Notes under the pieces: model-generated
Told to the model about the DNA's origin: nothing
The model's input: only the letters and a program-made list of their open reading frames with translations
Database searches by the model: none
Shown: positions 1 through 64,000 of the stretch, one piece after another
How positions within the stretch are numbered: the first letter of the stretch is position 1
Layout of the letters: every line of letters starts with the position of its first letter
Assembly: GCA_016213525.1 (NCBI GenBank)
Contig: JACRAE010000004.1
Coordinates: forward strand, 13,269-77,268
DNA: 64,000 nucleotides
Origin: Candidatus Aenigmatarchaeota archaeon
GTDB taxonomy: Archaea; Aenigmatarchaeota; Aenigmatarchaeia; CG10238-14; SCSR01
Reading direction: 5' to 3'
Made by a program: the position numbers and the translations under genes

Positions 1-496
1 CGAGCAGGCACAGCGTGTGCAATCCTCTCGACTTGTTCTCTCCTATCAGATTGTATACGGACTTCGGCAGCTTCCCCATTGTCTTCTCCATGAAAGGCAC
101 CGTGACGGTGGCGCCGAACTTGTAGACGTGCAGGCCCGTCTCCGCGACCGCGGAGAATATGGAGGAGTTGTGGATTATCCTGGTCTCTATGCCGAGCTTC
201 CTCGCCTCGACGAGGAGTGTGGCGTGCGTCGTGGCCACCATCGGGTCGCCCTGCGTGAAAATAACGACTTTCTTGGACTTCGCCTCCTCGAGTATCCTGC
301 CGGACCCCTCCTCCATGTCCGCCCTCTTCAGCATGAAGACCTGGTTCTTGACCAGCTCCTGGAGGTTCTCGACGCTGCCAGCCCACTTGCCGGTGTAGAA
401 CTCGCAGTAGACCTTGTCCGCTTCCTTCGCGGCGTCTATCCCGCGTAGCGTCAGGTCGTACTCGTCGTTCAGGCCTAGTCCGATCAGAGTCAGCAT
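1..496 (-). CDS. dphB: Diphthine synthase (partial; C-terminus lies beyond the window start)
   Basis: Absent from the ORF track because it is open at the window edge. The reverse-strand ATG at 496..494 reads MLTLIGLGLNDEYDLTLRGIDAAKEADKVYCEFYT...QGDPMVATTH...IIHNSSIFSAVAETGLHVYKFG, which is typical of Dph5/DphB tetrapyrrole-methylase-fold enzymes. Track ORFs 17..448 and 159..398 (+) are its antisense shadows. Confidence 0.85.
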   Translation of the reverse strand, partial: MLTLIGLGLNDEYDLTLRGIDAAKEADKVYCEFYTGKWAGSVENLQELVKNQVFMLKRADMEEGSGRILEEAKSKKVVIFTQGDPMVATTHATLLVEARKLGIETRIIHNSSIFSAVAETGLHVYKFGATVTVPFMEKTMGKLPKSVYNLIGENKSRGLHTLCLL

Positions 497-594
497 GAGA
501 AAAACCTGCGCTTTTCACGCTTAAACATTCATCCCCCGCGTCTGCGGGACGAAACTTCCTCAGGGCTTAAAAAGAAGGGCGGCGAATCTGTTTC

Positions 595-1374
595 ATGGGA
601 ATGGACATAGTCGGATCTGGGGACAGGATGGTCGCCCTCGTCGAGCTGGAGGAGGGCTCGGAGAAGAAGATAGAGGACGTCGCCAAGGAGGTCATAGCGG
701 AGAACAAGAACGTCGTGTCAGTCCTGCAGAAGTTCCCGGGCACGAAGGGCAGCTACAGGACAAAGACCTACAAGTTCGTGGCCGGCGACAGCAACACAGA
801 GGTGCTGCACAAGGAGTACGGATACCTGCTGAGGCTCGACCCTCAGAAAGTTTATTTTTCCCCCAGGGAGTCGACGGTGAGGCAGCACGTGTCCAGCCGC
901 GTGAGGCCGGGGGACAGGGTCCTCGTGATGTTCGCCGGGGTCGGACCGTACCCGGTGTGCATGGCGAAATCGCAGCCCCTCCTCTCCGAAATAGTGGCGG
1001 TCGAGTTCAACCCGGAGGCCTTCCGATACATGAAAGACAACATAAGGATCAACAAGATAGCGCACCTCGTGACCCCGCTGATGGGAGACGTCAGGATAGT
1101 GTGCGCGAACATGTCGGGCCAGTTCGACAAGATAGTCATGCCGATGGTGGAGGCGTTCGACTTCATAGACGTCGCCGCGGACTGCTGCAAGAGCGGCGGG
1201 CTGATACAGGTATACATGGTCAGCGACAAGGAGCGCCTCTATGAGGACTGCAGGGCTGCTGTGAAGGAGAAGATGAATGCCCTTGGAAGGGAATACGACG
1301 TAGAGGCGGAGAGCAAGGTCGGCCTGTACTCGCCGGGGAAATGGAAGGTATTAATTGAGATAAGGATGAAGTGA
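595..1374 (+). CDS. trm5: tRNA (guanine37-N1)-methyltransferase, Trm5/Taw22 family
   Basis: ATG start. Motifs: LHKEYGYLLRLDPQKVYFSPRESTVRQ and the SAM-binding LVMFAGVGPYPV ... AVEFNPEAFRYMKDNIRINK ... GDVR. This is the Met-10+/Trm5 class I methyltransferase pattern. Confidence 0.75.
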   Translation: MGMDIVGSGDRMVALVELEEGSEKKIEDVAKEVIAENKNVVSVLQKFPGTKGSYRTKTYKFVAGDSNTEVLHKEYGYLLRLDPQKVYFSPRESTVRQHVSSRVRPGDRVLVMFAGVGPYPVCMAKSQPLLSEIVAVEFNPEAFRYMKDNIRINKIAHLVTPLMGDVRIVCANMSGQFDKIVMPMVEAFDFIDVAADCCKSGGLIQVYMVSDKERLYEDCRAAVKEKMNALGREYDVEAESKVGLYSPGKWKVLIEIRMK

Positions 1375-1378
1375 TTAA

Positions 1379-2224
1379 ATGGACGTCAAGGATTACATCA
1401 AGGACTGCCAGGTAGTCGTGCACGCCGGCGGAATGGGCGAGAGGTGGAGCCCCGTCACCAACGGGAACCACGTGAAACCCAGGACAGAGGTCGGCCTCAA
1501 GCCCAGGCCAATGATAGACTGGACGCTCCTGCCGTTCGTGAAGTGCGGCATCAAGAACATATTCCCGACTCTGTGGTACAAGGCAGAGACGCTGAAGAGG
1601 CATCTGGACAGCGTGTCGGACCAGACAGGCATCAAATTCACTTATCTCGAGGAGCCCGAGGGTAGGAGGCTGGGGAGGGCGGGAATAATCAAGGAGTCCA
1701 TAAGGAGCGGCCTGCTCGACCCCGACAAGCCAATCATATCCACGAACGGCGCCGACGTTATAGCGGTCGACGTCGAGAAGCTCGTGGCGTTCCACCTCGA
1801 GGGACTGAAGATGGGAACGGGCGTCACCATAGTGGGCGCAATCGAGATACCGACGGAGTTCGGCCAGTACCACGTCGACCCGGTCACGAAGAAGGTCACC
1901 GGGTTCAAGGAGAAGCCCGTCGTCAAGATGTCGCCGGACGAGCACGTCCACACCGGCATGTTCCTCTTCGACCCGTCGGCCAACGGGGCGTTCATGAACA
2001 TAGACGAGTCGAAGTACCCAGTGAACATAGAGGACCTGAAGGGCGAGGTCGGGGACAGCATCTTCAACAACGCGAGGAGCTACGGCACGATAATCCCATT
2101 CAAGGAGTGGGTCTTCTTCAAGAGCCCGAAGCACTTCAAGGAGTTCGGCGGCATAGACTTCGAGAGGTTCCTCGGAGTGGAGAACGTAGAGACTTATCTG
2201 GGCGAATACAAAAAAGGGAATTGA
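1379..2224 (+). CDS. Sugar-phosphate nucleotidyltransferase family protein (divergent)
   Basis: N-terminal HAGGMGERW...KPR..V..KPMIDW resembles the AGGxGTRL...KP nucleotidyltransferase (GT-A) loop. The gene starts 5 nt after the trm5 stop. Confidence 0.55.
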   Translation: MDVKDYIKDCQVVVHAGGMGERWSPVTNGNHVKPRTEVGLKPRPMIDWTLLPFVKCGIKNIFPTLWYKAETLKRHLDSVSDQTGIKFTYLEEPEGRRLGRAGIIKESIRSGLLDPDKPIISTNGADVIAVDVEKLVAFHLEGLKMGTGVTIVGAIEIPTEFGQYHVDPVTKKVTGFKEKPVVKMSPDEHVHTGMFLFDPSANGAFMNIDESKYPVNIEDLKGEVGDSIFNNARSYGTIIPFKEWVFFKSPKHFKEFGGIDFERFLGVENVETYLGEYKKGN

Positions 2225-2226
2225 AA

Positions 2227-2312
2227 GCGGGGGTCACCTAGCCTGGTCAATGGTGCCAGCTTCAGAAGCTGGTTCCTTAGTGGATACGTGGGTTCAAATC
2301 CCACCCCCCGCA
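2227..2312 (+). tRNA. tRNA-Leu (anticodon CAG), type II with long variable arm, no encoded CCA
   Basis: Hand-folded. Acceptor stem GCGGGGG (2227-2233) pairs with CCCCCGC (2305-2311), with discriminator A at 2312. The anticodon stem CCAGC/GCTGG encloses loop TTCAGAA. The T-arm is GTGGG-TTCAAAT-CCCAC (2288-2304). The long variable arm is typical of Leu/Ser tRNAs. Confidence 0.9.
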
Positions 2313-2345
2313 CAAGAATTTAACCTTCGGAGAGAGCCACATCTT

Positions 2346-2702
2346 ATGTCGAAGCAGAAAACCTCCTTCAGCAGCTACATGAAACGGATTCAGGAAGAGG
2401 GAATTTGCATAGAGTCCGAGAAGGACGCCTACAGCAACCTGGTGAAAATGGCAATCGAGGACTACGGCAAGGACGACGTGAGGAACGCTCTAAGAATCAT
2501 CCTGCCACAGGTGATAGAAAAGTCATGCGAGAATCAGATTAAGATGTTCGAGGACGACAGGAATTCCATAAGCAATTTTTATCGGAACGTGGCCGAGGGT
2601 TTCAGGGAAAATTACAATAGGGGCCTGCCGATACAGATCGGTCCTTTCATTTTCATCAAGAAATATCTAGAGGAATTGGAGATCAATTCAGTCGGTAGAT
2701 GA
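2346..2702 (+). CDS. Hypothetical protein (118 aa)
   Basis: Track ORF 2250..2702 trimmed to the first ATG downstream of the tRNA (MSKQKTSF...). I recognise no motif. The 3' end overlaps the convergent condensing-enzyme gene by 20 nt. The region is AT-richer than its flanks. Confidence 0.35.
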   Translation: MSKQKTSFSSYMKRIQEEGICIESEKDAYSNLVKMAIEDYGKDDVRNALRIILPQVIEKSCENQIKMFEDDRNSISNFYRNVAEGFRENYNRGLPIQIGPFIFIKKYLEELEINSVGR

Positions 2703-3774
2703 AGGCGTCTGCGCCCTCCCACCCGTAGTCTACCATGACGCCGTAGTCGCCCTTTGACAGTATTTTCCTCTCCACGGACTCCTTCATCAGCTGCAGGGAG
2801 CTGGCCGCCCCTGTGTTGCCGCACTCGTTGAATATCCTGTAGCTGAGCTCGGTCTTCTTTGAATCTAAATTGCAGCTCTTTGACACGCTGTCCATGAAAC
2901 TCTTCCCCGCCGTGTGAAGGTTCACCAGCTTGGATTTGTCGTATTGGTGGGGATATTTCTTCTGGAGGGTCGCGACGTTCTCGGAAGACAGGTTTGCACA
3001 GGACTCCCTGAGCCTCTTAGAGTCGACATCGAGCTCTCTTGGGAACAGCCCACTCTCCCCGACATATTTCACCGTAGCCTTTCTGTGCGCGTCTGGGGAA
3101 GTGTCCTTCCTGTTTGACATCATGTCGAAGTCTATCGAAATTGAATATTCCAATCTCGGCTCCTCGCCCGAAACGTAGGTCGAAGCCACCGTGTCGCTGA
3201 ACATCAGGAAATACATCATGTCCAAGAAGCCCCTGTCCTTTGTATTTTCTATCTTACCTATTTTTTCCAAGTTCGGCAGGAACCAGTCTGTATAGCAGCT
3301 TCCAATCAAAACTAGCGTGCCGTCACCTGAGTTAGGCAGCACGGTGTTTGCATACGCGCCCATGAGGCTCTGAGACAGAGCCGAGCAGGCCATGCCCTGC
3401 CTATTGTCTGTCCTGATTGTGCTTTTGAGAGACAATCGAGGTACCAACTCTACAGTCGGCGACGGAAGATCCTGCTGATAATTGTCGTTTACTGTGACTA
3501 TCTGGCCGACGTCTGTGGGGCTTCTGTCCGCTCTGGACAACGTGTACTCGGCGGACTTAACATACATGTCGACTAGGCGCTCGGGCCCGGTATTTGACTT
3601 TTCAAAAAAATTGCGGTTCTTGTAGACCCTGCCTATCGTGCCTATCTTGTCCATGACGTAATCCCGAACCCCAAGCGACATTTTGTCCTTGAATATGTCG
3701 TTCACTAGCTGGTCCATTGTGTATTCGTGGCCTGCGAACGTCACGTCTATCGGGGAAAGGTAAACGGACTTCAT
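2683..3774 (-). CDS. Thiolase-fold condensing enzyme, type III polyketide synthase / KAS III-like
   Basis: 363 aa. Candidate catalytic Cys lies in ..NRQGMACSALSQSL.., His in ..NLHTAGKSFMD.., and Asn in ..ECGNTGAASS... His and Asn are 33 residues apart, as in chalcone-synthase-type enzymes. The ATG start is 5 nt after the stop of the upstream oxidoreductase gene. Confidence 0.65.
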   Translation of the reverse strand: MKSVYLSPIDVTFAGHEYTMDQLVNDIFKDKMSLGVRDYVMDKIGTIGRVYKNRNFFEKSNTGPERLVDMYVKSAEYTLSRADRSPTDVGQIVTVNDNYQQDLPSPTVELVPRLSLKSTIRTDNRQGMACSALSQSLMGAYANTVLPNSGDGTLVLIGSCYTDWFLPNLEKIGKIENTKDRGFLDMMYFLMFSDTVASTYVSGEEPRLEYSISIDFDMMSNRKDTSPDAHRKATVKYVGESGLFPRELDVDSKRLRESCANLSSENVATLQKKYPHQYDKSKLVNLHTAGKSFMDSVSKSCNLDSKKTELSYRIFNECGNTGAASSLQLMKESVERKILSKGDYGVMVDYGWEGADAFIYRLN

Positions 3775-3779
3775 GTCTA

Positions 3780-4784
3780 TCAGTGTAGATTCTGTGCTAG
3801 TTCCTCTAAATTCTTTATGTTTTCCGGCCTGTAGTAATCTTTCTTGCCCATATCCATCCCTGCTATCACCGCCTTGACACCTGAATTTTTTCCGTAGGCG
3901 CGGAGGCCCTCAGCGACTTCTCCGGGCCTGCCGTGTGTAGTCAGGGCCTCCAGCATCTCGCCCGTGACTTCCTTCGACGCATATTCTAGTTTTAGGGAAG
4001 GATTCTTTGTCTGACTGTAAACGTTTCTGATTGAGTCGACCTCCACCTCGAAGCCCGCTCTCTTTAGTCCCGGAATGTAGCCGCTGTTGTTCGCAGTGTA
4101 GTTTGCTATAGTGAGCCTGGCCGAGTCCCTCCAGTCGGAGTCCCAGTCATCGAAATATACCAGCCGTATTGCTGCCACCTCGAACTTGGAGTAGTTTCTC
4201 CTCGATTCTCTCATAGTTTCCCGCAGCATCTCTGCCGTCCTCTTGGCCTCCCCGGGGGTCTCCATATGAAGTATCACGCCGTCTGGGTTCAGGTCCCTGA
4301 CGGATTCAAAGGGAGCTAACCTAGAAGCCGCCGTTATTTTTGCCTTGTCCCTAGAGACACCCCAGAAAATCCTGACGTTTTGGTCGGGACCTAGATTATA
4401 TTTGAGGTGCATCGTGTACTCCTTGAGCTTCGACAAAGAATATTTTTTCTCGAACCCCCACATCTTAGCAATGTAATCCGTGCTAGCCCCCATACCCAAA
4501 ATCAAACTCGTGCCTTCTGGCGGGCAGATCCTGTTCAGTTCTCTAAGAATATCCTCCTTGTACCTGGAGTGCACACTCACTATTCCTGTACCTATCGTTG
4601 TCTTGCCGCCGCGGTCGGATATCCTCTCCAGGGCGTCGAACGCGTTGACGCCGGCCATCTTAGGATGGGTCTCCGGTACCAGGAAATAATCCAGATTGTT
4701 CTTCCTCGCTATCTCCGCGGCCCTGATTATGGGCTCCATCTCCGCCCTTATCCCCAGCTCCAGGCCGTACTTGATCCTTCTCAC
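3780..4784 (-). CDS. Luciferase-like (LLM, Mer/F420- or FMN-dependent type) oxidoreductase
   Basis: The pattern IKYGLELG...AEIARKNNLDYFLVPETH...TIGTGIVSV...LILGMGAS...HGRPGEVAEGLRAYGKNSGVKAVIAG resembles the LLM/Mer TIM-barrel family. The start is set at the GTG at 4784. The track ORF extends to 4919, and the in-frame ATG at 4838 would overlap the divergent gene's ATG, so the start is uncertain. Confidence 0.5.
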   Translation of the reverse strand: MRRIKYGLELGIRAEMEPIIRAAEIARKNNLDYFLVPETHPKMAGVNAFDALERISDRGGKTTIGTGIVSVHSRYKEDILRELNRICPPEGTSLILGMGASTDYIAKMWGFEKKYSLSKLKEYTMHLKYNLGPDQNVRIFWGVSRDKAKITAASRLAPFESVRDLNPDGVILHMETPGEAKRTAEMLRETMRESRRNYSKFEVAAIRLVYFDDWDSDWRDSARLTIANYTANNSGYIPGLKRAGFEVEVDSIRNVYSQTKNPSLKLEYASKEVTGEMLEALTTHGRPGEVAEGLRAYGKNSGVKAVIAGMDMGKKDYYRPENIKNLEELAQNLH

Positions 4785-4836
4785 AAAATAACTGTCCGCG
4801 CCTATAGATTTAAGGTGGCAGGGAGAATTATTCCAC

Positions 4837-5133
4837 ATGGACGGAAGCGAGAAGAAAGTCACCGTGGTGAAGCTGGGCGAATTCAAGCTCAACGAGACGT
4901 CAGTCCTCGTGATAAACAAGACCGACTACTCGGGCGAGGACAGGATAGACTTCCGCGTCTGGGTCAACTCGATGAAGTACAAGGGGCCGACGAAGCAGGG
5001 CTTCACGCTCTCTCTCGACAAGATGCAGGACTTCATGGACTTCGTTGCGAAGCTGAAGGAGAAGGCCGGAATCGAGCCGAAGAAATCTGAGCCCGAGCCG
5101 GTGAAAAAGAAGAAAGCCAAGAAGCGTGAATAA
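4837..5133 (+). CDS. PC4/YdbC-like putative ssDNA-binding protein with Lys-rich tail
   Basis: 98 aa. EDRIDFRVWVNSMKYKGPTKQGFTLSLDKMQDF resembles the PC4 core (...IDIREYW...GRKGISL...QW). The C-terminal tail is KKKKAKKRE. Confidence 0.45.
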   Translation: MDGSEKKVTVVKLGEFKLNETSVLVINKTDYSGEDRIDFRVWVNSMKYKGPTKQGFTLSLDKMQDFMDFVAKLKEKAGIEPKKSEPEPVKKKKAKKRE

Positions 5134-5138
5134 ATTTT

Positions 5139-6245
5139 ATGGAGATCGGCCTCGACGTCATAACCGTCTTCGGTTTCTTCTCCCTCGTGGGCGTGCTTCT
5201 GGTCCTGGACAGGAAGAACGTCGAGTTCAACTACGGCCTCATCATACGCAGGTGGAAGCACGGCCAGTACGTCATGGACAAATGGATATTTTCGCATAGG
5301 AAGTTCCTGAACGCGTTCGGAACCGTCGGGGTGGTGGTCGGATTCGTCGCCGCGGCCTTCGGCATCGTGAGCATACTCTACGCCACGGTTCTGGGTCAGC
5401 AGTCCGTCTCGCCCATACTACCGACGGTGGGCGAATACCAGTACCCGTCCGGCATAGTCGGGGTCCCGTTCTGGTTCTGGATAATCTCTATTTTCGTGGT
5501 GCTCTCCGTCCACGAGCCTATGCACGCCATATTCGCCAGGCTCGCAGGCGTGCCGGTCAGGAGCTGGGGCGTGATGACCTTCTTCGTGCTGCCACTCGGA
5601 GCGTTCGTCGACCCCGACATGAGGAAGGTCTACAGGCTGACCCTGATGCAGAAGCTGAAGATATTCGCGGGCGGCAGCTTCGGAAATTTCATGACTGCGG
5701 CCGTCGTCCTTCTGGTCCTAATCGCCTCTTCTTATATAATGTTCGGGCAGGCGAACGTTCCGGGCGGCCCGGCCGACGTGGCCGGCCTCGAGGGGACCAT
5801 AGAGAAGGTCGGCAGCGTGGAGATAACCCACATCGGCAACCTCAGCTCAGTACTAAACGCCACCGAGTCCGGTAGCACTATTCAGGTGGCGACCGACCGT
5901 GGGACGTACGAGGTCGTCACGGCCGCGAATCCGACCACTGGCCATGGTTCTTACATAGGCGTGACTTTCGGCCTGAGACCGGAGTACATGGCCTGGAAGG
6001 AATCGGTGTCTGTCTTCATGCAGCTCCTAAAGTGGCTCCTCATCTTCAACATAGGGATAGGCGTGTTCAACATGATACCCATGAAGCCGTTCGACGGGGG
6101 CCATGTGTTTGAGGCCGTATTCGCGAAGGTCCTGAAGAGCGAGAAGGCGGGAAAGACGGCGATAAACATCACGTCCGTGGCGGTGCTGGGAATACTGCTG
6201 TTCAACGTGTTCGGAACCGGAATAGTAAAGGCGCTGTTTATCTGA
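5139..6245 (+). CDS. Site-2 protease family (M50) membrane metalloprotease with PDZ-like insert
   Basis: An HExxH motif (VHEPMHAIFA) sits in a TM segment. The second motif is NMIPMKPFDGGH (the NxxPxxxxDG signature). There are multiple hydrophobic segments and a GGPADVAGLEGTIEKVG PDZ-like stretch. Confidence 0.75.
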   Translation: MEIGLDVITVFGFFSLVGVLLVLDRKNVEFNYGLIIRRWKHGQYVMDKWIFSHRKFLNAFGTVGVVVGFVAAAFGIVSILYATVLGQQSVSPILPTVGEYQYPSGIVGVPFWFWIISIFVVLSVHEPMHAIFARLAGVPVRSWGVMTFFVLPLGAFVDPDMRKVYRLTLMQKLKIFAGGSFGNFMTAAVVLLVLIASSYIMFGQANVPGGPADVAGLEGTIEKVGSVEITHIGNLSSVLNATESGSTIQVATDRGTYEVVTAANPTTGHGSYIGVTFGLRPEYMAWKESVSVFMQLLKWLLIFNIGIGVFNMIPMKPFDGGHVFEAVFAKVLKSEKAGKTAINITSVAVLGILLFNVFGTGIVKALFI

Positions 6246-6795
6246 GAATCTCGGTCTTCCTGAACTCGAAGTTCCTTATCGGATAGATCCTCCTGACCTC
6301 GTTCAGTATCCTCGTCTTGGCCTTGTCGTCCAGCATCCTCTCCAGGAAGTCGCTCAGCGAGGATTTCTTGACCTCGTCCGCCACGAGCTCCTGCATGCGC
6401 CTCCTGACGATCTTGACTATGCTGCTCTTCATCTTCTTCGAGACTATGGACAAAGACTTGACGCGGATCTTGACGCCGTCCCTCGTCTCGAGGTCCTGCA
6501 CGGCGTCTATCCTCCTCACGTACCTGATGACCATCCTCGCTATGTAGTCCCTCATGCACTCGGACCCGTCGAACTCCGTGACGACCTTGTTCCCGACCAG
6601 GTCAGCCACGCGGAACTGGAACTTCACGTAGTACTTGCTAAAATTGTTCGTGATCTCTATCGCCGACACCGTTATCTTCCTGCCCTTCAGGAAAGCCGGG
6701 TCGCTCGCCGTGGTCTTCCCTATGTCCTTCGCGCCGAATATTTCGGGAGAGGTTATAGTGTACCATGCCTTCGACTTTGTCTTTTTAACTGCCAA
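6238..6795 (-). CDS. rps3ae: 30S ribosomal protein S3Ae (eS1)
   Basis: MAVKKTKSKAWYTITSPEIFG...YYVKFQFRV...IRYVRRID are canonical S3Ae features. The first codon at 6795..6793 is TTG (plus-strand CAA). The gene overlaps the upstream recJ-like gene by 11 nt. Confidence 0.9.
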   Translation of the reverse strand: MAVKKTKSKAWYTITSPEIFGAKDIGKTTASDPAFLKGRKITVSAIEITNNFSKYYVKFQFRVADLVGNKVVTEFDGSECMRDYIARMVIRYVRRIDAVQDLETRDGVKIRVKSLSIVSKKMKSSIVKIVRRRMQELVADEVKKSSLSDFLERMLDDKAKTRILNEVRRIYPIRNFEFRKTEILR

Positions 6796-8161
6796 TCATT
6801 TCACCTTTTTCCTCGACGCCGCCCACGATGCGGATGAAGTCCGCCTCCCTGTCCCTCGGTATGAGGCCTCCTGCGGCGGACACGTGCCCACCGCCTTCGC
6901 CCCCGAGCGACTCAGCGACTGCCGAGATAATATCCTTTATATTTATTCCTTTTAAGGCTTTTGAAACCCTACCGGACACCTTGATTCGGCCGTCCGCCGT
7001 GTAGGCCATGCCGAACACAGGCTTTCCAGGGTCGATTATCCCGGAGCTCAGCACTATCGTCGAGACGGTCCCTATCACCATCTCAGATATGCTGCCCCTT
7101 GCGACTATGATGGTCGCCTTCGGGGCCGAAACTATGCTCTTTTGGTTGTTCCTCACCCAGTTTATCCCCTGCGCTATCGTCGCCCTGTAGCCCTCCATCA
7201 CGCTCCAGCACCTGTCCATGACCGAGTAGTCGCCGAGAAGTATCCTCAGCGCTATGTCGTGGTTCCCCGTCCTGCCGCACGCGTTGATCAGGGTTCCGAA
7301 CTCCCTCACGTCCTGCAGCTCCTCCGGCCTGCCGAACAGCGTGTGTATGTCGCCGAATATGTCCGATGCGTCGTCTTCCGTCCTCAGCCTCTCCATTATC
7401 ATCGCGGAGGCCATCTTCTGCTGCTCCTCCATCGTGAGGTCCTTGAGCGTCCTCCACTCGGTCCCGTTCTTCACCGGTATCCCGAGGTCGGAAAGGAACT
7501 GTATCGCCTGCGACTCGGAACCCGATATGCCGGGTATGAACGGGTCGAACGTGAAGGCGAGCGACTTGTATATGGGTCTGGTGTTCCTTCCGTAGAGGCG
7601 CAGCCCCCGCACGACGGATATCTTGCCCATCGCCACCCCCTCGTCCAGGACCCTCTTGATGAACCCCTTGAACTCCCACTTCTCGTCCGCCTCGTCCGCG
7701 GCGGCGCCTATCATCGCTATGTCCACCAGGTCTGCGTTCCTGTGGTCGAGGAACTTGGCGAACATGTAGCACACTATCGATGCGGACATCTCGGCCTCGC
7801 CGGTGAGGAGCGGGTTCACGTGTATCAGGTTCGGGTGCTCGAACTTCCTTGGCTCGTGGTGGTCCAAAATTACCACATTCGTCCTCTCGATTACCTCACT
7901 CAGCATGTCGAGCTGGCCGCTCCCGAAGTCGGAGAGTATCAACAGGTCGTCTTCCGTCGGCTTCAGGTCTGCGATTATGTCGGACGTCAGCTGCTTCAGT
8001 ATCCTCACCTCGAAGCTCGCGTCCTCCCTGACCAGAGCCTTCGTGAGTATGGCCGCCGATGTTATGCCGTCCGCGTCGAATTGGGACAAGACCTTCACCC
8101 TCCTCGTGCGTATGAGCTCCTTCGACGCGGCGGCCGCGCGCTCAACTTCCTCTAGAAACAA
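6785..8161 (-). CDS. recJ: DHH-family phosphoesterase, archaeal RecJ/Cdc45-like (GAN-type) nuclease
   Basis: DHH motifs are present: SQFDADGITSAA, VVILDHHEP, and C-terminal GGGHVSAAGG (DHHA1). It sits in the conserved rps15 / recJ-like / rps3ae arrangement. The first codon at 8161 is TTG. Confidence 0.75.
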   Translation of the reverse strand: MFLEEVERAAAASKELIRTRRVKVLSQFDADGITSAAILTKALVREDASFEVRILKQLTSDIIADLKPTEDDLLILSDFGSGQLDMLSEVIERTNVVILDHHEPRKFEHPNLIHVNPLLTGEAEMSASIVCYMFAKFLDHRNADLVDIAMIGAAADEADEKWEFKGFIKRVLDEGVAMGKISVVRGLRLYGRNTRPIYKSLAFTFDPFIPGISGSESQAIQFLSDLGIPVKNGTEWRTLKDLTMEEQQKMASAMIMERLRTEDDASDIFGDIHTLFGRPEELQDVREFGTLINACGRTGNHDIALRILLGDYSVMDRCWSVMEGYRATIAQGINWVRNNQKSIVSAPKATIIVARGSISEMVIGTVSTIVLSSGIIDPGKPVFGMAYTADGRIKVSGRVSKALKGINIKDIISAVAESLGGEGGGHVSAAGGLIPRDREADFIRIVGGVEEKGEMIGS

Positions 8162-8181
8162 GATATCACTAGACTAGATTG

Positions 8182-8640
8182 TTACTTCTGAATTATTAGC
8201 TTGACCTGCTCGGGGTCGTACTTAAAGTTCTTCGGTATGACGCCTTCCCTCGAGTAGTACTTGCAGAGCCTCCTTATCTTGGACTCAAGGTGCTGCAGGC
8301 CGACGAGGGCTTTCTTGTCCTTCTTGTTGTGGCCCATGTGGTCGCGCAGCTCGACGGCCTTCTTGAACAGGCTCATGAGGTCCTCGGGCATCTGCGGATA
8401 ATTGCTGGTCTCCTTCATGACCTCGGATATGGACTTCTTGGTTATCAGCCTGGAGTCCGGGATGCCGTACTGGTCGCGCAGTATCGTCCCTATGAGGGCC
8501 GACGTCTTCCTCTCCTTCGCGAGCCTGACTATAATCTCCTGTACCTCGGGTCCCTTCACCTTGACCCACTTCGGCACTACCTTCGTGGGTGGCTTCTTAG
8601 AGCCGTGCTTTCCCCTCTTTCTGCTGTACATTCTTGCCAT
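8182..8640 (-). CDS. rps15: 30S ribosomal protein S15 (uS15; S15P/S13e)
   Basis: MARMYSRKRGKHGSKKP...ILRDQYGIP...LESKIRRLCKYY. Trimmed by one codon to the ATG at 8640, because the track's first codon is TTG. Confidence 0.9.
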   Translation of the reverse strand: MARMYSRKRGKHGSKKPPTKVVPKWVKVKGPEVQEIIVRLAKERKTSALIGTILRDQYGIPDSRLITKKSISEVMKETSNYPQMPEDLMSLFKKAVELRDHMGHNKKDKKALVGLQHLESKIRRLCKYYSREGVIPKNFKYDPEQVKLIIQK

Positions 8641-8656
8641 CAAATCATCTCGCTTT

Positions 8657-8887
8657 TTACTCGTCTCTCCTGACCAACCAGTAGAAGACTAAGATTACTG
8701 TGAAAATAAACGTTATAAAACTTCCTACCATCGCTAATATGGCCGGTACGCCCTTCGTGTCCAGGACTGTCGCGGCCGTCCCTATGCCAGCCAGCACCAC
8801 GCCCATGATTATCCCGAGGATTATGTACCTCTCTATGGCCTCATGCCTCCCGTGGCCGTGCAGCGCGTGCCTAATCTTCGCCTTCAT
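8657..8887 (-). CDS. Small membrane protein (76 aa, 2 predicted TM helices)
   Basis: Hydrophobic stretches: IILGIIMGVVLAGIGTAATVL and ILAMVGSFITFIFTVILVFYWLV. Trimmed to the ATG at 8887. Tightly packed between bud32 and rps15. Confidence 0.4.
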   Translation of the reverse strand: MKAKIRHALHGHGRHEAIERYIILGIIMGVVLAGIGTAATVLDTKGVPAILAMVGSFITFIFTVILVFYWLVRRDE

Positions 8888-8934
8888 ACAAAACAATTGG
8901 GGTCCGACCCTTTAAATCTAGCGGCGGCGCGGAG

Positions 8935-9570
8935 TCACCTTCTTCCGGCGGGCGCCCTCGACTTGTACCTGCCCCTCGACTCTATCTTGCCCATCCTCAG
9001 CATGACCTCCCTCCACCTGGGGTTCGACCTCCTGTATCCGGACACTATCGAACTCCACAGCCTGCCGCTCGTCTTGTAGTTTCCAGCGACCAGCGCCTCC
9101 CGGAGTACGCCCAGGTCCGTCGCCATGTCCTCGACCCTCCTCGAGAACCTCCCGAGGCCGAAGTCTATGAAGAACACGTCCCTTCCGCGCACGATCATGT
9201 TCGAAGTCGTGAGGTCTCCGTGTACCATGCCGGCGGCGTGCATCTTCCCTATCCCCTCTCCGGCCGTCCTGCATACCGAAATTTTTACGGGCTTCCTCAG
9301 CAGGAAGTCTTTCATCACAATCCCGCCTATCTTCTCCATTGTTATCACGGAGAGAGCCTCGTCCGAGTGAACTATCTTCGGCGTCATCACGCCGTGCCCT
9401 CGCGCCTCGCGCATGAGCTTGATCTCCTGCCTGGTCCTGTTCGAGCGCAGCGCCGCGTCTATCTGCGGTATCCTGTAGCGCTTCGCTGACCTCTCCTTCA
9501 CTATGACGTCCTGGCCGTCGAACACTGACTCGTATATCGTGGCCTCCGCCCCGCGCTTGAGGACCTTCAT
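8935..9570 (-). CDS. bud32: KEOPS-complex Bud32/PRPK-type atypical protein kinase
   Basis: GAEATIY...VIVKER..KRYR...LD..LR..RT..E..L...A...GV..P, followed by the catalytic MVHGDLTTSNMIV and FFIDFGLG. This is the RIO/Bud32 small-kinase pattern. Confidence 0.8.
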   Translation of the reverse strand: MKVLKRGAEATIYESVFDGQDVIVKERSAKRYRIPQIDAALRSNRTRQEIKLMREARGHGVMTPKIVHSDEALSVITMEKIGGIVMKDFLLRKPVKISVCRTAGEGIGKMHAAGMVHGDLTTSNMIVRGRDVFFIDFGLGRFSRRVEDMATDLGVLREALVAGNYKTSGRLWSSIVSGYRRSNPRWREVMLRMGKIESRGRYKSRAPAGRR

Positions 9571-9593
9571 TTTTCCAGATGGTGTAAGGGCGC

Positions 9594-9603
9594 TTAAATA
9601 AAA
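9594..9603 (-). promoter_or_regulatory. TATA-like element upstream of bud32
   Basis: The minus strand reads TTTTATTTAAG about 23-34 nt upstream of the bud32 ATG (9570), in the 42-nt gap after radA. The spacing fits short-leader or leaderless archaeal promoters. Confidence 0.3.
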
Positions 9604-9612
9604 TTCGGTGTC

Positions 9613-10584
9613 CTACTTGGACTTCTCTTCGACGTCGGATATTCCGTTCTCGGTTATCTTGAAGATGCACTCTCCCTCAGGCAGGTTCGCCGCGTCCATG
9701 AGCTTGCCTATCTTCGTGCCCTCCTTGCCCTTGCGGAAGTAGAGCCTGTAAGTCGCCTGGTGCGCGAGCACGTGACCTCCGACCGGCGCGGTGGGGTCGC
9801 CGAAAAGTATGTCGGGCCTCGCCATCACCTGATTTGTGACGTACACTGCGGCATTGTGGGCATCAGCCAGCTTCTGCAGGAGGTGCAGGTGCTTGTTGAG
9901 CTTCTGCTGCCTGGGGGCTAGCTCCCCCCTCCCGACGAAGTCCGACCTGAAGTGCGATGTCAGGCTGTCGACAACAATCAGACCGATGTTCTTCTCCTCT
10001 ATCATCTCGTTCGCCTTCTCGGCGAGCAGCATCTGATGCTCCGTGTTGTAGGCGCGGGCGACAAAAATGTTCTTCAGCACCTTCTCCGGGTCCATCTTGT
10101 TATGCTTCGCTATCTGGACTATCCTTGAGGGGGCGAACGTGTTCTCCGTGTCTATGAAGAGGACGTTCTTTCCCAGGCCGCCTTTCTCAATAGGCTGCTG
10201 GACATTCACACAAAGCGTGAAGCCGAGCTGGGACTTGCCGCTCGCAAACTGGCCGTAGACCTCCGTTATGGCCTGCGTCTCCACCCCGCCCCCGAGGAGC
10301 TTGTCGAGTGTCTTCGATCCTGTCGTTATCTTGTGTGAGGCTAACTTCCTCTCAAGAACCTTGTCAGCCGTCTCGAACCCTATGTTCATGTTCTTCCTGA
10401 CGGAGTTGATTATCTTCTGCGCCTGCCCCTCCCCGATTTCCGCTATCGACGCGAGCTCGCGCGGCGACGTCACAGCTATCGTCATCGGATCAGTGTATCC
10501 AATCTCCCTGAGCTTCTCGGCTATCTTGGCTCCGACGCCGTCTATGTCCTCGATTTCGAATTGTTTCTCCCCAGCTTTTGCCAT
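9613..10584 (-). CDS. radA: DNA repair and recombination protein RadA
   Basis: N-terminal HhH region [20 protein letters not shown], then Walker [19 protein letters not shown] and [12 protein letters not shown]. Trimmed to the ATG at 10584, 3 nt after the rpa stop. Confidence 0.92.
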
Positions 10585-10586
10585 AA

Positions 10587-11543
10587 TCAAACACCAATCT
10601 TCGCTTCTAATTCCTCGACTAACCTTTTACTCTCCTCGATAGGATTTATATCTTCGACCGAGTCCGCAACCATTTCGAGCGTGTTGAAGAAACTATTGTT
10701 CTTCACCTTCCCGGATATCATTATTTCCTTGCCGAGCACTCCCTTCTTCACGACGTCGTGCCTCGACGCCAGATCGAGCGCGTCTAGGTCCGCGGCCGTT
10801 GTGCCCGATAACTGCTCCGCGAGACCCCTGAAGAACACCGTGCGTATGTCCCCGGTCCCGTCGTCGAGCAGGCACGATATGAACATCGCCTTGTCCCCTC
10901 CGTCGCTCTCGAAGATGAAGTTGCCCTTGAAAACCTGGACTATGGTGCCGCGCACGTCGAAGTTCCCCGGGACCAGGCCGGATATCTTGGTCTGGGGGTT
11001 CTCTTGGATGAAGCCCTGTCCTATGTCCTCCATGCCCGGCACGAGCGAGTCGTCGTCCACCTTCCTGATGCTGCCGAACTTCCCGATGGATATCTCGACC
11101 TCGCCGTAAACGTTGTCCTTCGACATCCCACCGTACACCTGAACGACGTCTCCTACCTTCACAGACCCGTCCTCGATTATCTTCACCTGGTCGTTCCAGA
11201 GAGGAAGGCGCGTGTACCCCGACCCGTCCGACAAAAACACATTCACGACCCTGCCCTTCTCGCCGTTCTTCTTCTGGAACTCGGTTATCGGCGACGTCTT
11301 GAACACGCGCGCCACGAGGTTCACGTTCCTGACGCCCGACACCAGGTTCTTGATCTGGAACTTGCTCGTCTGCGCCGTCTCTATTTTGGCGTCCAGGTCC
11401 CGCGCCACGAGGTGGGCGGCGGCCTCCTTCGTTATCATGTTTGAAAACTCGATGAGCTTGTCCTCTATAAGAGAATTGACATTTTCCGCGGCCGTGTCCG
11501 ACTGCCTGGAAATTTCTGAGACTATTTCTTCGAGAGTGGCCAT
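10587..11543 (-). CDS. rpa: Replication protein A-like ssDNA-binding protein (two OB folds)
   Basis: [11 protein letters not shown], then OB-fold repeats ([17 protein letters not shown]...[21 protein letters not shown] and [11 protein letters not shown]...[18 protein letters not shown]). Trimmed to the ATG at 11543. I see no zinc-finger Cys cluster. Confidence 0.75.
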
Positions 11544-11625
11544 GCCAAACGTAAACAACTTGTTCTCCTGGTAATTAAACCCTTTGCGGGGTAGACTTCC
11601 GGTTGCTTCTGGTGACGGCTAAAAT

Positions 11626-11841
11626 TCAACTCGACTGAATCTTCCTTCTGGCGACCCTGACGTCCTCGTCCGTTATCGTCTTCCTTCCGGCGTGCTTCGC
11701 CAGGGCGAGCGCCTCGGCGGCGAGCGACAGCATCCTCTCCTCCATTAGGATGGAGAACTCCTCGAGCGCGTCCTGCGCCACTCTCTTCGCTCCGGCCTTC
11801 TTCAATATCCTCTCGAACGGCAGCTTCGGTATGTCTCCCAT
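11626..11841 (-). CDS. Archaeal histone (HMf family)
   Basis: 71 aa. LPFERILKKAGAKRVAQDALEEF...LAKHAGRKTITDEDVRVA is the histone-fold signature. The ATG at 11841 directly abuts the aglB stop codon (11842-11844). Confidence 0.85.
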   Translation of the reverse strand: MGDIPKLPFERILKKAGAKRVAQDALEEFSILMEERMLSLAAEALALAKHAGRKTITDEDVRVARRKIQSS

Positions 11842-14184
11842 CTACGCGCCGCCTCCGACCGAGGAGAAGTCGACCTTGAAGATCTTCATCTCCGGGTTCT
11901 GGTACACCATGTCGTAGCTCTTCAGCGCCGGCAGCCCTATGTCCCTCTGACCGAGGCCGTTGAAGAAGAACATGTTCGTGAACACGGAGTCCCTCACCTT
12001 AGGCTGCATGTAGACGAGCGTCTGGAACGAAGGGTCCACCCACGCGAGGCCGTCGACGACGTTGCCGACCTGCGTCGTCGTGAAGCCCAGGTCGGCGCCG
12101 TTCTGGTATATGACCAGATGGCTTATCGGGGCGTTCCTCACGCCTTGCTGCGGCGAGTTCATGATTGCGAACAGCGTCGTGTTCTGCTGTATGACCGATA
12201 TCTCGGTCGGCGCGCCTGCCGAGCACACGTACGTCGGCGCTTTCAGCCTGTCCGTCTCCTGCTGGTTCAGGCCGCACTGCGTGAACGCGGCGCCCTGTCC
12301 CGTCCCGAAGAAGCTGAGCCAGTAGTACTTCCCTATCAGGTCGGACGTTGCGAGCACGTACATGCCGGATATCGGGTCGCACGCCTCGGCGGGGAACCGG
12401 TCGCCGAACTTCTGCTTCAGCTCCGCGCACTGCTTATCTGTGACTCCCCTGTACTTGCTCAGTATCCTGACGGACTCGTTCTCGCTGGATATCGCGAACG
12501 CGCGCCCCATGTCCTGTATCCTGCTGTCGTGGTTGAGGAACAGGCAGGAGAACCCGCAGTGCGCGCCGTCGGCCATCACCTTCAGTCCTGTGCTTCCCGT
12601 TATTATGTGTCCCGGGTCCCACCACGTGCTGACGAGCGAGTCCCTGTCGCCGTTCTCCTTGAGCCATGCGAGGCCGTTCTTCCAGTTGTCGCTGACGTCC
12701 AGACCGCCCGAGGCCTGCTTGATGAACTGGTGGTTCTCGTCGAAGAACATCAGGCCGCCCAGAATTAAGAACGCGACGAACGTGCCGAGCAGGACGTTGT
12801 TGTTCCTTTCCCTACAATATGCTATCAAATTGCCAGCCGTGAATCCCGCGGCGGTCGCTATCGATATTGAGAACAGCAAGGAGAACCTTATTCCCTTCGT
12901 TATCAGCAGGAAAGAAATTATCATCCAAATTATGGCGAAGTACTCCGCGGTGTGGATCTCCTTCCTGAATACGAGCTTGAGAGCCGTTATGACGAGCGCG
13001 GCCGCGGCGAGGAACATCGGCACCTGGCCGACCCTTCCTACAACCTGGTTGAACTGCGTGAAAACGTCCAGCGGCTGCAGCTCGGCCACGGACTGGTTCA
13101 CGACGAGGGAGCTCCCCGTTATGCCGCTAAGCACGAGCACTATGGCGAGCACCGCCCCGGATATGCCGCCTATGATGGTCGCGTTCAGCCTTCCCAGAGC
13201 AAGGCCGCATATCGCGCCCATTATCCCCATCAATGCGACGAATCCGGCCACCGCCCAGCTCTTGGTGCCGATTATGTTCAGACCCTGTATGAGCTGGTCG
13301 TGCGGGGGTATTGTGTTGAAGGGCCAGCCGCTCGTCGCGAGCGACATCGCCTCTCCCACGAAGCCAATCAAAAGGATTGTGAATATCAAGTTCCTGTGGT
13401 CCCTTATCTTGGCAACGATGAGTGGCAGTCCTAGCTTCACCTTCTTGCTGATTAGGGCCTCGACCACCCTGAAGAAGATCAGCATCGGTATGAAGAAGAA
13501 GAATATGAAGTAGATGTACCAGCTGTTGCTCCAGTTGAGCGCGAAGAGCCAGTAGCTGATGAGCGACGGAATCAGGTACAGTAGAATCTTGGACCACGAC
13601 TGCCTCATCTCGGACAGGTTTCCTAGCTTCAGCTTGTCAATCTTGTTTATGGTGTAAAGCGTGGACGCTATCGTCAGGAACGAGTAGAACACGGTCGTGG
13701 CGTCGCTGTCAGGGTATCCGCCTATCGAGACCGAAAGGAACGTCACGGTCGAGATTGCGAAGAACGCCGTGATGAGGCCTCCCCACCTGTTTGTGACCTG
13801 CGCCCCGAGGAAGTACGCCGGCACCGCCGACAGCGAGGCGAAGACGGCGACAAACATGCCGGCAAACGTCTCGAGCTTCATCTGGACGAACATGGTCGTC
13901 AGCTTGTAGAAAATGGCTATGGTGTAGGACCAGCCCAGGTAGTAGTCGGTCGGCCTTCCCGGCGGGTAGTAGCTCAGTATGTCCCATTTGGGAGGCAGGA
14001 ACCCGTTGTTCAATATCTCCTGCGCGTGCCTGAAGAACCACCACGGGTCGTAGTCCAGGATGAAGTTGGGGTTCCAGTTGATCAGCCTCAGCCAGACGCC
14101 GATGAGGATTATTCCGAGCAGTATCACGTACTGGATGTTGTCGAAAATCGGCTTCGAGAGCTTCTGGTACAACTTGTCTATCAT
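11842..14184 (-). CDS. aglB: Dolichyl-(pyro)phosphate oligosaccharide:protein oligosaccharyltransferase AglB (STT3 family)
   Basis: 780 aa. About 13 N-terminal TM segments, with a first-loop acidic motif LDYDPWWFFRH and the WWDxG motif as STWWDPGHIITG, followed by a soluble C-terminal domain. Confidence 0.85.
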   Translation of the reverse strand: MIDKLYQKLSKPIFDNIQYVILLGIILIGVWLRLINWNPNFILDYDPWWFFRHAQEILNNGFLPPKWDILSYYPPGRPTDYYLGWSYTIAIFYKLTTMFVQMKLETFAGMFVAVFASLSAVPAYFLGAQVTNRWGGLITAFFAISTVTFLSVSIGGYPDSDATTVFYSFLTIASTLYTINKIDKLKLGNLSEMRQSWSKILLYLIPSLISYWLFALNWSNSWYIYFIFFFFIPMLIFFRVVEALISKKVKLGLPLIVAKIRDHRNLIFTILLIGFVGEAMSLATSGWPFNTIPPHDQLIQGLNIIGTKSWAVAGFVALMGIMGAICGLALGRLNATIIGGISGAVLAIVLVLSGITGSSLVVNQSVAELQPLDVFTQFNQVVGRVGQVPMFLAAAALVITALKLVFRKEIHTAEYFAIIWMIISFLLITKGIRFSLLFSISIATAAGFTAGNLIAYCRERNNNVLLGTFVAFLILGGLMFFDENHQFIKQASGGLDVSDNWKNGLAWLKENGDRDSLVSTWWDPGHIITGSTGLKVMADGAHCGFSCLFLNHDSRIQDMGRAFAISSENESVRILSKYRGVTDKQCAELKQKFGDRFPAEACDPISGMYVLATSDLIGKYYWLSFFGTGQGAAFTQCGLNQQETDRLKAPTYVCSAGAPTEISVIQQNTTLFAIMNSPQQGVRNAPISHLVIYQNGADLGFTTTQVGNVVDGLAWVDPSFQTLVYMQPKVRDSVFTNMFFFNGLGQRDIGLPALKSYDMVYQNPEMKIFKVDFSSVGGGA

Positions 14185-14206
14185 CCGTGAGCCTCTTTAT
14201 GTTTCC

Positions 14207-14214
14207 TTATTTTA
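14207..14214 (-). promoter_or_regulatory. TATA-like element upstream of aglB
   Basis: The minus strand reads CCTAAAATAAGG about 21-32 nt upstream of the aglB ATG (14184), inside the 74-nt gap. Confidence 0.3.
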
Positions 14215-14258
14215 GGCTCATAAACCTTGACATGCTGCTTCATGGAGCCGCTTCCTAC

Positions 14259-15158
14259 TCATCCAGACCTTTCAACCGAAGCCTGCCGAAGCACCTCCTC
14301 TATCCCGTCGTCCAGGCTCCTCATCCTGATTCCGGTCTTCGACTCCGCCTTATCGCTCCTGAGGAACACGTTGGGCCTCTTCGCCGGCAGGTTCAAGTCG
14401 ACGCTCTTAATCCCCAATATCGACTCCGGGTCCTTGCCCATGGCCGAGGCGACCCTCGAGGCGAACTCGTACCTGCTCACGAAGTCCGGGCCCGCCACGT
14501 GGTAAGTCCCGTCCTCCCAATCGCCGATGAGGGCATTCGTGACCGTGACAAGGTCGTCGACTAGCGTTGGGGTGTTGAACCAGTCAGTTATCTCCCTGTA
14601 CTTCTCCCCAGACTCGAACGCCCGTATCAGCTTCATTATGTTGTTCTTCTCGACGTGTCTTGGGCTCCACCTGTACGGGAGGTCCGTCCTCAAAATCATG
14701 AATGGCTGGCCCGATTTCTCGACGCACCTCTCGGCCGCCAGCTTCGACCTTCCGTACTGGTTTATGGGTCTCGGGGCGTCGTCCTCCGAGAATGCTGGCT
14801 TGGAACCGTCGAACACGAACGCGGACGACATGAAAACAATCCTGCTCCCGGCCTTCTTGCAGGCCTCGGCTATGTTCTCCGTGCCGCGGACGTTGACCGC
14901 GTCCGCCAGCGACGGGTTCGTCTCGCAAAGGTCGGCGTTCGTCAGGGCGGCCAGGTGTAGTACTGTGTCCGGACCGAACCCGGATACGACTTCCGACACG
15001 GACTCCTTGTCGGTAACGTCCAGTGACTTAGACGCGCCCCCGTGGACAGGGGCGTCCCTGGAGAGATAGGTGTAGAGGACATCATTCCCTCCCTTCGCCA
15101 GTTCCGTGACGAACTTCGACCCCATGGCCCCGCTGCCGCCGGTGACGAGCACCCTCAT
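14259..15158 (-). CDS. SDR NDP-4-keto-sugar reductase, RmlD (dTDP-4-dehydrorhamnose reductase)-like
   Basis: MRVLVTGGSGAMGS Rossmann start, YGRSKLAAE (YxxxK), and RmlD-like length and layout. A clear paralogue of 50897..51799. Confidence 0.65.
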   Translation of the reverse strand: MRVLVTGGSGAMGSKFVTELAKGGNDVLYTYLSRDAPVHGGASKSLDVTDKESVSEVVSGFGPDTVLHLAALTNADLCETNPSLADAVNVRGTENIAEACKKAGSRIVFMSSAFVFDGSKPAFSEDDAPRPINQYGRSKLAAERCVEKSGQPFMILRTDLPYRWSPRHVEKNNIMKLIRAFESGEKYREITDWFNTPTLVDDLVTVTNALIGDWEDGTYHVAGPDFVSRYEFASRVASAMGKDPESILGIKSVDLNLPAKRPNVFLRSDKAESKTGIRMRSLDDGIEEVLRQASVERSG

Positions 15159-15159
15159 C

Positions 15160-16680
15160 TCAGCCCGGCCCCCTGTTGACGTCTACGAACTTCCTCAGGG
15201 CCGACAGTTGGGGCGACAGGAACTTCAGCCTGGACTCGGCGAACCTCAGAATCGCCACGTCGTCGGTCGAGTAGAACTTGAGCTTACCCAAAATGAATAT
15301 GTACAGGACCAGACCGAGCGCGAGCATCGGCAGCGTCTCCAGAGCCTTTAGTCCGAGGGCGAACGACGACTGTAGGATGAAGAACAGCAGCAGCGACGGC
15401 ACCGCGAGCTTCGCCATCGAGACCCAAGGCATGGAGAACTTCAGGTTCTTCCTGAGAGCCAGATAGCTGGCTGTGGCGAAGACGGCGACGCCGGCAACGA
15501 AGCTGGCTATGAGCCCGTCCGCCCCCAGCAGCATAGTCATCGGTATCGACGTGCAGATGAAAAACGCCGCCGTTACCAGATAGACCGCCATGTTCCACCT
15601 GGCCTTTCCGATGGCGAAGAGGCTGGACACGAGTATCTGACCTATGCTCTGGACCAGGACCGCCAGTCCCACTATCGGAATCATCTGGACGGCGTCGAGG
15701 TAATGTATCTGCGTGAAGACGAGGACGAGCGCCTTCGAATAGAACGCATATATTATCATAATCGGCACCGACACGAAGAACACGTACCTCATCACGAGTT
15801 TTATAATCTTCGCCTGCGCGGCCGACTGGTTTCTGGACCCAGAGAGCCCGGAAGTTATTGGGAAGACGGCCTGGGATATTATCCCGGGTATGAGGGCGAG
15901 GGGGCTGGTGATGCTCAGCGCGGCTGCGAACAGCCCCGTGGTCTTCAGCGAGTCGAACAGCGTCAGGATTATGGTCGGCGTGTTCGTGAACAGGGCCCAG
16001 GATACGGAGGCCACGAATGCGGGCGCGGCGTACTTGAAGAACACGGCGTGACGGTCCACTTTCTCCCTGACGGCCCTGCCGAGCCTCAGAGCGTCCCTCC
16101 TGAGGACGACGACGATTCCGAACGACATCACTATGGCGGCCAGCGGCCCCATGAATCCGAATCCTGCGTACACAAGAATCGCCGCGGCGATTAGCTTGAA
16201 GATATTGATTGCAAAGTCGGTCGTGTATATCCTCCTCATGTTCTGGAGCCCGACAAGTATCGAAGTCGTGGAGTGCACAAGCGGCCACACAACTATGCCT
16301 ACGGATATCGCCGCCAGGGCCTCTATCGGCATGTTGAGGTCTATCTGGAAGTAGTACACCAAGGAGAAGAACGCGACGCTCGTGATTACGTTCACCGTCA
16401 CCAGAAGCTTGTTCGAGAACCCTATCAGAGCCGTTATCTTCCCGTCCTGCTTCTTCTTGGAGTACTCGGATATGAGCTTCGTGAGGGTCGCGTTGAAGCC
16501 GAGCATGCCGAACGTGGATATGAGTATGATCATGTTAACCGACGTGGATATTATCCCGGCGGCCTCCGGCGGCAGGCTCTTCCACACGACTATCCAGAAA
16601 ACAAACGACAGCACGGTGACCGACAGCCAGTTCGCGAAAAGGTAGAAGGTGTTTCCTGCAAGGCGCTCTACTAGTTTCAT
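15160..16680 (-). CDS. Oligo/polysaccharide flippase, Wzx/MOP superfamily
   Basis: About 12-14 TM segments with a Polysacc_synt-like N-terminus (MKLVERLAGNTFYLFANWLSVTVLSFVFWIVV). Trimmed to the ATG at 16680. The stop is 1 nt before the next gene's start. Confidence 0.7.
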   Translation of the reverse strand: MKLVERLAGNTFYLFANWLSVTVLSFVFWIVVWKSLPPEAAGIISTSVNMIILISTFGMLGFNATLTKLISEYSKKKQDGKITALIGFSNKLLVTVNVITSVAFFSLVYYFQIDLNMPIEALAAISVGIVVWPLVHSTTSILVGLQNMRRIYTTDFAINIFKLIAAAILVYAGFGFMGPLAAIVMSFGIVVVLRRDALRLGRAVREKVDRHAVFFKYAAPAFVASVSWALFTNTPTIILTLFDSLKTTGLFAAALSITSPLALIPGIISQAVFPITSGLSGSRNQSAAQAKIIKLVMRYVFFVSVPIMIIYAFYSKALVLVFTQIHYLDAVQMIPIVGLAVLVQSIGQILVSSLFAIGKARWNMAVYLVTAAFFICTSIPMTMLLGADGLIASFVAGVAVFATASYLALRKNLKFSMPWVSMAKLAVPSLLLFFILQSSFALGLKALETLPMLALGLVLYIFILGKLKFYSTDDVAILRFAESRLKFLSPQLSALRKFVDVNRGPG

Positions 16681-16726
16681 CCAATTCCCCAATAACAATT
16701 TTTGGAATCTTGAAGTTATAGGTTAG

Positions 16727-17932
16727 CTACACGCGGCCCCGCGGTCTTATCTTTCCGTAGACTTCCTCCATCTGGTCGGCGACCTTCTCGAGGGAATATT
16801 TCTCGTAGACTATCTCCTTCGCGTTCCTGACTATCCTGTCCCTGACGGCCTTGCTCTCGATCAGGAGGTTTATCTTCTTCTCGAGGCATTTCGAGTCGTT
16901 AGGGTCGCATAGAAGGCCGTTGTGCCCGTCCTTGATCCAGTAGGGTATCGTGTCCACTCTGGTCGCTATAGTGGGCGTGTCGCACGCCATGGCCTCTGCT
17001 AGCACGAGTCCGAAGCCCCCCGGCTCGGGTGCGTATCCGCCCAGAGAGTCCTTATAGACGGGCGGCAGGACGAAAACGTCCGCCAGAGTGTAGTAGGCGG
17101 ACATCTTGTCGTCTGGCACGTAGCCTGTGAACACGACCTTGTCGGATATCTTGAGCTCTGCCACCAGCTCCCTGAGGCGCTTCTCCATGTGGCCCTGACC
17201 AATGAGTATGAGCACGGATTTCCTGTGCCTCTGGGTCACCTTGGCGAACGCCCTGACGAGGTAGTCTATGCCCTTAGACGGTATCAGCCTACCGGCGTAC
17301 AGCACGACCTTCTTTCCGGCGTACTTCCTCTCGAGCGACCTGTCCCTAGTCGGGGCGAAGAATTCTGTGTCTATACCGGGATATATCACGTCTATCTTCC
17401 TGTCCCTCACGTATCCCTTGAAGTATTTTCTGCCGAAGTCGGTCATCAATATCACCCTGTCGACTATGCCCGTGTTCATCTTCGAGAACATCTTGGTCGC
17501 TCTGGATATCCCGGGTGTCAGGCCTACGTGGGACACGACGAACTTCTTGTTTGTCGCCTTGGCGACTATGCCGCTTAAAAATGTGTAGGCCGTCGGGAAC
17601 TGCCAGGAATGGATCACGTCGAACCCCCCAAACAGGAGCTTCGGGACGAGCGACGGCATGACGGCGTAGTACGCTATGCTCTTCCATATCTTGACCGGCA
17701 GGTACTCTATGCGCAGGTTCCCCATGACGAGAGTGTTCTTCTTTATTCCAGGAAACCTGCCCGTGAAAAACGTGACCTTGTGACCCCTCTCGGCCATCTT
17801 CATGGCGGCCCTGAACGAGTAGGTCTCTCCGCCCCCCACGCCGAAGTTCCCGGGGAACTTCGGTATGTTCTTCCCGATTGCCAACGGGAACGGGTACACG
17901 AAGGCTATCTTGAGCCTCTTTTCATCTGACAT
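16727..17932 (-). CDS. Glycosyltransferase, GT-B fold (GT4 family)
   Basis: The C-terminal Glycos_transf_1 signature is PPVYKDSLGGYAPEPGGFGLVLAEAMACDTPTIATRVDTIPYWIKDGHNGLL (E-x7-E type). Confidence 0.8.
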   Translation of the reverse strand: MSDEKRLKIAFVYPFPLAIGKNIPKFPGNFGVGGGETYSFRAAMKMAERGHKVTFFTGRFPGIKKNTLVMGNLRIEYLPVKIWKSIAYYAVMPSLVPKLLFGGFDVIHSWQFPTAYTFLSGIVAKATNKKFVVSHVGLTPGISRATKMFSKMNTGIVDRVILMTDFGRKYFKGYVRDRKIDVIYPGIDTEFFAPTRDRSLERKYAGKKVVLYAGRLIPSKGIDYLVRAFAKVTQRHRKSVLILIGQGHMEKRLRELVAELKISDKVVFTGYVPDDKMSAYYTLADVFVLPPVYKDSLGGYAPEPGGFGLVLAEAMACDTPTIATRVDTIPYWIKDGHNGLLCDPNDSKCLEKKINLLIESKAVRDRIVRNAKEIVYEKYSLEKVADQMEEVYGKIRPRGRV

Positions 17933-17971
17933 CCAATCAAAATTGATTCTCCGGACAATAAATAGGGTGTC

Positions 17972-18988
17972 TTATTTTTTCATCTTGGCGTCCCAGTATC
18001 CGTTGACGCGCCTCATGACGTCGTACCACTCCGGGTGCGCCCTGTACCACTCGACTGACTTCAAGACGCCGTCCTTCAGACCCACCTTCGGCGACCACCC
18101 GAGGGCGTCCCTCGCCTTCTTCGATGACAGGTATTGGACGTTGATCTCCCCGGGGTTGTTCTTGCCGAGCACGACAGGCTTCATCTTGCCGCGCATCCCC
18201 ATGACGTCTATCACCAGGTTGGACATCTGCAGGACGCTCGTTGGCGTCTCCGTCCCGAGGTTGAACGTCTCGCCGTTTGATTTTTTCTTCTTCTGCGCCA
18301 CCGCCATTATCCCAGACACCGCATCGGTCACGTACATGTAGTCGCGCACCTGTCTTCCGTCCCCCCTTATCGTCGGTGGTTTGCCGCGCATTATCGACGA
18401 CACGAAGTCCGGGACAGCCCTTAGGATGTTCGTGTCCCTGCCACCGATCGTGTTGGACCATCTTATCTTGGCGGCCGGTGTCCCGTACGTTGAATGATAA
18501 GAATCTATCAGGACGTCCGCCGCCAGCTTGGACGCGTCGTATGGCGACTTCGCGGACAGCGCGTGCGACTCGTCTATCGGGACTCTCTGAGGCTCGCCGT
18601 AGACCTTGTCCGTGCTCGAGAACACCAGAAAATCCAGTGCGTCGGACTTTCTCAGCTTCTCCAGGAGGTTCAGGGTCCCAGTCGCGTTCACGTCGAAGAA
18701 CTCCCTAGGCATGCTGAAAGAATGTATAACCTGCGTCAGGGCGGCAAGGTGGAACACGACCTCCTGGTCCCTGACTGCGGATGAGAGAGTCTCTGGTCGG
18801 GTGAGGTTGCCCCTGAAAGCCCGCGTCTTCTTTATGACATGGTCTATGCCGCTGGTGCCTATCGCCCCCGAATCGTCTATAAGCACGCTGACTTTCGCGC
18901 CCTCTTCGAGGAGCTTCTCAGTCAGCCAAGACCCTATGAAGCCGCCCGCGCCAGTCACCAGCACGCGCCTGTCAGAAAATGAGGCCAT
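17972..18988 (-). CDS. SDR dehydratase, CDP-glucose 4,6-dehydratase (RfbG)-like
   Basis: VLVTGAGGFIGSWL, STDKVYG, YDASKLAAD, and WSNTIGGRDTNILRAVPDFVSSIMRGKPPTIR, which resembles the RfbG GNVIGGGD...IVPD...IR block. It lies directly downstream of rfbF. Trimmed to the ATG at 18988; the track's extension to 19129 overlaps rfbF. Confidence 0.6.
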   Translation of the reverse strand: MASFSDRRVLVTGAGGFIGSWLTEKLLEEGAKVSVLIDDSGAIGTSGIDHVIKKTRAFRGNLTRPETLSSAVRDQEVVFHLAALTQVIHSFSMPREFFDVNATGTLNLLEKLRKSDALDFLVFSSTDKVYGEPQRVPIDESHALSAKSPYDASKLAADVLIDSYHSTYGTPAAKIRWSNTIGGRDTNILRAVPDFVSSIMRGKPPTIRGDGRQVRDYMYVTDAVSGIMAVAQKKKKSNGETFNLGTETPTSVLQMSNLVIDVMGMRGKMKPVVLGKNNPGEINVQYLSSKKARDALGWSPKVGLKDGVLKSVEWYRAHPEWYDVMRRVNGYWDAKMKK

Positions 18989-19017
18989 ATTAAAAACGGT
19001 TGCTGGGAAGTATTTAT

Positions 19018-19770
19018 CTATTCCCATATTTTCCACGGGGGTCTGCTGAATTTCACCCCCGTCGTCCCGGTCTTTTCGCCGTTCCATATGTCGTTGAGCA
19101 TCTCGTACTCCTTGTACGTGTCCATGCACAGCCAGAAGCCGTCGTGCTCGAAGACCGCCAGCTGGCCCTCCTTGGACAGGCTCGTCAGGGGCTCCTCCTC
19201 GAGTACGGACTTCTCGTCCAGATAATCGAATATCTTCCTGTCAAAGACGAAGTAGCCGCCGTTGACTATCCCGGCCATCTTCGGCTTCTCCTTGAAGGAC
19301 TTTGCCAGCCCATCCTTGACCTCGATGATGCCGAACCTGGACATCGGGTGCACGCCGGTCAGGGTCGCCGTCTTCCCCATCTTCCTGTGGAACTCGAGCA
19401 GGGACTTGAGGTCCACATCCGACAGCCCGTCGCAGTAGTTGGCGAAGAACGTGTCGGACTCTATGAACTTTTCCGCCATCTTAATCCTGCCGCCCGTCTG
19501 CGTCTTCTCGCCCGTGTCGACGAACGTTATCCTGTAGTCCGGGTTCTTCCTCTTGAAGCCCTCGCTCGAAAAATACTCCCTTATCTGGGGCCCCCTGTAC
19601 CCGAGCAGCAGCACGAACCTCTTGAAACCCTGATGGGCGTAGATCTTCATCACGTGCTCGACGAGCGTCATCTCTCCTACCGGCACGAGTGGCTTCGGGA
19701 CCGTTTCTGTGAGCTCCCTGAGCCTCATTCCCTGGCCGCCGCACAGAATGACCGCCGGTATTTCGTCCAT
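19018..19770 (-). CDS. rfbF: Glucose-1-phosphate cytidylyltransferase
   Basis: AVILCGGQGMRLRELTETVPKPLVPVG...FVLLLGYRG..I.EYF...TFVDTGE.TQTGGRI...NYCDGLSDVD...HDGFWLCMDTYKE is the characteristic RfbF pattern. Trimmed to the ATG at 19770. Confidence 0.85.
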   Translation of the reverse strand: MDEIPAVILCGGQGMRLRELTETVPKPLVPVGEMTLVEHVMKIYAHQGFKRFVLLLGYRGPQIREYFSSEGFKRKNPDYRITFVDTGEKTQTGGRIKMAEKFIESDTFFANYCDGLSDVDLKSLLEFHRKMGKTATLTGVHPMSRFGIIEVKDGLAKSFKEKPKMAGIVNGGYFVFDRKIFDYLDEKSVLEEEPLTSLSKEGQLAVFEHDGFWLCMDTYKEYEMLNDIWNGEKTGTTGVKFSRPPWKIWE

Positions 19771-19809
19771 CGCAATCAATAGAATGTTTGATTTGGAACG
19801 TTTAAATCG

Positions 19810-20919
19810 TCAGCTGATTTTCTTCACGGTCTTCAGTATCTGCCTCGTCCGGTGCATGTAGGTGTGCTCGCCGTACGCCCTCCTCTGGCCGCGGGCCGCT
19901 ATCTTATCCCTCTCTTCCGGATTGTTCAGGTAGTAGTCGGCCTTGTCCGCCATGTCCTTGCCGTCGCGGAAGCACACGATCTCCCTGTCGAGCTTGAACA
20001 TCTTCTCTATGCCCTTCGGCAGGTCGTTCAGGAGGAAGGACCCGCAACCGGTGGCCTCGAAGACCCTAAGGTTGCCCTGCGTCCCGCCGTCCCTCATCAG
20101 GACGTGGTGTATGTTTATGATTATCTTAGACGAGTTGAATGCCTTCAACAGGTCGTTCCCATAGGCGCCCCGGCCGGTGCACTTCTTCCATATGTCGGTG
20201 GTCATCACCGTCCTCGCGGAATCCCCGAAGTTGAAGCTTCCCCTGTATTCGTCCATCTTCATGAGCCTGAAAAATGTCTTCATCATCGCGTTCTGCCTTG
20301 TCCATCTGGACCCCCATATCTTCAGGTCGTAGTCCCTGAGGGCTGAGAGCAGGACTACCCTCTCCGGGTAGCACGACCCCGCGAAGCATATGTCGCTTCC
20401 CAGGACCTTCCTGTCCTCGGCGGAGACTTTCATAGTCCTGTGGACGGATGGCTCGCAGGCGTATCCTATCCATTCGGCCTTGACGCCTATGTCATGATAG
20501 CTCTTTACCGAGTCGGTGGATGCGGTGAACACGTAGTCGTACGCCGGGGCGACATGCTTCGACAGGGCGTTGAAAAGCTGCGGGTCGTCCGGGGCCATGT
20601 TCACCACGGCCGCCCCGGTCTCCTTCCTTATCCACTCTATCGTCTCGTTCAGTATGGACTCGCCCTTCACAACGAGGACCAGGTCCGGCTTGAACTTCTT
20701 CACCTCGCTCTTCAGAAGGGTGTCGGGGTTCCTGAATCCCATCCTCTGCAGCCTCGGGTAGACGCTGGGGAGGCTGGTTATAGGCAGCTTCCCGAACACG
20801 TGGGTTGGGTTGGCCACGTAGTCATACGTCCCCACCGTGTGCCCGAGCCTCTTGAAGTTGTTCGCGAAAAAGAACGGTATCTCCCACGGCACCATGTGGC
20901 CTATTACGAAAACCCTCAT
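19810..20919 (-). CDS. Glycosyltransferase, CgeB-like (Glyco_trans_1_2 type)
   Basis: C-terminal ...NLRVFEATGCGSFLLNDLPKGIEKMF..REIVCFRD..D...K..YYL.NPEERDKIA..G...EHTY resembles CgeB/DUF3880-type GT-B enzymes. Confidence 0.5.
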   Translation of the reverse strand: MRVFVIGHMVPWEIPFFFANNFKRLGHTVGTYDYVANPTHVFGKLPITSLPSVYPRLQRMGFRNPDTLLKSEVKKFKPDLVLVVKGESILNETIEWIRKETGAAVVNMAPDDPQLFNALSKHVAPAYDYVFTASTDSVKSYHDIGVKAEWIGYACEPSVHRTMKVSAEDRKVLGSDICFAGSCYPERVVLLSALRDYDLKIWGSRWTRQNAMMKTFFRLMKMDEYRGSFNFGDSARTVMTTDIWKKCTGRGAYGNDLLKAFNSSKIIINIHHVLMRDGGTQGNLRVFEATGCGSFLLNDLPKGIEKMFKLDREIVCFRDGKDMADKADYYLNNPEERDKIAARGQRRAYGEHTYMHRTRQILKTVKKIS

Positions 20920-20923
20920 CCAA

Positions 20924-22027
20924 TCATCTCCTCAGACTTTCCTCGTATATCCTATTAAGTTTTCTGTTCCTCTCTCCGACGGAGAACTTGCCCCTCGCGA
21001 CCATGGCCGCGCCTTTCCTGGACATCATCCTCCTAACGGACGGATTGTCTATCATATAGGATATCTTACCCTCCAGGTCCTTCACAATCTCCGGCTTTTC
21101 CTGCCTGACGCCTTTGTTGAAATTTTCCCACGAGGTCTTGAATAGCATTCTGCGGTTGAACATCGTGCGCTTACCGGCGTCCACCGTCACGCCCGCCCCG
21201 CCGATGATCTCGGGTATCGCGAAGTTGTTCGACGCGACTATCGGTATGCCGGCGCTCATCGCCTCCAGGAACACCATGCCGAAAGTGTCTATGTAAGACG
21301 GCAGCACGAAGACGTCGGCCGACGAGAAATATTTCTTGATTAGCTCTTCCCTGGGTATGTTGGGCCTCACGAAATTGAATTGCCTGTATTTTTTCTGGAA
21401 CTCTCTGGGCACGTCGCTGACCATGTTCAGGTTGAAGTCGTACCTGTCTCTCAGTGCATCGCATGCCTCCAGGACCTCCTTACCTCCCTTCCCGAAGAAG
21501 CCCTGACCCACAAACAGGAGGTTAGTGATGGGGCCTTTCTCTTTCTTTATCTTGACGGGCATCATAGCCGGGTACACGACCTCAATCTTGTCGACGAATC
21601 CCCGGGTGCTCAGTCCATTCCTGACGGAGACCTCCCCTGCCTTGGTCCACGGCATTATTTTCTTGCAGTGCTCCGACGACAGGTATCTCTGCACCGTCGA
21701 CCTCACGCCCTCCAGCCTCCCAGACTCAAAACCGACGAAGGACGCGGCGTGCTCCAGGTCTATGACCCATGGCGCTTTGTTGGCCACGAGGAAGCCGCTG
21801 TTCGAATGTATCAGGTCCGTGCCGGCCGCGCAGTCCACCTGCACGACGTTGGGCTTCTTCATCAGGTTCGAATATAGCCTCCATCCCTTCCTCTTCACGA
21901 CGTTCATCATACCTGACTGACCGCGCGAAGACGTCGCCTTAGGTATAGTGTACTCGACACCCCTCGGCGGATGCCTCACAAGATCGTCGAACACGTGGTG
22001 GTAGCCGCGCCTCAGGCAGACCCTCAT
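20924..22027 (-). CDS. Glycosyltransferase, GT-B fold (GT4 family)
   Basis: ADVFVLPSYIDTFGMVFLEAMSAGIPIVASNNFAIPEIIGGAGVTVD. The start is set at the ATG at 22027, which forms an ATGA overlap with the upstream gene's stop. The track's 26-codon extension was rejected. Confidence 0.7.
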   Translation of the reverse strand: MRVCLRRGYHHVFDDLVRHPPRGVEYTIPKATSSRGQSGMMNVVKRKGWRLYSNLMKKPNVVQVDCAAGTDLIHSNSGFLVANKAPWVIDLEHAASFVGFESGRLEGVRSTVQRYLSSEHCKKIMPWTKAGEVSVRNGLSTRGFVDKIEVVYPAMMPVKIKKEKGPITNLLFVGQGFFGKGGKEVLEACDALRDRYDFNLNMVSDVPREFQKKYRQFNFVRPNIPREELIKKYFSSADVFVLPSYIDTFGMVFLEAMSAGIPIVASNNFAIPEIIGGAGVTVDAGKRTMFNRRMLFKTSWENFNKGVRQEKPEIVKDLEGKISYMIDNPSVRRMMSRKGAAMVARGKFSVGERNRKLNRIYEESLRR

Positions 22028-23175
22028 CTCTTTCCCCTCCCAATCTTCCTCTCGAGGTCCCTGTAGACTTTCAGGAGCTTCTCGCCCTGCTTCCTGTAGT
22101 GGCACCTCTCTTTGTAGATTCTCTTGGCCCTGGCCCCCAACTTAAGCCTCGTCTTCCTGTCGCCCGCCAGCCTCAGTATGGCGTCCTTCAGCGACTCCAC
22201 GTCCCCCGGCTTCGTCAGGACGCCAGCCCTCCCATAATCGAGTATCTTCGGTATCTCGGATATGTCGCTCGCCACTATGGCGCGGCCCATCGACATGGCC
22301 TCGAATATCTTGGCCGGCGTCTGCACCCTCGTGTACCGCGTGTCCCTGGTGGGAATCGCGTATATGTCGGACATCATCGTATAGTCGAGGGACTTCTCCC
22401 CCGTCCTCTTCTTCACCCATATAGTCTCGGGGCCCGACATCTTCTTGTAGGTCTCCGTCTCCTTGCCGAACTCGAAAAGGACCAGCCTGATGTCGTCCCT
22501 GCCCGTCCTCTTCACCGCCTCTATGAGGACGTCTATACCCTTGGTCTTGTAGAGCGTGCCTATGTAGGTCACGACTATCTTGCCCTGAAGACCCAGCCTC
22601 TTCCTCAGCTTCTCCGCGGACGACTTCTTCGGCATCTGAGCATCTATGTCTATCGGCGGGTATATGACGGTCCCGCCGTATATCTTCCTGAGTCCCTCGG
22701 ACGGGACGGTGACGGCGTCCGCCGACCGGTAGAACTTCTCGGACATCTCGAGTATTCCCCTCTTCACCGGGTTCTCCGGCGAGGCCTTGTCGAAGTCGTC
22801 TATAGTCAGCACGAGCGGCTTCCTTAGGATGCTCTTCGCAATCGAGCAGACCGGTATGGTGTGCGGGAGCAGCTTGAAGCAGTGTATGATGTCGAAGTCG
22901 TTCCTCATCAGCCTCGCGAGGTTTATCGGCACTGTGTTAATCATGCCGACCTGCACCGGCTTCCTTATGTGGGGCTCCAGGTTCTCTACGTCCATCCTCT
23001 TGTCTTCGATGAACATCTTTTTTCCGAAGGCCGCGCCTATTATTTTCACGTCGTATTTTTTCATGAGGATTTTGGCGTAGATGTAGGGAATCATATAGGC
23101 GCTCCCGCTGAGGGATGGCGCGACCATCAGTATCCTTTTCCTTCGCCCCGGAGACCTCGTCTTACTGCGGGACAT
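22024..23175 (-). CDS. Glycosyltransferase, GT-B fold (GT4 family)
   Basis: RILMVAPS... N-terminal domain, plus PAKIFEAMSMGRAIVASDISEIPKILDYGRAGVL. Confidence 0.7.
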   Translation of the reverse strand: MSRSKTRSPGRRKRILMVAPSLSGSAYMIPYIYAKILMKKYDVKIIGAAFGKKMFIEDKRMDVENLEPHIRKPVQVGMINTVPINLARLMRNDFDIIHCFKLLPHTIPVCSIAKSILRKPLVLTIDDFDKASPENPVKRGILEMSEKFYRSADAVTVPSEGLRKIYGGTVIYPPIDIDAQMPKKSSAEKLRKRLGLQGKIVVTYIGTLYKTKGIDVLIEAVKRTGRDDIRLVLFEFGKETETYKKMSGPETIWVKKRTGEKSLDYTMMSDIYAIPTRDTRYTRVQTPAKIFEAMSMGRAIVASDISEIPKILDYGRAGVLTKPGDVESLKDAILRLAGDRKTRLKLGARAKRIYKERCHYRKQGEKLLKVYRDLERKIGRGKR

Positions 23176-23176
23176 T

Positions 23177-24355
23177 TCAGGATCCCCTGCGCTGCTCGAT
23201 TGTTTCCATGTATGCCTTCACGTGGTCTTGCGCCACCTTGGACCAGGCCGAGAATTTTTTGGGCTTGGACATCCTCCTCCTCAGTGCCCCGTCGTTCACC
23301 ATCCTGAGAAGGGCGCGCTCTATGTCCTCGCCGCTCCTCTGCCTCACGAGGAGCGCATTCCTGCCCTCCTCAACTATCTCCTCGAGGCACGTCCCCCTCG
23401 TCACGACCACGGGGGTCCCTATCGATATGGACTCCGCGGCGGCGAGGCCGAAACCCTCGGTCAGCGACGGCATGACGAGGAAGTCCGACGCGCCTATCAG
23501 TTTTGACGCGAAGCTGTGCTCCACGGAGGGCTCCGCCAGTATGATCCCGTTCGTCAGGACCTCGGAGGAGTGCACTCGTTTTATGAAATTCTTGTACCCG
23601 CTCTCATGGGACCGGGAGAGCAGGAAAATAAACCTGAAGCTGTTCTTCGACTTCTTCAGCGCCGCCTCGAGACCGTCCAACATGTATTCTATGCCCTTGA
23701 AAACGGTGGCCTTACCGACGAAGCACCCCACAACCTCGTCGTCCCCTATTCCGTAGTTCTTCCTGAACGCCTTCCTGTCCCTCTTCGCCCGGGGGCTGAA
23801 TATGGACGAGTCTATGCCCGGCATTATCTTCTCCATCTTGGAATCCGGCACCCCGATTATCTCCTTCAGGTCCTTCCTCGTGTGCTCGGCCGCGATTATG
23901 TACTTGTCGAAGGGGAGCGAGAACAGGGTCCTCTCCTCCAGGAAGTAGAACGGGCCCTTGTGGCTCGCGAACTCGACCCACTCCTTCAGCGACCAGACCT
24001 CGTAGACGCTTATCACGCTGGGCGTCCGGGTCGTCGAGGAGAACAAAAACGACGGTATCATGGCGGAATACGTGCAGGTGTGAACTATGTCGTACCTATC
24101 GCGGCTCGACATCAGATGAGCGGAAGCCCCCATCAGGAACTGCTCCCTCGTTCTGCCGAACCTATGTATCTTGATTCCGTTCCACACCTCAAAGTCCTTC
24201 GAATCCCTCTCCTTGGACGTCACTACAGTCACGTCATGCCCAAGCTTCGCTACCTCCTGGCACAGGTTCTTGAAGACCGTGGGCACGCCCCCGACGTGCG
24301 GATAGAAAAAATCCAGAACGTACAGGACCCTGAGCTTGTTTCTAGTTTTTGGCAT
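23177..24355 (-). CDS. Glycosyltransferase, GT-B fold (GT4 family)
   Basis: LRVLYVLDFFYPHVGGVPTVF N-terminus, plus FLVMPSLTEGFGLAAAESISIGTPVVVTRGTCLEEIVEEGRNALLV. Confidence 0.75.
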   Translation of the reverse strand: MPKTRNKLRVLYVLDFFYPHVGGVPTVFKNLCQEVAKLGHDVTVVTSKERDSKDFEVWNGIKIHRFGRTREQFLMGASAHLMSSRDRYDIVHTCTYSAMIPSFLFSSTTRTPSVISVYEVWSLKEWVEFASHKGPFYFLEERTLFSLPFDKYIIAAEHTRKDLKEIIGVPDSKMEKIMPGIDSSIFSPRAKRDRKAFRKNYGIGDDEVVGCFVGKATVFKGIEYMLDGLEAALKKSKNSFRFIFLLSRSHESGYKNFIKRVHSSEVLTNGIILAEPSVEHSFASKLIGASDFLVMPSLTEGFGLAAAESISIGTPVVVTRGTCLEEIVEEGRNALLVRQRSGEDIERALLRMVNDGALRRRMSKPKKFSAWSKVAQDHVKAYMETIEQRRGS

Positions 24356-24370
24356 TCTAACAACCGACTG

Positions 24371-24379
24371 TATTTATAA
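24371..24379. promoter_or_regulatory. TATA-like element in a divergent intergenic region
   Basis: TATTTATAA lies in the 47-nt gap between the divergent starts at 24355 (-) and 24403 (+), about 24-32 nt from the plus-strand ATG. Confidence 0.3.
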
Positions 24380-24402
24380 CTTGGTCTTCTAACTTTAATC
24401 TT

Positions 24403-25491
24403 ATGTCGACTTTCTGGGACGGCAAGAACGTGCTCATCACAGGCTGTACGGGCTTCGTCGGGTCATGGCTCGCAGAGGCGCTTGTGGAGAGGGGGGCGAA
24501 CGTCAACGGCTTCGTGAGAATCCAATCGGGGACGACCACGAAAAACATAGACCACCTACTTGCGGGCAAAAAAATAACCCTGCATAGAGGCGATCTCAAC
24601 GACTCGGGTTCTATAGCCGATATAATAAAGAAGTCGGAATCGGAGGTCGTGTTCCACCTGGCGGCGCAGAGCTTCGTGCCTCAGAGCTTCGAGTCTCCCG
24701 TAGACACGTTCCGCGCCAACGTCATAGGCACGACCAACGTCCTGGACGCCGTGAAGCAGGTCGACAAGGACATAGGTGTTCATTTTGCGGGCAGCAGCGA
24801 GGAGTACGGACTGGTGATAGTTGACGACTCCCAGTACAAGAGAATGATAGACAGGTACAAAGTCATTCTCCCGGCGCCTGAAACTGACGGCGACGGAAAG
24901 ATAGTGCCCGAGACCCCGATAAAGGAGACGAACCCGATGAGGACGGTGGGCATATCACCCTACGGGTGCTCCAAGAGGATGGCCGAGGAGATATGCCGCA
25001 CCTACGCGTCCTGCTATGGAATGAACGTCTACGTGACGCGCGCCTTCAACCACACGGGCCCGAGGAGGGGCAGGGAGTTCGTGTCCAGCAGGATAACCGA
25101 GCAGGTCGCAGAGGGGGTGAAGAACGGCAAGAGGGAGATTGTGCTAGGCAACCTCGAGTCGATAAGGGACTTCAGCGACGTGCGCGACATAGTCCGCGGC
25201 TACATGGCGGCCGTGGAGAGGGGGGTGCCGGGCGACGTCTACAACCTCTGTAGCGGGAAGGGCACCAGCATAAGACAGCTGATGGAAATGGCGGTCTCTA
25301 TTGCGAAGAAGGACTTCGGCCTCGGCCATGAAATGGAGTACGTCGCAGACGAGAAGCTGATAAGGCCGGCGGAACTGCCAATCATAGTGGGAGACTGCAG
25401 CAAGGCGAGGAAGGACCTTGGATGGAAGTCGGAAGTCCCCCTCGAGAAGACGCTGGGGGACATGATAGGATTCTACTGCGAGAGGATCTAG
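24403..25491 (+). CDS. SDR NDP-sugar 4,6-dehydratase, GDP-mannose 4,6-dehydratase (Gmd)-like, with internal insertion
   Basis: VLITGCTGFVGSWL, GSSEEYG, YGCSKRMAE, and the Gmd-type block NHTGPRRGREFVSSRITEQV...LGNLESIRDFSDVRD. About 48 residues separate SSEEYG from SPYGCSK, which is longer than usual. Confidence 0.65.
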   Translation: MSTFWDGKNVLITGCTGFVGSWLAEALVERGANVNGFVRIQSGTTTKNIDHLLAGKKITLHRGDLNDSGSIADIIKKSESEVVFHLAAQSFVPQSFESPVDTFRANVIGTTNVLDAVKQVDKDIGVHFAGSSEEYGLVIVDDSQYKRMIDRYKVILPAPETDGDGKIVPETPIKETNPMRTVGISPYGCSKRMAEEICRTYASCYGMNVYVTRAFNHTGPRRGREFVSSRITEQVAEGVKNGKREIVLGNLESIRDFSDVRDIVRGYMAAVERGVPGDVYNLCSGKGTSIRQLMEMAVSIAKKDFGLGHEMEYVADEKLIRPAELPIIVGDCSKARKDLGWKSEVPLEKTLGDMIGFYCERI

Positions 25492-26468
25492 TTCTTCAGG
25501 TTCTTTATCTGATATGCCAGCATTCCCAGCAGGGTGGCGTAGGTCTTGACGTACTCCGCAGCAACCAGTTGCAGGAGTCCGAGGGGGCTCCTCTCGTTCT
25601 TGAGATAGTTCCACATGACGGCAGGGAAGAAATTGACGTATCCTAGGCCGAAGTGGAACAGCGCGGGCGCCACGACTGGAACCCAGATTAAACTCGGGAA
25701 AAGAAGGACCGCCGTTCCCGCGAACGGCATCAGGAAAATCATCTTGTCCATCTTCTTCCAGAGGACTCCCCTGTCGTACTTCCTGAACAGGTAGGCTCCG
25801 AACTCCCCCCGCTCGAACTGCTGCCTCTCAAAGCCTGTCATTGTGGAGCGGAAGTTGTGGTATATCTCGGCCTCGTTTGTCTTCACGAACCTGTATCCCC
25901 TCTCGCCGAGCCTCCAACATATCTCCAAGTCCTCCGCCGTTATCATCTTCGGATCGAACCCTCCGACTTCGAGGAGCGGCTTCTTCAGGAAGAGGCTGCT
26001 CGTTGTCGGGGCGAACGAGGCTGGTCCCGGATGCCCGGCCGTGTAGGCGGTCCCAGGCAGGTACCATAGGACCCTCGAGAGCCCGGACCGCGGCCTCAGC
26101 TGGTTGCCCGCGACCCCGACGACCTTTCCGCCAATGTGCTTCATCATGTTCTGTATCCAGTCCCTGTCCGCTATCTCGCAGTCGGAGTCTATCCACGCCA
26201 CGAGCGGGTGTTTGGCGAGCCTCAGCGCCTTGTTCCTGGCCTCCGCCCTGCCCCGCCTCTCCTTGAAGCGGAACACGCGGGCACCGAACTTCCTGGCTAT
26301 CTCCCAGCTCCCGTCGGTGGACCCGTCGTCCACAAAAACAACCTCGTACATGCTCTTCGGGTAGCTGATCTTCCCCAGGGAGGCGAAGAGCTTGGGCAGG
26401 TCATCCCTGGCGTTCCTTGACGCAATCAGTATCGATACCTTCCGTTTCTTCTCTGCCATTTTAATCAT
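25488..26468 (-). CDS. Glycosyltransferase family 2 with C-terminal TM segments
   Basis: VSILIASRNARDDL...YEVVFVDDGSTDGS...WIDSDCE (DxD region), plus hydrophobic C-terminal helices. Trimmed to the ATG at 26468 (or 26459); the track's extension to 26705 overlaps the divergent gene. Confidence 0.75.
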   Translation of the reverse strand: MIKMAEKKRKVSILIASRNARDDLPKLFASLGKISYPKSMYEVVFVDDGSTDGSWEIARKFGARVFRFKERRGRAEARNKALRLAKHPLVAWIDSDCEIADRDWIQNMMKHIGGKVVGVAGNQLRPRSGLSRVLWYLPGTAYTAGHPGPASFAPTTSSLFLKKPLLEVGGFDPKMITAEDLEICWRLGERGYRFVKTNEAEIYHNFRSTMTGFERQQFERGEFGAYLFRKYDRGVLWKKMDKMIFLMPFAGTAVLLFPSLIWVPVVAPALFHFGLGYVNFFPAVMWNYLKNERSPLGLLQLVAAEYVKTYATLLGMLAYQIKNLKN

Positions 26469-26499
26469 ACTTATAAACGGCTCAATATAATTCTCTTGT

Positions 26500-28185
26500 A
26501 TGGCTGAAATTGAGGTCTCGTTCGATCTCGAAAAGCTGAAGAAGTTCATACTTCTCGGGTTCCTGGGCGCCGTTTTCATCGTCGAGGTCATGATGACCCT
26601 GAGCAATCCGATAGCGTTCGGGGACGAGGGCTTCCACGTCTCAACGGCCAGGTACATCGGAACGGAGGTCGACTTCTCGAGCACCACGCCGCTCTTCGGG
26701 TCCACGATAAACCCCGAGAGGTTCTCGCGCGCCCCTTTCTGGAACCTGATTGAAGGCAGCTTCTACTTCCTGATGGGGTTCAGCCCCGTGATAGTCAAGG
26801 TCCTCGTTCCCTTCGTCTCGTTCATGACCGGCCTGGCGATATACGTCCTGCTCAGGAGGCTATACTCGGAGAACGTCGGCATACTCGGCGCCGCAATCGC
26901 CGTCGCGATACCGTCCTTCGTCACTTATTCCGTCCTCTTCTACACCACCGTGCCCTACGTCTTCTTCTTCAGCATGGCGTTCCTCTGCCTGCTCACCGCA
27001 ATTAAGACCAACCAGACGAAGTTCTGGGTCCTTTCCGGGCTCTTTTCGGGGATTGCGCTGTTCACGAACATAGCCGGCCTGTTCATGGCAATCCTCATCG
27101 TGCTCATGGGCGTGATCCAAGTTATCAGGTCGAAGAACCGTCAGGACCTGAAGGCCATAGCCAAGACGTGGGGGATAGCGCTGCTGATAATGCTCCTGGT
27201 CGTGTCTCCCTGGGCGGCCAGGAACGTGGGCCTCTTCTACGTGCCTGGATGCACGAGCCTCAACAACATCGTACAGGGAAACTGCGACGCCAGGGGCCAG
27301 ATACAGACCGGGACGGATGTGTTTGAGGGCAGAAATGCGGGCGGCGGCACGGAGGGCTCGATACTCAACGTTGGAATAATGAACTACATCCAGTTCGCGT
27401 ACGGCTTCTACCTGCCGGTTCAGGGACTGGCCCTGGTAGGCACCATGCTGGTTCCATTCTCGTTCCTGGCCGGTATGCTCATCATAGCCAAGAGGAGGGA
27501 GCCGGCGGACGTCGCGATACTTTTGACCGTCCTGATATTCGGCGCCGTGTTCCTGCAGTACGGCGGCATAACCGAGGGCAGGTCTGAGGACACCGCGAGG
27601 TACTTCCTTAGCGCGACCCCGCTCATAGCCCTGGCCGCGGGCACCTACTGGGGCAGCATAAAGAAGGAGGGGCACAAGATGAACGGATGGATAATTTTGG
27701 CCGTTATGGTGTTCGTGCTCGCCATAGCGTTCTTCAGCTTCGAGGTCAGGCTCGCGCAGCTCGACAGCGTGAAGAACTTCGTCCCGAGTTTCTTCCAGGC
27801 GTGCGACTGGGTCAAGCAGAACCTGCCGGAGGACGCCAGGCTGTTCTCCCTCAACACGTACCCCACCAGGTACAACTGCGAGCGCGCGTCCGTGTGGGAG
27901 ACCGACTACAAGGCGGACATACTCCTCAGCAACAACTTGACCCTCGTCAAGGAGGGTCTGGACAAGAACGGCATAGACTACGTGTTCGTCCAGAAGTTCG
28001 CCTTGAGCAACGCCGCGTACAGCCAGGCATATCCGGTAGCCTTCCTCGACCTCATGAGGGCTCACAACGAGACGTTCCAGTGGGTCTATGAGAACGGACC
28101 GGCTTACGGGACGCAGGAATTTGCCGCGTGCGCACAGACCGGAGGTTGCGACCCCGGAAACGTCCTTTACAGGGTCGTACGATAG
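26500..28185 (+). CDS. GT-C fold membrane glycosyltransferase, PMT_2/ArnT-like
   Basis: 561 aa with more than 10 TM segments. First-loop acidic motif FGDEGFH. ...APFWNLIEGSFYFLMGFS...LVPFVSFMTGLAIYVLLRRLYSENVGILGAAIAVAIPSFV matches the PMT_2 layout. A soluble C-terminal domain follows. Confidence 0.65.
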   Translation: MAEIEVSFDLEKLKKFILLGFLGAVFIVEVMMTLSNPIAFGDEGFHVSTARYIGTEVDFSSTTPLFGSTINPERFSRAPFWNLIEGSFYFLMGFSPVIVKVLVPFVSFMTGLAIYVLLRRLYSENVGILGAAIAVAIPSFVTYSVLFYTTVPYVFFFSMAFLCLLTAIKTNQTKFWVLSGLFSGIALFTNIAGLFMAILIVLMGVIQVIRSKNRQDLKAIAKTWGIALLIMLLVVSPWAARNVGLFYVPGCTSLNNIVQGNCDARGQIQTGTDVFEGRNAGGGTEGSILNVGIMNYIQFAYGFYLPVQGLALVGTMLVPFSFLAGMLIIAKRREPADVAILLTVLIFGAVFLQYGGITEGRSEDTARYFLSATPLIALAAGTYWGSIKKEGHKMNGWIILAVMVFVLAIAFFSFEVRLAQLDSVKNFVPSFFQACDWVKQNLPEDARLFSLNTYPTRYNCERASVWETDYKADILLSNNLTLVKEGLDKNGIDYVFVQKFALSNAAYSQAYPVAFLDLMRAHNETFQWVYENGPAYGTQEFAACAQTGGCDPGNVLYRVVR

Positions 28186-28227
28186 TCTTCTGATTCCTTA
28201 CAGCTCTTGGTCGCGTCTCGGAGGATT

Positions 28228-29097
28228 CTAGCCGCGCCACTTCTTCCTGTCTAGCTGCCCCGTCAGGAACTCGAAAGTCGCCTGGAACGGCGCGAGGTCC
28301 GGGCTCTTGACGATGTAGAAGCCCGCGACCAGCGGGAACCACATCGCCGCCTTCGCCCACTGCGCCCTGGTCCAGTGCTTCCTCATGAGCCTGTACCTGT
28401 TGCGGTGGTTAATCAGCCGTCCGACGTATCCCAGCCTCTTGGCCGTGGGGCCGCTGTGATGGTACAGGACCGCGTTGGGCTGCAGCATCATCTTGTAGCC
28501 GCCGTTCCTCATCCTTATCGACATGTCAGCATCCTCGTTGTATATCGGATTGAAGTCCTCGTCGAACATTCCTATCTTCTTGAAAACAGACATCCTGTAT
28601 ATCGTCGCCGAGCCGTTCACCATGTCTACCTCCACGTGTGGACGGTTCATCTTCACGAATGTCTTCCCCTTGTCCCTTGTCGCTATGAAGGAGCCGTAGG
28701 TCACCACGAGCCCCGTGCTCTCGACGTGAGTCCCGTCCCAGTTCACTACCAGTCCTTGGACGGCCCCGATACTCTCGTCGCCCTCAATGGTCCCCATAAG
28801 GAGTCGGAGGCAGTTTGGCTCTATCTTCATGTCGTCGTTCAGTACCGCAACGTACTTCGTCCTCACGTTCCTGAGGCCGCGGTTGACGCCGCCGCTGAAC
28901 CCGGTGTTCCTCCCGTTCTGTATGAACCTTATCTTGTTCTTCTTCAACCACTCGACGCTCCCGTCGGTCGATCCCTGGTCTGAAATTAAAACCTCGAAGT
29001 CCCTGAACGTCTGCTTCCTGAGGGTGGGCAGCAGGCCCTTCAGGTGGTCAAGACCGTTCCAGTTTACGACCAGCACGGTCAGCTTCTTCCTTCGCAT
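28228..29097 (-). CDS. Glycosyltransferase family 2 (WbbL/rhamnosyltransferase-like layout)
   Basis: LTVLVVNWNGLDHLKGLLPTL..QT..DFEVLISDQGSTDGS...NTGFSGGVNRG...VAVLNDDM. Confidence 0.75.
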   Translation of the reverse strand: MRRKKLTVLVVNWNGLDHLKGLLPTLRKQTFRDFEVLISDQGSTDGSVEWLKKNKIRFIQNGRNTGFSGGVNRGLRNVRTKYVAVLNDDMKIEPNCLRLLMGTIEGDESIGAVQGLVVNWDGTHVESTGLVVTYGSFIATRDKGKTFVKMNRPHVEVDMVNGSATIYRMSVFKKIGMFDEDFNPIYNEDADMSIRMRNGGYKMMLQPNAVLYHHSGPTAKRLGYVGRLINHRNRYRLMRKHWTRAQWAKAAMWFPLVAGFYIVKSPDLAPFQATFEFLTGQLDRKKWRG

Positions 29098-29141
29098 ACC
29101 TGAGAATTATTTCCGAGGGGTTGCTTAAATCATTTTCAATC

Positions 29142-29855
29142 TCAGTACTCGACTTCCAGGAAGTCCCCGCCTTTCACGCTCTTCATGCTCTGGTCGCGGG
29201 GCAGGGGTATGTCGACGTCTGCGAGCTTCATTTTCTTGACCTCCGGCGTCGTGATCCTCGCCAGATTGTAGTGGCTTATCTTGCTCTTGCCGGTCAGGTG
29301 GAGCAGCCCCGTCCTCTTCTCCGAAATCATCTTCTTTATCCCCTTCGAAAGCGTGTCCGCGAACACGGATGTCGAGTACCTGTCCGTGAAGGCGCCCTCG
29401 TACCTCCACTTGGCGCGCTCCACGAAGTCGGTCCTCATTATGAGGTGGTTCTTCATCCTCGTCACTATCATCTCGGCCATCATCTTGGTCACGCCGTAGA
29501 AATTTATCGGATTCGGCGTGTCCGTCTCGACGTAGTCCCCCCGGTCCCCGTGGAAGACGCAGGCCGTGGACGGAAAAACAAAGTAACACTCTCTGTTAGC
29601 CTTCTCCGCCGCGTCCACCACGTTCCTCGTGCCCTCTACGTTGAACTCCCATGCCTTCGCATGGTCAGTCTCGCATCCCCTCACGTCGACCCATGCCGCT
29701 CCTTGGAACACCACGTCCGGCACGTGGGCCTCCATGTAACTGGACACGGAGACCTTGTCTGTTATGTCGACCTCAGAATGCGAGGGCGTGAGCGCCTCGG
29801 GGAACTCTTTAGACAGTGACCTTCCGAGCCTCCCGTTGCTTCCGAAAATTATCAT
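29142..29855 (-). CDS. Short SDR, RmlD-like NDP-sugar reductase
   Basis: IIFGSNGRLG Rossmann start, YGVTKMMAE (YxxxK), and the RmlD_sub_bind-like order of elements. At 237 aa it is shorter than typical RmlD. The ATG at 29855 was chosen; a GTG at 29861 is the alternative. Confidence 0.5.
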   Translation of the reverse strand: MIIFGSNGRLGRSLSKEFPEALTPSHSEVDITDKVSVSSYMEAHVPDVVFQGAAWVDVRGCETDHAKAWEFNVEGTRNVVDAAEKANRECYFVFPSTACVFHGDRGDYVETDTPNPINFYGVTKMMAEMIVTRMKNHLIMRTDFVERAKWRYEGAFTDRYSTSVFADTLSKGIKKMISEKRTGLLHLTGKSKISHYNLARITTPEVKKMKLADVDIPLPRDQSMKSVKGGDFLEVEY

Positions 29856-29857
29856 CG

Positions 29858-31246
29858 TCACGGCTTTCCCACCGCCCTGTAAACGAATCCGACGGATATC
29901 ATGTCGTCCTTCTTGAAGAACGCCCTGCCGTCCACCAGGACCCTCGTTCTCATTTCTCCTGCTACTTTCTCCATGTCCAAGGTCCTAAAAACGTCGTGGT
30001 CCGTGGCCATTACCACGGCGTCGGCGCCCGAGAATGCTCCCTTCATGGGCGTGAGCCTTCTCTTGGACCCAACCATCTCCATGACCGGGTCGACAACCGA
30101 CACTTCGGCGCCCTTCGACTCTAAAATGTCTATGATGAAGTTCGACGGCGTGACCCTGGCGTCGGCTATGTTCTTCTTGTACGACAGTCCGAGAAGCACT
30201 ACTCTAGCCCCTTCCACACCCCTGCCGGCCTCCCTCATCGCGTCCTCGAGCAGCTCCACGACGTGCGACGGCATCGAGTCGTTCACTTCCCTCGTGACCC
30301 GCATCAGCCTCGTGTCGAAGCCGACGTCCTCCGCCTGTTTTATGAGGTACCACGTGTCGACTGGTATGCACTCGCCCCCGACACCCGTCCCGGGATAGTG
30401 CGGCAGAAACGCGAACGGCTTGGTCTTCGCCCCGTTTATGACCTCGAAAGTGTCGACCCCGAGCTTCGGCAGGACCTTCGCCATCTCGTTCACCAGAGCC
30501 AGGTTCACGTCCCTGAATATGTTCTCGAGCAGCTTCGTCGCCTCGGCCGCCTCTATCGTGGACATCTCTTTGATCTCGGCGTTGATGAAGCTGGAGTAAA
30601 GTCCCTTTGCCGCGGCCATGCTCCTCCCGTCTATCGCGCTGATGACACGGCTCACGTTGTCTACAGTGTACTTCTCGAAGTCCTTGTGGTCGCCGTAGAC
30701 GACGTGCGGCATCTTCTCAGTCGGCAGGGTCGGATTGTACCTCTCAGGGCAATACGCCACGCCGAAGTCCCTGCCGGCCTCCATGCCCGACACCCTCTCG
30801 ATTAGTTTGTACATCTTCTTCGTGGAGCCTATCGCGACCGAGCTCTCGAACACTACTACCGCGCCTTTCTGCAAGTTCTTCGCTATCGTCTCGGATGCGC
30901 TCTCTAGTATGGACAGGTCTATGCTCTTTTCCTTGTTGAGGGGAGTCGGCACGCACACAAAAATGACATCTGCCTTCTTCATCTTTTCCGGGGACGTGGT
31001 GGCGTTTATCTTCTTGTCGGCTAGGGCCTTCCCAAGAATTGGATTGTACTCGAACCTTACCCTGTTCGCGTTGATCGACTCCACCCTATCCTTGCTTATG
31101 TCGAACGCCGTCACGCCGAAGCCTTTGCTGGCTAGGAATGTGGCGAGGGGCAGCCCTATCGTTCCGCACCCCACAACGCAGACACTCACTTCCCTGCGCT
31201 CTATTTTGTCCAGCGTTTCCCGTTCGCTGCACCCGTATATCGGCAT
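29858..31246 (-). CDS. Nucleotide-sugar dehydrogenase (UDP-ManNAc dehydrogenase WecC-like / UDP-glucose dehydrogenase family)
   Basis: VCVVGCGTIGLPLATFLASKG (NAD-binding), the catalytic region FLPHYPGTGVGGECIPVD, and the C-terminal LLGLSYKKNIADAR. Confidence 0.75.
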   Translation of the reverse strand: MPIYGCSERETLDKIERREVSVCVVGCGTIGLPLATFLASKGFGVTAFDISKDRVESINANRVRFEYNPILGKALADKKINATTSPEKMKKADVIFVCVPTPLNKEKSIDLSILESASETIAKNLQKGAVVVFESSVAIGSTKKMYKLIERVSGMEAGRDFGVAYCPERYNPTLPTEKMPHVVYGDHKDFEKYTVDNVSRVISAIDGRSMAAAKGLYSSFINAEIKEMSTIEAAEATKLLENIFRDVNLALVNEMAKVLPKLGVDTFEVINGAKTKPFAFLPHYPGTGVGGECIPVDTWYLIKQAEDVGFDTRLMRVTREVNDSMPSHVVELLEDAMREAGRGVEGARVVLLGLSYKKNIADARVTPSNFIIDILESKGAEVSVVDPVMEMVGSKRRLTPMKGAFSGADAVVMATDHDVFRTLDMEKVAGEMRTRVLVDGRAFFKKDDMISVGFVYRAVGKP

Positions 31247-31248
31247 GA

Positions 31249-32154
31249 TTAGCTTCCCCTCACGCTGTCAGCCAGCCTGCTTATCCCCTCCTCCAGCCCG
31301 ACCTTCGCCTTGAAGCCTAGCATGTTCGCAGCCTTCTCTGTGTCTGGTATCCTGTGGTATATGTCCCTCTTCCTGCCCCTACCAGAGTCCTCCTCCTTCA
31401 CGAACTCTACCTTGCTCGTCGACTCAGTCACGTCTATGACCTTCTTCGCAAGCTTCTCTATTGTGACAGGCTCGGAGGAGTTCCCTATGTTGAAGACCTC
31501 GTTCATCGGGTTTTTTATGGCGAGTAGCATGGCGTCGACGACGTCGCTCACGTAGCAGAATGCCCTTGTCTGCGTCCCGTCCCCATGGACGGTCAACGTC
31601 TTGTTCTCCATCGCCAGCTGCACGAACCTCGGCATCACGAACTCCGGGGACTGGCCCGGCCCGTAGACGCTGAATAATCTGAATATGTTGTACTTCATCC
31701 CCGACGTCTTGGACACGACCTTGACGTACTCTTCGCCGACTATCTTGCTGACCCCGTACGGGGAGACCGGATTGAAGAAGTCGTCCTCGCGTATCGGCGT
31801 CCTTGCGGGCTCGCCGTAAACCTCGGACGAGGAAGTGAATAGGAACCTTTCGACCTCCCCCTCGATGCAGGAGTTGAGTATGTTCCTGACGCCGTCTATG
31901 TTAACGTCTAGAGTAAGCATCGGGTTCTTCTCGGAGTTCGCGACCCCCAGCACGGCTGCGAGGTGGACGACCGCGTTGTAGCCCCTCAGGTTCGGTATGG
32001 TCTCGGGCCTCGTTATGTCCATGGGCACGAAGTCCACCCCGTTCATCAGGGGGTTCCTGACGTCCCCGACGGTGACGCTGTGGCCTTCCCTCACCAGTGC
32101 CCAGCACAGGTGCCTGCCTATGAAGCCGGAACCGCCCGTCACGAAAACTTTCAT
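31249..32154 (-). CDS. NAD-dependent NDP-sugar epimerase/dehydratase (SDR)
   Basis: MKVFVTGGSGFIGRHL, SSSEVYG, YGVSKIVGE, and DGTQTRAFCYVSDV. Trimmed to the ATG at 32154; the track's first codon at 32175 is TTG. Confidence 0.75.
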   Translation of the reverse strand: MKVFVTGGSGFIGRHLCWALVREGHSVTVGDVRNPLMNGVDFVPMDITRPETIPNLRGYNAVVHLAAVLGVANSEKNPMLTLDVNIDGVRNILNSCIEGEVERFLFTSSSEVYGEPARTPIREDDFFNPVSPYGVSKIVGEEYVKVVSKTSGMKYNIFRLFSVYGPGQSPEFVMPRFVQLAMENKTLTVHGDGTQTRAFCYVSDVVDAMLLAIKNPMNEVFNIGNSSEPVTIEKLAKKVIDVTESTSKVEFVKEEDSGRGRKRDIYHRIPDTEKAANMLGFKAKVGLEEGISRLADSVRGS

Positions 32155-32230
32155 TTTGTAGACCTTACGTATCAATTATCGGGGCAAATTATATAACCGT
32201 TCCAGTGCCCATTAACTACAAGGGACTGGA

Positions 32231-33256
32231 ATGGCCTACGCTACAATAATCGTTCCAATTATCGTCGCCCTGGTCGCGACCTACTTCGCCACCAAATACG
32301 GCATAAGGTACTTCCGCTTCATAGGCCTGGTCACCACCGACGTCCACAAGCAGAAGAAGCCCCTCGTGCCGTACTCTGCTGGCATACCCCTCCTGTCCGG
32401 GACGCTGTGCGGCCTCCTCGTCTACGTCTTCATGAACGTCTTCGTTTTCGGGGTCAGCTACGAGCTCGCCCACGTGTTCGCGGGCATCACGAGCATGTTC
32501 ATCATAGCCCTCGTCGGCCTGTTCGACGACCTCAACTCCGTGCAGGTGAAGGTCGACGGCTTCGTCGAGGGCAAGAAGGGCCTGAAGAGGTGGCAGAAGC
32601 CGCTCCTGACCATCCTGGCCGCTTTCCCCCTGATGGCCATAATGGCGGGCACCGACCACATATTCCTGCCGCTCGTCGGCGAGGTGGAGCTCGGCATCCT
32701 GTATCCGTTCATCTTCGTGCCCGCCGCCATCGTGATAGCGTCGAACGCGATAAACATGCTCGGGGGCTTCAACGGCCTGGAGGTGGGTATGGGACTGGTC
32801 TACACGCTGTCGCTCGGTGTATTCGCCCTTATCAACGACTCTACCCTCGCGGCCGTCCTGTTCCTGACGACCTTCGGCGCGCTGCTCGGTCTGGCGAGGT
32901 ACAACTTCCCTCCGGCCAGGATATTGTCAGGCGATAGCCTCACATACCTGCTGGGCGCGGTCCTGGCCGTGGGCGCGATAATAGGGAACATGGAGAAGGC
33001 GGTGCTCCTTACAATGATGCCGTTCGTGATACAGGCCGCCCTTAAGTTTTGGTCGTTTAAATCGAACGGGAGCTTCGCGTCGGATCTGGGAGCGGTGCAG
33101 AGGGACGGCACCATAAAGTCCAGGTACGGGAACAAAGTCTACTCATGGACCCACCTAGTGATGAGGTCTGGTAGGTTCACAGAGATCCAGATAGTCGCGA
33201 TAATGATGGCGGTCCAGGCGGCGTTCTCCGTCCTGCCGTTCCTCGGGATATTCTGA
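32231..33256 (+). CDS. aglH: Polyprenyl/dolichyl-phosphate GlcNAc-1-phosphate transferase, AglH/ALG7/MraY-WecA family
   Basis: About 10 TM segments. ALVGLFDDLN (DDxx), NAINMLGGFNGLEVGMG and PARILSGDSLTYLLG are hallmarks of the polyprenyl-phosphate N-acetylhexosamine-1-P transferase family. Confidence 0.75.
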   Translation: MAYATIIVPIIVALVATYFATKYGIRYFRFIGLVTTDVHKQKKPLVPYSAGIPLLSGTLCGLLVYVFMNVFVFGVSYELAHVFAGITSMFIIALVGLFDDLNSVQVKVDGFVEGKKGLKRWQKPLLTILAAFPLMAIMAGTDHIFLPLVGEVELGILYPFIFVPAAIVIASNAINMLGGFNGLEVGMGLVYTLSLGVFALINDSTLAAVLFLTTFGALLGLARYNFPPARILSGDSLTYLLGAVLAVGAIIGNMEKAVLLTMMPFVIQAALKFWSFKSNGSFASDLGAVQRDGTIKSRYGNKVYSWTHLVMRSGRFTEIQIVAIMMAVQAAFSVLPFLGIF

Positions 33257-33258
33257 GT

Positions 33259-34785
33259 TCAATTTATTATTTTCTGTAGTAGCGCTTCGACAGGGCGCAG
33301 GACCCTGGATGCGAGCCTGGACCTCGATGACAGGTGCCTGACTATCTTCAGGTCGTCCTCCGTGTAATATCTCAAGACGCCGAGGGCCAGAAGATAGGCG
33401 AACGTCGCGACCAAGACTGCCCCGAGCTTCATGAGGTTGGACTGCAGTGCGGCGTTGAGCGGGAGCGCGACCGCGGCGAAAACGAGAGCGGCGACCACTA
33501 TCTTCGACAGGGGCCTCCATTCTATTTTGAGTCCAACATACTTTCTGAGATAGACGTAGCTCATCATGACCAGGACCACGGACGAGGCCAGGTAGCCTAT
33601 GGCCATTCCCATTGACGACAGCACTGAGGTCGCATAGATACCGACTGCGAAGAATATGACGACGGACAGGATGGTGATGTTCCTGGTTGCCTTGATGTCG
33701 CCGACTGCGAATATGCTGGACACGAGTATCTGGCCTATACCGACCATCAGAGCGCCCGGAGCGAGGAACAGCAACAGGTCGGACGCAGGCAGGTTCTCCG
33801 CCTTGTGCGAAAAGAACATTATAATCTGGCTTGAGAACACCAGAAGAAGGGCGACGAGGGGTATGGTTAGGAAGGACGTGAACTTTATCACCTGGGATAT
33901 CAGATCCCCCTGTCTTTTCTTTGGGTTGGCCGTGGCGGACAGCCCAGAGTTTATCGGCGTGAGGGCCTGGCTTAGGGTCATTGGTATGAAGACTATCGGA
34001 ACTATCAAGGTCATGGCTATCGCGAATATCCCAGTCACGACTTTGTCGCCCGTGACCGAGTTCACTATGATGTTCGGTATGTTCGTGAATATGATCCACA
34101 TTATGCTCGTCACGAGTACCGGCAGCCCTATGCCAATCACCATGTCCCTTCCGCTGACCCTGGAGCTCTTGCCCGTCGGAAGGAAGAACGCCCTTATAAT
34201 CACCGGGACGAAGAGAGACACGACGAACGCGACGAGCGGCCCCATGAATCCGACGACAATCCCAAACAGGACGAACGGGAGCGCGAGCTTCAGCACCTGC
34301 CCTATTAGGTTGGAGCCGAACAGCAGCCTCATGTTCTGCATCCCTTGGAATATCCCGTTGGTCATGTAGAAGAAGCCCCACCCGAATATCAGGACTGATA
34401 TCGCCCATATGCTCTCCAACGGCAGCTTGAGCGCAACGGACAGCTGAGCGGAGAAAAGGGCTATGAGACCGGCGACCACGAAATTCGACACCAGCGCGAA
34501 CTTCATGGCGAACTTCACTATGCCGTTGACCTTCTCCATGCTTCCGGACTTCAGGTATACTGGTATCATCCTGACGACGACTGCGTTCATGCCCAGGAGG
34601 GTGAAGGCCGCTATGACGAGCGATGTGTTCACGGACGTCGACACTATCCCATAATCAGACACCGAGAACGTCCTGCTCACTATCAGCCAGAAAACGAGGG
34701 AGAGCACGGTCGACATACCCCAGTCCAGCATCAGGTAGAAGCTGTTGCTTATCAGGCTGCTGCTGGACTCGTCTGACTTTGACAT
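33259..34785 (-). CDS. Oligo/polysaccharide flippase, Wzx/MOP superfamily (second copy)
   Basis: Multi-TM Polysacc_synt-like protein, distantly paralogous to 15160..16680. The start is set at the ATG at 34785 (MSKSDESS...). The ATG at 34818 would leave only 9 nt to the divergent gene. Confidence 0.7.
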   Translation of the reverse strand: MSKSDESSSSLISNSFYLMLDWGMSTVLSLVFWLIVSRTFSVSDYGIVSTSVNTSLVIAAFTLLGMNAVVVRMIPVYLKSGSMEKVNGIVKFAMKFALVSNFVVAGLIALFSAQLSVALKLPLESIWAISVLIFGWGFFYMTNGIFQGMQNMRLLFGSNLIGQVLKLALPFVLFGIVVGFMGPLVAFVVSLFVPVIIRAFFLPTGKSSRVSGRDMVIGIGLPVLVTSIMWIIFTNIPNIIVNSVTGDKVVTGIFAIAMTLIVPIVFIPMTLSQALTPINSGLSATANPKKRQGDLISQVIKFTSFLTIPLVALLLVFSSQIIMFFSHKAENLPASDLLLFLAPGALMVGIGQILVSSIFAVGDIKATRNITILSVVIFFAVGIYATSVLSSMGMAIGYLASSVVLVMMSYVYLRKYVGLKIEWRPLSKIVVAALVFAAVALPLNAALQSNLMKLGAVLVATFAYLLALGVLRYYTEDDLKIVRHLSSRSRLASRVLRPVEALLQKIIN

Positions 34786-34827
34786 GCTACCGCTCACTAG
34801 AATACATTTAACCTGCATATTAGATTA

Positions 34828-36174
34828 ATGATTATGGACGGGAGGCGTTTCCTCATAATCCTCGTCGCGGCGTCCCTCGCGATGAAGATACCCATCGCCC
34901 TCATGACGCATAGTTTTGGTGTAGACGAGAGCCTATACCTGTCGACCGCAAGGCAGTACGCAGAGACGGGAGTGTTCGGTCTACAGGAGGGACCGTACGA
35001 CTTCAGGTTCATAGCTCCCATGTTCGCCTTCGTCGCGTCGTTCTTCTATATGCTAGGCGGGGAGGGAGGCGTGCTGTTGATATCGCCGATTTTCACAACC
35101 CTCTCCCTTGTTGCAATCTATCTGCTCGGCAGACAGGTGGGCGGCGAGAAGGTCGGGAGGCTGGCCGCCTTGATGGGAATGTTCTCCTCCATACTCCTTC
35201 TCATGTCTTCCAGACCCCTCACCGAGGGCGTGGCGCTGTTCTTCTTCTCGGCCTCGATGCTGGCTATGAGCTCCGCCGCAAGGGACGGCTCGCATCGCGG
35301 CTGGCTGGTTGCCCTGCCCGTGCTGATGACCGCGACTTTCCTCTCCAGGTTCCAATACGGCTTCCTGATTGTGGTGTTCTTTGTGGCGTACGTCCTGTTC
35401 TCGGGGACCTACAGAAAATTTGCCGCTCCGGGTCTCCTTCTTGGCTGCCTGGCGGCGGCCGCTGTCGCCTCGCCTTGGATTTTGATGAACATGGCGAACT
35501 ACGGTAGCCCTCTCGGCGGCGCCGAACGCCAGGCCGGAACGGACGCCGGCTTCGATCCGTCGAGCGCTGTTTTCTACGTGCCGTACTTCTTCCTGATAGC
35601 CGGTCTGTATGCCCCGCTGGTTCTCTACGGTCTCTACAGGGCGGTCAAATCCAAGGACATGTTCCTGGTGATGTCCTTTGCCGTGGTCTTTGCCGCCCAG
35701 TTCCTCGTGTTCGGAAAGATAGTTGAAGAAAGATACTTGCTTCCGTTGCTGCCCGCGTCGCTGATCCTGGCCGCCGCGGGCTTCTTCGGCATGGCTAAAG
35801 GAGACAGGAGGTTGATGGGGATTGTCCTGATAGCCATCATGTTGGGAAGCCTGGCCCTCGGATACGGCGCGGTAAGCGTTTACCAGAACAACGCCCGATA
35901 CGACGACTCAAAAGACGCGGCGTTCTTTGTGAAAGAGAACTGCAGCTCCCCGGTAATGAGCAACTCTTTCGTCCACGTGTGGTATTACACGGGATATGAG
36001 AACATCCCCCTGCAGAAGGATATTTATGCGAGTCTGGAGGCTATGGGGGACAGGTCTGCCAACTGCATAATGTTCAGCGAATATGAGGCTCCGTTCACGG
36101 ACCCCTTCCGCGGCACGCCCTATGTGAAGACCGCGTTCGAGTCTTCGGGCGTCACCGTCTACAAGCTGTCATAG
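34828..36174 (+). CDS. GT-C fold membrane glycosyltransferase, PMT_2/ArnT-like
   Basis: 448 aa. First-loop motif FGVDESLYLSTARQY, then ...APMFAFVASFFYMLGG...ISPIFTTLSLVAIYLLGRQVGGEKVGRLAALMGMFSSILL (PMT_2 layout). There are multiple TM segments. Confidence 0.6.
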   Translation: MIMDGRRFLIILVAASLAMKIPIALMTHSFGVDESLYLSTARQYAETGVFGLQEGPYDFRFIAPMFAFVASFFYMLGGEGGVLLISPIFTTLSLVAIYLLGRQVGGEKVGRLAALMGMFSSILLLMSSRPLTEGVALFFFSASMLAMSSAARDGSHRGWLVALPVLMTATFLSRFQYGFLIVVFFVAYVLFSGTYRKFAAPGLLLGCLAAAAVASPWILMNMANYGSPLGGAERQAGTDAGFDPSSAVFYVPYFFLIAGLYAPLVLYGLYRAVKSKDMFLVMSFAVVFAAQFLVFGKIVEERYLLPLLPASLILAAAGFFGMAKGDRRLMGIVLIAIMLGSLALGYGAVSVYQNNARYDDSKDAAFFVKENCSSPVMSNSFVHVWYYTGYENIPLQKDIYASLEAMGDRSANCIMFSEYEAPFTDPFRGTPYVKTAFESSGVTVYKLS

Positions 36175-36212
36175 AAACACATTGTCGTTGGCCGAAGATT
36201 CTATAGAATATT

Positions 36213-37496
36213 TTATTTCCCAACCTTGCTTCTGATGAATTTGGAAATAACATCAACGACGTACTCCCTCTGGTCCCTACTTATCCCCTGATGGCATCCT
36301 ATCAGGAACGAGTTGTTGTGGATGAACTTTGTGTTTTTCAGGTCGCCGGATTTTCTGTACCTTATGTTCTTCATCACTGGCTGTATCGTCACGTCCCCGG
36401 TCATCAGGGGCCTCGTCTCGACGTTGTTCTTCTCCAGGAACCCGACAAGCTCGTTCTTCGTGAACGGCGCGTCGGGCGCGACGGTTATCGGGTAGCTGAA
36501 CCACACGTTCCTGGTGCCCGGCCTCTCCTTCTTCAGCATGAGATAGTCGGAATAAGCTCCCAGCTCCCTGTTCCAATAATCGGCGGTCTCCCTCCTGATG
36601 TCTATGAAGTCGTCGAGCTTCTTTATCTGCTGCAGGCCGAAGGCCGCCTGGAGCTCGGTCGGCCTGAAGTTGAACCCGTTGTTGAGGAAGAGGAACCTCT
36701 CGTCGATGTCGCTGTATTTCTGAGATATCTCGCTTCTGTTCTTCAGGTCCCTTATCCATCCGAACACCCTCATTGACCTCGACATCTCATGTATGTCCTC
36801 GTTGTCGGTCACGACCATGCCGCCCTCTATCGTGTTTATGTGGTGGGACAGGTAGAAGCTGAAGGTCCCGACGTCCCCGAACGTCCCTATCTTCTTGTCG
36901 CCTATCATCGCCCCGTGCGCCTCGCAGGAGTCTTCAATCACATAGAGGTCCCTCTCCTCGGCTATCTCCATTATCCTCTTCATGTCCGCCGGGTCGCCGA
37001 GCAGGTGGACCGGCATTATTGCCCTCGTCTTCTCCGTTATGGCGGCCTCTATCGACTCGACGCTGATGTCGTAGGTAGACATGTCGACGTCGGTTATGAC
37101 TGGCGTGAGGCCGACGTTCGCTATCGGCGTCACCGTCGTTATCCAGGTCACCCCGGGTGTTATCACCTCGTCGCCAGGCATCATCCTGCCCTTGAACGAG
37201 GGCTCCGTCAGGACCGAGAGCGCTATCAGGTTCGCGCTGGACCCGGAGTTGGTCATGGTGCCGTACCTCGAACCCAGGTATCCGGAGAAGCTTCCTTCGA
37301 ACTTCCTCACCTTCTCGCCCATTGTCACGAATTTCGAAAACAGAGAATCCACGACCTCCTTTACCTCCTCGCTGCCATAGGACGGCACCTGGAGCGACAC
37401 CTTGCTCTTCCCCGGGACGAACTTCTCATCCTCGCCCTCGAAGTAGGAGTCTATGAGCTTGTCGATCTTGCCCCTCAATTCGTCCTTGTTTTCCAT
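36213..37496 (-). CDS. DegT/DnrJ/EryC1-fold PMP-dependent NDP-4-keto-6-deoxyhexose 3-dehydratase (RfbH/ColD-like), no Fe-S Cys cluster
   Basis: RfbH-like N-terminus (LRGKIDKLIDSYFE...FVPGKSKV.LQVPSYG.EE). The normally Lys-containing active-site motif reads FSFYLSHHINTIEGG, with the same spacing as E1 'SFYPAHHITMGEGG', so the Schiff-base Lys is replaced by His. There is no Cys cluster downstream. Trimmed to the ATG at 37496. Confidence 0.7.
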   Translation of the reverse strand: MENKDELRGKIDKLIDSYFEGEDEKFVPGKSKVSLQVPSYGSEEVKEVVDSLFSKFVTMGEKVRKFEGSFSGYLGSRYGTMTNSGSSANLIALSVLTEPSFKGRMMPGDEVITPGVTWITTVTPIANVGLTPVITDVDMSTYDISVESIEAAITEKTRAIMPVHLLGDPADMKRIMEIAEERDLYVIEDSCEAHGAMIGDKKIGTFGDVGTFSFYLSHHINTIEGGMVVTDNEDIHEMSRSMRVFGWIRDLKNRSEISQKYSDIDERFLFLNNGFNFRPTELQAAFGLQQIKKLDDFIDIRRETADYWNRELGAYSDYLMLKKERPGTRNVWFSYPITVAPDAPFTKNELVGFLEKNNVETRPLMTGDVTIQPVMKNIRYRKSGDLKNTKFIHNNSFLIGCHQGISRDQREYVVDVISKFIRSKVGK

Positions 37497-37559
37497 CAAA
37501 GCACCATCATATTTATTGACTGGGAATTGAACACTTAAACACTTTATTCCGCGTACGCG

Positions 37560-39374
37560 CTAGATTCTGAATATGTAATAGGTGTTGGCCCTCTCCCTGC
37601 TGAATCCGGGCTCCGCTATCTTGTACACGTGGGCCAGCTCCAGCCTCTGATTCATGTCCTCTATCGTGAACTTCCTCAAATCCAGGTCAAGCTGGTCTAT
37701 CATTATGTAGGACGCGTTGTGCTGCCTGCCGAAATTTATAACAGTGTCGGCGTCCTCGAACGGTATGGAGAGTATCTTCCTGTCCGTGGCCAGGTTCAGT
37801 ATGTGAATGTTGGTCCATCTTGCCATGATTACGTCGTCGACGCCGGTGTTCTGGTTAATCCAGCTCTGGGCATAGTCCGCCTTTATGTTGGACCTTATGG
37901 CGTATGTCGGGATTTGAACAAGCAGAAGTATGATTATCGCCACGTAGACAATCTTCCTCATGTGGGGTCTCAGCTTCTCGAGGAAGGCCACGCCGAGTAT
38001 GGCTAAGACGAACGCCTGCGGGAATAGGAAGTTGTAGGTGAAAGTGGTCCTCGTGTTCCATAATAGTAGGGACAGCGCGAACCCTATGATTATGTAGATT
38101 GCCAGGAAGTTCTTCTCCGTTATGGTCCTGCCGAGGGACTTCAGCAGGTAGTAAAGGGCGAATATCATTATCGGCATCGTTATGACCATCGACATTGGGT
38201 TCAGCACGAGGTTCAGGTTGGTCGTCGGGTCCCAGTTCATGAAGAAGTTGTCCTGGACCGCCTGGAACGGCAGAGGGAAGAGGGCGCGATATAGGTTCGT
38301 CGCTTTTGTGAACAGGTAGTCTCCGGGATGTGTCGTCGCCCACTCGACGAACTCCCCAAACGTGGGCTTGTCGAACGAGAACACCTGATCGAAGGCGCTG
38401 ACAAATATCACGGACCTGGAGCTGCTGTACAGCGGGTCGCCGTATATCACGTAGTTTCTCGCGAGCCAAGGCGACGTCACGAGGAGCATGAGGGCGAACA
38501 TGGTGAAAAACTGCCTGGTCAGTATCTGCTTACGGTCCGTCAGGAAGAAGTAGGCCAGGTAACTCAGTATGAGTATCGTGCCGGGGGCGTAGTGTGTTAT
38601 GTAAAGCAGCCCTGTCAGAATCCCAACGTAGTTCCAGTAGTCCCTGCCCTTCATGAAGAAGTAGATCGACGTGAGGGCCATGTATACCGTCGTCAGCCTG
38701 ACCTCCGACTCGAATGAATGTCCCATGATTATCGGATTGAATGCTATCAGGGCCGCGGCCACGAGAGCCACCCTTTCGCCACCTATCTTCTTGGCTATTA
38801 GGTACGTGGGGATGATTACGAGGACTCCCATGAGGACGTTGACCATCTTGGAAATGTAGAACGAAGTCCCGAAGATGTTGTAGAAGAACCCGAGTATGAA
38901 ATTGAAGAATGGGGGCCTGTAGTCCTCGGGGAACGGGAACTTTATCGGGGACCAGAAACTGTCGATTGCGTTGACCTCGAACCAGTCGTCCGTCGTGAAG
39001 GTCCTTCCCAGGTCCATGTGGAACGACGAGTCTCCGGCCAGGGGAGTCGGGAAAAGGAACTGCAGTGAGAACCTCAGGATGAACGCGGCCGCCAGTATAA
39101 CCAAGAGATACCTATGTTTTTTGAAGTTCGGTCTGAAGTCTACCTTCGTCTTCTTGTAGAGCACGAACGCGACTACTGGAATTATGGAAGCCAGAGAGTA
39201 TATCAGCGGTACGCCTAACATGTGCAGGAACAGTCCGAATCCCCCAAAAACAATGAAAGACAATACGAAGCTCATGGCGAGGCGCTCCATACCCCCAAGT
39301 CTCTTATCGAGCGATGCTAGGAGGTACCCCGGAATCAGGCCTATCGCCGCGACCAAAAATATCTCGTAGAACAT
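37560..39374 (-). CDS. GT-C fold membrane glycosyltransferase, PMT_2/ArnT-like (604 aa; paralogue of 44056..45855)
   Basis: DYRPPFFNFILGFFYNIFGTSFYISKMVNVLMGVLVIIPTYLIAKKIGGERVALVAAALIAFNPIIM matches the PMT_2 core. About 13 TM segments plus a C-terminal soluble domain ending NTYYIFRI. Confidence 0.6.
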   Translation of the reverse strand: MFYEIFLVAAIGLIPGYLLASLDKRLGGMERLAMSFVLSFIVFGGFGLFLHMLGVPLIYSLASIIPVVAFVLYKKTKVDFRPNFKKHRYLLVILAAAFILRFSLQFLFPTPLAGDSSFHMDLGRTFTTDDWFEVNAIDSFWSPIKFPFPEDYRPPFFNFILGFFYNIFGTSFYISKMVNVLMGVLVIIPTYLIAKKIGGERVALVAAALIAFNPIIMGHSFESEVRLTTVYMALTSIYFFMKGRDYWNYVGILTGLLYITHYAPGTILILSYLAYFFLTDRKQILTRQFFTMFALMLLVTSPWLARNYVIYGDPLYSSSRSVIFVSAFDQVFSFDKPTFGEFVEWATTHPGDYLFTKATNLYRALFPLPFQAVQDNFFMNWDPTTNLNLVLNPMSMVITMPIMIFALYYLLKSLGRTITEKNFLAIYIIIGFALSLLLWNTRTTFTYNFLFPQAFVLAILGVAFLEKLRPHMRKIVYVAIIILLLVQIPTYAIRSNIKADYAQSWINQNTGVDDVIMARWTNIHILNLATDRKILSIPFEDADTVINFGRQHNASYIMIDQLDLDLRKFTIEDMNQRLELAHVYKIAEPGFSRERANTYYIFRI

Positions 39375-39437
39375 GTCAAACCCGTACTATGGTTTGGAAT
39401 CAGTTAATATTATAATCTTTGATGGAGCACTTATTTC

Positions 39438-39980
39438 ATGAAATTCACGTGCACCGTCAGAGGCAAGATACTCCTTGATGCTTACAAGACCTGGATCAAA
39501 AACAACTCGTCCGTCCTTGACGTCGGTTGCGGGGACGGAAGCATGGGCAAAATGATCGGCGATGAGTTCAAGTGCGAAATACAGGGCACCGATATAATGG
39601 ACTTCGTGAAGGGAAGGATTCCATTCAAGATTATGAGCAGCGAGACCAAGCTGCCATACAGGAACAAGGAATTCGACTTTGCGATGCTGAACGACATGCT
39701 CCACCACACGAGAAAACAAAAGGAGATTCTTTTGGAGGCGTTGAGGGTCGCTGACAACGTCCTGATATTCGACACCAGGCCGACGTTCTCAGCCAAGGTG
39801 CTGGACCATGTGTTGAACTGGCAGCACAACGTGAAGATGCCGATACCGCTGACCCATAGGACGCCTGAAGGCTGGAAGTCTTTGTTCGAGAAGATGGGTC
39901 TCAAGTCAGAGTACAGGGAGCCGGAGCACTCGTTCATGTACCCGGTATCCCACTTCGCATTCAGGGTCTGGAAGAAGTAA
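39438..39980 (+). CDS. Class I SAM-dependent methyltransferase
   Basis: SAM motif I VLDVGCGDGSMG, an acidic residue after strand 2 (IQGTDI), and FDFAMLNDMLHH. 180 aa. Confidence 0.65.
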   Translation: MKFTCTVRGKILLDAYKTWIKNNSSVLDVGCGDGSMGKMIGDEFKCEIQGTDIMDFVKGRIPFKIMSSETKLPYRNKEFDFAMLNDMLHHTRKQKEILLEALRVADNVLIFDTRPTFSAKVLDHVLNWQHNVKMPIPLTHRTPEGWKSLFEKMGLKSEYREPEHSFMYPVSHFAFRVWKK

Positions 39981-39994
39981 AATTACCCCTACTA

Positions 39995-40705
39995 TCAAAT
40001 TTTGTTGAAGAGAAGCCTCATCACGGTATTGAAGTACAGAGGAGCGCTCTTCTTGAGGTTCATCTTCGACACGCCGCTCTTCCTGCCCATCCAGCTTATG
40101 GGTATGGTCTTGTACTTGTAGCCCTTGCGTATGGCCCTAATCGCTATCTCAAGGCTTATCTCGTAGCCGTCTGACACAAGATCCATCTTCTCAACGACCT
40201 CCCTCCTGTAGGCCTTGAACGACTGGGTTATGTCGCTGCACCTGACCCTGAACGCGGCCATTATGAAGAAGTTCGTCATCATCGAGAACACCTTCTTGAA
40301 TCTGGGGTAGTTCGTCACCTTCGCCCCGGGTACGTACCTAGAACCGAACGCCATGTCGTAGCCGCTGTTTATAATTTTGACATACTTCATCACATCGTCC
40401 AGCGAGTCGCACATGTCCCCGTTGAATGGGACGACTATCTTCCCCCGCGCCAGGCTGAAACCCTTCCTTATTGCCTTGCCGTACCCAGCGGGCTTCCACC
40501 CCTGAACGGCCCTAAAGTCGGAATATTTCCTCTGCATGCCCTTCAATATCTCCCATGTACCGTCGGTGCTGTCGTCAACTGCTATTATCTCGAAGTCTAT
40601 TCCTTTTTTGGTGAGGTATTTGTGGACCGTGCCTATGACCGTCTTAACGTACTCGTTCTCGTTCTTGAATGGTATGATTAGGGATAGTTCTTTCAACTGG
40701 ACCAA
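39995..40705 (-). CDS. Glycosyltransferase family 2, polyprenyl/dolichyl-phosphate sugar synthase-like (DPM1/ArnC/GtrB/AglD type)
   Basis: LSLIIPFKNE...FEIIAVDDSTDGT...GYGKAIRKGF..A.G..VVPFNGDMCD......GYDMAFGSRY...FKAYRREV...SDGYEISLEI. The first codon at 40705 is TTG, with no nearby in-frame ATG. Paralogue of 48877..49593. Confidence 0.7.
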   Translation of the reverse strand: MVQLKELSLIIPFKNENEYVKTVIGTVHKYLTKKGIDFEIIAVDDSTDGTWEILKGMQRKYSDFRAVQGWKPAGYGKAIRKGFSLARGKIVVPFNGDMCDSLDDVMKYVKIINSGYDMAFGSRYVPGAKVTNYPRFKKVFSMMTNFFIMAAFRVRCSDITQSFKAYRREVVEKMDLVSDGYEISLEIAIRAIRKGYKYKTIPISWMGRKSGVSKMNLKKSAPLYFNTVMRLLFNKI

Positions 40706-40761
40706 ATATAATTAGATTACTTAAATACTTGTCCTAATTAATCTATGATTGTGGTATTCAG

Positions 40762-41814
40762 ATGGCAGATTTAGAAAGCAAATTCAACGGCAGGACGGTG
40801 TTCGTGACCGGCGCGGACGGCTTCATAGGTTCGCACCTGACGGAGAAGCTCGTGTCGCTCGGCGCAAAGGTGCATGTTTTTGTGGAGTCTACGGCGCATG
40901 GTACCCTGACTAACATAGGGCACGTGGCCGACAAGGTGGTCGTCCACAGGGGTAACCTGACCGACGCGCACTCCCTCTTCATGGCCCTCAAGAAGATTAA
41001 GGAATCTGCTCACGACAAGACGTACATAATGCACCTTGCCGCCCAGGCCCACGTAGGGGAGTCCTGGGAGAGGCCCGTTGAGACTATAATGTCCAACACG
41101 ATGGGTACTTTCAACCTCCTACAGGCGATAGTCGACTCAGACATAGATGTCGAAAAGGTCGACTACGCAGGCACTTCAGAAGAGTACGGTAACAACTTGA
41201 ACCTCGACAACCTCGAGGACGAGACGATACACCTTCACGAGGACAGCCCGGTGAACCCGAAGAGCATATATGCGACCTCTAAGCTCGCGGGGGATTTCCT
41301 GACGATGAACTTTTTCCACGCATATGGCCTGCCTGGAGTGGTGACCAGGATGTTCAACAACTACGGACCCAGGCAAAGCCCCAGGTACATAACGGGCACG
41401 ATAATCACACAGGCCCTCTGCAGGGACAACATCATTCTTGGGAATCTGACGCCCAGGAGGGACTTCTGCTTCGTCGAGGACGGCGTCAGAGGCCACATGC
41501 ACACGACCCTCATGGGCAAGCCGGGCGAGATTTACTGCTATGGCTACGGGAACGACATATCAATTCAGGGATGGGCGGACCTCATCTTGAAGATAGGAAA
41601 GCAGAACGGCTACTGGGGCGACAAGAAGTTATCATCGACGAAGACCAGGTTCAGACCGGGGGAAAGCGACGTCCTGAGGCTGAAGGTCGGCTTCACCAAG
41701 CTCAATAAGCTGACCGGGTGGACGCCACAAGTCACTTGGGAAGAGGGGATACTTAGGACAATCGACTGGTATTCCAAGAACAAGGACAAGTGGGTCGGCC
41801 TGAAAGACTGGTGA
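40762..41814 (+). CDS. SDR NDP-sugar 4,6-dehydratase, Gmd-like
   Basis: VFVTGADGFIGSHL, GTSEEYG, YATSKLAGD, and FNNYGPRQSPRYITGTIITQA...ILGNLTPRRDFCFVED (Gmd-type LGNL..RD block). Confidence 0.7.
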   Translation: MADLESKFNGRTVFVTGADGFIGSHLTEKLVSLGAKVHVFVESTAHGTLTNIGHVADKVVVHRGNLTDAHSLFMALKKIKESAHDKTYIMHLAAQAHVGESWERPVETIMSNTMGTFNLLQAIVDSDIDVEKVDYAGTSEEYGNNLNLDNLEDETIHLHEDSPVNPKSIYATSKLAGDFLTMNFFHAYGLPGVVTRMFNNYGPRQSPRYITGTIITQALCRDNIILGNLTPRRDFCFVEDGVRGHMHTTLMGKPGEIYCYGYGNDISIQGWADLILKIGKQNGYWGDKKLSSTKTRFRPGESDVLRLKVGFTKLNKLTGWTPQVTWEEGILRTIDWYSKNKDKWVGLKDW

Positions 41815-41819
41815 GCTGG

Positions 41820-42812
41820 ATGTCCTTCTACGAGGGCAAGAGGGTCCTGGTCACCGGCGGCACTGGAATGATAGGATCCCATCTAGCGGAGATTCTCGTG
41901 GACCAGGGCGCGGACGTTAGGATTAACGAGTTCCGAACTCCGGCGGAAAATATTTTTTCCAATGAATATTTAAAAAAGATGGAAGTTATCAAAACAGACC
42001 TCACTGAAAGAGAGGGATGCGAAAAGGCCGTAAGGGGGATGGAAGTCGTTTTCAACCTCGCGACTAGGATAACGGGCGTCATCGGCAACATCGAACATCC
42101 CGTTCAGATGTTCACGCCGAATGTTTTGATGCAGACAAACATGATAGAGGCTGCCCATAAGGAAAACGTCGACAGGTATCTGTACCAGAGCTCGGCTTGT
42201 ATATACTCCTCTGAGTGCGAGATCCCCTACGAGGAAAAAGATGGAATGAAAAGCATCCCCGACAGGACCAACGAGGCCTACGCTTGGATGAAGAGGATGG
42301 GAGAGCAGCAGGCCATATTCTACCATAGAGAATTTGGAATGAAGATTGGCATATCCAGGCCTTTCAACACTTACGGGCCGCGGGATAACTTCGGAGGTGA
42401 GACGTCGCACGTTATACCCGCAATGATAGTAAAGGCAGAAAGCAGGACAGATCCGTTCAGTATATGGGGAGATGGTAGCTCGACGAGGGACTTCGTCTAT
42501 GTCACCGACATGGCCAAGGGCGCCATGAGGGTCTTGGAAAAGCATCCGAAGGCCGATCCAATCAACATAGCTAGCGGGAGAGAAATAAGCACACTGGATC
42601 TAGCCAAGATAATTTTGAAAGAGAGCGGATTTGTGGATGCGAAATTGGAAGTCGACGATACGAAGCCCGGCGGGCAAAGGAGGAGGTGCGGGAGCGTCGA
42701 AAAGATGCGGAATGTACTTGAATTCGAGCCCGAAGTTGGACTGGAGTCTGGTATAGCTAAGACCGTTAGATGGTTCAGAGAAAACAAAGATAAAATCAAA
42801 CGATACAAGTAG
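41820..42812 (+). CDS. SDR NDP-4-keto-6-deoxyhexose epimerase/reductase, GDP-L-fucose synthase (Fcl/ColC)-like
   Basis: VLVTGGTGMIGSHL, QSSACIYSSECEIPYEE, NEAYAWMKRMGE (YxxxK) and RPFNTYGPRDNF. Trimmed to the ATG at 41820, 5 nt after the upstream stop; the track's GTG at 41790 is inside the previous gene. Confidence 0.6.
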   Translation: MSFYEGKRVLVTGGTGMIGSHLAEILVDQGADVRINEFRTPAENIFSNEYLKKMEVIKTDLTEREGCEKAVRGMEVVFNLATRITGVIGNIEHPVQMFTPNVLMQTNMIEAAHKENVDRYLYQSSACIYSSECEIPYEEKDGMKSIPDRTNEAYAWMKRMGEQQAIFYHREFGMKIGISRPFNTYGPRDNFGGETSHVIPAMIVKAESRTDPFSIWGDGSSTRDFVYVTDMAKGAMRVLEKHPKADPINIASGREISTLDLAKIILKESGFVDAKLEVDDTKPGGQRRRCGSVEKMRNVLEFEPEVGLESGIAKTVRWFRENKDKIKRYK

Positions 42813-42819
42813 TGGGTAT

Positions 42820-44055
42820 ATGAGAATAACTCGATGCAGGATATGCAAGTCCGAAGACCTGTACAAATTCCTGGATTTGGGGATGCACCCGCCGTCTGAT
42901 GCTTTCCTGAAAAAGGATCAACTGGACTCTGTTGAAGAGAAATTTCCCTTGGATGTGTATTTCTGCGGCAGCTGCTGCCTGGTTCAACTGGGTTTCGTGG
43001 TGCCGCCAGAGAAGCTTTTCACAAAAAACTACGTCTACGTGTCTTCGATATCGACCACAATGAGGTCTAACTGGATGGACATGGCTGCTGAAATAAATAA
43101 GAAGTTTGGCGTCCCTGAGGGGTCTTTGGTGGTGGATATTGGCGGAAACGACGGGACCCTCCTAAAATGCTTCCATGACAGCGGTTTTAGTGTCACGACT
43201 CTGAACATAGACCCGTCCGACGTTGCCAAGACCAAGGTATCTGAGGATGTCGACGTCATTAATGATTTTTTTAGCGAAAATGTGGCGTCCGAAGTGGCGA
43301 AGAAGTTCGGCAAGGCTAGAATAATCACGGGTACTAACGTGTTCGCCCATGTCGACGATCTAGATGATTTCATGCGCGGCGTCGGTGCTCTGCTGGAAGA
43401 CGATGGTGTGCTAGTCCTAGAGTTCCCCTACTTGATGGACCTACTGGAGAAAATCGAGTTTGACACGATATACCACGAGCACCTCTCCTACCTTTCGGTT
43501 GGACCCCTTATCAAACTCTATGAGAGGTTTGGTATGATTATAGTCGACATAGACAGGATACCGGTGCATGGTGGGTCCCTGAGGATTTTTGTAAAGAAGA
43601 AGGGCCTTGGAACGGTCGCCGCCAAAAATGTGCAAGATCTCGTCAGGCTTGAAAAGGAGCGGGGTCTGTACGACTTGGAAACTTACAAGGACTTTTCAGT
43701 CAGGGTCTCTAATCTCAAAAAAAATCTCGTCGCTATGTTGAGGGACCTGAAATCAGGCGGAAAGAAGATAGCCGGCGACACGGCCCCCGCCAAGGGCAAC
43801 ACTCTCCTGAATTACTGCGGTATCGATGACAATGTCCTCGACTTCATAGCCGAAATAAATCCGATAAAACAGGGTCTCTACACTCCAGGAACACACATAC
43901 CTGTGGTACCACTCGAAAAAATCTACGAAGATAAGCCAGACTATCTGCTCATCTTGGCCTGGAATTTCAAGGACGATATAATGCGTCAGCAAAAAGACTT
44001 TCGTGAATCTGGCGGTAGGTTCATAGTTCCAGTGCCGGAGCCCGAGATAGTCTGA
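42820..44055 (+). CDS. NDP-hexose C-methyltransferase (TylCIII/EvaC-like; Zn-binding N-domain + class I MTase + C-methyltransferase C-domain)
   Basis: N-terminal four-Cys motif RCRICKS...YFCGSCCLVQL. SAM motif VVDIGGNDGTLL. NVFAHVDDLDDF. C-terminal ...TIYHEHLSYLS...DRIPVHGGSLRIF... is the typical three-domain layout of sugar C-methyltransferases. Confidence 0.7.
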   Translation: MRITRCRICKSEDLYKFLDLGMHPPSDAFLKKDQLDSVEEKFPLDVYFCGSCCLVQLGFVVPPEKLFTKNYVYVSSISTTMRSNWMDMAAEINKKFGVPEGSLVVDIGGNDGTLLKCFHDSGFSVTTLNIDPSDVAKTKVSEDVDVINDFFSENVASEVAKKFGKARIITGTNVFAHVDDLDDFMRGVGALLEDDGVLVLEFPYLMDLLEKIEFDTIYHEHLSYLSVGPLIKLYERFGMIIVDIDRIPVHGGSLRIFVKKKGLGTVAAKNVQDLVRLEKERGLYDLETYKDFSVRVSNLKKNLVAMLRDLKSGGKKIAGDTAPAKGNTLLNYCGIDDNVLDFIAEINPIKQGLYTPGTHIPVVPLEKIYEDKPDYLLILAWNFKDDIMRQQKDFRESGGRFIVPVPEPEIV

Positions 44056-45855
44056 CTATGTTTTGAATATGTAGTAGGTATTCTTGTGTTCCTTGAATAT
44101 CCCCTTCTCATACACGTTGTAGGTTCCTACATTCTGGAAGTTCTCACCCAAGAAATCCAAGTCCACTGTGTAGGCGCTGGAATTCAGATTTTTGTTGAGT
44201 AGCGACCCGACGAAAACGTCGGTATCGTCCACAACGATGTAATCGGCCCCGCTTTCATTCACAAAATTCAAAAACTGCTGCTGGCTCCCGTAACGAATCG
44301 CTATTGTGCTCCTCCCGGTCAAAAAATTGGTGACGTACGTGTCTGTCCATCTCAACATTATCTTGTCCTCAATCTCCGTGTTCTGCGTTATCCATGATTG
44401 CGCAAAGTCCCTCCTCACATCGTTTTTCAACGTGTAATTGCCCACCTGCAATATTATGAAGATTACTATCAGAACCGCTATAGCCTTCTTGTATTTGCTT
44501 CCTATTTTCTCGAAGGCCGAGAATGCTGCCACGCTAAGCAACGCTACCTGTGGGAAAAGTATGCTAAGTTCTATCGGAATTATTATGTTGGTAACCGCGA
44601 TTGCGAACGCGAAACCTACTATCACATAGACTAAGATTACATCGAGTTGTCTTTTCGCCCTCATTGCAGCCTTCACCAGATAAATCATGGAGAGCGCTGC
44701 TATCGGAAGCGTTAGGAAAGATATGAAAGATCTGTTAATCATGTTCTCATTTGAGAGGAAGTTCAGATTGAAATTGCCGCCTGTGAACGGAACTGGGAAA
44801 ACCGCCCGCAGGAAAATAAACAATTTGTCGCGGATTACCTGAGAAATTTCTTTCTGGGCGCTTGGTTCGTTTCCTGGTAGGAGAAGAATCTCATACTCGC
44901 TGTTTAGATTCACGAACCTGCTAGAGGAAGATGTGAGCGGCGACCCGAAAAACTCGTAGTTTCTGACAACCCATGGCGAAACTATGATCAGAGACAAAAT
45001 TATAGCCATGGTGTTCTGCTTGGTTATCACGCCCCTGAACCTGGACTTTACTAGAAATATCAGATATGTTATGCCCAGAATTATGGATTCCGGATAGTGT
45101 ATTAGGAAAGTAATGGTCAGAAACAAGAACGATAATGCCAGATTCTTGGACATGAAGAAATACAACGATGTTAGGGCCGCGTATGCGGTTATTATCCTGA
45201 CCTCGGTGTCCACCGACTGTCCTATGAAGAATGGGCTTACCGCTATGAATACCGAGGCGAAAAGCCCCGCCTTCCCGTAGGATCTTCCGATAAGAAATAT
45301 GGGAACTATCATTAGGGTGCCTAGGATGACATTCGTGAACTTCGCTATCTCGTAGCTCTGACCGAATACACTAAAAAATAATCCTGTGACGAAGTTGAAG
45401 AAAGGTGGCCTGTCGTCAACTGGACATGGAAAATCCGAGCATTGCATAGCCCCTATCGTGTTGACGTTGACGGAAAACCAGTTTGGGGTCGTGAAAGTCT
45501 TAGCCAGGTCCATATGAAGGAATGTATCGAACCCAAACGGGAAGTCGAATAGGAACTGCATCGCGAACCTCAGCAAAAATGCCGCCAACAGGACCAACAA
45601 AAGGCTTGTTGGGAACGATATTTTGGTTTCCGGCTTCCTCACCAACAAAATTAGCGGAAGTAAAAATACGGACACTAGGGAATACTCCAACGGGATGCCG
45701 AACAAGTGCAAAAATACCCCTACACCCCCCAAGAACAGAAATCCTAAAAAGAAACTCACAGCGAGCCTTTCAACACAGTCTAGACGCTTGAAGTAAGACG
45801 CGATGAAATATCCGGGCAGTACGGATATGAGAAGCATAGACACTATCTCGAACAT
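44056..45855 (-). CDS. GT-C fold membrane glycosyltransferase, PMT_2/ArnT-like (599 aa; paralogue of 37560..39374)
   Basis: DDRPPFFNFVTGLFFSVFGQSYEIAKFTNVILGTLMIVPIFLIGRSYGKAGLFASVFIAVSPFFI. It shares the N-terminus (..LPGYFIAS..KRL..VERLAVSF..) and the C-terminal NTYYIFKT with 37560..39374. Confidence 0.6.
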   Translation of the reverse strand: MFEIVSMLLISVLPGYFIASYFKRLDCVERLAVSFFLGFLFLGGVGVFLHLFGIPLEYSLVSVFLLPLILLVRKPETKISFPTSLLLVLLAAFLLRFAMQFLFDFPFGFDTFLHMDLAKTFTTPNWFSVNVNTIGAMQCSDFPCPVDDRPPFFNFVTGLFFSVFGQSYEIAKFTNVILGTLMIVPIFLIGRSYGKAGLFASVFIAVSPFFIGQSVDTEVRIITAYAALTSLYFFMSKNLALSFLFLTITFLIHYPESIILGITYLIFLVKSRFRGVITKQNTMAIILSLIIVSPWVVRNYEFFGSPLTSSSSRFVNLNSEYEILLLPGNEPSAQKEISQVIRDKLFIFLRAVFPVPFTGGNFNLNFLSNENMINRSFISFLTLPIAALSMIYLVKAAMRAKRQLDVILVYVIVGFAFAIAVTNIIIPIELSILFPQVALLSVAAFSAFEKIGSKYKKAIAVLIVIFIILQVGNYTLKNDVRRDFAQSWITQNTEIEDKIMLRWTDTYVTNFLTGRSTIAIRYGSQQQFLNFVNESGADYIVVDDTDVFVGSLLNKNLNSSAYTVDLDFLGENFQNVGTYNVYEKGIFKEHKNTYYIFKT

Positions 45856-45917
45856 AAACGTAATTTCACTCGAACAGTTATAAGATATATTTAAACGCGG
45901 ATTTTGATTAATATCTT

Positions 45918-46796
45918 ATGAAAATTTTGGTCACTGGTGGGTCGGGTTTTGTGGGTACTCATTTAATCAACAGGCTTGCGGAAGAACACGAAACCGTCAA
46001 CTTGGATATCAGGAGCCCCCCGCAGCCGAATAAGGCAGACACCTTCATCAAGTGCGACATAACCGACTACAATAGCCTCAAAAAAACATTCGAGAGCGAT
46101 CTGAAGGACATAGACGCCATTTATCACCTGGCTGGATTGTCGAGGGAATCTGAGAGCAACAAGTTTCCGGAAACTTACAACCGCACCAATGTCAATGGCA
46201 CGTTCAACGTAATAGACGCCTCCAGATTCACGAGCTCCAAGAAGTTTATTTTTGCATCCACATTCCTGGTTTACGGGGAGCCCGTATATCTACCGATAGA
46301 CGAAAATCACCCAAAGGACCCCAAGAGCATATACGCCTCTACTAAGCTCTGCGGGGAGACCATATGCAACGCGCATCAGGAAATATACGGCGTGAAGACT
46401 GTAAAGTTCAGGAAGAGCATAATCTACGGAGAGGACGATTTGGAGAAAAGAATAGTTTCGTTGTTCATAGACAAGGCGAAATCTGGAAAAGACCTCACGG
46501 TCTTTGGTAACAAGTTCCTAGACTTTGTCTATATAGAGGACGTCATATCTGCCTACATTTCCGCCCTGAAGAAGGACGTTACTGGAGACTTTAACATCGG
46601 AACTGGTGAAAAGGTCACGCTGCTAGACCTGGCTAACATGGTAAGGGACATAGTGAACCCCGGCGTGAAGGTGGTCGAAGACGGCCTGAGGACTGGAGAG
46701 ATAAAGGGCTATAACCCCGACATATCGAAAGCCAGAAAATTACTGGATTTTAACCCCCAACAAGATTTAATATCCTTCATCAAGAGATGTATATGA
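45918..46796 (+). CDS. NAD(P)-dependent SDR epimerase/reductase (candidate 4-ketoreductase partner of the downstream 3-dehydrase)
   Basis: MKILVTGGSGFVGTHL, ASTFLVYG and YASTKLCGE. 292 aa. Its stop overlaps the start region (ATG x3 at 46787/46793/46796) of the RfbH-like gene. Confidence 0.7.
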   Translation: MKILVTGGSGFVGTHLINRLAEEHETVNLDIRSPPQPNKADTFIKCDITDYNSLKKTFESDLKDIDAIYHLAGLSRESESNKFPETYNRTNVNGTFNVIDASRFTSSKKFIFASTFLVYGEPVYLPIDENHPKDPKSIYASTKLCGETICNAHQEIYGVKTVKFRKSIIYGEDDLEKRIVSLFIDKAKSGKDLTVFGNKFLDFVYIEDVISAYISALKKDVTGDFNIGTGEKVTLLDLANMVRDIVNPGVKVVEDGLRTGEIKGYNPDISKARKLLDFNPQQDLISFIKRCI

Positions 46797-48112
46797 TGGA
46801 TGAGGCTGAGATAAGAAACAAGATATCTTCCCTGGTAAGAGACTTCTTCGAACTGAAAAAATCAAAGAAATTCACCTTCGGAAAGGATCTTATTCAGTAT
46901 TCCGGTGATGTGAAGGACGAAAACGAGATTGACGCCTCCATACAAACGTTACTCGACGGTAGGCTCGCTGCTGGGAAGCAGGTAGAATCATTCGAGAACG
47001 AATTTGCAGATTATCTCGGCGCGAGACACTGCGTTGCCGTCGGCTCTGGAACAGCCGCCGATCTCATTAGCCTGAACGCGCTCCAGAACGAGCACCTAGA
47101 AAATCCGATGAGAAAGGGAGACGAGGTCCTAACGTGCGCCTTGAACTTCGCCACCCCTATGAGCTCGATACTTTTCAATGGTTACAAGCCTGCCCTAGTG
47201 GACACTACTCTTGGGAAGTACACCATGGACGTTGACGATATAGAAGCATCCATAACCGAGAACACCAAGGCTATACTAGCAGTCCACCTGTTCGGCAATG
47301 TTTGCAACCTAGACAAGATAATGAAGATAGCGAAGAAGCATGGTCTCTACGTAATTGAGGATTGCTGTGATTCCGCAGGTTCAATGTACGACGGCAAAAT
47401 GATAGGTACTTTCGGGGACATGGGTACCTTCAGCTTCTATCCTGCCCATCAAATGACGACTATGGAGGGCGGCATGATATCTACGAATAACGAGAACATG
47501 AACTACTTGCTCAGGTCCCTCAGGATGTGGGGAAGAGCTCTTCCTTGTCCCTACTGTGGTGACGATATGGGTAAGTCGTGCAAGCTGAGGCACAATCTCA
47601 ACATAGGCAACATAGGCAGATATGATTTGGCTTACCTTTTCATAAATCAGGGCCATAACTCGAAGCTCGTCGAGGTACAGGGAGCATTCGGAAGGGAACA
47701 GCTCAAGAAGCTCCCGAATTTCAACGAAATACGCCGGGATAACTTCAGGGAGACTGTAAAGGCCCTGAGACCGTACGAGGATCAATTAATTTTGCCAGAG
47801 GCTGAAAAGAATTCCGACCCGGCTTGGTACTCCATACCCCTGACAATCAGGGACGGGGCCGGTTTCAACAGGGAAGACATAACAAACATGCTCAAAGAGG
47901 CGAAGATAGAATTCCGCTACCTGTTCACGGGCAACATACTAGACCAGCCGGCCTTCAGAAACATAGAAAAGAGGATACACGGCGACCTTACGAACGCAAA
48001 CAAGACCACCACAGACTCGTTCTTCATAGGATGCTACCAGGGGATAAACCCCGACATGCGCGAGTATATCATAGAGAAAATGGTCGGATTCTTAGAAAAA
48101 CATAAGAACTGA
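46787..48112 (+). CDS. rfbH: CDP-4-keto-6-deoxy-D-glucose 3-dehydrase (E1/RfbH/DdhC)-like PMP enzyme with Cys cluster
   Basis: RfbH-like N-terminus (IRNKISSLVRDFFELKK...F.FGKD.IQYSGDV.DENE). The active-site motif FSFYPAHQMTTMEGG has His in place of the Lys. Four candidate Fe-S Cys are present (EDCCDSAG ... ALPCPYCGDDMGKSC), spaced C-x59-C-x2-C-x7-C. Confidence 0.75.
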   Translation: MYMMDEAEIRNKISSLVRDFFELKKSKKFTFGKDLIQYSGDVKDENEIDASIQTLLDGRLAAGKQVESFENEFADYLGARHCVAVGSGTAADLISLNALQNEHLENPMRKGDEVLTCALNFATPMSSILFNGYKPALVDTTLGKYTMDVDDIEASITENTKAILAVHLFGNVCNLDKIMKIAKKHGLYVIEDCCDSAGSMYDGKMIGTFGDMGTFSFYPAHQMTTMEGGMISTNNENMNYLLRSLRMWGRALPCPYCGDDMGKSCKLRHNLNIGNIGRYDLAYLFINQGHNSKLVEVQGAFGREQLKKLPNFNEIRRDNFRETVKALRPYEDQLILPEAEKNSDPAWYSIPLTIRDGAGFNREDITNMLKEAKIEFRYLFTGNILDQPAFRNIEKRIHGDLTNANKTTTDSFFIGCYQGINPDMREYIIEKMVGFLEKHKN

Positions 48113-48129
48113 GGGCTTCTGTTGGTTAT

Positions 48130-48870
48130 ATGAAAATAATAATTTTCATGCCAGCCTACAATGCCGCCAAGACCATAGAGAGCGTTTTTCCGAGAATCCC
48201 GAAAAGTGTGTACCGGAAATTACATAAAATAATCATAGTGAACGATGGTAGCAGGGACGACACCGCGAAAGTCGTAAAAAAATTATCTCGATTATACAAG
48301 AAAATCAAACTGATTACTCACAAGGTTAACAGGGGATATGCCCAGACGCAAAAAACTGGGTACAAAGCAGCCTTGGCGATGGGTGCGGACGTTGTAGTAA
48401 TGCTTCACTCCGACGGCCAATATTCTCCGGAATATCTCGACAAGCTTCTAGAGCCTCTCGAGAATAACAAAGCTGACGTCGTCCAGGGCTCCAGAATATT
48501 GGGCGGGGAGGCTTTGAAGGGAGGTATGCCCTCATACAAATTTGTGGGCAACAGGATATCGTCATTTATTGAGAATATAGTTTCCGGGCTCGATATATCG
48601 GAGTACCATTCGGGCTACATGCTCTATAATAAAAAGGCTCTGACAAAAATACCGTTCGAGAAGCTTGCAGACATTTACCATTCTCACAAGGGAACTTGCC
48701 ACTATGATGGTGAGATGATTTTGATATCGAACCGCATGGGACTCAGAATAAAAGAGGTTCCCATACCAACAATATACGCTGGCGAGATATCGCACGTAAA
48801 TCCTTACACGTACGGATTTGAGGTGCTGCAAGTTATAATCAGATATGTGACGAAACGTTACAAGTTCTAA
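48130..48870 (+). CDS. Glycosyltransferase family 2
   Basis: IIIFMPAYNAAKTI...IIIVNDGSRDDT...NRGYAQTQKTGY...VVMLHSDGQY (DxD-type region) ... VQGSR. Confidence 0.7.
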   Translation: MKIIIFMPAYNAAKTIESVFPRIPKSVYRKLHKIIIVNDGSRDDTAKVVKKLSRLYKKIKLITHKVNRGYAQTQKTGYKAALAMGADVVVMLHSDGQYSPEYLDKLLEPLENNKADVVQGSRILGGEALKGGMPSYKFVGNRISSFIENIVSGLDISEYHSGYMLYNKKALTKIPFEKLADIYHSHKGTCHYDGEMILISNRMGLRIKEVPIPTIYAGEISHVNPYTYGFEVLQVIIRYVTKRYKF

Positions 48871-48876
48871 ATCCTA

Positions 48877-49593
48877 TTATCTCTCTATCCTCAGCCTGAG
48901 AGCCTCCAGCATTATCCTTCCGTATCTCCAGCCTTGTTTGTAGAGTCCCGTGAACTTTGCTTTGCCGCTCTTCCTATTCCTCCAGATGGTGGGAACTTCC
49001 AATATCTTTACTTTATTGACAACCATGGGCTTCAATATCATCTCAGAAGTTATCTCGAATCCGTCGCTGTTAATCGTGATATTTTTAAATATACTTTTCC
49101 TGTAGGCCTTGAAGGCGTTCGAAAAGTCCTTGATGTTCTTCATGAAAACCAATGCTAGTGCCTTGTTGTAAATCCTGTGAGCTAGATATTTCATATACGG
49201 GTAGTCCACCGTACGTCCGCCCCTGATGAATCTGGACCCAACAACTATATCATAGCCCTTCTCAATCTCGCGCACCATTCTTGGAATCGTATTAGGGTCG
49301 TCCGACATGTCAGCCATGAACGGCATGACTATGCTTCCTCTGGAATTCTCCAGCCCTGTTTTTATGGCTCTGCCGAATCCGTTTGGATATTTCCTATGAA
49401 TCGCCCTCACGACCCTGTATTTTCTTGACAAATCGTCCACAATCTTTGGTGTGTTGTCGCTACTCACGTCGTCCACCAACAATATTTCAAATTTCAGGCC
49501 CCTACAGGCCCTCAAAAGACTGGAAACGCATCTTGAAAGGTTTCCCTCCTCATTGTGTGCTGGCACTATTATTGTCAACATGTTTTTCGTCAT
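48877..49593 (-). CDS. Glycosyltransferase family 2, polyprenyl/dolichyl-phosphate sugar synthase-like (second copy)
   Basis: LTIIVPAHNEEGNL...FEILLVDDVSSDNT...GFGRAIKTGL...VMPFMADMSDD...GYDIVVGSRF...FKAYRKSIF...SDGFEITSEM. Paralogue of 39995..40705. Confidence 0.7.
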   Translation of the reverse strand: MTKNMLTIIVPAHNEEGNLSRCVSSLLRACRGLKFEILLVDDVSSDNTPKIVDDLSRKYRVVRAIHRKYPNGFGRAIKTGLENSRGSIVMPFMADMSDDPNTIPRMVREIEKGYDIVVGSRFIRGGRTVDYPYMKYLAHRIYNKALALVFMKNIKDFSNAFKAYRKSIFKNITINSDGFEITSEMILKPMVVNKVKILEVPTIWRNRKSGKAKFTGLYKQGWRYGRIMLEALRLRIER

Positions 49594-49609
49594 TATTTAC
49601 ACCCAAATT

Positions 49610-50758
49610 TTATTTTATTTTTCTTACTGCCATCTCTATCTTGTCCATTGCGTCGGATATCTTGTCCTTGGATGTTGCATAACTCATCCTGATAAACCCT
49701 TCTCCCGAGCTTCCGAACTGATTTCCGGGCACGGTCAGGACCTTCGCCTCCCTGATAAGAAATTCTGAGAACTCCTGGGATTTCATGCCGCCGAGTGTCC
49801 TGAAGAATATGTAGAACGCCCCTTTTGGAATGATGAAATCGAATCCTATTTCTTTCAGCCTCTTCGAGGCAAATTTTCTCTTGTCGTCAAAAACGTTGAC
49901 GTTTTTTTGTATATCCTTTTCTGGTATTTTTAGGGCTTCCACCGCGCCATGTTGCAAAAATGCAGGAGATGATACTGTTATGGCGAACTTCAATTGGATC
50001 ATTTTCTTAATCATGTCAGAAGGTCCCTTGCAGTATCCTAGTCTGAACCCTGGCATGCTGTAAGTCTTCGAAAAGGTGTTGAACGTGACCACCTTGTCCT
50101 CCATACCGTTCATGCTGCCTATGCTGTAATGCTTCTCGTTGTCATAGACATATTTTTCGTACGCCTCGTCGGAAAAAATCAACATGTTGTTTTCCGTCGC
50201 TATATCTGCTATTTCTTCCATCTCCCTCTTGCTCATGACCGTACCCGTTGGATTTGATGGTGAGTTTAGGAAGAGTATTCTTGTTTTTTCGTCTATGGTC
50301 TTCCTGAGAATATCTGAATCGAAGGAAAATCCTTCGTTGGAAAGTTTTGTCGGAACCGGTGTTCCGTTTAGCATCCTGACAACTTCAGAATAGTCCATAT
50401 ATCCCGGATCTGGTATCAGGGTCTTTTCCCCCGGCTTCATGGCAGCGAAGGTAGCAATGAAGAGGGCTTCGCTTGAACCACATGTGACTATGATGTCATC
50501 CTCGCTTGAATCGATGCCGTTCTCTTCCCTCAGTTTTTTCACCAAGGCATGCCTCAGCTCCGGCACGCCGTTTGGCTGAGAATAGTTAGTGGTGCCGTTA
50601 TCTAATGATTCTTTGGTGGCATCTATGACGCTCTTCGGTGTGGGAAAGTCGGGTTCGCCTATGGCCAACGATATCACATCCTTCCTCTTCAGGGCGATGC
50701 CCAGTATTTCTCGTATGTCTTTGCCCGATTCTGGGACGTTAGAATCTTTCATCAACAT
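49610..50758 (-). CDS. PLP-dependent aminotransferase, class I/II (aspartate/aromatic aminotransferase-like)
   Basis: ISLAIGEPDFPTP...Y..P.G.PELR......DIIVTCGSSEAL...LIPDPGY..Y...LFLNSPSNPTG....IFSDEAYEKYVYD...TFSKTYSMPGFRLGY, with the PLP Lys in the SKT motif. Confidence 0.8.
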   Translation of the reverse strand: MLMKDSNVPESGKDIREILGIALKRKDVISLAIGEPDFPTPKSVIDATKESLDNGTTNYSQPNGVPELRHALVKKLREENGIDSSEDDIIVTCGSSEALFIATFAAMKPGEKTLIPDPGYMDYSEVVRMLNGTPVPTKLSNEGFSFDSDILRKTIDEKTRILFLNSPSNPTGTVMSKREMEEIADIATENNMLIFSDEAYEKYVYDNEKHYSIGSMNGMEDKVVTFNTFSKTYSMPGFRLGYCKGPSDMIKKMIQLKFAITVSSPAFLQHGAVEALKIPEKDIQKNVNVFDDKRKFASKRLKEIGFDFIIPKGAFYIFFRTLGGMKSQEFSEFLIREAKVLTVPGNQFGSSGEGFIRMSYATSKDKISDAMDKIEMAVRKIK

Positions 50759-50896
50759 TTACTATGTATTTCTGATTTAAATGATGTTTGTACGATTGTG
50801 ACGCGTTTATTGAAATTATGACAGCTATCTTGGATGGTATGTTGTTTTTCTCGGAAATCCGCATAAATTTAAGTCCCCATAAAATCACTCCATAAC

Positions 50897-51799
50897 ATGA
50901 GGGTTTTGATTACGGGCGGTAGTGGTGTCATAGGATCTAAATTTGTGACCGATTTTTCGAAAAATGGCCACGATGTCCTCTACACATATTTGTCCCGAAT
51001 CCCCAGGATTGATGATGGGCTCTCCGAATCTATGGACATCACAGACAGAGGGTCTGTGAACCGCATTGTTGATAAATTCAGACCGGACCTGATTGTACAC
51101 TGCAGCGCCCTGACCAAAGTGGACCTTTGCGAGACCAAACCAGAACTATCAACCCGAATTAACGTAGATGGGACCAAAAATATCGTGGTAGCCGGAAAAA
51201 ATGTCGGTTGTAAAATAATTTACATATCTACAGCCCACGTTTTCTATGAATCTGAAAAGGTCTTCTATGAAGACGACAAACCATCTCCCCAAAACAAATA
51301 TGGCCTCTCTAAAATGATGGGAGAAGAAATAATCAAGAATTCTGGTCTTCCATTTATGATTTTCAGAACGGACCATCCTTACAGATGGAGTCCGGCTCAT
51401 ATAGAAAAAAACAACGTGATGACTGTTATTAGAAAGCTTGGTGAGGGAAAGGAATTTACCGAGGCGGTCGACTGGTACAACATGCCTACCCTGGTGGACA
51501 ATTTGGTCGAGTCTGCACTCAAAATGACAGATAAATGGGAAGATGGTATATACCACGTGGTCGGATCAGACTATGTCAGCAGGTATGATTTTGCCTCGAA
51601 GGTCGCGGCGGCCCTCGGGGTGGACGACAAAATAATTAAAAAGACCAGAATATCCGATTTAAAGCTGGATGCCAAGAGGCCAAACATACGGATGAACAAT
51701 GACAAAATCCAGAAGAAATCTGGTGTTAGGATGGTGGGCGTCGACGAGGGTATATTTTTGGTGATGAAGGAGCGCTTGGATTCGCTCAGGCTTTCTTGA
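50897..51799 (+). CDS. SDR NDP-4-keto-sugar reductase, RmlD-like (AT-rich paralogue of 14259..15158)
   Basis: MRVLITGGSGVIGSKFVTDFSKNGHDVLYTYLSR..., YGLSKMMGE, RTDHPYRWSP.HIEKNN, and EDGIYHV.G.DYVSRYDFA. Collinear with 14259..15158 along its full length. Confidence 0.65.
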   Translation: MRVLITGGSGVIGSKFVTDFSKNGHDVLYTYLSRIPRIDDGLSESMDITDRGSVNRIVDKFRPDLIVHCSALTKVDLCETKPELSTRINVDGTKNIVVAGKNVGCKIIYISTAHVFYESEKVFYEDDKPSPQNKYGLSKMMGEEIIKNSGLPFMIFRTDHPYRWSPAHIEKNNVMTVIRKLGEGKEFTEAVDWYNMPTLVDNLVESALKMTDKWEDGIYHVVGSDYVSRYDFASKVAAALGVDDKIIKKTRISDLKLDAKRPNIRMNNDKIQKKSGVRMVGVDEGIFLVMKERLDSLRLS

Positions 51800-51802
51800 A
51801 AT

Positions 51803-52018
51803 TTATTTTTCTATCCTTCGGAACAGCCTGAATGCTAAAACCACATATATTACGTCAATGAACACCAGCGTATATGCCCAAAGCACCGTAGTAGAAGACC
51901 CGACGGACGTGCTGTACTTGCCCAAACCCCCCTGGAAAGGATCGAAATAATTTACTGACGCATTTAGTCCCACAATTATAATGGAGAGAACAATGAAGGT
52001 TACGCGTAGATTTGTCAT
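51803..52018 (-). CDS. Small membrane protein (71 aa, 2 TM)
   Basis: Hydrophobic stretches: VTFIVLSIIIVGLNASV and VLWAYTLVFIDVIYVVLAFRLF. Its ATG (52018..52016) overlaps the upstream GT gene's TGA (52017..52015) as ATGA, which supports translation. Confidence 0.45.
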   Translation of the reverse strand: MTNLRVTFIVLSIIIVGLNASVNYFDPFQGGLGKYSTSVGSSTTVLWAYTLVFIDVIYVVLAFRLFRRIEK

Positions 52019-53025
52019 TTGCTGTCCTCCAAGAATCCTATTCTCCTGTAGAATTTCTCGTACATTTTCCTCACAATCGGATAGTCGACTTTCCTTGCCA
52101 CTCTCTTGGCATTGGACGCGTTCTTCCTCGCAAGTTTTCCGTTGTTTAGGTACTTACAAATGTTTTCCGATAGCTTGTCGGAATCCATGTATCCATGGAA
52201 TAGCGCGGAGCTCTTGAAAGCGTCGAATAGGCCATAGTCCGGGAGGCATAGAGGCACGCCTGCGCAGGCAGCTTCGTATACCACCAAAGAGAAACATTCC
52301 CCGCCGTCTTCTGAAGAGTTCACATACACGTTGGCCGCATCCAGGGCCGCGAGAACCCCGTGTTTATCCAAATTTCCCGTGAAAATTACATCCCTACCCT
52401 CCTTCTCCAATATGTCAGGCTCTGGTAGAAGCCACTCGAACCCTGACTGAACCTCCTTTCTTGACTTGTGACCTACGAACACCAGTCTCACACCGGCTTT
52501 CTTACAAGCCTCGATTATTACCTCTGGTTTCTTCGTCTTCCTTGCGTTGATGCACAAAACGAATGGATCTTTACCTAGACCGTACTTCTTCCTGAACTCG
52601 ATGCCTCCCCTTGGTCTGGAAAAAAATGGGTAGTTCACTGGTATAGGGAGCACCACCACTTTTTTGGGGTCTACCCCCTCCTTTATGTAATTTTTTTTGC
52701 CATATTCGGTCTGGGCTGCTATCCAGTCATAGCTGTTGAAAATGAATTTCCTAAGGAATCGAGTCTTTCCCGAACTACCCAAGTGGTTGTTGTGCGGTGT
52801 ATAGACCGATTTTTTCGCGAAGAGGGCTGAGAGCTCTGGAAATGGCAAACCCCTGCCATGCGCATGCACGTTCTGTCCGCTGATTTCTCCTATAATCTTG
52901 CCGGTCTTCGATGACGATATCGAAACAAACTCCCCTTGACATATGTCCCTACATAACTCAAAGTAGTCCTCCCTGGGATCGACGTTGTGATGTTTTATCG
53001 GGAAAGGTATCACTATTTTTGTCAT
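52015..53025 (-). CDS. Glycosyltransferase, GT-B fold (GT4-like, divergent)
   Basis: The C-terminal half reads ...VRLVFVGH...ANVYVNSSEDGGECFSLVVYEAACAGVPLCLPDYG. The start is set at the ATG at 53025 (ATGA overlap with the upstream stop); the track extension to 53076 was rejected. Confidence 0.6.
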   Translation of the reverse strand: MTKIVIPFPIKHHNVDPREDYFELCRDICQGEFVSISSSKTGKIIGEISGQNVHAHGRGLPFPELSALFAKKSVYTPHNNHLGSSGKTRFLRKFIFNSYDWIAAQTEYGKKNYIKEGVDPKKVVVLPIPVNYPFFSRPRGGIEFRKKYGLGKDPFVLCINARKTKKPEVIIEACKKAGVRLVFVGHKSRKEVQSGFEWLLPEPDILEKEGRDVIFTGNLDKHGVLAALDAANVYVNSSEDGGECFSLVVYEAACAGVPLCLPDYGLFDAFKSSALFHGYMDSDKLSENICKYLNNGKLARKNASNAKRVARKVDYPIVRKMYEKFYRRIGFLEDSK

Positions 53026-54098
53026 TTCATGACCTCCTCGTAAATACCGACCGTTTTCTCTGCCGCCTTCTTCCATGTGAATTCTTTCGACCTCTCGAGC
53101 CCTCTTTTCCCGATCTTTCTGCGGAGGTTTTTGTCCACTACGAGCCTCTCTATGGACTCCGACATGTCCGCCACTGTGGGATCTGATAGTATTCCCGAGT
53201 CGCCGACTATCTCCGGCATGGTCGAGACGTTAGAAGCTACTACCGGGACTCCGCATGCCATCGCCTCGCACACAGGCAGACCGAATCCTTCCCCGAGGGT
53301 TGGGAATACGAATACGTCGAGGGAATTCAAAAATGACGGCACGTCCTTATATTTCACATCCCCATGCAGGAACATATTGGGGATTTCCATTTCTTCGAAC
53401 TTCTCGAAGTTCCTGCCGGTGCCGGCCAGATGTAGTTCCACGTTCTTGTTACCCCTCGATATCTTCTTGAAACATTCTATGAGCAGCGTCACGTTCTTCC
53501 TTCCATCCAGGCCACCTATGTACCCAATTCTTATCTTATCGTGATTTTTTGGGGGGGCAGGTTTCAGCATTTCCGAATCGATTCCATAGTGCACGGCGTG
53601 GATTTTTTCCTCTGGAATTCTGGTTTTCTCTATGGCTTCATTTCTTGCGCATTCCGACGCCAGTATTATGGCGTCGGCCTTCTCTATCGACTTGAAGTTC
53701 CTCATGTAGAATGCGACCCTGACTTTGTCCATGACTGTCAAATCCTTCTTGTCGTAGGAGAACGGCAGCACGTCGTGTATGGCGACTACGGCTGGTCTCT
53801 TCTTTGCCCATATCAAAGGTGCTCCTGTGTTCACGTAGTCTGCATGGAAGACGTCGGACCTGACTCCCCGTATTTTCTTGTACACGAACATTGGATAGGG
53901 TATCCAACTGACTTTGGGTGCAGATATCGTCTTTATCCATTTCTCGGGCGGCTTCACGTCATCCCTTACAAAAAGATTGACGTCGTGCCCCATCTTCACG
54001 AGCTCTGATCCTGTATAGTAGATGTAGCGGGCTATTCCCCTGCTGGCGCCGTTTATGTTGCTCTGCGGTATCGTGTATCCTACCATGGTTATCTTCAT
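53022..54098 (-). CDS. Glycosyltransferase, GT-B fold (GT4 family)
   Basis: MKITMVGYT...GASRGIARY N-domain, plus LDVFVFPTLGEGFGLPVCEAMACGVPVVASNVSTMPEIVGDSGIL. Confidence 0.75.
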   Translation of the reverse strand: MKITMVGYTIPQSNINGASRGIARYIYYTGSELVKMGHDVNLFVRDDVKPPEKWIKTISAPKVSWIPYPMFVYKKIRGVRSDVFHADYVNTGAPLIWAKKRPAVVAIHDVLPFSYDKKDLTVMDKVRVAFYMRNFKSIEKADAIILASECARNEAIEKTRIPEEKIHAVHYGIDSEMLKPAPPKNHDKIRIGYIGGLDGRKNVTLLIECFKKISRGNKNVELHLAGTGRNFEKFEEMEIPNMFLHGDVKYKDVPSFLNSLDVFVFPTLGEGFGLPVCEAMACGVPVVASNVSTMPEIVGDSGILSDPTVADMSESIERLVVDKNLRRKIGKRGLERSKEFTWKKAAEKTVGIYEEVMK

Positions 54099-54105
54099 TT
54101 TATGT

Positions 54106-55224
54106 TCACTCCTTAGGCTGGAATTTTTCCATCTGAATGAGGTAATCCGCTATTTTTTTTGTAGGGCTGTCTCCTTCAGACGGGATTTTTTGGACCTTCC
54201 ATCTACCATCCTTGATTTTTTTCAGCCCAGATAATATGCCGATGTAGTTGCATCCGGTCAGTCTCACGACTCCGAAGTCCCTAAGTTCTTTTATCTGGAG
54301 ATAGTCGTTGGTCACTATGCACGGCTTGGACATTACGGCGCACTCCTCCTCCAGGCCGCCACTGTCCGTAACCACCCCTCTAGAAGCCGCTACCAAATGC
54401 AAAAAGTCTGGATAGTCCATGGGCTTCATCATCTTGATTCTGGGCACCATGAGGAGCTTATCAAGACGGAACTTCTGCAGCCTCTTTTCTATGACAGGGT
54501 TCGTTATCAGTACCACGTCTATCGGAGAGTCCCTGAGTGCCTCGACCAGATGCCTTGCGTCTAACTTGTTCAATATAGATCTAGTTATGTTGGCCACAAC
54601 GTAGTCCCCACTCGGAATCTTTATCCTGGGTTTTATCTTCAGTGTCTGCTTAACGACATCCCTCATCACGTCTCCCGAAAAGACTATTTTCCCCGACATG
54701 CCCTCAGACCTCAGGTTTCTTTCCGTGCTTCTAAATGGAGTAAACAGGACGTCGGAGTTCCTGTCCGCGAACCTGTATATATTGTCAAGCAGCACGGACG
54801 CTTTGGTCTCGCCCCTGAAGCCGGACTCAAAATGCACTATCCTGTGCCCCTTTCCTAGAACATTCCTTACCTTGATTGCCATGATTGTTGGGGGCACGCC
54901 CATTGTGTTTCCATGAGTTACAATCAAGTCGCCCTTGCCCACAACAGAAGACACAGAAAAAAACACCTTTGACCCCCAAACGAGAGCCAGGACGGCGGCC
55001 AATGGATATGTTGCGGGCGACGCCTCGAGACTAGACCACACGCCCCTCATGGATTTTCCCAGATGTATGTCCGGTTTTGGGAGGTCGAGGAATCCATGGA
55101 GGGACTCATTGTCGTGCTGACCCAGGTCGATTGTCCTGAAATCCGCCTTCCTCCTTTTGAGCTCCCTTATCAGAGGCGAGAATTTTATGAGCTCTGCCCT
55201 GGTCCCGTACACTATATTTATCAT
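54106..55224 (-). CDS. wecB: UDP-N-acetylglucosamine 2-epimerase family (WecB-like, divergent)
   Basis: IVYGTRAELIKFSPL, LIVTHGNTMG, IVHFESGFRG and VVTDSGGLEEECAVMSKPCIV match the Epimerase_2 order of motifs. The segment before the THGNT motif is longer and more hydrophobic than usual. Confidence 0.65.
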   Translation of the reverse strand: MINIVYGTRAELIKFSPLIRELKRRKADFRTIDLGQHDNESLHGFLDLPKPDIHLGKSMRGVWSSLEASPATYPLAAVLALVWGSKVFFSVSSVVGKGDLIVTHGNTMGVPPTIMAIKVRNVLGKGHRIVHFESGFRGETKASVLLDNIYRFADRNSDVLFTPFRSTERNLRSEGMSGKIVFSGDVMRDVVKQTLKIKPRIKIPSGDYVVANITRSILNKLDARHLVEALRDSPIDVVLITNPVIEKRLQKFRLDKLLMVPRIKMMKPMDYPDFLHLVAASRGVVTDSGGLEEECAVMSKPCIVTNDYLQIKELRDFGVVRLTGCNYIGILSGLKKIKDGRWKVQKIPSEGDSPTKKIADYLIQMEKFQPKE

Positions 55225-55259
55225 AAATCGAACCCTATGATTGAATTCGGGTTCTGGGT

Positions 55260-56291
55260 TTATTTAAACAATCCTGGGTTTTCCTCTACCCATCCGTGGA
55301 CGCGCTTCACGCCCTCCTCCGGGGACACCTTCGGCTCCCACCCAAAGTCCTCCATGGCTTTGTTGATGTTGGATATGTAGACCTTCTGGTCCGCGGGCCT
55401 CCAGTCGAAATATTTTGTGGATATTTTCCTGTTGTTGATCTTTTCCAGCATTTCTATCAGTTCCAATAATGACAAAGTGTACTTGGCGCCGCCGCCTATG
55501 TTGTAGGCCTTGCCGGCCGTCTTGTTCCTGTTTTCAGACGCCATGTCGGCCGCCCTGCAGAGGTCCTCGATGAACAGGACGTCTCTGACCTGCTTGCCGT
55601 CGCCGAATATGTTTAGCGGCCTCCCGAAGAATGACGATATCACGAAGTGAGCCAGCCATCCCTGCTCTTCCTTTCCGAACTGCCTGGTCCCGTATATGCA
55701 GCTCTGCCTGAAACTGACCGCAGGCATCCCGTAGACGTGGCTAAAGTCCCTTACATAGAGATCGGCGGAGTACTTGGAGACCCCGTACGGGCTGTGCTTG
55801 TCGAAGTCTGTTGTAAAGGTTTCCGGTATGCCGTTCTTGAAGGCGGGGTCCGCGAACTTCCATCTGGTGGCGGCCTCCTCGATGTCTATGGAGTTGATGC
55901 CCTCGCCGTACACTTTGTTAGTGCTGGTGAAGAGCACGAACGGGTTCTCGTTTGAGAGCCTAGCCGCGTCCAATATGTTGAAGGTCCCGAGTATGTTGAT
56001 TTCCATGTCGTTCCGGGGATCTGTGACGGAATCTGTGACCGTCACCTGGCCCGCGGTGTGTATAATCATGTCCCTACCCCTCACGGCGTCCACCATCGCC
56101 TTCGGGTCCTTGACGTCGGCGTTGAGGAATGTGAGCCCTTCCTTGTGTCTGGACTTCAGCCAATCCATGTTTTGCTTGGAGCCGAACCTGTAAAAGTTGT
56201 CCAGGACCGTGACCTCCTCGCCCTTGTTCAAAAAGTAGTCTGCGAAGTTGCATCCTATGAAACCGCAGCCCCCAGTGATTAGTATGGACAT
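55260..56291 (-). CDS. SDR epimerase, CDP-paratose 2-epimerase (RfbE/Tyv)-like
   Basis: MSILITGGCGFIGCNF...VLDNFYRFGSKQNMDWLK, STNKVYG, HSPYGVSKYSAD, QGW, GDGKQVRDVLFIEDL, YNIGGG...LSLLELI and DQKVYISNINK. From memory, these blocks track Salmonella CDP-tyvelose 2-epimerase closely. Trimmed to the ATG at 56291. Confidence 0.6.
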   Translation of the reverse strand: MSILITGGCGFIGCNFADYFLNKGEEVTVLDNFYRFGSKQNMDWLKSRHKEGLTFLNADVKDPKAMVDAVRGRDMIIHTAGQVTVTDSVTDPRNDMEINILGTFNILDAARLSNENPFVLFTSTNKVYGEGINSIDIEEAATRWKFADPAFKNGIPETFTTDFDKHSPYGVSKYSADLYVRDFSHVYGMPAVSFRQSCIYGTRQFGKEEQGWLAHFVISSFFGRPLNIFGDGKQVRDVLFIEDLCRAADMASENRNKTAGKAYNIGGGAKYTLSLLELIEMLEKINNRKISTKYFDWRPADQKVYISNINKAMEDFGWEPKVSPEEGVKRVHGWVEENPGLFK

Positions 56292-56293
56292 TT

Positions 56294-57409
56294 TTAGCCA
56301 CCCAAATATCTTATTCTCTCTTTCTCTGCCTGGTCGAACTTGTCGACCGCCTTCTGGTCGTCGGACCACTCTACCAGCTTCTCCATTCCGCTCTTCAGGG
56401 ACCATTTTGGCTTGAAACCCAGCTTCTTCTCGGCTCTGCCTATGTCAGCAAAGTCGTGCCTGCTGTCCCCCGGCCTGAACTCGTTGGTTATCTTTGGCTC
56501 GATTTCCCTGCCGTTCAGCTCGATGAGCGTCCTCGCTATCTGCTCTATTGTCACCGACTTCCCGGTCCCGAGGTTGAATACGTCGGTCTCCCTTCCCTTC
56601 TCCAATGCGAGCACGTTGCCCATGGCGACGTCCTCTACGAAAATAAAGTCCCTTACCATCTTTCCGTCCTCGTATATCACGGGTGGATTATCGTTCTTCA
56701 CCCTGCTTAGGAAAATGGCGGCCACCCCCGTGTATGGGTTTCCCAGGCTCTGCCTCGGACCGTAGACGTTGAAATATCTGAACGTTATGGACGGTATCTT
56801 AAGGGTGTCCCCGAACATGAGCGTCAGCCTCTCTGTGTCGTATTTCGACAGGGCGTACGCGGCGAGGTTCTGAGGCGGCTTGTCCTCGGTTATTCCCACT
56901 GGAGCCATCTCATTTCCGCAGTGTGGACATAGGACCTCCCACTGTCCCCGCGCGAGCTGGTCTACGGGCCTGTTCACGGGATTTATCACGCCGTGCTGGC
57001 CGCATCTGTAAGAACCCTCGCCATATATGCTCTTCGAGCTCGCGCTCACTATTTTTTTCAGGTTGTTTTTGATCTCTGGGTTCTCTATTATGGCCTCGTA
57101 CATGTTGGCTGTGCCTATGCTGTTCGCCATCATGTACCTCACCGGCTGGTACATGCTCTGTCCCATGCCGACCATGGCGGCTAGGTGGATGACCGCCTCG
57201 ACGCCCGTCAATGCCTTGACCCATGTCTTCTTGTCCAGTATGTCGCCGCTCGTGAGCTCGGCTGTGCCGTTGATGTAAGTCGGTCTGCTGCCGCCGTGGA
57301 CCTGGTTCTCAAAATTATCGAGTATCCTGACGTCGTGCCCCCTCTCCACCAGCAGGTCCACTGTGTGGCTCCCTATGAAACCTGCGCCCCCCGTGACCAG
57401 AACTTTCAT
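56294..57409 (-). CDS. NAD-dependent SDR epimerase/dehydratase with Cys/His-containing insertion
   Basis: [24 protein letters not shown] and YALSKY. A roughly 35-residue insertion between the Ser and YxxxK elements carries YRCGQHG ... LCPHCG, a C-x2-H ... C-x2-C candidate zinc site. Confidence 0.7.
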
Positions 57410-57475
57410 TCAGACATTCCCCTCCAGATTAAACATTTTTTGTGCTCTGAACTTATAGCTTTTCTCTGCATGCTT

Positions 57476-58843
57476 TCACTTCCTCCTGCCTATCTCGTCC
57501 CGGACCGACTTTACCGCCATTTCCAGCAGCCTGTCGGCCTCGGCCGGGCTCCTGGCCTCCGCGTTCATCTTAATCGTCGACATTGTGTTGGAGGCCCTGA
57601 TGAGAACCCACCCGTCCTCGCTGTATGCCTTGACTCCGTCAATGTCGAGCGTCCTGAAGCCATTTTTTTTCAAATGGTCCGAGACCTTCTTCACAACGTC
57701 GAATTTTATGTCGTCGTCGCAGTGTACCTCCCTCAGCTCAGAGGTCGGATACACGGGCACCGAGTCCACAATTTTCGCCAACGTGCGTCCCTCGCTCGAC
57801 ACTATCTCGGCCATCTTGAGTCCGGCGTACAGGGCGTCGTCGAAGCTGTGGATCTCCGCGAAGTTTAGGTGGGAACTGTACTCCCCGCCGAATACCGCGC
57901 CCTCGGCTGCCATCCTGCCCTTTATCGCGGGCTGGCCCACCTTGCTCACCACAGGAACGCCGCCCGCGTCCCTTATCGACTCCTCGACGCATGACGAGCA
58001 GCACACGTCGTATACCACCTTGCCGCCCTTGTTGTCGCGCAGGTAGTGACGCGCGAAAATCGGTATCGTTATGTTGCCGGAGGAGACGTACCTCCCAAGG
58101 TTGTCGACGAGCGCTATTCTGTCCACGTCCCCATCGAACGCCATCCCCATATCCGCCCCGCGTGCAAGAACTTCTGACTTCAGGCGGGCCACGTTCTTTT
58201 CCGACGGATCCGACGGCCTCGAAGGGAACGTTCCGTCGGGCTCGCCGTTTATGACAACCACGGCATGGCCTGCTTTTCTCAGGACCGCCTCTGCTATGCC
58301 GCATGCGGCGCCGTTTCCCGGATCTATGACTATGTTGAGCTTGCCGCGCGCCTTTACTCTAGACAACAGAAAACCGACGTATTCTTCTGTCACATCGCTC
58401 TTTGTGGAGGTGCCGGTCCGCGTCCCATACGAGAAGTCCTCGTCCACGAATATTTTTTTTATCCTTTCCAGACCCCCTCCCTGATAAAACTGCGAAGCAT
58501 TGGGCCCCACGAGCTTGAATCCGTTCCAATCGGAGGGGTTGTGGGATGCCGTCACGGATACCCCGGCGTCGAATTTTCCCTGATGAACGGCGAAGTACAT
58601 CATCGGCGTCGTGGACATGCCTATGTCGACCACGTCGCATCCGACAGCCAACATGCCCGATATCATCCTCTCCTTCAGCTTCTCGCCAGTCGGCCTGACG
58701 TCCCTCGAGATAACCACCCTCTTGCCGGGTCCTATGAATGAACCGAATGCCTTTCCGAGCTTCTCGGCTGTGTCGTCGTCGAAGTCCCTCCCATATACCC
58801 CACGGATGTCGTTCGTCCGGAATATGATGTCTGCGTTCTCCAA
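57476..58843 (-). CDS. Phosphohexomutase (phosphomannomutase/phosphoglucomutase/GlmM family)
   Basis: FRTNDIRG, the catalytic TASHNPSDWNGFK, the Mg site FDGDVDR, and the sugar loop GGEYSSH. The first codon at 58843 is TTG, immediately after the upstream TAA. Confidence 0.85.
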   Translation of the reverse strand: MENADIIFRTNDIRGVYGRDFDDDTAEKLGKAFGSFIGPGKRVVISRDVRPTGEKLKERMISGMLAVGCDVVDIGMSTTPMMYFAVHQGKFDAGVSVTASHNPSDWNGFKLVGPNASQFYQGGGLERIKKIFVDEDFSYGTRTGTSTKSDVTEEYVGFLLSRVKARGKLNIVIDPGNGAACGIAEAVLRKAGHAVVVINGEPDGTFPSRPSDPSEKNVARLKSEVLARGADMGMAFDGDVDRIALVDNLGRYVSSGNITIPIFARHYLRDNKGGKVVYDVCCSSCVEESIRDAGGVPVVSKVGQPAIKGRMAAEGAVFGGEYSSHLNFAEIHSFDDALYAGLKMAEIVSSEGRTLAKIVDSVPVYPTSELREVHCDDDIKFDVVKKVSDHLKKNGFRTLDIDGVKAYSEDGWVLIRASNTMSTIKMNAEARSPAEADRLLEMAVKSVRDEIGRRK

Positions 58844-59890
58844 TTAAATCGCCTCGTTTTTCCTCATGCACTCTGCTACCCTCTTCAAGCCCGTCTCGAG
58901 GTCGACCCTCGGACTGTATCCGAACATCCTGTTCGCCTTCGACGTGTCGGGACATCTCCTCCTAGGATCGTCCTTCAGGTTGTAATTCGGCTGTGACTCC
59001 AGACTTATCGTGGACTTGGATTTTGTTATCTTCACTATGGTCTCCGCCAGCTCTAAAATGGTGATTTCTCTATTGTTTCCCACGTTGAACACCTCGCCGT
59101 CTATGCCCGGCGTCAGCAGTAGCCTGAAAAGGCCCTCTATCTGATCCGTTACGTAGCAGAAGCTCCTGGTCTGTTTGCCGTCGCCGTATATCGTGATTGG
59201 CGTGCCGTGTATGGCCTGGTACACGAATTTTATCAGCGCGCGGCCGTAATGGGAGGTTCCCTCCACGTCGAGCCTGGGACCGTAGACGTTGAAGGTCCTC
59301 GTTATCCTTATCGGGGTCTTGTGCGTGTGATAGTATGAGTAGCAGTAGGCTTCAGCCGCCCTCTTGCCCTCATCGTACATGCACCTCGGGCCGAACGAGT
59401 TGACGACCCCGTGGAACGTCTCCTTCGTCGGTATCTGGTCGTCCGGTGGGTTCCCATAGACCTCGCTGGTGCTCATGAACAAGAATCCTTTCACGTTGTC
59501 CGCCCTCGCCTTTTCGAGGAGCTTCCTCGTACCGTTTATGTTTATGTCCAAAGTCTCAATCGGATATTTCATGTAGAGCGGCGGCGTCGCTATGCTCGCC
59601 ATGTGGACTATGTAGTCGAATTTTTCGTCCGATTCGAACTCAAGGAGGCCCGAGTTTATGAAATGGAAGTTGTCCTTTCCCATAAGGTGCTCGACGTTCC
59701 TCTTCGACCCGGAGCTTATGTTGTCCACGCAGGTTATGTCGGCTCCGAAGGAGTCCAAGACGTCGCAGAACCAGCTGCCGAGGAACCCGGCGCCCCCCGT
59801 GACCAGGAATTTCTTGCCCTCTATCTTGTCCGACAGGTCGGAGAGGTTGTGGTTCAGTTCCTTCAGGTCCTCTTCGATTATATGGTTCAT
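58844..59890 (-). CDS. uxs: UDP-glucuronate decarboxylase (UDP-xylose synthase)-like SDR
   Basis: [21 protein letters not shown], the UXS hallmark CMYDEGKRAAE, TRTFNVYGPR and YGDGKQTRSFCYV. Confidence 0.75.
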   Translation of the reverse strand: MNHIIEEDLKELNHNLSDLSDKIEGKKFLVTGGAGFLGSWFCDVLDSFGADITCVDNISSGSKRNVEHLMGKDNFHFINSGLLEFESDEKFDYIVHMASIATPPLYMKYPIETLDININGTRKLLEKARADNVKGFLFMSTSEVYGNPPDDQIPTKETFHGVVNSFGPRCMYDEGKRAAEAYCYSYYHTHKTPIRITRTFNVYGPRLDVEGTSHYGRALIKFVYQAIHGTPITIYGDGKQTRSFCYVTDQIEGLFRLLLTPGIDGEVFNVGNNREITILELAETIVKITKSKSTISLESQPNYNLKDDPRRRCPDTSKANRMFGYSPRVDLETGLKRVAECMRKNEAI

Positions 59891-59900
59891 GGTGGAAGCC

Positions 59901-60818
59901 TCACTCGCGCTTCGTATTGTTCTTGTAAAATTCGGTGAGGTGCTCGACCTTGTTCTTGGTGAACTCGTTTAGCTTGGAGTCGAACAATGAGGTGGTTATG
60001 AAAGCCTCGACGTAGGTCTTGGGATTGCCTATGTCCATATAGATCTCGTCGGGCCTCAGTTTTATCGCTATGACCTTGTATCCCTTCTCTATCAGCCATT
60101 CTATGGCGTCCGTTATCTGCTTCTCCCCCTTCAGGCCGGCCCCGACCTTCTCCAAGGCGTGGAAAATCGTGGGCTTGAATATGTACTTGCCGCATATCGC
60201 AAGGTTCGACACGGTCTCCTGCGGCTTCTCGACGACCCTGTTCAGGTGCAGGACCCCGTTCTCGTCCTCGTCCCCAAGGACGACACCGTACCTCTGCGGG
60301 GTGTCCGTCTCGAAAACTGCGAGCGTGGCGTCCGCGCCGTGCTTCTCATGCGCGTCCTTCAACCTGGTTATGAAGTCGTTCGAGGGCCCCTTGCTCAAAG
60401 AGTACACTATGGAGTCGCCAGAAGTGAAATAGAAGCTGTCCTCGTGTCCGACGTACTCCTTGGCGAGGTGAGCTGCCGCTCCGAACCCGTCGGGCCTCGG
60501 CTGATTTATGTAAGACAGTTTTATTTTACCCAGGAAGTTGTAGAAGCTCTCTGTTGAGTCCAGAGCCTCCTTGTCGGTTATGTGCTCGAGTATACCGTAG
60601 TTCTGCGTGAAGTGGTCCTCTATAGCCCTCTTGTCGCGGCCCGTTATCACGAACATCTTGCTGATTCCGGCGTCGTGTATCTGCTCGACTATCAGGTTCA
60701 GGATGGGCTTGATCTTCCCCTGGTCGACTATTGGGAGCATCTCCTTCGGCTGCTCCTTCGTTGAGGGCATGAGCCTGGTGCCCCGGCCCGCGGCGGCTAT
60801 CACTGCAGACTTTATCAC
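59901..60818 (-). CDS. UTP-glucose-1-phosphate uridylyltransferase-like nucleotidyltransferase
   Basis: AVIAAAGRGTRLMPSTKEQPKEMLPIV and ...VITGRDKRAIEDHF match the GalU-type pattern. The first codon at 60818 is GTG and overlaps the ugd stop as GTGA. Confidence 0.7.
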   Translation of the reverse strand: MIKSAVIAAAGRGTRLMPSTKEQPKEMLPIVDQGKIKPILNLIVEQIHDAGISKMFVITGRDKRAIEDHFTQNYGILEHITDKEALDSTESFYNFLGKIKLSYINQPRPDGFGAAAHLAKEYVGHEDSFYFTSGDSIVYSLSKGPSNDFITRLKDAHEKHGADATLAVFETDTPQRYGVVLGDEDENGVLHLNRVVEKPQETVSNLAICGKYIFKPTIFHALEKVGAGLKGEKQITDAIEWLIEKGYKVIAIKLRPDEIYMDIGNPKTYVEAFITTSLFDSKLNEFTKNKVEHLTEFYKNNTKRE

Positions 60819-62137
60819 GGACGGCCACCTCTAAAATTATCCTTCCATCCTATTCCCCTGTAGACAAGACCCCTCTGCGCAACCTTCTCCGGATCTATGA
60901 TCCTCCTGCCGTCGATTATCGGGGCGTTGATGCTGGAGAGCTCCATGTTCTTGAACTCGTCCCACTCGGTCATGACCATCACTAGGTCGGCGTCCTTGAC
61001 GCACTCTTCCTTAGAGGCGCAGAACGTTACCATGTTGTCGAACATCCCCCTAGCGTTCTCCATCGCCTTCGGGTCGTACGCCCTGACCTTGGCGTGCTTC
61101 CTCAGCAGAGACTGTATAACCACGGTCGACCTAGAGTCCCTCATGTCGTCCGTGTCTGACTTGAACGCCAGACCCAAAATCGATACTTTCTTGTCCGTCA
61201 GGTCGCCTATCGTCTTCTCCGCAAGATCGACCATCCTCTCCGGTTGGGAGTCGTTGATCTTCATGACCTCCTCCAGGAGCGAGGGCTTGACCCCGGCCTT
61301 CTTCGCGGCCGATATCAGAGCCTTGACGTCCTTCGGGAAGCACGAGCCTCCGAAACCCGCCCCCGCGTTGAGGAACTTCGGACCGATTCTCGAGTCTATC
61401 CCCATGGCGCGCGACACCTCCTTGACGTCGGCGTGGTAGTGCTCGCATATGTTGGCGAGCTCGTTCATGAACGATATCCTCGTAGCCAGCATGGCGTTGT
61501 TCCCATATTTTATCATCTCTGCCGTGTTCGTGTCGGTGAATATCCTCGGGAACTTCTGGTCGAAGCCTGAATATAGGTCCGACAGGACTTTCTGCGAGGC
61601 CGAGTCTATACCGCCAATCACTATCTTATCCGGATTCATGAAGTCGTAGACTCCGGACCCCTCTCTCAGGAACTCCGGGTTCATGCACGCTCCGAAGTCC
61701 TCGCCCGCCTTCTTGCCGGAGGCCTTCTCGACTGTCGGTATCACCACGTCTGTGGTGGTGCCGGGCAGGCAGGTGCTCTTCACTACGACGACCTTGTAGC
61801 CCCCAGATTCCCTCATCTGCTCGCCTATCGACTTTGAGCACGTCTCGACCTGCGACAGGTCTATGGAGCCGTCGTCTCGCGAGGGCGTTCCCACGCATAT
61901 GAAAATTACGTCTGCGTCCTTCACGACGGAGTAGTCCGTTGTCGATTTGAGGAGCCCCTTCTTTATACCGGCCCTGAGTACCTCTTCGAGCCCCGGCTCG
62001 TATATCGGGGACACGCCGCGCGCTATCCTGGCGGCCTTCTCCTTGTCCCTTCCGAGCATGGTCACCTCGTGGCCGAACTCGGTGAGGCAGGAGAGGGTTA
62101 TTCCGACGTATCCTGCGCCTATCACAACGATTTTCAT
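60815..62137 (-). CDS. ugd: UDP-glucose 6-dehydrogenase
   Basis: MKIVVIGAGYVG, CVGTP, NPEFLREG, the catalytic GFGGSCFPKD, and LGLAFKSDTDDMRDS. Confidence 0.85.
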   Translation of the reverse strand: MKIVVIGAGYVGITLSCLTEFGHEVTMLGRDKEKAARIARGVSPIYEPGLEEVLRAGIKKGLLKSTTDYSVVKDADVIFICVGTPSRDDGSIDLSQVETCSKSIGEQMRESGGYKVVVVKSTCLPGTTTDVVIPTVEKASGKKAGEDFGACMNPEFLREGSGVYDFMNPDKIVIGGIDSASQKVLSDLYSGFDQKFPRIFTDTNTAEMIKYGNNAMLATRISFMNELANICEHYHADVKEVSRAMGIDSRIGPKFLNAGAGFGGSCFPKDVKALISAAKKAGVKPSLLEEVMKINDSQPERMVDLAEKTIGDLTDKKVSILGLAFKSDTDDMRDSRSTVVIQSLLRKHAKVRAYDPKAMENARGMFDNMVTFCASKEECVKDADLVMVMTEWDEFKNMELSSINAPIIDGRRIIDPEKVAQRGLVYRGIGWKDNFRGGRP

Positions 62138-62174
62138 ATCTTTACCTTACCAAGGATTGGCACGCGTCGTATTA

Positions 62175-62216
62175 AGTATATTACGGAAGTAATAAATAGT
62201 AATACAATAGTATTAC
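62175..62216. promoter_or_regulatory. Candidate operator: four phased AGTA-type repeats including a perfect 7-bp inverted repeat
   Basis: AGTA starts at 62175, 62188, 62198 and 62209, giving spacings of 13, 10 and 11 nt. GTAATAC (62199-62205) and GTATTAC (62210-62216) are perfect reverse complements separated by 4 nt. The repeats overlap the AT-rich TATA-like AATAAATAG about 23-31 nt upstream of the RHH-fusion ATG (62222), in the 84-nt divergent gap shared with ugd. Confidence 0.4.
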
Positions 62217-62221
62217 TCAGT

Positions 62222-63052
62222 ATGAAAGACAGGGTCTCGATAACCCTCGACAGGAACGTCCTGGCAGAGGTCGACAAAAGGGTGGATGGGATCTACATAA
62301 GGTCCAGGTCGGACGCCATAGAGAAGATACTCAGGGAGAACGTGGTGGACGCGAAGACCGCCGTCATATTGGCAGGTGGCTCGCCTGAGAAATTGATTTT
62401 AAAGGGCTCAGACGTCTACAGACCGCTCGTGAGCATAGGAAAGAAGAGCCTCATAGAGGACATAGTCTACAAGTGCAGGGAGGCCGGATTCTCGAACATA
62501 GTAGTCGTGGGCTTCCCGGCCGTCGTGTCCAAGCTCTACGAGACGCTTGGAAACGGGAACAAGTACGGCGTCTCCATAGTGTACATAGAGGAGGACAAGG
62601 CACTGGGCAGCGCCAAGAGCCTAGAGAGGGCTAGGAAGTACCTGAAAACAGACTTCCTATTCGTGCCCTGCGACCACTGGTTCGATTTCGACCTCAAGAA
62701 ACTCGGTGACTTCCATAGGATGAACGGGGGCGTGGCGACCCTGGCCGTGCACTCCAAGACGAGCTTCGACTGGAACACTAGCATAGTCGAGATGGACGGA
62801 TACAAGATAGTCAGCTACGAGGAGTTCCCGAAGAAGCCGAAGACGCACCTCGTGTCCATGCTCATTGGTTTTATGAAGCTGGAGGCCCTGGACAAGATAC
62901 CGCCGGGGGAGATTAGCTGGAGCCTGCAGGAGAACGTTTTTCCGAAGCTCGCAAAGGAGGGCGTGCTCATGGGGTATCCGATAGCCGGCGAGTGGGTCAA
63001 CGTCCACAGCAGGAAGGACGCCGACAAGGTGGTCGAGCTCAGCAAAAGGTAG
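62222..63052 (+). CDS. Ribbon-helix-helix (CopG/NikR-type) domain fused to a divergent sugar-phosphate nucleotidyltransferase domain
   Basis: The N-terminus KDRVSITLDRNVLAEVDKRVDGIYIRSRSDAIEKILRE matches the RHH beta-strand plus 'G(Y)xxRSEAIRxLIR' helix pattern. An NTP_transferase-like fold follows (AVILAGGSPEKL...RPLVSIGKKSLIEDIV...VPCDHWFDFD) with a degenerate GxGTRL loop. Trimmed to the ATG at 62222; the track's 5' extension overlaps ugd. Confidence 0.65.
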   Translation: MKDRVSITLDRNVLAEVDKRVDGIYIRSRSDAIEKILRENVVDAKTAVILAGGSPEKLILKGSDVYRPLVSIGKKSLIEDIVYKCREAGFSNIVVVGFPAVVSKLYETLGNGNKYGVSIVYIEEDKALGSAKSLERARKYLKTDFLFVPCDHWFDFDLKKLGDFHRMNGGVATLAVHSKTSFDWNTSIVEMDGYKIVSYEEFPKKPKTHLVSMLIGFMKLEALDKIPPGEISWSLQENVFPKLAKEGVLMGYPIAGEWVNVHSRKDADKVVELSKR

Positions 63053-63078
63053 AAATATTGAAGGGTTGATATGGGTTT

Positions 63079-63942
63079 ATGGAATTGAAGCCTAGCAAAC
63101 TGATGTTCATACCGGTTCTGCTCTTCGCGGCGTCCGTCGGGGTGCTCCTCATGACTTATGTGGACACCGGGGAATTTGTCCTCAAGGACGTTGACCTGAA
63201 GGGCGGAACTCTTGTAACGATAAGCACAGAAGATCCGATTGATATCAAACTTTTAGAAAAAGAGGTTGACAAGGAATTTGGCTCTGGGATAGTGAGCGGT
63301 CTCAAGACCCCGTCCGGCTACGGCGCCACCATCCAAGTTGAGCACACAATAAGCCTCGCGCAAGTCATGAACCTCGTGAGAAGTTTGAATATAGAACCTA
63401 TTGACTACTCTGAACAGACGATAGGCCCCGTCCTTGGAAACCTCTTCTTCGAGCAGGTGAGGAACAGCCTGATAATAGCGTTCGTGATGATGAGCGTCGT
63501 TATTTTCATTATATACAGGAATCCCGTGTCTAGCCTCGGGATAGTCCTCGCCAGCCTCGGGAACATACTGGCGACCCTCGCGTTCGCGAACGTCTTCGGG
63601 ATAGAACTGAGCTTTGCGAGCTTCGCCGGCATGTTGATGTTAATCGCTTTCACCGTCGACACTAACATAGTTCTGACCAGCAAGGTGGTCGCGTACGGAA
63701 GCGACACTTTCATGGTCAGGTACAAGAAGGCGTTCGTGACGGGCGCCACCCTGACAGCAACAATAACCGCCACCATGGTCATAGTGTTGTTCCTCTCGTC
63801 CTCGAAGCTCCTGCTAAACATAGCGGAGATCCTGGTCATAGGCTTCATCACGGACTTGGTCTACACTTGGATACTGAACGCTGGTATGTTGGAAATGTAC
63901 TTCGACAGGAAAAACAGGCGGCATGGGGGATATGGTAAATGA
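63079..63942 (+). CDS. secF: Protein-export membrane protein SecF
   Basis: An N-terminal TM segment, a periplasmic-type P1 domain (GVDLKGGT-like: DVDLKGGTLVTIS), then a 5-TM block (SLIIAFVMMSVVIFIIYRN..., LATLAFANVFGIELSFASFAGMLMLIAFTVDTNIVL). Confidence 0.75.
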   Translation: MELKPSKLMFIPVLLFAASVGVLLMTYVDTGEFVLKDVDLKGGTLVTISTEDPIDIKLLEKEVDKEFGSGIVSGLKTPSGYGATIQVEHTISLAQVMNLVRSLNIEPIDYSEQTIGPVLGNLFFEQVRNSLIIAFVMMSVVIFIIYRNPVSSLGIVLASLGNILATLAFANVFGIELSFASFAGMLMLIAFTVDTNIVLTSKVVAYGSDTFMVRYKKAFVTGATLTATITATMVIVLFLSSSKLLLNIAEILVIGFITDLVYTWILNAGMLEMYFDRKNRRHGGYGK

Positions 63943-64000
63943 GCAGCGTGTTCAAAGACCTCAGGTTCGTGCTTCTGTCCTGTGTACTGATAGCGTCGGT
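63939..64000 (+). CDS. secD: Probable SecD (N-terminal fragment; continues beyond the window)
   Basis: The ATG at 63939 overlaps the secF TGA as ATGA. It reads MSSVFKDLRFVLLSCVLIASV, a signal-anchor-like TM segment. The call rests on synteny with secF only. Confidence 0.4.
   Translation, partial: MSSVFKDLRFVLLSCVLIAS

Follow-up and report, generated by a model that had tools for sequence, protein, structure and literature searches.

The window analysed here is a 64,000-nt stretch from a Candidatus Aenigmatarchaeota archaeon (GCA_016213525.1, contig JACRAE010000004.1, positions 13,269-77,268 of the forward strand). We focus on six genes at 36213-49593, encoding a DegT-fold protein, a GT-C of about 600 aa and a GT2, each present as an A and a B copy. 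This region is probably the core of a ~45-kb surface/N-glycan (agl) island next to aglB in this uncultured DPANN archaeon, with the following features.

11842..14184 (-), AglB (STT3) oligosaccharyltransferase; Pfam STT3, 76 bits
26500..28185 (+), fourth GT-C, 561 aa, PMT_2 (Pfam); adjoins an ordinary 289-aa GT2
32231..33256 (+), AglH/WecA-like initiating sugar-1-phosphate transferase (Glycos_transf_4); Pfam, 106 bits
33259..34818 (-), candidate Wzx/AglR-like polysaccharide flippase; Pfam Polysacc_synt and MatE
34828..36174 (+), third GT-C, 448 aa, PMT_2; Pfam, 50 bits
36213..37499 (-), DegT A, predicted ColD-like PMP-dependent NDP-4-keto-6-deoxyhexose 3-dehydratase; Pfam DegT_DnrJ_EryC1, 325 bits
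37560..39374 (-), GT-C A, predicted 604-aa polytopic GT-C-fold glycosyltransferase; PMT_2, 50 bits
39438..39980 (+), 180-aa SAM methyltransferase, MetW/Methyltransf_23-like; Pfam
39995..40705 (-), GT2 A, 236 aa, dolichyl/polyprenyl-phosphate monosaccharide synthase-like; PfDPMS (5mlz), 3.5e-26
40762..41814 (+), SDR350, NDP-hexose 4,6-dehydratase-like SDR; NCBIfam
41790..42812 (+), SDR340, GDP-fucose-synthase (Fcl/ColC)-like epimerase/4-reductase; NCBIfam GDPFucSynFcl, 192 bits, under cut-off
42820..44055 (+), NDP-sugar C-methyltransferase; Pfam Methyltransf_14, 198 bits, and Methyltransf_13, 81 bits
44056..45855 (-), GT-C B, 599 aa, divergent paralogue of GT-C A; PMT_2, 43 bits
45918..46796 (+), SDR292, NDP-sugar epimerase/reductase; NCBIfam and Pfam SDR
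46787..48112 (+), DegT B, predicted E1/RfbH-type 3-dehydratase; Pfam DegT_DnrJ_EryC1, 298 bits
48130..48870 (+), GT2 C, lipid-phosphate-type, 246 aa, no TM; best PDB match PfDPMS, 1e-13
48877..49593 (-), GT2 B, 238 aa, Dol-P monosaccharide synthase-like; PfDPMS, 1.8e-32
49610..50758 (-), class-I (AspAT-like) aminotransferase; NCBIfam and Pfam
51803..52018 (-), conserved ORF of 71 aa, two TM helices predicted

An earlier sequence-only reading of this DNA had located all six focal ORFs; GT2 C (48130-48870), the two further GT-Cs (34828-36174 and 26500-28185) and aglB (11842-14184) were absent from it. The aglB gene marks the island as an N-glycosylation locus. Altogether the island holds four GT-Cs, three lipid-phosphate-type GT2s, two Wzx-like flippases and seven or eight glycosyltransferases predicted to be cytoplasmic (the one ordinary GT2 plus six or seven of GT4 type), along with the AglH-like initiator, NTP-transferases, PGM and UDPG dehydrogenases. 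All of these parts belong to known kinds of enzyme. A GtrA-like small flippase was looked for at the locus, and none is present.

The three A/B pairs are paralogous far beyond chance: identities are 36% for the DegTs (E 2e-100), 34% across the full length of the GT-Cs (E 5e-111) and 33% for the GT2s (E 5e-42). The by-eye estimate had been 40-50%, so the computed 33-36% implies a deeper divergence. The shared motifs quoted at that stage are all present (LPGY..AS, KRL, ERLA.SF, RPPFFNF, NTYYIF, FKAYR and SDG.EI), and the family calls DegT_DnrJ_EryC1, PMT_2 and Glycos_transf_2 were each matched in Pfam.

In both DegTs the catalytic lysine is replaced by histidine, as had been proposed: His219 of DegT A and His221 of DegT B align with H220 of E1 and H188 of ColD, and the residue is invariant in 6/6 DegT orthologues. 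The closest PDB entries to DegT A are E1 (3bcx, 2e-79) and ColD (2gms, 4e-79), with the histidine aligned, and the closest to DegT B is E1 (1.3e-99). Against the NCBIfam RfbH equivalog, DegT B scores 440 bits, over the cut-off of 423, and DegT A 369 bits, under it. DegT B has the cysteine motif C194-X59-C254-X2-C257-X7-C265, kept in its orthologues, and judging from sequence probably carries a 2Fe-2S cluster; DegT A has only two cysteines and lacks an Fe-S cysteine motif. Across the 64 kb we found no E3/AscD-type reductase that could partner the E1-like DegT B. An Arn-like amino-sugar system built on ordinary PLP sugar aminotransferases is suggested by the generic NCBI label of these proteins ('DegT/DnrJ/EryC1/StrS family aminotransferase') and by a Lys-type DegT at the corresponding locus of a distant relative (L011, below). 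We regard it as highly improbable: besides the histidine and the RfbH match of DegT B, E1/ColD outscore any solved aminotransferase by ~30 orders of magnitude for DegT A and by >50 for DegT B, which contradicts a plain aminotransferase identity. The start of DegT A may be a TTG one codon earlier (36213-37499); the 427-aa NCBI protein MBI4894355.1 corresponds to the 37496 end.

The two 600-aa proteins, both above the PMT_2 cut-off of 26 bits, are predicted GT-C-fold members of a rare family, of which GT-C A is the conservative paralogue. The model of GT-C A (pLDDT 66, pTM 0.75) matches AglB/STT3, DPY19, ArnT, Pmt4 and ALG12 in Foldseek. D115, H119 and D121, in a loop modelled at pLDDT <50, are invariant, as is RPPFFN. 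A word-index search of 5.8 billion sequences returned only 10 homologues of GT-C A; 31 representatives were obtained at E<1e-30. GT-C B has only three homologues other than itself.

By sequence and fold, GT2s A and B are nearest to polyprenyl-phosphate sugar synthases. After PfDPMS, the next-best PDB matches of GT2 A are ArnC and then GtrB, and its best NCBIfam models (Dol-P hexose transferase, AglJ and ArnC) each fall under their cut-offs. For the AF2 model of GT2 B (pLDDT 93.7), the top 22/22 Foldseek matches are chains of PfDPMS, ArnC or GtrB (TM <=0.83). Glycos_transf_2 scores are 86 and 121 bits for A and B, respectively. GT2 C has PpgS as its best NCBIfam model (67 bits). A membrane anchor is absent from all three by TM prediction, and in A (NGD) and B (MAD) the DxD motif lacks its first Asp. 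As a contrasting control, the 289-aa GT2 beside the fourth GT-C has chondroitin synthase, TagF and SpsA as best PDB matches, with no lipid-phosphate synthase among them. The GT2s group apart from soluble-acceptor enzymes. The family calls hold, as does the general Arn/Gtr/AglD-AglS logic assigned to these genes.

The RfbH match of DegT B aside, none of the NDP-sugar enzymes exceeds an NCBIfam equivalog cut-off. SDR350, divergent from GT2 A at 56 nt, scores 198 bits as LegB-like and 158 bits as dTDP-glucose 4,6-dehydratase, both under cut-off. The C-methyltransferase has a zinc-binding N-domain, a SAM domain and a C-methyltransferase C-domain. SDR292 shares 10 nt with the start of DegT B, and the two are kept together in L002, L003 and L006 (relatives are labelled L001-L011, plus P0009's contig). 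The 180-aa methyltransferase, between GT-C A and GT2 A, is found in L003 and absent from L007.

Gene order in relatives distinguishes what is conserved from what varies. A GT2, a GT-C and a His-type DegT form a neighbourhood in 5/5 relative lineages with enough contig, in line with the predicted synteny. The GT2 directly adjoins the GT-C in L001, L002/L005, L007, P0009's contig, L009 and L011, while the cassette beside this dyad changes: L009 has heptose genes, and L011 an Arn-like set with the Lys-type DegT. Calling a gene A-type or B-type according to the closer window paralogue, it is the B-type GT2 that partners the 600-aa GT-C family in relatives. Of 54 GT2-B-type loci in GTDB genomes, 24 have a large polytopic protein <=2 genes away, and only four have any DegT <=10 kb away. 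Judged from these neighbourhoods, it is the GT2+GT-C dyad that forms the unit of evolution, to which each lineage attaches its own deoxysugar cassette.

The best explanation of the locus as a whole, which we hold at a probability of about 70%, is an agl island that combines rare-sugar synthesis with dyads that load and transfer lipid-linked sugars. SDR 4,6-dehydratases would turn NDP-hexoses into 4-keto-6-deoxy intermediates, from which the two PMP/His-type dehydratases would strip the C3 hydroxyl; reductase/epimerase SDRs and the C-methyltransferase would then complete rare 3,6-dideoxy and/or C-methyl-branched sugars. At the cytoplasmic face, each of the anchor-less GT2s A, B and C would transfer one sugar from a nucleotide donor to dolichyl phosphate. 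Following flipping, probably via the Wzx/AglR-like proteins, the GT-Cs (the two of ~600 aa and those of 448 and 561 aa) would attach the sugar to an external glycan or protein. Enzyme families and folds, the catalytic histidine, the paralogy and the conserved adjacency of GT2 and GT-C are shown by the data here; we infer which lipid, flippase and acceptor take part and, most of all, what sugar each GT2 loads. This load, flip and transfer scheme resembles that of AglD/AglR/AglS in Haloferax (PMC3871713) and has a further precedent in bacterial three-component systems (PMC11127046).

Several readings of the sugars' route are compatible with such an island. It is close to an even bet that the dehydratase products stay NDP-sugars and enter the lipid-linked oligosaccharide via cytoplasmic GT4s, with the dyads adding ordinary hexoses (mannose or glucose) outside, as AglD/AglS do. 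The six or seven GT4-type genes, the AglH-like initiator, both Wzx-like flippases and AglB suit this route. In L001, a w16727-type GT4 runs co-directionally with the SDR belonging to the DegT A cassette; it adjoins the GT-C in L003 and in P0009's contig. Several lineages have a GT4 either between the GT-C and the DegT A cassette or next to them, which offers the dideoxysugar an ordinary way in through the cytoplasm. In L002, two GT4 genes share a co-directional run with DegT B. The GT2-B-type enzymes, moreover, keep 39-62% identity even though the sugar cassettes beside them are entirely different, which fits a constant, common donor, and many homologues bear the JGI label dolichol-phosphate mannosyltransferase. 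However, the window GT4 genes lie >10 kb from DegT A; GT2 A, at 33-36% identity, has moved far from the canonical B-type, which a change of donor would predict; and both the window and L007 have a tight layout of GT2 A, GT-C A and DegT A.

That layout (co-directional in L007 with gaps of ~65 nt and an 87% orthologue of GT2 A directly upstream of GT-C A; DegT A 60 nt past GT-C A in the window) instead favours the two parallel triads of the sequence-only reading, in which the GT2 adjacent to each dehydratase loads that enzyme's 3,6-dideoxysugar on Dol-P and the adjacent 600-aa GT-C transfers it outside. So does the placement of DegT A-type genes (58-89% identical) 0-2 genes from an A-type GT-C in the window/L007, L003, L001 and L002/L005. 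The 36.2-45.9 kb block, furthermore, has a full ColD-type pathway (SDR350, DegT A and the Fcl-like SDR340) with GT2 A and the GT-Cs as its sole glycosyltransferases, and the Arn-like cassette of L011 adjoins a same-family dyad, an arrangement known to supply a lipid-phosphate route in bacteria. Yet in the DNA seen L002/L005 have both dehydratases but just a single 600-aa GT-C with a single GT2 next to it, the L009 dyad is without any DegT, and DegT B is co-directional not with GT2 B, its presumed partner, but with SDR292 and GT2 C, which follows it by 17 nt. To our knowledge, known 3,6-dideoxyhexoses are transferred from NDP-sugars by cytoplasmic enzymes, and a literature search for phrases naming lipid-phosphate-linked rhamnose or fucose found no paper. 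With the GT4 placements above, we consider strict triads unlikely, and likewise the idea that Dol-P carries what a dehydratase makes. If it did, novelty would be limited to the deoxysugar itself being carried on a membrane lipid. The genes and pairs of that proposal stand; its tidy triads do not, as orthology also crosses the A/B pairs. In L001, L002/L005, L009 and L011, the GT-C-adjacent GT2 is 39-62% identical to GT2 B versus 29-36% to A, and the GT-C is 26-51% identical to GT-C A versus 22-36% to B. Since co-evolution is expected of a donor-matched pair, the conservative paralogues would belong together (GT2 B with GT-C A, an ancestral dyad), as would the divergent ones: GT2 A and GT-C B, which physically flank SDR350, SDR340 and the C-methyltransferase (39995-45855), would handle a 6-deoxy-C-methyl sugar. 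We offer this pairing tentatively, as whole-dyad duplication followed by asymmetric divergence would give the same identities, the neighbour of GT-C A is GT2 A in both L007 and the window, and among the lineages available no independent one has a B-type GT-C.

Other genes of the island also recur in relatives. Orthologues of the third GT-C (46-74% identity; L001, L002, L005 and L007) are kept upstream of the dyad, and a 49% orthologue of GT2 C lies beside a Dpy19-like GT-C in L009. The class-I aminotransferase, adjoining the DegT B block, has orthologues in L002, L005 and L006. The 71-aa ORF, without a match in Pfam, is called as a gene in L004 and has a 75-aa homologue in L002.

All six ORFs that an earlier, sequence-only reading of this DNA had named, as two copies of a sugar dehydratase, a small glycosyltransferase and a 600-aa membrane transferase, are present in the window. 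Pfam places them in the families it had proposed (DegT_DnrJ_EryC1, PMT_2 and Glycos_transf_2), and every motif it quoted is found in the proteins (NCBI protein accessions MBI4894355/56/66).

Genes of copies A and B, with Pfam scores.
36213-37499, minus strand: DegT A; DegT_DnrJ_EryC1 (PF01041), 325 bits, full length
37560-39374, minus strand: GT-C A; PMT_2, 50.1 bits (gathering score 26.1)
39995-40705, minus strand: GT2 A; Glycos_transf_2, 86 bits
44056-45855, minus strand: GT-C B; PMT_2, 43.4 bits (gathering score 26.1)
46787-48112, plus strand: DegT B; DegT_DnrJ_EryC1 (PF01041), 298 bits, full length
48877-49593, minus strand: GT2 B; Glycos_transf_2, 121 bits

Each of the three pairs is truly paralogous. 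DegT A and DegT B share 36% identity (E 2e-100), GT-C A and GT-C B align over their full length at 34% (E 5e-111), and GT2 A and GT2 B are 33% identical (E 5e-42). Because the measured identities are 33-36%, the copies are more diverged than the 40-50% previously estimated, and a recent duplication is ruled out.

Sequence comparison identifies both DegT-fold proteins as 3-dehydratases. For DegT A, the nearest solved structures are E1 (3bcx, E 2e-79) and ColD (2gms, E 4e-79), and for DegT B it is E1, aligned over the full length (3bcx, E 1.3e-99); the first aminotransferase in the PDB trails by ∼30 orders of magnitude for DegT A and by >50 for DegT B. In HMMER alignments with 3bcx, 3bb8 and 2gms, His219 of DegT A and His221 of DegT B fall on E1 H220, the residue mutated to Lys in 3bb8, and on ColD H188, just as the proposed Lys-to-His replacement would have it. 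This His is unchanged in six orthologues. The His at the Lys position, together with E1 and ColD as closest structures, rules out plain aminotransferases.

Both proteins thus share with E1/RfbH (CDP-6-deoxy-L-threo-D-glycero-4-hexulose 3-dehydrase) and ColD (GDP-4-keto-6-deoxymannose 3-dehydratase), PMP-dependent enzymes acting on NDP-4-keto-6-deoxyhexoses, a DegT fold in which His replaces the PLP-binding Lys; the host here is archaeal. DegT B follows E1 over its whole length and in a four-Cys pattern (C194-X59-C254-X2-C257-X7-C265), which aligns to the Fe-S Cys region of E1 and is kept in orthologues, but whose spacing is 1-2 residues off that of E1 (C-X57-C-X1-C-X7-C). It scores 440 bits against the RfbH equivalog of NCBIfam, above the cut-off of 423 bits. 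DegT A, at 369 bits, falls below that cut-off; it is equally far from E1 and ColD and, like ColD, does not have the Cys-bearing insertion. A further difference from E1 is that no E3/AscD-type (ferredoxin-reductase-type) reductase gene was found among the scanned ORFs of the 64-kb window, and no RfbF or RfbG equivalog within it. The E3 partner could be replaced by a general cellular reductase, as reported for SpnQ. None of the SDRs and NTP-transferases passed an equivalog cut-off in NCBIfam, so these scores do not fix the nucleotide as CDP, GDP, dTDP or UDP.

The window also encodes a third small GT2, GT2 C (48130-48870, plus strand, co-directional with SDR292 and DegT B), that the sequence-only reading had not listed. 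GT2 C begins 17 nt downstream of DegT B, making it, rather than GT2 B, the gene that follows this dehydratase. The start of DegT B overlaps a sugar-modifying SDR gene (SDR292, 45918-46796) by 10 nt. Beside this block lies a class-I (AspAT/GntC-like) aminotransferase gene (49610-50758, minus strand), which is kept there in relatives' loci (L002, L005 and L006) at 60-73% identity.

For all three small GT2s, the best PDB match is PfDPMS (5mlz), with E-values of 3.5e-26 for GT2 A, 1.8e-32 for GT2 B and 1e-13 for GT2 C. ArnC and GtrB rank next for GT2 A and GT2 B, and lower, after ordinary GT2s, for GT2 C. An AF2 model of GT2 B (pLDDT 93.7) superposes on 5mlz with a TM score of 0.83 and an rmsd of 2.6 Å at 30% identity, and its first 22 Foldseek matches are all chains of PfDPMS, ArnC or GtrB (TM up to 0.83). 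By contrast, a 289-aa GT2 from the same window (28228-29097), which served as an internal control, matches chondroitin synthase, TagF and SpsA, with no lipid-phosphate enzyme among its PDB matches. This ranking rules out ordinary soluble-acceptor enzymes and, in sequence and (for GT2 B) in fold, upholds the grouping of the GT2s with polyprenyl-phosphate synthases. In NCBIfam, their best families are Dol-P hexose transferase, AglJ, ArnC, PgfS and PpgS; however, scores of 34-76 bits against cut-offs of 325-529 bits mean that no small GT2 reaches a named equivalog. Membership of the lipid-phosphate synthase class is supported, with a donor specificity that is not readable from the NCBIfam scores.

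The small GT2s differ from PfDPMS, their nearest solved relative, in two respects. Where PfDPMS has the motif DAD, the first Asp is replaced, by Met or Ala in the subfamily consensus (PxMADLSDDP), as MAD in GT2 B and by Asn (NGD) in GT2 A; the second Asp of the DxD motif is invariant (D95 in alignment A3). In addition, PfDPMS has a TM domain of four helices; in the window proteins (236-246 aa) no TM segment is predicted, and they stop after one C-terminal helix. In the GT2 B model this helix is long (214-237), and its 18-residue hydrophobic moment of 0.61 is the third-highest in the protein. The small GT2s resemble in this the anchor-less class that includes human DPM1 and PpgS. Between an RmlD-like SDR gene and two GT4 genes lies a 71-aa ORF (51803-52018, minus strand), predicted to have two TM helices and matching no Pfam family; L002 carries a 75-aa homologue (14908-15135), and in L004 the ORF is annotated as a gene. 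By analogy with DPM3, the product of this ORF could be a membrane partner of the anchor-less GT2s.

A PDB sequence search with GT-C A returned no match even at E 1, and we therefore turned to fold comparison. The GT-C A model is of moderate confidence (pLDDT 66, pTM 0.75). Its Foldseek matches include AglB/STT3, DPY19, ArnT, Pmt4 and ALG12, with E-values of 6e-6 to 7e-4 and TM scores of 0.38-0.51, and AftA was also matched. With ∼12 or more hydrophobic helices, the 600-aa proteins are polytopic GT-C enzymes of a rare family. Invariant in this family are D115, H119, D121 and the motif RPPFFN. The three single residues lie in a loop past the fourth helix (pLDDT <50), which we infer to face outside from the Lys/Arg-rich loops 21-30 and 75-87; in GT-C enzymes, a catalytic acidic residue is expected in the first large loop outside the membrane. 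A word-index search of 5.8 billion sequences found 10 homologues of GT-C A, and a set of 1.84 billion sequences yielded 31 family representatives at E<1e-30. The GT-C alignment found no relative in 185,579 GTDB species genomes, and a metagenome scan found one locus, L005, which duplicates L002.

Conservation of the neighbourhood was assessed on contigs reached through exact-protein look-ups.

Gene order in relatives' loci.
L003, and L006 with L007: GT-C A 78-85% identical; window layout repeated
L007: GT2 A, GT-C A and DegT A co-directional, gaps of ∼65 nt
L003: GT4 gene between GT-C A and DegT A
L001: GT-C ∼50% identical; GT-C(448) / GT2 / GT-C(600), His-type DegT A orthologue two genes on
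L002/L005: GT-C ∼50% identical; order as in L001, DegT A orthologue one gene past the GT-C
L011 (GCA_014727915.1, WJMO01000004.1), 12740-16654: Arn-like cassette beside a dyad of GT2 and 579-aa GT-C

Synteny is thus retained in relatives (L001, L002/L005, L003 and L006+L007), as the proposal of a functional triad had predicted, but the conserved unit is smaller than a triad. It is the dyad of GT2 and GT-C, directly adjoining in L001, L002/L005, L007, the contig of P0009, L009 and L011, and the sugar cassette beside it varies. In L002/L005, orthologues of both dehydratases occur, but the DNA seen there contains a single 600-aa GT-C with a single GT2 next to it. The L009 dyad is accompanied by heptose-pathway genes and no DegT, and that of L011 by an Arn-like set of UDPG dehydrogenase, formyltransferase, Lys-type DegT, a second GT2 (260 aa) and an SDR. 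These observations define a rare GT-C subfamily of ∼600 aa, not previously characterised, with a fixed small GT2 partner.

Orthology also crosses the A/B pairing that had been proposed. The dyad GT2s of L001, L002/L005, L009 and L011 are 39-62% identical to GT2 B versus 29-36% to GT2 A, and the GT-Cs of these dyads are 26-51% identical to GT-C A versus 22-36% to GT-C B. The relatives' dyads therefore consist of a B-type GT2 and a GT-C closer to A. The divergent copies, GT2 A and GT-C B, flank a cassette of two sugar-modifying SDRs (SDR350, 40762-41814; SDR340, 41790-42812) and a C-methyltransferase, the whole spanning 39995-45855.

Several further features of the relatives' loci are of note. 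The orthologue of GT2 C (49% identity) in L009 (14532-15290) adjoins a 678-aa Dpy19-like GT-C, suggesting a separate type of dyad. Genes for B12-binding radical-SAM proteins, which may be sugar-modifying enzymes, adjoin GT2/GT-C genes in L009 (15291-16685) and L011 (16751-18250). Upstream of the Arn-like cassette, L011 has a second GT-C (506 aa) and split transketolase genes. A GT4 gene of the window (w16727, 16727-17932, minus strand) has counterparts in L001 (11799-12974) and L003 (11805-12998), and genes of this type adjoin a GT-C A-type gene in L001, L003 and the contig of P0009; in the window it lies ∼20 kb from GT-C A, beside the other Wzx-like gene.

For a wider sample, we collected 80 GTDB loci with GT2-B-type homologues (36-43% identity), of which 54 were analyzed; in the other 26 the focal GT2 was lost by longest-ORF gene calling. 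Polytopic neighbours were identified by a TM-count heuristic, the A1 profile being too narrow and missing PMT_2 proteins seen by Pfam. A protein of ≥380 aa with ≥7 TM segments lies no more than two genes away in 24/54 loci, and 3 of the 10 tested are PMT_2 proteins. Only four of the 54 have any DegT within 10 kb of the GT2-B-type homologue, and no locus contains a full His-type triad. In two MAGs, one of Verrucomicrobiae (L054, 12806-14224) and one of Planctomycetaceae (L086, 12976-14709), a His-type DegT (SFYPPHH and SFYYAHH) lies <10 kb from a small DPMS-like GT2, with no GT-C detectable nearby.

The region forms the centre of a glycan island that extends from ∼11.8 to 63 kb of the window.

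AglB, Wzx-like and initiator genes.
11842-14184, minus strand: AglB/STT3, directly upstream of the island
15160-16698: Wzx/AglR-like gene 1
32231-33256: AglH-like initiator
33259-34818: Wzx/AglR-like gene 2

Its cytoplasmic-type transferases comprise six or seven of GT4 type and one ordinary GT2. There are four PMT_2 GT-Cs (561, 448, 604 and 599 aa), three lipid-phosphate-type GT2s and, as sugar enzymes, about a dozen SDRs, a C-methyltransferase, two UDPG dehydrogenases, a PGM/PMM and two NTP-transferases. Its complement of two 3-dehydratases, four GT-Cs and three GT2s of Dol-P type makes this an unusually rich surface-glycan island, found in a DPANN archaeon. The parts are of known enzyme kinds; few archaea have had their N-glycosylation elucidated, and glycosylation in this organism group is unexplored. 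For Archaea, sugars of rare groups such as 3,6-dideoxyhexoses are mostly not predicted (PMC7725333).

The closest archaeal parallel is AglD/AglR/AglS of Haloferax volcanii, a Dol-P-mannose route that supplies the last sugar of an N-linked pentasaccharide (PMC3871713). There too the agl context lies beside aglB; a cytoplasmic GT2 charges dolichyl phosphate, flipping has been linked to a Wzx-like protein, and the sugar is added on the outside by a membrane transferase (PMC3871713). The window differs in that its GT2s have no TM domain and score below the cut-offs of AglJ and the haloarchaeal Dol-P-hexose transferase, and in having three GT2s of this kind alongside four GT-Cs, of which the 600-aa ones belong to a rare family. 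In bacterial three-component systems (GtrA/GtrB/GtrC; ArnC/ArnE-F/ArnT with ArnB; PpgS/Rv3779; pentofuranose), the genes for a lipid-phosphate GT2 and a GT-C often lie beside a cassette dedicated to modifying the sugar (PMC11127046). The solved structures nearest to GT2 A and GT2 B include ArnC and GtrB, and ArnT is among the fold matches of GT-C A. However, the window has no GtrA-like four-TM small ORF or ArnE/F-like small flippase, its flippase candidates being the two Wzx/AglR-like genes; its DegTs are His-type dehydratases rather than ArnB-type aminotransferases, and its carrier is presumably dolichyl, not undecaprenyl, phosphate. By analogy, these data support an AglD/AglR/AglS-like or three-component logic, which would recur several times within an N-glycan island whose enzymes also make rare deoxysugars.

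The observation behind the sequence-only reading is confirmed, its families and general Arn/Gtr/AglD-AglS logic are sound, and its interpretation is supported in part. Its key inference, that the dehydratase product is the sugar loaded on Dol-P, we hold only tentatively, with a probability of roughly 0.3. In its favour, GT2 A, GT-C A and DegT A are all read in one direction, the block at 36.2-45.9 kb has no other glycosyltransferase, and the Arn-like cassette of L011 offers a precedent. On the other hand, the w16727-type GT4 gene is co-directional with a cassette SDR in L001 and adjoins the GT-C in L003 and the contig of P0009, DegT B of L002 belongs to a run of same-strand genes that includes two GT4 genes, and GT2s of the conservative B type stay similar in sequence as the cassettes change. 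A literature search with phrases for lipid-phosphate-linked rhamnose and fucose returned no paper, and no published precedent for a lipid-phosphate-linked deoxyhexose was found, though this is a weak negative. To a cytoplasmic route for the dehydratase product, we would give a little under even odds.

Should the Dol-P route nonetheless operate, at least one small GT2 might load a 3,6-dideoxy and/or C-methyl-branched deoxyhexose on dolichyl phosphate, for a 600-aa GT-C to transfer outside. The strongest candidates would be GT2 A, which is read in the same direction as GT-C A and the ColD-like DegT A, and GT2 C, which shares its orientation with the E1-like DegT B. We know of no lipid-phosphate-linked deoxyhexose donor so far; this would be the first, in a DPANN archaeon and with a plug-in architecture, in which one dyad family is fed by interchangeable cassettes (3-dehydratase, heptose or Arn-like). 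It would widen the donor range of lipid-phosphate synthases and GT-Cs to dideoxy and branched deoxysugars, and it would show that a dyad can be adapted by exchanging the sugar cassette beside it, a property of use in glyco-engineering.

Across 42-54 kb, GC content is 0.43-0.50, compared to 0.56-0.58 in the flanks. This GC-poor stretch takes in GT-C B, GT2 B, GT2 C, the DegT B block and the two GT4 genes; horizontal acquisition or fast evolution of glycan genes may lie behind it. AglB is neighboured by genes for RadA (9613-10590), ribosomal S3Ae (6238-6795) and S13/S15 (8182-8643), all on the minus strand, and because the window contains these together with STT3/AglB, its origin is archaeal. 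Three ORFs have no Pfam family (1220-2134, minus strand, 304 aa; 8918-9670, minus strand, 250 aa; 25841-26266, plus strand, 141 aa). The sole tRNA gene of the window is tRNA-Leu(CAG), at 2227-2313. Two SDR ORFs (55260-56405 and 56294-57409, both minus strand) overlap by 112 nt as listed; a Logan gene call of 343 aa implies that the downstream SDR truly begins at an internal MSILITGG.

Follow-up and report, generated by a model that had tools for sequence, protein, structure and literature searches.

How an E1-type sugar 3-dehydrase is reduced in a cell without E3 and, in the present assembly, without ferredoxin or flavodoxin is the biochemical question raised by a locus of Candidatus Aenigmatarchaeota archaeon, a tiny, symbiotic-type DPANN archaeon. 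E1 removes the 3-hydroxyl group in the synthesis of rare 3,6-dideoxy sugars; the 3,6-dideoxyhexoses are known from textbooks as constituents of the O-antigens of Salmonella and Yersinia. An Fe-S/PMP 3-dehydrase requires two low-potential electrons per turnover, and its textbook partner reductase, E3, consists of a plant-type [2Fe-2S] ferredoxin domain with FAD and NAD(P)H domains. The window, i.e. the whole stretch of 64,000 nucleotides that was analyzed (contig JACRAE010000004.1), had been described in a first-pass annotation as containing an E1-type dehydrase and an overlapping SDR partner. Both open reading frames were recovered at the coordinates given there, 45918..46796 (+, 292 aa) for the SDR and 46787..48112 (+, 441 aa) for the dehydrase.

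Identity of the dehydrase and its cysteine loop

Sequence comparison and structural modelling confirmed the product of 46787..48112 as an E1/RfbH-class (PMP-type) NDP-4-keto-6-deoxyhexose 3-dehydrase, because the RfbH equivalog model was matched above its cut-off, a solved E1 was matched in both sequence and fold, and the His and Cys residues were kept. The curated NCBIfam equivalog NF011936 (RfbH; cut-off 423 bits) scored 440.2 bits over model positions 3-438 of 440 (439.8 bits in the genome search). Yersinia E1 (PDB 3bcx) was aligned across query residues 4-435 with E=1.3e-99, and the top Foldseek matches of an AF2 model (pLDDT 92.8) were 3bb8/3bcx (TM 0.91/0.95). The ColD structures (2gms, 3b8x) were matched with E=7e-55 and TM about 0.81. 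An alternative ATG start at 46796, used in the database copy of the protein (P0002), gives a product of 438 aa.

The active-site and putative cluster segment was located at 47366..47581 (+) and comprises Cys194 (47366-47368), His221 (47447-47449), Cys254 (47546-47548), Cys257 (47555-47557) and Cys265 (47579-47581). The replacement of the Schiff-base Lys by His, claimed at first pass, held: the string FSFYPAHQMTTMEGG was found with its His as residue 221, and this residue was paired with His220 of Yersinia E1 in a HMMER alignment to 3bcx, in which the Cys loop also fell on the E1 loop. By inspection of the sequence no Lys was found between residues 205 and 262. Residue conservation was counted over 121 sequences (the query and 120 homologues). 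The His/Cys pattern is beyond chance at the level of these aligned sequences, because Cys194, His221 and Cys265 were invariant and Cys254 was present in 120/121. Homologues at 53-87% identity retained the same catalytic and ligand residues.

Cysteines were found at 193/194, 254, 257 and 265. The spacing that had been reported for them (C194-x59-C254-x2-C257-x7-C265) was exact, but it does not correspond one-to-one with the Yersinia motif, one ligand position being shifted. Agnihotri et al. are said to have given the Yersinia cluster residues, in 2004, as C193, C251, C253 and C261 (C-x57-C-x1-C-x7-C). The canonical type and most relatives carry R-x-C-x-C...C in this loop, and the query clade carries R-A-L-P-C-x-x-[C/H]...C. 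The canonical first loop Cys is Leu in the query, a Cys/His sits 3 residues downstream of Cys254, and the loop is 3 residues longer than the canonical one (L-P-C-x2-C-x7-C vs C-x-C-x7-C). With Cys194 and Cys265 of the four-Cys motif in invariant columns and Cys254 in a near-invariant one, the remaining putative cluster ligand seems to have been displaced downstream by about 3 residues in the query clade.

Phylogenetic analysis grouped the query with sequences that carry the PCxxC/H motif, in a clade of 20 members (support 100/100). The sister sequences have all three loop Cys (CxCxxC), i.e. both positions are filled, and ColD-like proteins without the loop branched outside. Position 257 is either Cys or His among members of the query clade; judged from the alignment, such an exchange is in keeping with metal ligation but not with a disulfide. 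The loop region of the AF2 model had a lower pLDDT (76-83), as expected because the cofactor is missing from the model. A CPYC string in the loop was considered as a glutaredoxin motif; it was unconserved in the clade and was treated as coincidence.

The protein has the fold of the Yersinia pseudotuberculosis and Salmonella E1 enzymes (AscC/DdhC/RfbH; CDP-6-deoxy-L-threo-D-glycero-4-hexulose 3-dehydrase; 3bcx, 3bb8) and is homologous to them over its full length, sharing the exchange of the PLP-binding Lys for His, the Cys of the IEDCCD segment and a Cys-rich loop that follows the WGR motif. It differs from them in the arrangement of that loop, in its DPANN archaeal host, in a genome without E3 (AscD/RfbI), and in gene order, with coupling to an upstream SDR instead of a ddhD-A-B-C operon. 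The fold and the His for Lys are likewise found in ColD (GDP-4-keto-6-deoxymannose 3-dehydratase), which, unlike the query, lacks the Cys loop; ColD is also free of an Fe-S cluster and regenerates its PMP with glutamate. A ColD-like paralogue within the window (36213..37499) lacks the Cys loop, as does its clade.

Gene neighbourhood and proposed pathway

The upstream gene (45918..46796, +) encodes an extended SDR (Pfam Epimerase E=1.9e-49) with an intact NAD motif and a YxxxK motif. Its stop overlaps the E1 start by 10 nt, or by 1 nt (TGATG) if the ATG at 46796 is used. The overlapping pair recurs in four relatives (seen at L010/L011, L012/L013 and L051), with 41-62% amino acid identity to the query pair in L010 and L012. 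This SDR had been proposed as the 4-ketoreductase of the 3,6-dideoxy product. The overlap is real and recurrent, but as regards specificity the searches of NCBIfam and PDB gave generic matches only, with no specific reductase family or known 4-reductase among them; from its sequence and position the SDR is a plausible pathway partner of E1 in that role.

A GT2 glycosyltransferase (48130..48870, +; Pfam Glycos_transf_2 E=1.9e-27) with polyprenyl-phosphate GT-like NCBIfam matches follows E1 after 17 nt and is probably in one transcription unit with it; an E1-adjacent GT2 recurs in L051, L052, L053 and L030. The second GT2 (DPM1/AglJ-like; 48877..49593, -; Pfam Glycos_transf_2 E=6e-35) is kept in L051 and in L012 (62% amino acid identity), and a second-copy class I aminotransferase adjoins the E1 unit here and in the same two loci. 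On the other side, a divergent PMT_2-type GT-C membrane glycosyltransferase of 599 aa (44056..45855, -; Pfam PMT_2 E=5.5e-11) is separated from the SDR-E1 unit by a 62-nt AT-rich gap, an arrangement repeated in L051. Next to it lies a cassette (40762..44055, +) that was recognized with Pfam and NCBIfam as 4,6-dehydratase-like, Fcl-like and Zn-domain C-methyltransferase (42820..44055) genes and that possibly belongs to the E1 pathway, where it would serve a branched sugar. Similar C-methyltransferases were found near clade E1 genes in L051 and, with a different gene order, in L052. The E1-unit block has a GC content of 0.44-0.49 vs about 0.56 for the contigs and forms a low-GC island.

The glucose-1-phosphate cytidylyltransferase (RfbF)-like gene (19018..19779, -) scored 224.7 bits against TIGR02623 (cut-off 300). 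Its product shares 38% identity over the full length with the RfbF encoded next to Halanaerobium rfbH, and 36-50% with the products of RfbF-like genes adjoining E1 in 8 phylum genomes. The NDP-hexose 4,6-dehydratase-like SDR paired with it (17972..19129, -), the true start of which is probably near ORF residue 46-55, scored 166.8 bits against TIGR02622 (CDP-glucose 4,6-dehydratase; cut-off 278), with LegB and dTDP-glucose dehydratase models scoring about as high. It is 37-51% identical to SDRs encoded between RfbF-like and E1 genes in G132, G087, G201, G195, G114 and G125. The earlier rfbF/rfbG-like label for this pair was upheld in part: neither member reaches its NCBIfam cut-off and the pair is 27 kb away from E1, but it is orthologous to pairs located directly beside E1 in other phylum genomes.

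The SDR at 55260..56291 (-), previously called CDP-paratose 2-epimerase-like, proved to be a strong homologue of CDP-tyvelose 2-epimerase (TyvE). Full-length matches were obtained to PDB 9rl0, the enzyme of T. atlanticus (E=2e-87), and to 1orr (E=1e-70), and an orthologue with 71% amino acid identity lies 3.5 kb upstream of the SDR-E1 pair in L012. The T. atlanticus homologue acts on CDP-glucose (PMC13098431). The presence of RfbF-like, 4,6-dehydratase-like and TyvE-like genes at one locus with E1 fits a CDP-3,6-dideoxyhexose route.

The best explanation as a whole, with a probability of about 0.6, is that 46787..48112 encodes a functional E1/RfbH-type 3-dehydrase. From what is known of the family, PMP and the catalytic His221 would expel the 3-OH from an NDP-4-keto-6-deoxyhexose; the substrate is most likely CDP-4-keto-6-deoxyglucose, the choice of nucleotide being a prediction, and to judge from gene context it would be supplied by the RfbF-like and 4,6-dehydratase-like pair (17972..19779). 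A small Fe-S cluster, probably [2Fe-2S], is predicted on Cys194, Cys254, Cys257 and Cys265 and would hand over two single electrons to reduce the 3,4-glucoseen intermediate while it is bound to the enzyme; the genome encodes SufB/SufD for Fe-S assembly. The translationally coupled SDR would then most likely reduce the 4-keto group to yield the CDP-3,6-dideoxyhexose, which the TyvE-like enzyme may epimerize, and the adjacent GT2 and GT-C enzymes would transfer the sugar via polyprenyl phosphate to surface glycans.

The missing E3 and the electron supply

No E3 gene was found in the window, as had been stated at first pass, or elsewhere in the genome assembly (662 kb, 89% complete), where a search for an E3-like flavoprotein had been recommended. 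NAD_binding_1 (PF00175), FAD_binding_6 (PF00970) and Fer2 (PF00111) gave no matches genome-wide with positive controls, and tblastn with the FNR-like neighbour of Halanaerobium rfbH returned nothing from the genome. Genome searches with the Pfam models Flavodoxin_1 and Fer4_7 were without matches, and regex scans for ferredoxin, rubredoxin and thioredoxin motifs gave only spurious ones; no ferredoxin, flavodoxin or rubredoxin was found in the assembled 89% of the genome.

The same state is widespread among relatives. Eleven of the 16 phylum genomes with an RfbH above the cut-off have no NAD_binding_1 (PF00175, FNR-type) domain, and an FNR-like ORF was found near the dehydrases at none of 19 phylum loci, the distance covered being about 5 kb, or 10 kb in two cases. 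Because E3 was found neither in the genome nor near E1 at these 19 loci, 46787..48112 was not classed as part of an E1/E3 two-protein C-3 deoxygenation system (Asc/Ddh/Rfb). The earlier emphasis on a remarkable absence was correct as to the absence; an E3-less E1 is, however, common in Aenigmatarchaeota and has a precedent in SpnQ, and the finding is real but moderately unusual. In Halanaerobium saccharolyticum (L028) the RfbH is 42% identical to the query and has RfbF and RfbG alongside, but there, unlike in the query genome, a 232-aa NAD_binding_1 FNR-like reductase follows directly after rfbH.

SpnQ, the TDP-4-keto-2,6-dideoxyglucose 3-dehydrase of Saccharopolyspora spinosa, runs on ferredoxin/FNR or flavodoxin/reductase pairs without E3 (PMC8987622). 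It resembles the query in being a 3-dehydrase of the E1 (Fe-S/PMP) type whose gene cluster contains no dedicated E3, and as regards the supply of electrons it would be the nearest functional parallel. It differs in serving an antibiotic pathway with a TDP-2,6-dideoxy sugar, whereas the query stands in a CDP-sugar context with no 2,3-dehydratase evident. By this analogy the likeliest source of electrons would be a generic donor of low potential in place of a dedicated E3, because all five of the PF00175-negative relatives checked carry small 4Fe-4S ferredoxins. Such a donor, unseen in the assembly, probably exists, since the genome is 89% complete and also encodes a lipoyl-synthase-like radical SAM enzyme that is expected to need one.

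Other flavoproteins and an SDR were considered as substitutes for E3 and were rejected. Pyr_redox_2 matches were obtained for a thioredoxin reductase, two geranylgeranyl-reductase-like proteins (identified by sequence only) and a TfrA-like flavoprotein, and nothing ties them to E1. The SDR at 56294..57409 carries a CxxH...CxxC insert, but an SDR lacks a flavin and is unable to divide a hydride into single electrons. As a separate observation, the ferredoxin of G013 adjoins a 344-aa gene, the G000 homologue of which has no ferredoxin alongside.

Alternative readings and significance

Several points weigh against the SpnQ-like 3-dehydrase pathway preferred here. The generic donor, too, is absent from the part of the genome that was assembled, the third Cys is off its canonical position, and the Fe-S and PMP cofactors are predictions. 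The RfbF-like and dehydratase-like genes are remote from E1 and score below the cut-offs, and the nearer 4,6-dehydratase/Fcl-like/C-methyltransferase cassette could feed a different substrate. The SDR has no specific similarity to known 4-reductases, and no report of a 3,6-dideoxyhexose from Archaea was found in the literature searched.

An unlikely reading is that E1 works with the cassette 40762..44055 in a branched-sugar pathway, perhaps on a nucleotide other than CDP. The 4-keto-3-deoxy intermediate would receive a methyl group at C3 or C5 and would then be reduced by the SDR, giving a C-methyl-branched 3,6-dideoxyhexose. L051 matches the block from dehydratase to aminotransferase (40762..50758) gene by gene, but it is a close relative and hence no independent case. 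In L052, a more distant clade member (its E1 is 58% identical), the genes are ordered differently; a C-methyltransferase with matching Pfam architecture lies 2.5 kb from E1, and an RmlC-like isomerase is present as well. The low-GC island behaves as one unit. The C-methyltransferase is missing, however, from the E1 contexts in L010, L012, L030 and L053; the RfbF-like and TyvE-like genes indicate CDP sugars, and no assay or known example ties E1 to such a methyltransferase. It is rather improbable that the PCx2C/H subclade either takes electrons from a donor that is neither FNR-type nor a classical ferredoxin/flavodoxin, for which a thioredoxin-reductase-type flavoprotein, a host-supplied reductant or an unrecognised direct partner would be candidates, or operates independently of redox with a 3Cys/1His or 4Cys metal site; either way the product could be a C-methyl-branched 3,6-dideoxy sugar of a kind not yet known from Archaea.

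Catalysis with no external reductant at all is doubted more strongly. It would proceed through ColD-like enamine hydrolysis with regeneration of PMP by glutamate transamination, or as an SpnQ-like 4-aminotransferase, with the Cys loop as a structural element or a non-redox metal site. The absence of FNR, ferredoxin and flavodoxin alike from the assembly agrees with this, and the adjacent second-copy aminotransferase (also in L012 and L051) could recycle glutamate. SpnQ shows aminotransferase activity if no reductase is supplied, but E1 and ColD were without transaminase activity under the same conditions (PMC8987622). The four-ligand loop is, moreover, strictly kept in the clade, including the Cys/His exchange; the ColD-like paralogue in the window has lost it entirely. 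The incomplete assembly and the radical SAM enzyme make an unseen donor probable. Hardly credible is an inactive, horizontally acquired remnant with no present function. The low-GC island and the want of a recognisable donor in the genome would agree with decay, but the ORF is intact with all catalytic and ligand residues, the homologues at 53-87% identity retain them, and both the translational coupling and the gene neighbourhood are conserved.

The impact of the finding is limited, because the E3-less state is common in the phylum and SpnQ is a characterised precedent. The clade-specific shift of one putative cluster ligand (Cys or His) provides a defined target for spectroscopy. The literature searched regards 3,6-dideoxyhexoses as rare sugars that are essentially confined to enterobacteria (PMC7725333). 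With an intact E1-type pathway in ultrasmall DPANN archaea, the surfaces of archaea would be expected to carry them too, possibly with a role in contact with the host cell.

An E1-type 3-dehydrase with a variant cysteine loop

The first-pass annotation had paired two ORFs, at 45918..46796 (+) and 46787..48112 (+), and both are present with products of 292 aa (an SDR) and 441 aa, respectively. Three in-frame ATG codons of the downstream gene overlap the stop codon of the SDR (TGA, 46794-46796), so that the genes share 10 nt, or 1 nt if translation begins where it does in the 438-aa database copy (P0002). The 441-aa protein is a genuine E1-type 3-dehydrase, as had been proposed. It scored 440.2 bits against the NCBIfam RfbH equivalog NF011936 (curated cut-off 423 bits), with all NCBIfam aminotransferase models far under their own cut-offs. 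The best PDB matches were the Yersinia E1 dehydrase structures 3bcx/3bb8 (E ~1e-99, residues 4-435 on chain residues 1-432), followed by ColD, a related enzyme without an Fe-S cluster (~1e-54). An AlphaFold2 model prepared from 36 homologues (mean pLDDT 92.8) was closest to 3bb8/3bcx (TM 0.91/0.95), then to ColD (~0.81). Archaeal MAG proteins are already labelled RfbH in database annotations.

The reported replacement of the Schiff-base Lys by His was borne out: the His of FSFYPAHQMTTMEGG is residue 221 and was paired with His220 of E1 in the HMMER alignment. Cys194, His221 and Cys265 were invariant in the query and its 120 best database homologues, and Cys254 was found in 120/121; alignment A1 of the homologues gave the same conservation and contained no invariant Lys. 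Conservation across 121 sequences indicates that the pattern is genuine and did not arise by chance.

The four Cys (Cys194, Cys254, Cys257 and Cys265; C-x59-C-x2-C-x7-C) had been described as spaced very much like the E1 [2Fe-2S] motif; Cys194, Cys254 and Cys265 fall on conserved columns, but the loop is a variant form. Following the conserved WGR, most relatives have G-R-x-C-x-C...C, the arrangement in Yersinia, while the query and its 19 closest relatives (53-87% identity) have G-R-A-[LIMV]-[PR]-C-x-x-[C/H]-G...C. These 20 sequences formed one clade (support 100/100) in a maximum-likelihood tree. Their tree neighbours have the full set of three loop Cys (C-x-C-x2-C). Sequences of the canonical C-x-C type are nested in another branch (100/99), and ColD-like proteins without the loop fall outside. 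The subclade to which the query belongs is distinct and has one ligand position shifted; in the simplest reading of the sequences, one ligand would have moved three residues downstream. The alternation of Cys and His at this site is more in keeping with a metal ligand than with a redox disulfide, and the four Cys of the query are predicted to bind an Fe-S cluster.

Gene context and the putative sugar

The E1 gene sits in a DPANN glycosylation island. Among relatives' loci, the overlapping SDR-E1 pair also occurs in L010/L011, L012/L013 and L051 and is missing at L030, L052 and L053. This recurrence makes the SDR a plausible E1 partner, but its family and PDB matches were generic only; with the NAD motif GGSGFVG and YASTK, it is a putative 4-ketoreductase. 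The RfbF-like and dehydratase-like pair at 17972..19779 fell under the NCBIfam cut-offs, with the RfbF-like protein 38% identical to Halanaerobium RfbF; the pair is nevertheless 36-51% identical to pairs directly adjoining E1 genes in genomes G132, G195, G201, G125, G087 and G114. A full-length CDP-tyvelose 2-epimerase homologue is encoded at 55260..56291 (9rl0, 2e-87; 1orr, 1e-70); L012, a syntenic metagenome contig, has the orthologue a short way upstream of SDR-E1. The adjacent extended SDR (56294-57409, -), for which L012 yielded no close orthologue, has a zinc-ribbon-like insert of ~35 residues (C-x2-H ... C-x2-C), placed after the catalytic Ser region and before YxxxK. Here and in most relatives, E1 is flanked by GT2 and PMT_2-type GT-C genes, which fits sugar transfer via a polyprenyl-phosphate carrier.

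The gene context supports the suggested CDP-3,6-dideoxyhexose route, with nucleotide and product putative. The literature searched yielded no archaeal example of a 3,6-dideoxyhexose, and in a survey of 12,939 genomes tyvelose, paratose and abequose were rare, with most occurrences in Salmonella and Yersinia (PMC7725333). A C-methyl-branched dideoxy sugar is a serious alternative. The region 40762..50758 encodes, in order, a 4,6-dehydratase-like protein, an Fcl-like protein, a Zn-domain C-methyltransferase (Methyltransf_13/23/14; 42820-44055, +), GT-C, SDR, E1, two GT2 proteins and a class I (AspAT-like) aminotransferase. The same genes recur one for one in L051, a contig of a different sample whose E1 is 87% identical (C-methyltransferase at 2028-3263), and a C-methyltransferase of like kind lies near E1, in another gene order, in the more distant clade member L052 (9842-11020); the two arrangements hint at the branched sugar. 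GC around this region is about 0.44-0.51, versus 0.55-0.58 in the rest of the window and ~0.56 for the contigs, and it behaves as one transferable block. The aminotransferase (49610-50758, -; also L012 11318-12448 and L051 8810-9946) adjoins the E1 unit in three loci and is the second copy in the genome, the other, on contig C1, being 46% identical.

A second 3-dehydrase (36213..37499, -) keeps the His, lacks the Cys loop and is ColD-like. Its orthologues in G139, G090 and G051 adjoin orthologues of a Gmd-like gene (24403-25491, +), an adjacency suggesting that this locus also encodes an independent, GDP-linked 3,6-dideoxy route.

Electron donors in the genome and the phylum

In E3, FAD and NAD(P)H domains are joined in one protein with a [2Fe-2S] ferredoxin domain. 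Its absence, first noticed in the window, extends to the whole 662,247-bp assembly (7 contigs, the window being on contig 2; estimated 89% complete, 0.13% contamination). Pfam NAD_binding_1, FAD_binding_6 and Fer2 had no match in the genome (each was found in 9-12 of 14 control genomes), nor did tblastn with the 232-aa FNR-like protein encoded directly after Halanaerobium rfbH. Flavodoxin_1 and Fer4_7 were likewise absent, and ORFs of at least 40 aa contained no ferredoxin-type CxxCxxCxxxCP, plausible rubredoxin or classical thioredoxin motif. A dedicated reductase is not encoded, and a recognisable low-potential carrier is also absent from the assembly.

Genes for SufB/SufD, a thioredoxin reductase and a TfrA-like flavoprotein are present. 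The latter, a TfrA/SdhA-like fumarate reductase flavoprotein, lies outside the window (contig C7, 24275-25996; 559 bits to TfrA, under cut-off), and the genome yielded no instance of the classical CxxCxxCxxxCP 4Fe-4S motif that its Fe-S partner subunit would be expected to carry. Also outside the window are a lipoyl-synthase-like radical SAM protein (contig C3, 244466-245350) and two geranylgeranyl-reductase-like flavoproteins; with no ferredoxin or flavodoxin detected, the electron-donor question is wider than E1. Since the radical SAM enzyme would itself require a low-potential donor, the donor gene either falls in the ~11% that is unassembled or belongs to an unrecognised type.

RfbH was above cut-off in 16/301 sampled genomes of the phylum. 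NAD_binding_1 was missing from 11 of these, four of them at least 90% complete (G013, G043, G087 and G125), and the 19 extracted loci contained no FNR-like ORF within ~5 kb of the dehydrase genes (10 kb at two loci). By this count, lack of E3 is common in the phylum. Clade member P0016 is on a closed 874,869-bp chromosome (CP066684.1, labelled Candidatus Aenigmatarchaeota archaeon) with coordinates matching G114, a genome placed in one class with the query genome; the G114 NAD_binding_1 protein is a 241-aa flavin-reductase-type module without an Fe-S domain, ~147 kb from E1. Small 4Fe-4S ferredoxins were present in all five PF00175-negative (NAD_binding_1), RfbH-positive genomes checked, such as a 92-aa protein in G013.

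At the Halanaerobium locus (rfbH, FNR-like gene, rfbF, rfbG), the 232-aa reductase (L028, 9323-10021) is an FAD/NAD module without the ferredoxin domain, a shortened E3; partner reductases thus vary even among bacteria. SpnQ, also E1-type, runs on ferredoxin/FNR or flavodoxin/reductase pairs instead of E3 (review PMC8987622). The archaeal enzyme would most likely follow an E1/SpnQ-like mechanism, receiving its electrons from a generic or still unseen donor.

Follow-up and report, generated by a model that had tools for sequence, protein, structure and literature searches.

A ribbon-helix-helix protein fused to a degenerate sugar nucleotidyltransferase domain is a candidate regulator of nucleotide-sugar genes in DPANN archaea

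We identified an archaeal gene that encodes an N-terminal ribbon-helix-helix (RHH) domain fused to a sugar-1-phosphate nucleotidyltransferase (NTase)-like domain with a degenerate catalytic signature. The gene lies divergent from a UDP-sugar operon, and the short gap between them carries an array of phased heptad repeats. Comparison with related loci makes it probable that the fusion protein is a one-component RHH regulator that responds to a ligand through a pseudoenzyme sensor and controls both its own gene and the neighbouring UDP-sugar operon. The gene would most likely act as a local switch for cell-surface sugar precursor supply that recurs in many DPANN archaea.

The window analysed is a 64,000-nt stretch from Candidatus Aenigmatarchaeota archaeon (assembly GCA_016213525.1, contig JACRAE010000004.1, positions 13,269–77,268 of the forward strand). 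The fusion gene occupies 62222–63052 on the plus strand and encodes 276 amino acids plus a stop codon, as delimited by the open reading frame, homolog N-termini, Pfam matches and an AF2 model (mean pLDDT 92.1, monomer). An earlier reading of this DNA, made from the sequence alone, had placed the start at the ATG at 62222, and more than 100 homologs have their N-terminus at this position and not at an upstream GTG at 62069. The open reading frame runs from this ATG to a stop codon ending at 63052. The fusion is found in other genomes and is conserved across the whole of a large unnamed family, whose named relatives are all DPANN archaea (Aenigmatarchaeota, Parvarchaeota, Nanoarchaeota and Micrarchaeota). 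Family members are currently labelled ‘NDP-sugar pyrophosphorylase’ or ‘mannose-1-phosphate guanylyltransferase’ in databases.

By profile matches over its N-terminal ~45 residues, the window protein is assigned to the RHH (CopG/MetJ/Arc) superfamily. The domain spans residues 1–45 (62222–62356, plus strand) and is NikR-like. The CopG/NikR-type assignment made in the sequence-only reading holds at the family level and is borderline for the window protein alone, which matches Pfam RHH_1 with an E-value of 5.5e-4 and a score of 20.2 bits, 0.3 bits short of the 20.5-bit cutoff. RHH_1 matches at E ≤ 0.01 were obtained for 71 of 103 family members (best E-value 5.9e-8). A profile of the family N-terminus matches NikR RHH domains with E-values of 0.0025–0.012, the best being Pyrococcus horikoshii NikR (2bj1, E = 0.0025), and an NCBIfam search returned weak NikR matches confined to residues 3–45. 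An ungapped comparison with Escherichia coli NikR gives 15 identical residues of 35, at a pairwise E-value (3.6) that is not significant.

The predicted β-strand of the RHH domain reads K2-D-R4-V-S6-I-T8-L, with RVSITLD where NikR has RVTITLD. Helices are assigned to residues 11–20 and 29–42 in the AF2 monomer. Residues 1–10 have no assigned strand in this model, as expected when the dimer partner is absent. The N-terminal alignment shows no variation at K2, R4, S6, S28, R29 and E34.

Residues 46–276 (62357–63049, plus strand) form the sugar-1-phosphate NTase-like domain, which we propose is a non-catalytic ligand sensor and oligomerisation module. This region matches NTP_transferase (Pfam accession PF00483, E = 6.9e-18, residues 47–223), and its sequence matches in the PDB include GDP-mannose pyrophosphorylase (7whr, E = 1.3e-16) and RmlA. 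Foldseek searches with the model returned RmlA, tlr0611 and GMPPB with probability 1.00 and query-normalised TM-scores of 0.68–0.76; eIF2B-gamma and GMPPB chains were also among the sequence or fold matches. A toxin–antitoxin reading, with an RHH antitoxin and a minimal nucleotidyltransferase, was rejected because the C-terminal fold is that of a PF00483 sugar pyrophosphorylase and not of a Pol-beta-type minimal NTase.

The NTase-like domain has a degenerate pyrophosphorylase signature loop at residues 50–69 (62369–62428, plus strand), where LAGGSPEKLILKGSDVYRPL replaces LxGGxGTRLxPLTxxxPKPL. The loop reads LAGGSPEKL, with GGsPeK in place of the canonical GGxGTR; this degeneracy had been noticed in the sequence-only reading together with the NTase fold, and it proves to be family-wide. 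That reading had also described an inserted ILKGSDVYR, which does not stand: residues 52–70 align ungapped to the canonical GGxGTRLxPLTxxxPKPL of GDP-mannose and dTDP-glucose pyrophosphorylases, and the ungapped alignments to 7whr, 3hl3 and RmlA leave no room for an insertion there. A GxG[TS]R signature is absent from all 110 close relatives. Most members of the broader RHH-fused superfamily have a loop that has been shortened, expanded or lost altogether. The full canonical GGxGTRLxPxTxxxPK is found in about 5 of 123 distant RHH-fused representatives (P0153, P0158, P0171, P0185 and P0210) and in P0216.

We compared individual active-site positions with RmlA, using numbering checked against the 1fxo sequence. 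We take the roles of RmlA R15, K25, D110, K162 and D225 to be as reported by Blankenfeldt et al. (2000). RmlA G13 aligns with P55, which is present in 103 of 103 family members, and the catalytic R15 aligns with K57, a variable position (K in 71 and R in 12 of 103; N, S, D, G, A or P in 20). K25, the catalytic lysine, corresponds to R67 (102 of 103). K162, the lysine of the E-K-P motif, which binds the sugar phosphate, corresponds to F202 in another variable column (F 34, N 24, K 15, S 7, H 6, R 5, others; n = 103). The first metal position (D110) is kept as D151 in 100 of 103 sequences. At the second (D225), the alignment to 7whr places an invariant N260 within W258-x-N260-x-H262, versus WxDxG. 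GlmU uses Asn as a metal ligand. With K57 and R67 basic and able to stand in partly for R15 and K25, D151 kept and Asn a possible metal ligand, residual catalysis is thus conceivable.

The pocket as a whole is strongly conserved: R67, K132, D151, E201, K207, Q236, W258, N260 and H262 are invariant or nearly so in the 103 sequences, over which average column identity is 67%. An invariant E124 occupies the position of RmlA Q83, which is pyrimidine-selecting in RmlA; the RmlA variants Q83D and Q83S accept purine nucleotides according to their PDB titles. E124 thus hints at a guanine or purine nucleotide ligand, which fits poorly with a UDP-sugar operon. From the lost signature and the conserved pocket, we take the NTase-like domain to be a pseudoenzyme sensor of a nucleotide-sugar or related metabolite.

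The same residues could be read as those of a bifunctional enzyme that is also a repressor, as BirA, PutA and NadR are. In such a protein, the NTase would be active via K57 and R67 and would make an NDP-sugar, and filling of the active site by substrate or product would control RHH repression of the same pathway. Both phosphate-binding positions are still basic, D151 and N260 are still in place, E201 never varies and pocket conservation is far above background. The distant fusions with a canonical signature further indicate that RHH domains joined to an apparently competent enzyme exist, and these may represent the ancestral state. We nevertheless consider a bifunctional protein unlikely here. 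An invariant proline (P55) stands in for the signature glycine, K57 is replaced in a substantial minority of the family, the K162-equivalent residue is variable and the signature is absent from every close relative. Moreover, the loop of most distant relatives is deleted or expanded in ways incompatible with catalysis, and the adjacent operon already encodes a canonical GalU-like enzyme.

A reading that we judge less probable again is a DNA-binding regulator without small-molecule input, in which the NTase-like domain would be an oligomerisation scaffold that sets several RHH dimers on the phased heptads and control would come from the protein’s own level or from protein partners. Decay or disappearance of the signature loop in distant members is in keeping with this idea, as is the general need of RHH proteins such as MetJ, CopG, omega and NikR for higher-order assembly on repeat arrays. 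The many invariant or near-invariant pocket-facing residues are, however, hard to square with a purely structural role.

The predicted divergent promoter/operator region (62138–62221, unstranded) is the 84-nt gap between ugd on the minus strand, whose start codon is at 62135–62137, and the RHH::NTase gene on the plus strand. This shared gap, four AGTA repeats starting at 62175, 62188, 62198 and 62209, and a perfect inverted repeat (GTAATAC-aata-GTATTAC, 62199–62216) had all been pointed out in the sequence-only reading, and each is present as described. A better repeat unit is the 7-bp quasi-palindrome GTA-W-TAC, which starts at 62169, 62178, 62189, 62199 and 62210 (spacing 9/11/10/11).

We refer to these five unstranded heptads as S0 to S4. 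The distal S0 (GTATTAa, 62169–62175) overlaps the sole AT-rich, TATA-like stretch open to a putative ugd promoter. S1 (aTATTAC, 62178–62184) appears in aligned upstream regions as TATTAC, TTAC or TAAC, followed by GAAA. S2 (GTAATAa, 62189–62195) keeps its T, A, T and A positions unchanged across 16 aligned loci; joined to the AATA that comes next, it probably forms the TATA-like element of the regulator gene, with a BRE-like GGAA/GAAA before it. S3 (GTAATAC, 62199–62205) lies at −23 to −17 from the ATG with invariant core positions, and its offset (−23) is identical in loci L001, L004, L006 and L007. S4 (GTATTAC, 62210–62216; −12 to −6 from the ATG) forms the perfect inverted repeat with S3. 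A sigma-70 promoter scan of the region, using a bacterial-type model inapplicable to an archaeon, returned nothing.

The heptads are rare in the window. GTAATAC/GTATTAC occurs three times in 64 kb, and two of these occurrences are in the 84-nt gap. The hexamers GTAATA/GTATTA and their complements have seven matches within the 84 nt, and no other cluster of at least three is found in the window. The repeats are also enriched over AT-rich expectation: seven hexamer matches were never reached when the AT-rich segment itself was shuffled 20,000 times. A whole-window search for the heptad, the 18-bp palindrome (up to 3 mismatches) and hexamer clusters detected no second qualifying region. The sequence-only reading had proposed that the protein gates a 50-kb glycan locus. 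We rejected a regulon of that size, as only one divergent promoter in the window has a heptad cluster; the motif evidence is thus limited to the gene itself and the adjacent ugd/galU/uxs/pgm operon.

Gene context was compared over 22 related loci, and the heptads over the 18 GTDB loci that have the same RHH type as the window protein. A heptad array is found within ~75 bp upstream of the start codon in 18 of these 18 loci, which have protein identities of 39–69% and GC contents from 30% to 55%. Perfect heptads are 144-fold denser at −80 to −1 than elsewhere in the loci. Upstream windows contain 21 heptads in 19 windows versus 6 in 206 AT-rich control windows, and the controls are ~38-fold poorer per window. 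The upstream consensus is TATTAC-GAAA-GTATTA-AATA-GTAATA-n5-GTATTAC, with invariant core positions, and the proximal site in L001 and L007 is exactly GTATGA.

The repeats change together with the RHH domain. Orthologs that are ~55% identical in the NTase part have another RHH type (RHH_10/DUF7557-like). These relatives retain the same ugd-galU neighbours, carry ACATA-n4-TATGT repeats in the heptad position and have no GTAWTAC upstream of their genes. The conservation of position and phase in all 18 loci, with a switch in repeat identity when the RHH type changes, supports the idea that the repeats behave like an operator of the fusion protein.

It is improbable, at the far end of the readings that we weighed, that the protein is instead an ordinary enzyme with an RHH-like dimerisation tail, and that the repeats before its gene are promoter elements common in archaea, an RNA hairpin or binding sites of some other factor. 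The sub-threshold RHH_1 score of the window protein would fit such a reading, as would the AT-richness of the repeats, their overlap with TATA-like sequence and the ability of S3 and S4 to pair as a 7-bp hairpin in a leadered mRNA; against it stand the scarcity of the heptad in the window and in AT-rich controls, the change of motif to ACATA/TATGT exactly where the RHH type changes, the loss of the catalytic signature and the behaviour of the hairpin. We rejected an S3/S4 hairpin in the 5′ leader because it lacks covariation in 16 aligned loci (272 of 500 shuffles score as high). Its terminal pair is broken in 7 of the 16, and L016 and L017 have three direct repeats that are unable to pair.

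The divergent operon (57476–62137, minus strand) is the likely regulated target, as suggested by NCBIfam matches, open reading frames and conserved synteny. By NCBIfam assignment it encodes, all on the minus strand, an AglM-like UDP-glucose 6-dehydrogenase (ugd, 60815–62137), a GalU-like UTP-glucose-1-phosphate uridylyltransferase with a canonical GRGTRL signature (59901–60818), a UXS/ArnA-like SDR (58844–59890) and a phosphogluco/phosphomannomutase (57476–58843). Downstream of the mutase are epimerase and WecB-like genes to ~54106, then two minus-strand open reading frames to ~52015.

A sugar or glycan gene context is found in 22 of 22 related loci. The fusion gene adjoins or is divergent from ugd, galU-like, uxs-like or epimerase genes in 21 of them, and in the exception (L006) it is still among glycan genes. 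The ugd-to-regulator gap is 60–89 nt in 11 related loci. A SecF gene (63079–63942) lies downstream of the regulator gene in the window and in ~8 of 22 loci, all closer relatives; we attribute this arrangement to local synteny and rejected a functional link to SecF, given that sugar genes are almost always present.

Other nucleotide-sugar gene promoters can also carry the motif. Extra heptad clusters are found upstream of unlinked uxs-ugd operons in L009 and L010, and at an internal promoter in L018, where the cluster includes a perfect GTAATAC-n4-GTATTAC. At the unlinked target promoters in L009 and L018, the heptads precede the TATA-like box, a position that activation would also fit.

These observations suggest a mechanism in which the NikR-like RHH domains would pair as dimers, with one dimer reading one GTA-W-TAC heptad. 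Four to five heptads, about one helical turn apart, would cover the back-to-back core promoters of the 84-nt gap. At the regulator’s own gene, S2–S4 would span the TATA-like element and the stretch from there to the start, and S0 and S1 would lie over or beside the ugd promoter. Dimers that fill one face of the DNA cooperatively would thus both autoregulate the gene and control the ugd/galU/uxs/pgm operon. Repression appears more likely than activation as the sign of regulation. A bound nucleotide-sugar or related metabolite would alter DNA affinity or oligomer state; by analogy to NikR and MetJ, we favour end-product co-repression.

A literature search for RHH::NTase fusions or for DPANN RHH regulators of glycosylation found no description of either, and one for a repressor responding to UDP-glucuronate was likewise unproductive. 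We know of no described transcription factor that senses a nucleotide-sugar via a pyrophosphorylase-derived pseudoenzyme domain. The novelty claimed in the sequence-only reading therefore stands for the specific fusion in the literature searched and not for the general principle, since enzyme-derived sensors joined to DNA-binding domains are well known. The chances seem evenly balanced that the family is an undescribed and widespread DPANN class of nucleotide-sugar-sensing transcription factors, in which the RHH domain reads a GTAWTAC array, the pseudoenzyme reads the NDP-sugar pool and the output sets levels of UDP-glucuronate/UDP-xylose-type envelope precursors. As part of this proposal, the family would record a stepwise conversion of a fused active enzyme to a pure sensor, as suggested by the few distant members that retain canonical catalytic motifs.

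DPANN archaea have tiny genomes with very few recognisable regulators, and their control of gene expression is almost unstudied. Here, sequence alone gives the protein, its predicted operator and its predicted regulon, and all three recur across DPANN. If our interpretation is correct, the family would provide a transcription factor that senses a nucleotide-sugar with a pyrophosphorylase-derived pseudoenzyme, as well as a graded set of natural forms between an enzyme-repressor fusion and a pseudoenzyme sensor, and its database labels would need correcting. The system is tractable, with a 276-aa protein, a 50-bp operator and commercially available candidate ligands.

Among known systems, NikR is the closest RHH sequence match, and it has the layout proposed for the fusion protein, an N-terminal RHH domain directly followed by a ligand-binding, oligomerising domain. 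The half-site of E. coli NikR is GTATGA, which resembles the GTAWTAC heptad. Unlike NikR, which has an ACT-like nickel-binding tetramerisation domain, the fusion protein has a C-terminal sugar-nucleotidyltransferase fold of ~230 aa. The predicted operator also differs, with four to five heptads at 10–11 bp spacing versus two half-sites separated by 16 bp in NikR, and the neighbours are nucleotide-sugar genes whereas NikR targets nickel uptake genes.

MetJ, omega (pSM19035) and CopG bind one RHH dimer per 7–8 bp repeat, with two to five or more repeats in direct or inverted orientation occupied cooperatively. SAM is the co-repressor of MetJ. The repeats of these systems abut (7–8 bp period), whereas those described here are spaced at 10–11 bp, with all sites on one DNA face, and the predicted sensing is assigned to a fused domain of 230 aa, not to the RHH core itself.

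PutA joins an N-terminal RHH domain to enzyme domains and uses multiple operator sites to repress the divergent put promoter region from which it is itself expressed; in BirA and NadR, repression is linked to an active site for nucleotidyl transfer. These proteins are catalytically active, whereas every one of the 110 close relatives in the window subfamily has lost the signature; a resemblance to PutA or BirA is limited to a few distant RHH-NTase fusions.

For the NTase-like domain, the nearest counterparts are GMPPA, GalF and eIF2B gamma-epsilon, which share its fold, have an altered catalytic signature and now serve regulation. GMPPB is subject to feedback regulation by GMPPA, which binds GDP-mannose (PMC11228364). 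GMPPA is thus a precedent for a non-catalytic NTase paralog as an NDP-sugar sensor, and we count it in favour of the pseudoenzyme reading. NCBIfam similarly names GalF ‘GalU regulator’. GMPPA, GalF and eIF2B act by protein–protein contacts, with a catalytic partner or with translation factors, and have no DNA-binding domain, whereas the output of the fusion protein is predicted to be transcriptional.

The regulator gene (+ strand) runs from an ATG at 62222 to a stop codon at 63050–63052 and encodes 276 amino acids. We place the start at ATG 62222 because more than 100 homologs, whose N-termini read MK-x-R-V/I-S-L/I-T/S-L-D..., begin at that position; an alternative longer frame from GTG 62069 overlaps the divergent gene. 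Pfam assigns residues 47–223 to NTP_transferase (E=6.9e-18) and residues 4–39 to the ribbon-helix-helix (RHH) model RHH_1 (E=5.5e-4, 20.2 bits against a 20.5-bit cutoff). RHH_1 is also found at E≤0.01 in 71 of 103 family members (best 5.9e-8), which bears out the N-terminal RHH proposed in the sequence-only reading. A profile built on the first 45 residues retrieves NikR RHH domains (2bj1, E=0.0025; 2ca9, E=0.012) and, more weakly, CopG, and NCBIfam NikR models cover residues 3–45 only. The beta-strand reads RVSITLD (RVTITLD in NikR), within an ungapped alignment of 15/35 identical residues whose pairwise E of 3.6 is not significant alone.

A confident AlphaFold2 model built from 103 sequences (pLDDT 92.1, pTM 0.83) contains helices at residues 11–20 and 29–42, followed by an alpha/beta domain. 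Query-normalised TM-scores of 0.68–0.76 were obtained when this domain was superposed on RmlA, GDP-mannose pyrophosphorylases and a cyanobacterial GalU-like protein. Databases currently name the family ‘NDP-sugar pyrophosphorylase family protein’ or ‘mannose-1-phosphate guanylyltransferase’. A SecF gene (63079–63942, + strand) starts 27 nt past the stop codon and may be co-transcribed with the regulator; SecF adjoins the regulator gene downstream in only about eight related loci.

The 84-nt divergent gap (62138–62221) separates the regulator gene from a minus-strand neighbour, ugd, that starts at 62137. The previously reported AGTA repeats (62175, 62188, 62198 and 62209) and perfect inverted repeat GTAATAC-aata-GTATTAC (62199–62216) are located as claimed. 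The repeat unit can be read as a 7-bp quasi-palindrome, GTA-W-TAC, whose reverse complement is again of this class. Five such heptads then lie in the gap: S0 (62169, GTATTAa), S1 (62178, aTATTAC), S2 (62189, GTAATAa), S3 (62199, GTAATAC) and S4 (62210, GTATTAC). Their start positions place them on roughly one helix face. Two of the three exact heptads in the 64-kb window fall in this gap, and the 18-bp palindrome has no second match in the window at ≤2 mismatches. The repeats also exceed AT-rich expectation: the gap holds seven matches to the hexamers GTAATA, TATTAC, GTATTA and TAATAC, a count that shuffling the AT-rich segment 20,000 times never reached, and a cluster of three such hexamers occurs nowhere else in the window.

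Scanning a single genome for each GTDB species identified 18 related loci, whose proteins are as little as 39% identical and whose GC content ranges from 30% to 55%. All named hosts are DPANN archaea (Aenigmatarchaeota, Parvarchaeota, Nanoarchaeota and Micrarchaeota). All 18 carry the same hexamer cluster, no more than about 75 bp ahead of the start codon. Perfect heptads are 144 times denser at −80..−1 than in the remainder of the loci; 21 occur in 19 upstream windows versus 6 in 206 AT-rich control windows. The aligned upstream consensus is TTTAAATA-TATTAC-GAAA-GTATTA-AATA-GTAATA-n5-GTATTAC-(4–12 nt)-ATG, and its T/A core positions are invariant. In two loci (L001, ~4065–4071; L007, ~5984–5990) the proximal heptad reads GTATGA, identical to the NikR operator half-site of E. 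coli. In L009 and L010 the uxs-ugd operon is unlinked and is preceded by a second heptad cluster, and in L018 a perfect GTAATAC-n4-GTATTAC occurs at an internal promoter before an epimerase gene.

Some orthologs, about 55% identical in the nucleotidyltransferase (NTase) part, carry a different RHH type with weak RHH_10/DUF7557 matches. They retain ugd-galU neighbours, and GTAWTAC was not found upstream of them; ACATA-n4-TATGT-type repeats occupy the same place. Of the available arguments that the repeats are read by the N-terminal domain, this co-variation of repeat type with RHH type is the strongest. An S3/S4 hairpin in a leadered mRNA was rejected, with the pairing attributed to sequence conservation across 16 loci, because 272 of 500 shuffles equalled the covariation score (pair counts), 7 of the 16 lack an intact terminal pair, and two loci (L016 and L017) carry three direct repeats that are unable to pair.

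The first gene of the divergent operon, ugd, specifies an AglM-like UDP-glucose 6-dehydrogenase. Next come genes for a GalU-like uridylyltransferase whose signature is canonical (AAAGRGTRL...PKEMLP), for a UXS/ArnA-like SDR and for a phosphogluco/phosphomannomutase, and after them epimerase genes, a WecB-like one among them. In the minus-strand ORF pair 55260–56405 and 56294–57409, the ORF listed for the second epimerase runs 112 nt into the gene upstream of it; its true start is probably an internal Met before ‘SILITGGCGFIG’, and its arginine-rich N-terminal extension is likely untranslated. By tblastn with the window’s neighbours, the regulator is directly divergent from ugd in 8 of the 18 GTDB loci and adjoins galU-like, uxs-like or epimerase genes in nine more. 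The sole exception, L006, places it beside an oxidoreductase/methyltransferase fusion and GT2 glycosyltransferases. Four further loci, fetched via homologs, have the same divergent ugd-NTase-SDR operon.

The window does contain a large archaeal glycosylation locus, encoding STT3/AglB (the oligosaccharyltransferase), two flippase-like proteins (Polysacc_synt), four PMT_2 proteins (GT-C glycosyltransferases), a second sugar dehydrogenase (UDP-glucose/GDP-mannose type) and a DegT aminotransferase. The heptad cluster is absent from the promoters of all these genes, which lie at 11842–14184, 15160–16698, 29858–31246, 33259–34818, 37560–39374 and 44056–45855 on the minus strand and at 26500–28185, 34828–36174 and 46787–48112 on the plus strand. 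Since the window holds no second heptad cluster, the motif evidence is limited to the regulator gene and adjacent operon. The proposal of a regulator gating a 50-kb glycan locus thus narrows: these associations support a local regulator of nucleotide-sugar genes, and the wider gate is unsupported by motif evidence.

The catalytic loop is degenerate, as first suspected: GxG[TS]R occurs in 0 of 110 close relatives, and GGxP with WxNxH in 107. Alignments of the signature loop to 7whr, 3hl3 and, by profile, P. aeruginosa RmlA (verified reference 1fxo_A) are ungapped. ILKGSDVYR, previously called an insertion, is therefore by alignment the divergent counterpart of RLxPLTxxxPK. RmlA G13, R15, K25, D110, K162 and D225 are taken as the catalytic positions, following the RmlA literature. 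Among 103 family members, G13 corresponds to P55 (P in all), R15 to K57 (71 K, 12 R, 20 other), K25 to R67 (102), D110 to D151 (100) and K162 of the E-K-P motif to F202 (34 F, 24 N, 15 K, others), while W-x-D-x-G (D225) becomes W258-x-N260-x-H262 (W258 and N260 in all, H262 in 102). R67, K132, E201, K207, Q236, W258, N260 and H262 are at the same time (nearly) invariant, so the pocket is conserved yet re-tooled. An invariant glutamate, E124 (62591–62593), occupies the position of RmlA’s base-selectivity residue Q83, and PDB titles 3pkp and 3pkq describe RmlA Q83D/Q83S variants that bind purine nucleotides. E124 hints at a purine nucleotide as ligand, specifically a guanine nucleotide, at odds with the adjoining UDP-sugar operon.

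An exhaustive profile search returned 142 clusters (50% identity) at E<1e-30. Most clusters listed align from profile position 1–3 and thus include the RHH. In distant RHH-fused relatives the signature loop is shortened, deleted or expanded (e.g. ‘LAGDE--KVLL’ in P0197; a long insert in P0239). The canonical GGxGTRLxPxTxxxPK is fully kept in about five (P0153, P0158, P0171, P0185 and P0210) and in P0216, where E-K-P and W-x-D-x-G can also be read directly. These are candidate bifunctional enzyme-repressors, and canonical-signature fusions possibly represent the ancestral state. With few relatives canonical and others degraded in the loop, the family looks like a series from an RHH fused to a competent enzyme to a pseudoenzyme, with the window protein at the latter end. 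Family members of 413–418 aa (P0109, at 6001–7257 of L022; P0084; P0105; P0106) carry an additional N-terminal module: a second, different RHH-like segment (RTTIQVSEE...) and a ~100-aa region with a PD-(D/E)xK-nuclease-like motif (PDFLLED...VELEV) precede the family's standard RHH and NTase-like domain. Upstream, these genes carry ACATA/TATGT-type repeats.

We propose that one RHH dimer binds each heptad and that the NTase-like domain provides higher-order assembly, bringing several dimers onto phased sites. S2 with its flanks (GAAA-GTAWTA-AAWA) resembles a BRE and TATA box for the regulator gene, whose mRNA would be leaderless or nearly so. S3 and S4, between this element and the start codon, would then sit where archaeal repressors classically bind. 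Immediately ahead of S1 is the conserved TTTAAATA, and this stretch together with S0 and S1 falls on the only TATA-like sequence that the window offers ugd. The leader of ugd is short and includes an AAGGT Shine-Dalgarno-like element. Because heptads would cover promoter elements of both genes, their occupation should shut both promoters. A nucleotide-sugar or a precursor is the most likely ligand of the re-tooled pocket, and end-product co-repression would be the economical logic for a biosynthetic operon. At unlinked targets the heptads lie upstream of the TATA-like box, an arrangement compatible with activation.

Literature searches found no description of an RHH::NTase fusion. The family’s RHH is most similar to that of NikR, which likewise joins an RHH to a ligand-binding oligomerisation domain (predicted here), but the window protein lacks NikR’s defining C-terminal domain. 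It shares the fold of sugar-1-phosphate nucleotidyltransferases without their defining signature. A parallel is offered by GMPPA, a pyrophosphorylase paralog that is non-catalytic and acts as a GDP-mannose sensor (PMC11228364), although the output predicted here is transcriptional. PutA and BirA are parallels as enzyme-derived regulators. Fusing an enzyme-derived sensor to a DNA-binding domain is a familiar principle; what appears new is the sensor fold, the operator and the predicted regulator-operator-regulon set in DPANN archaea.
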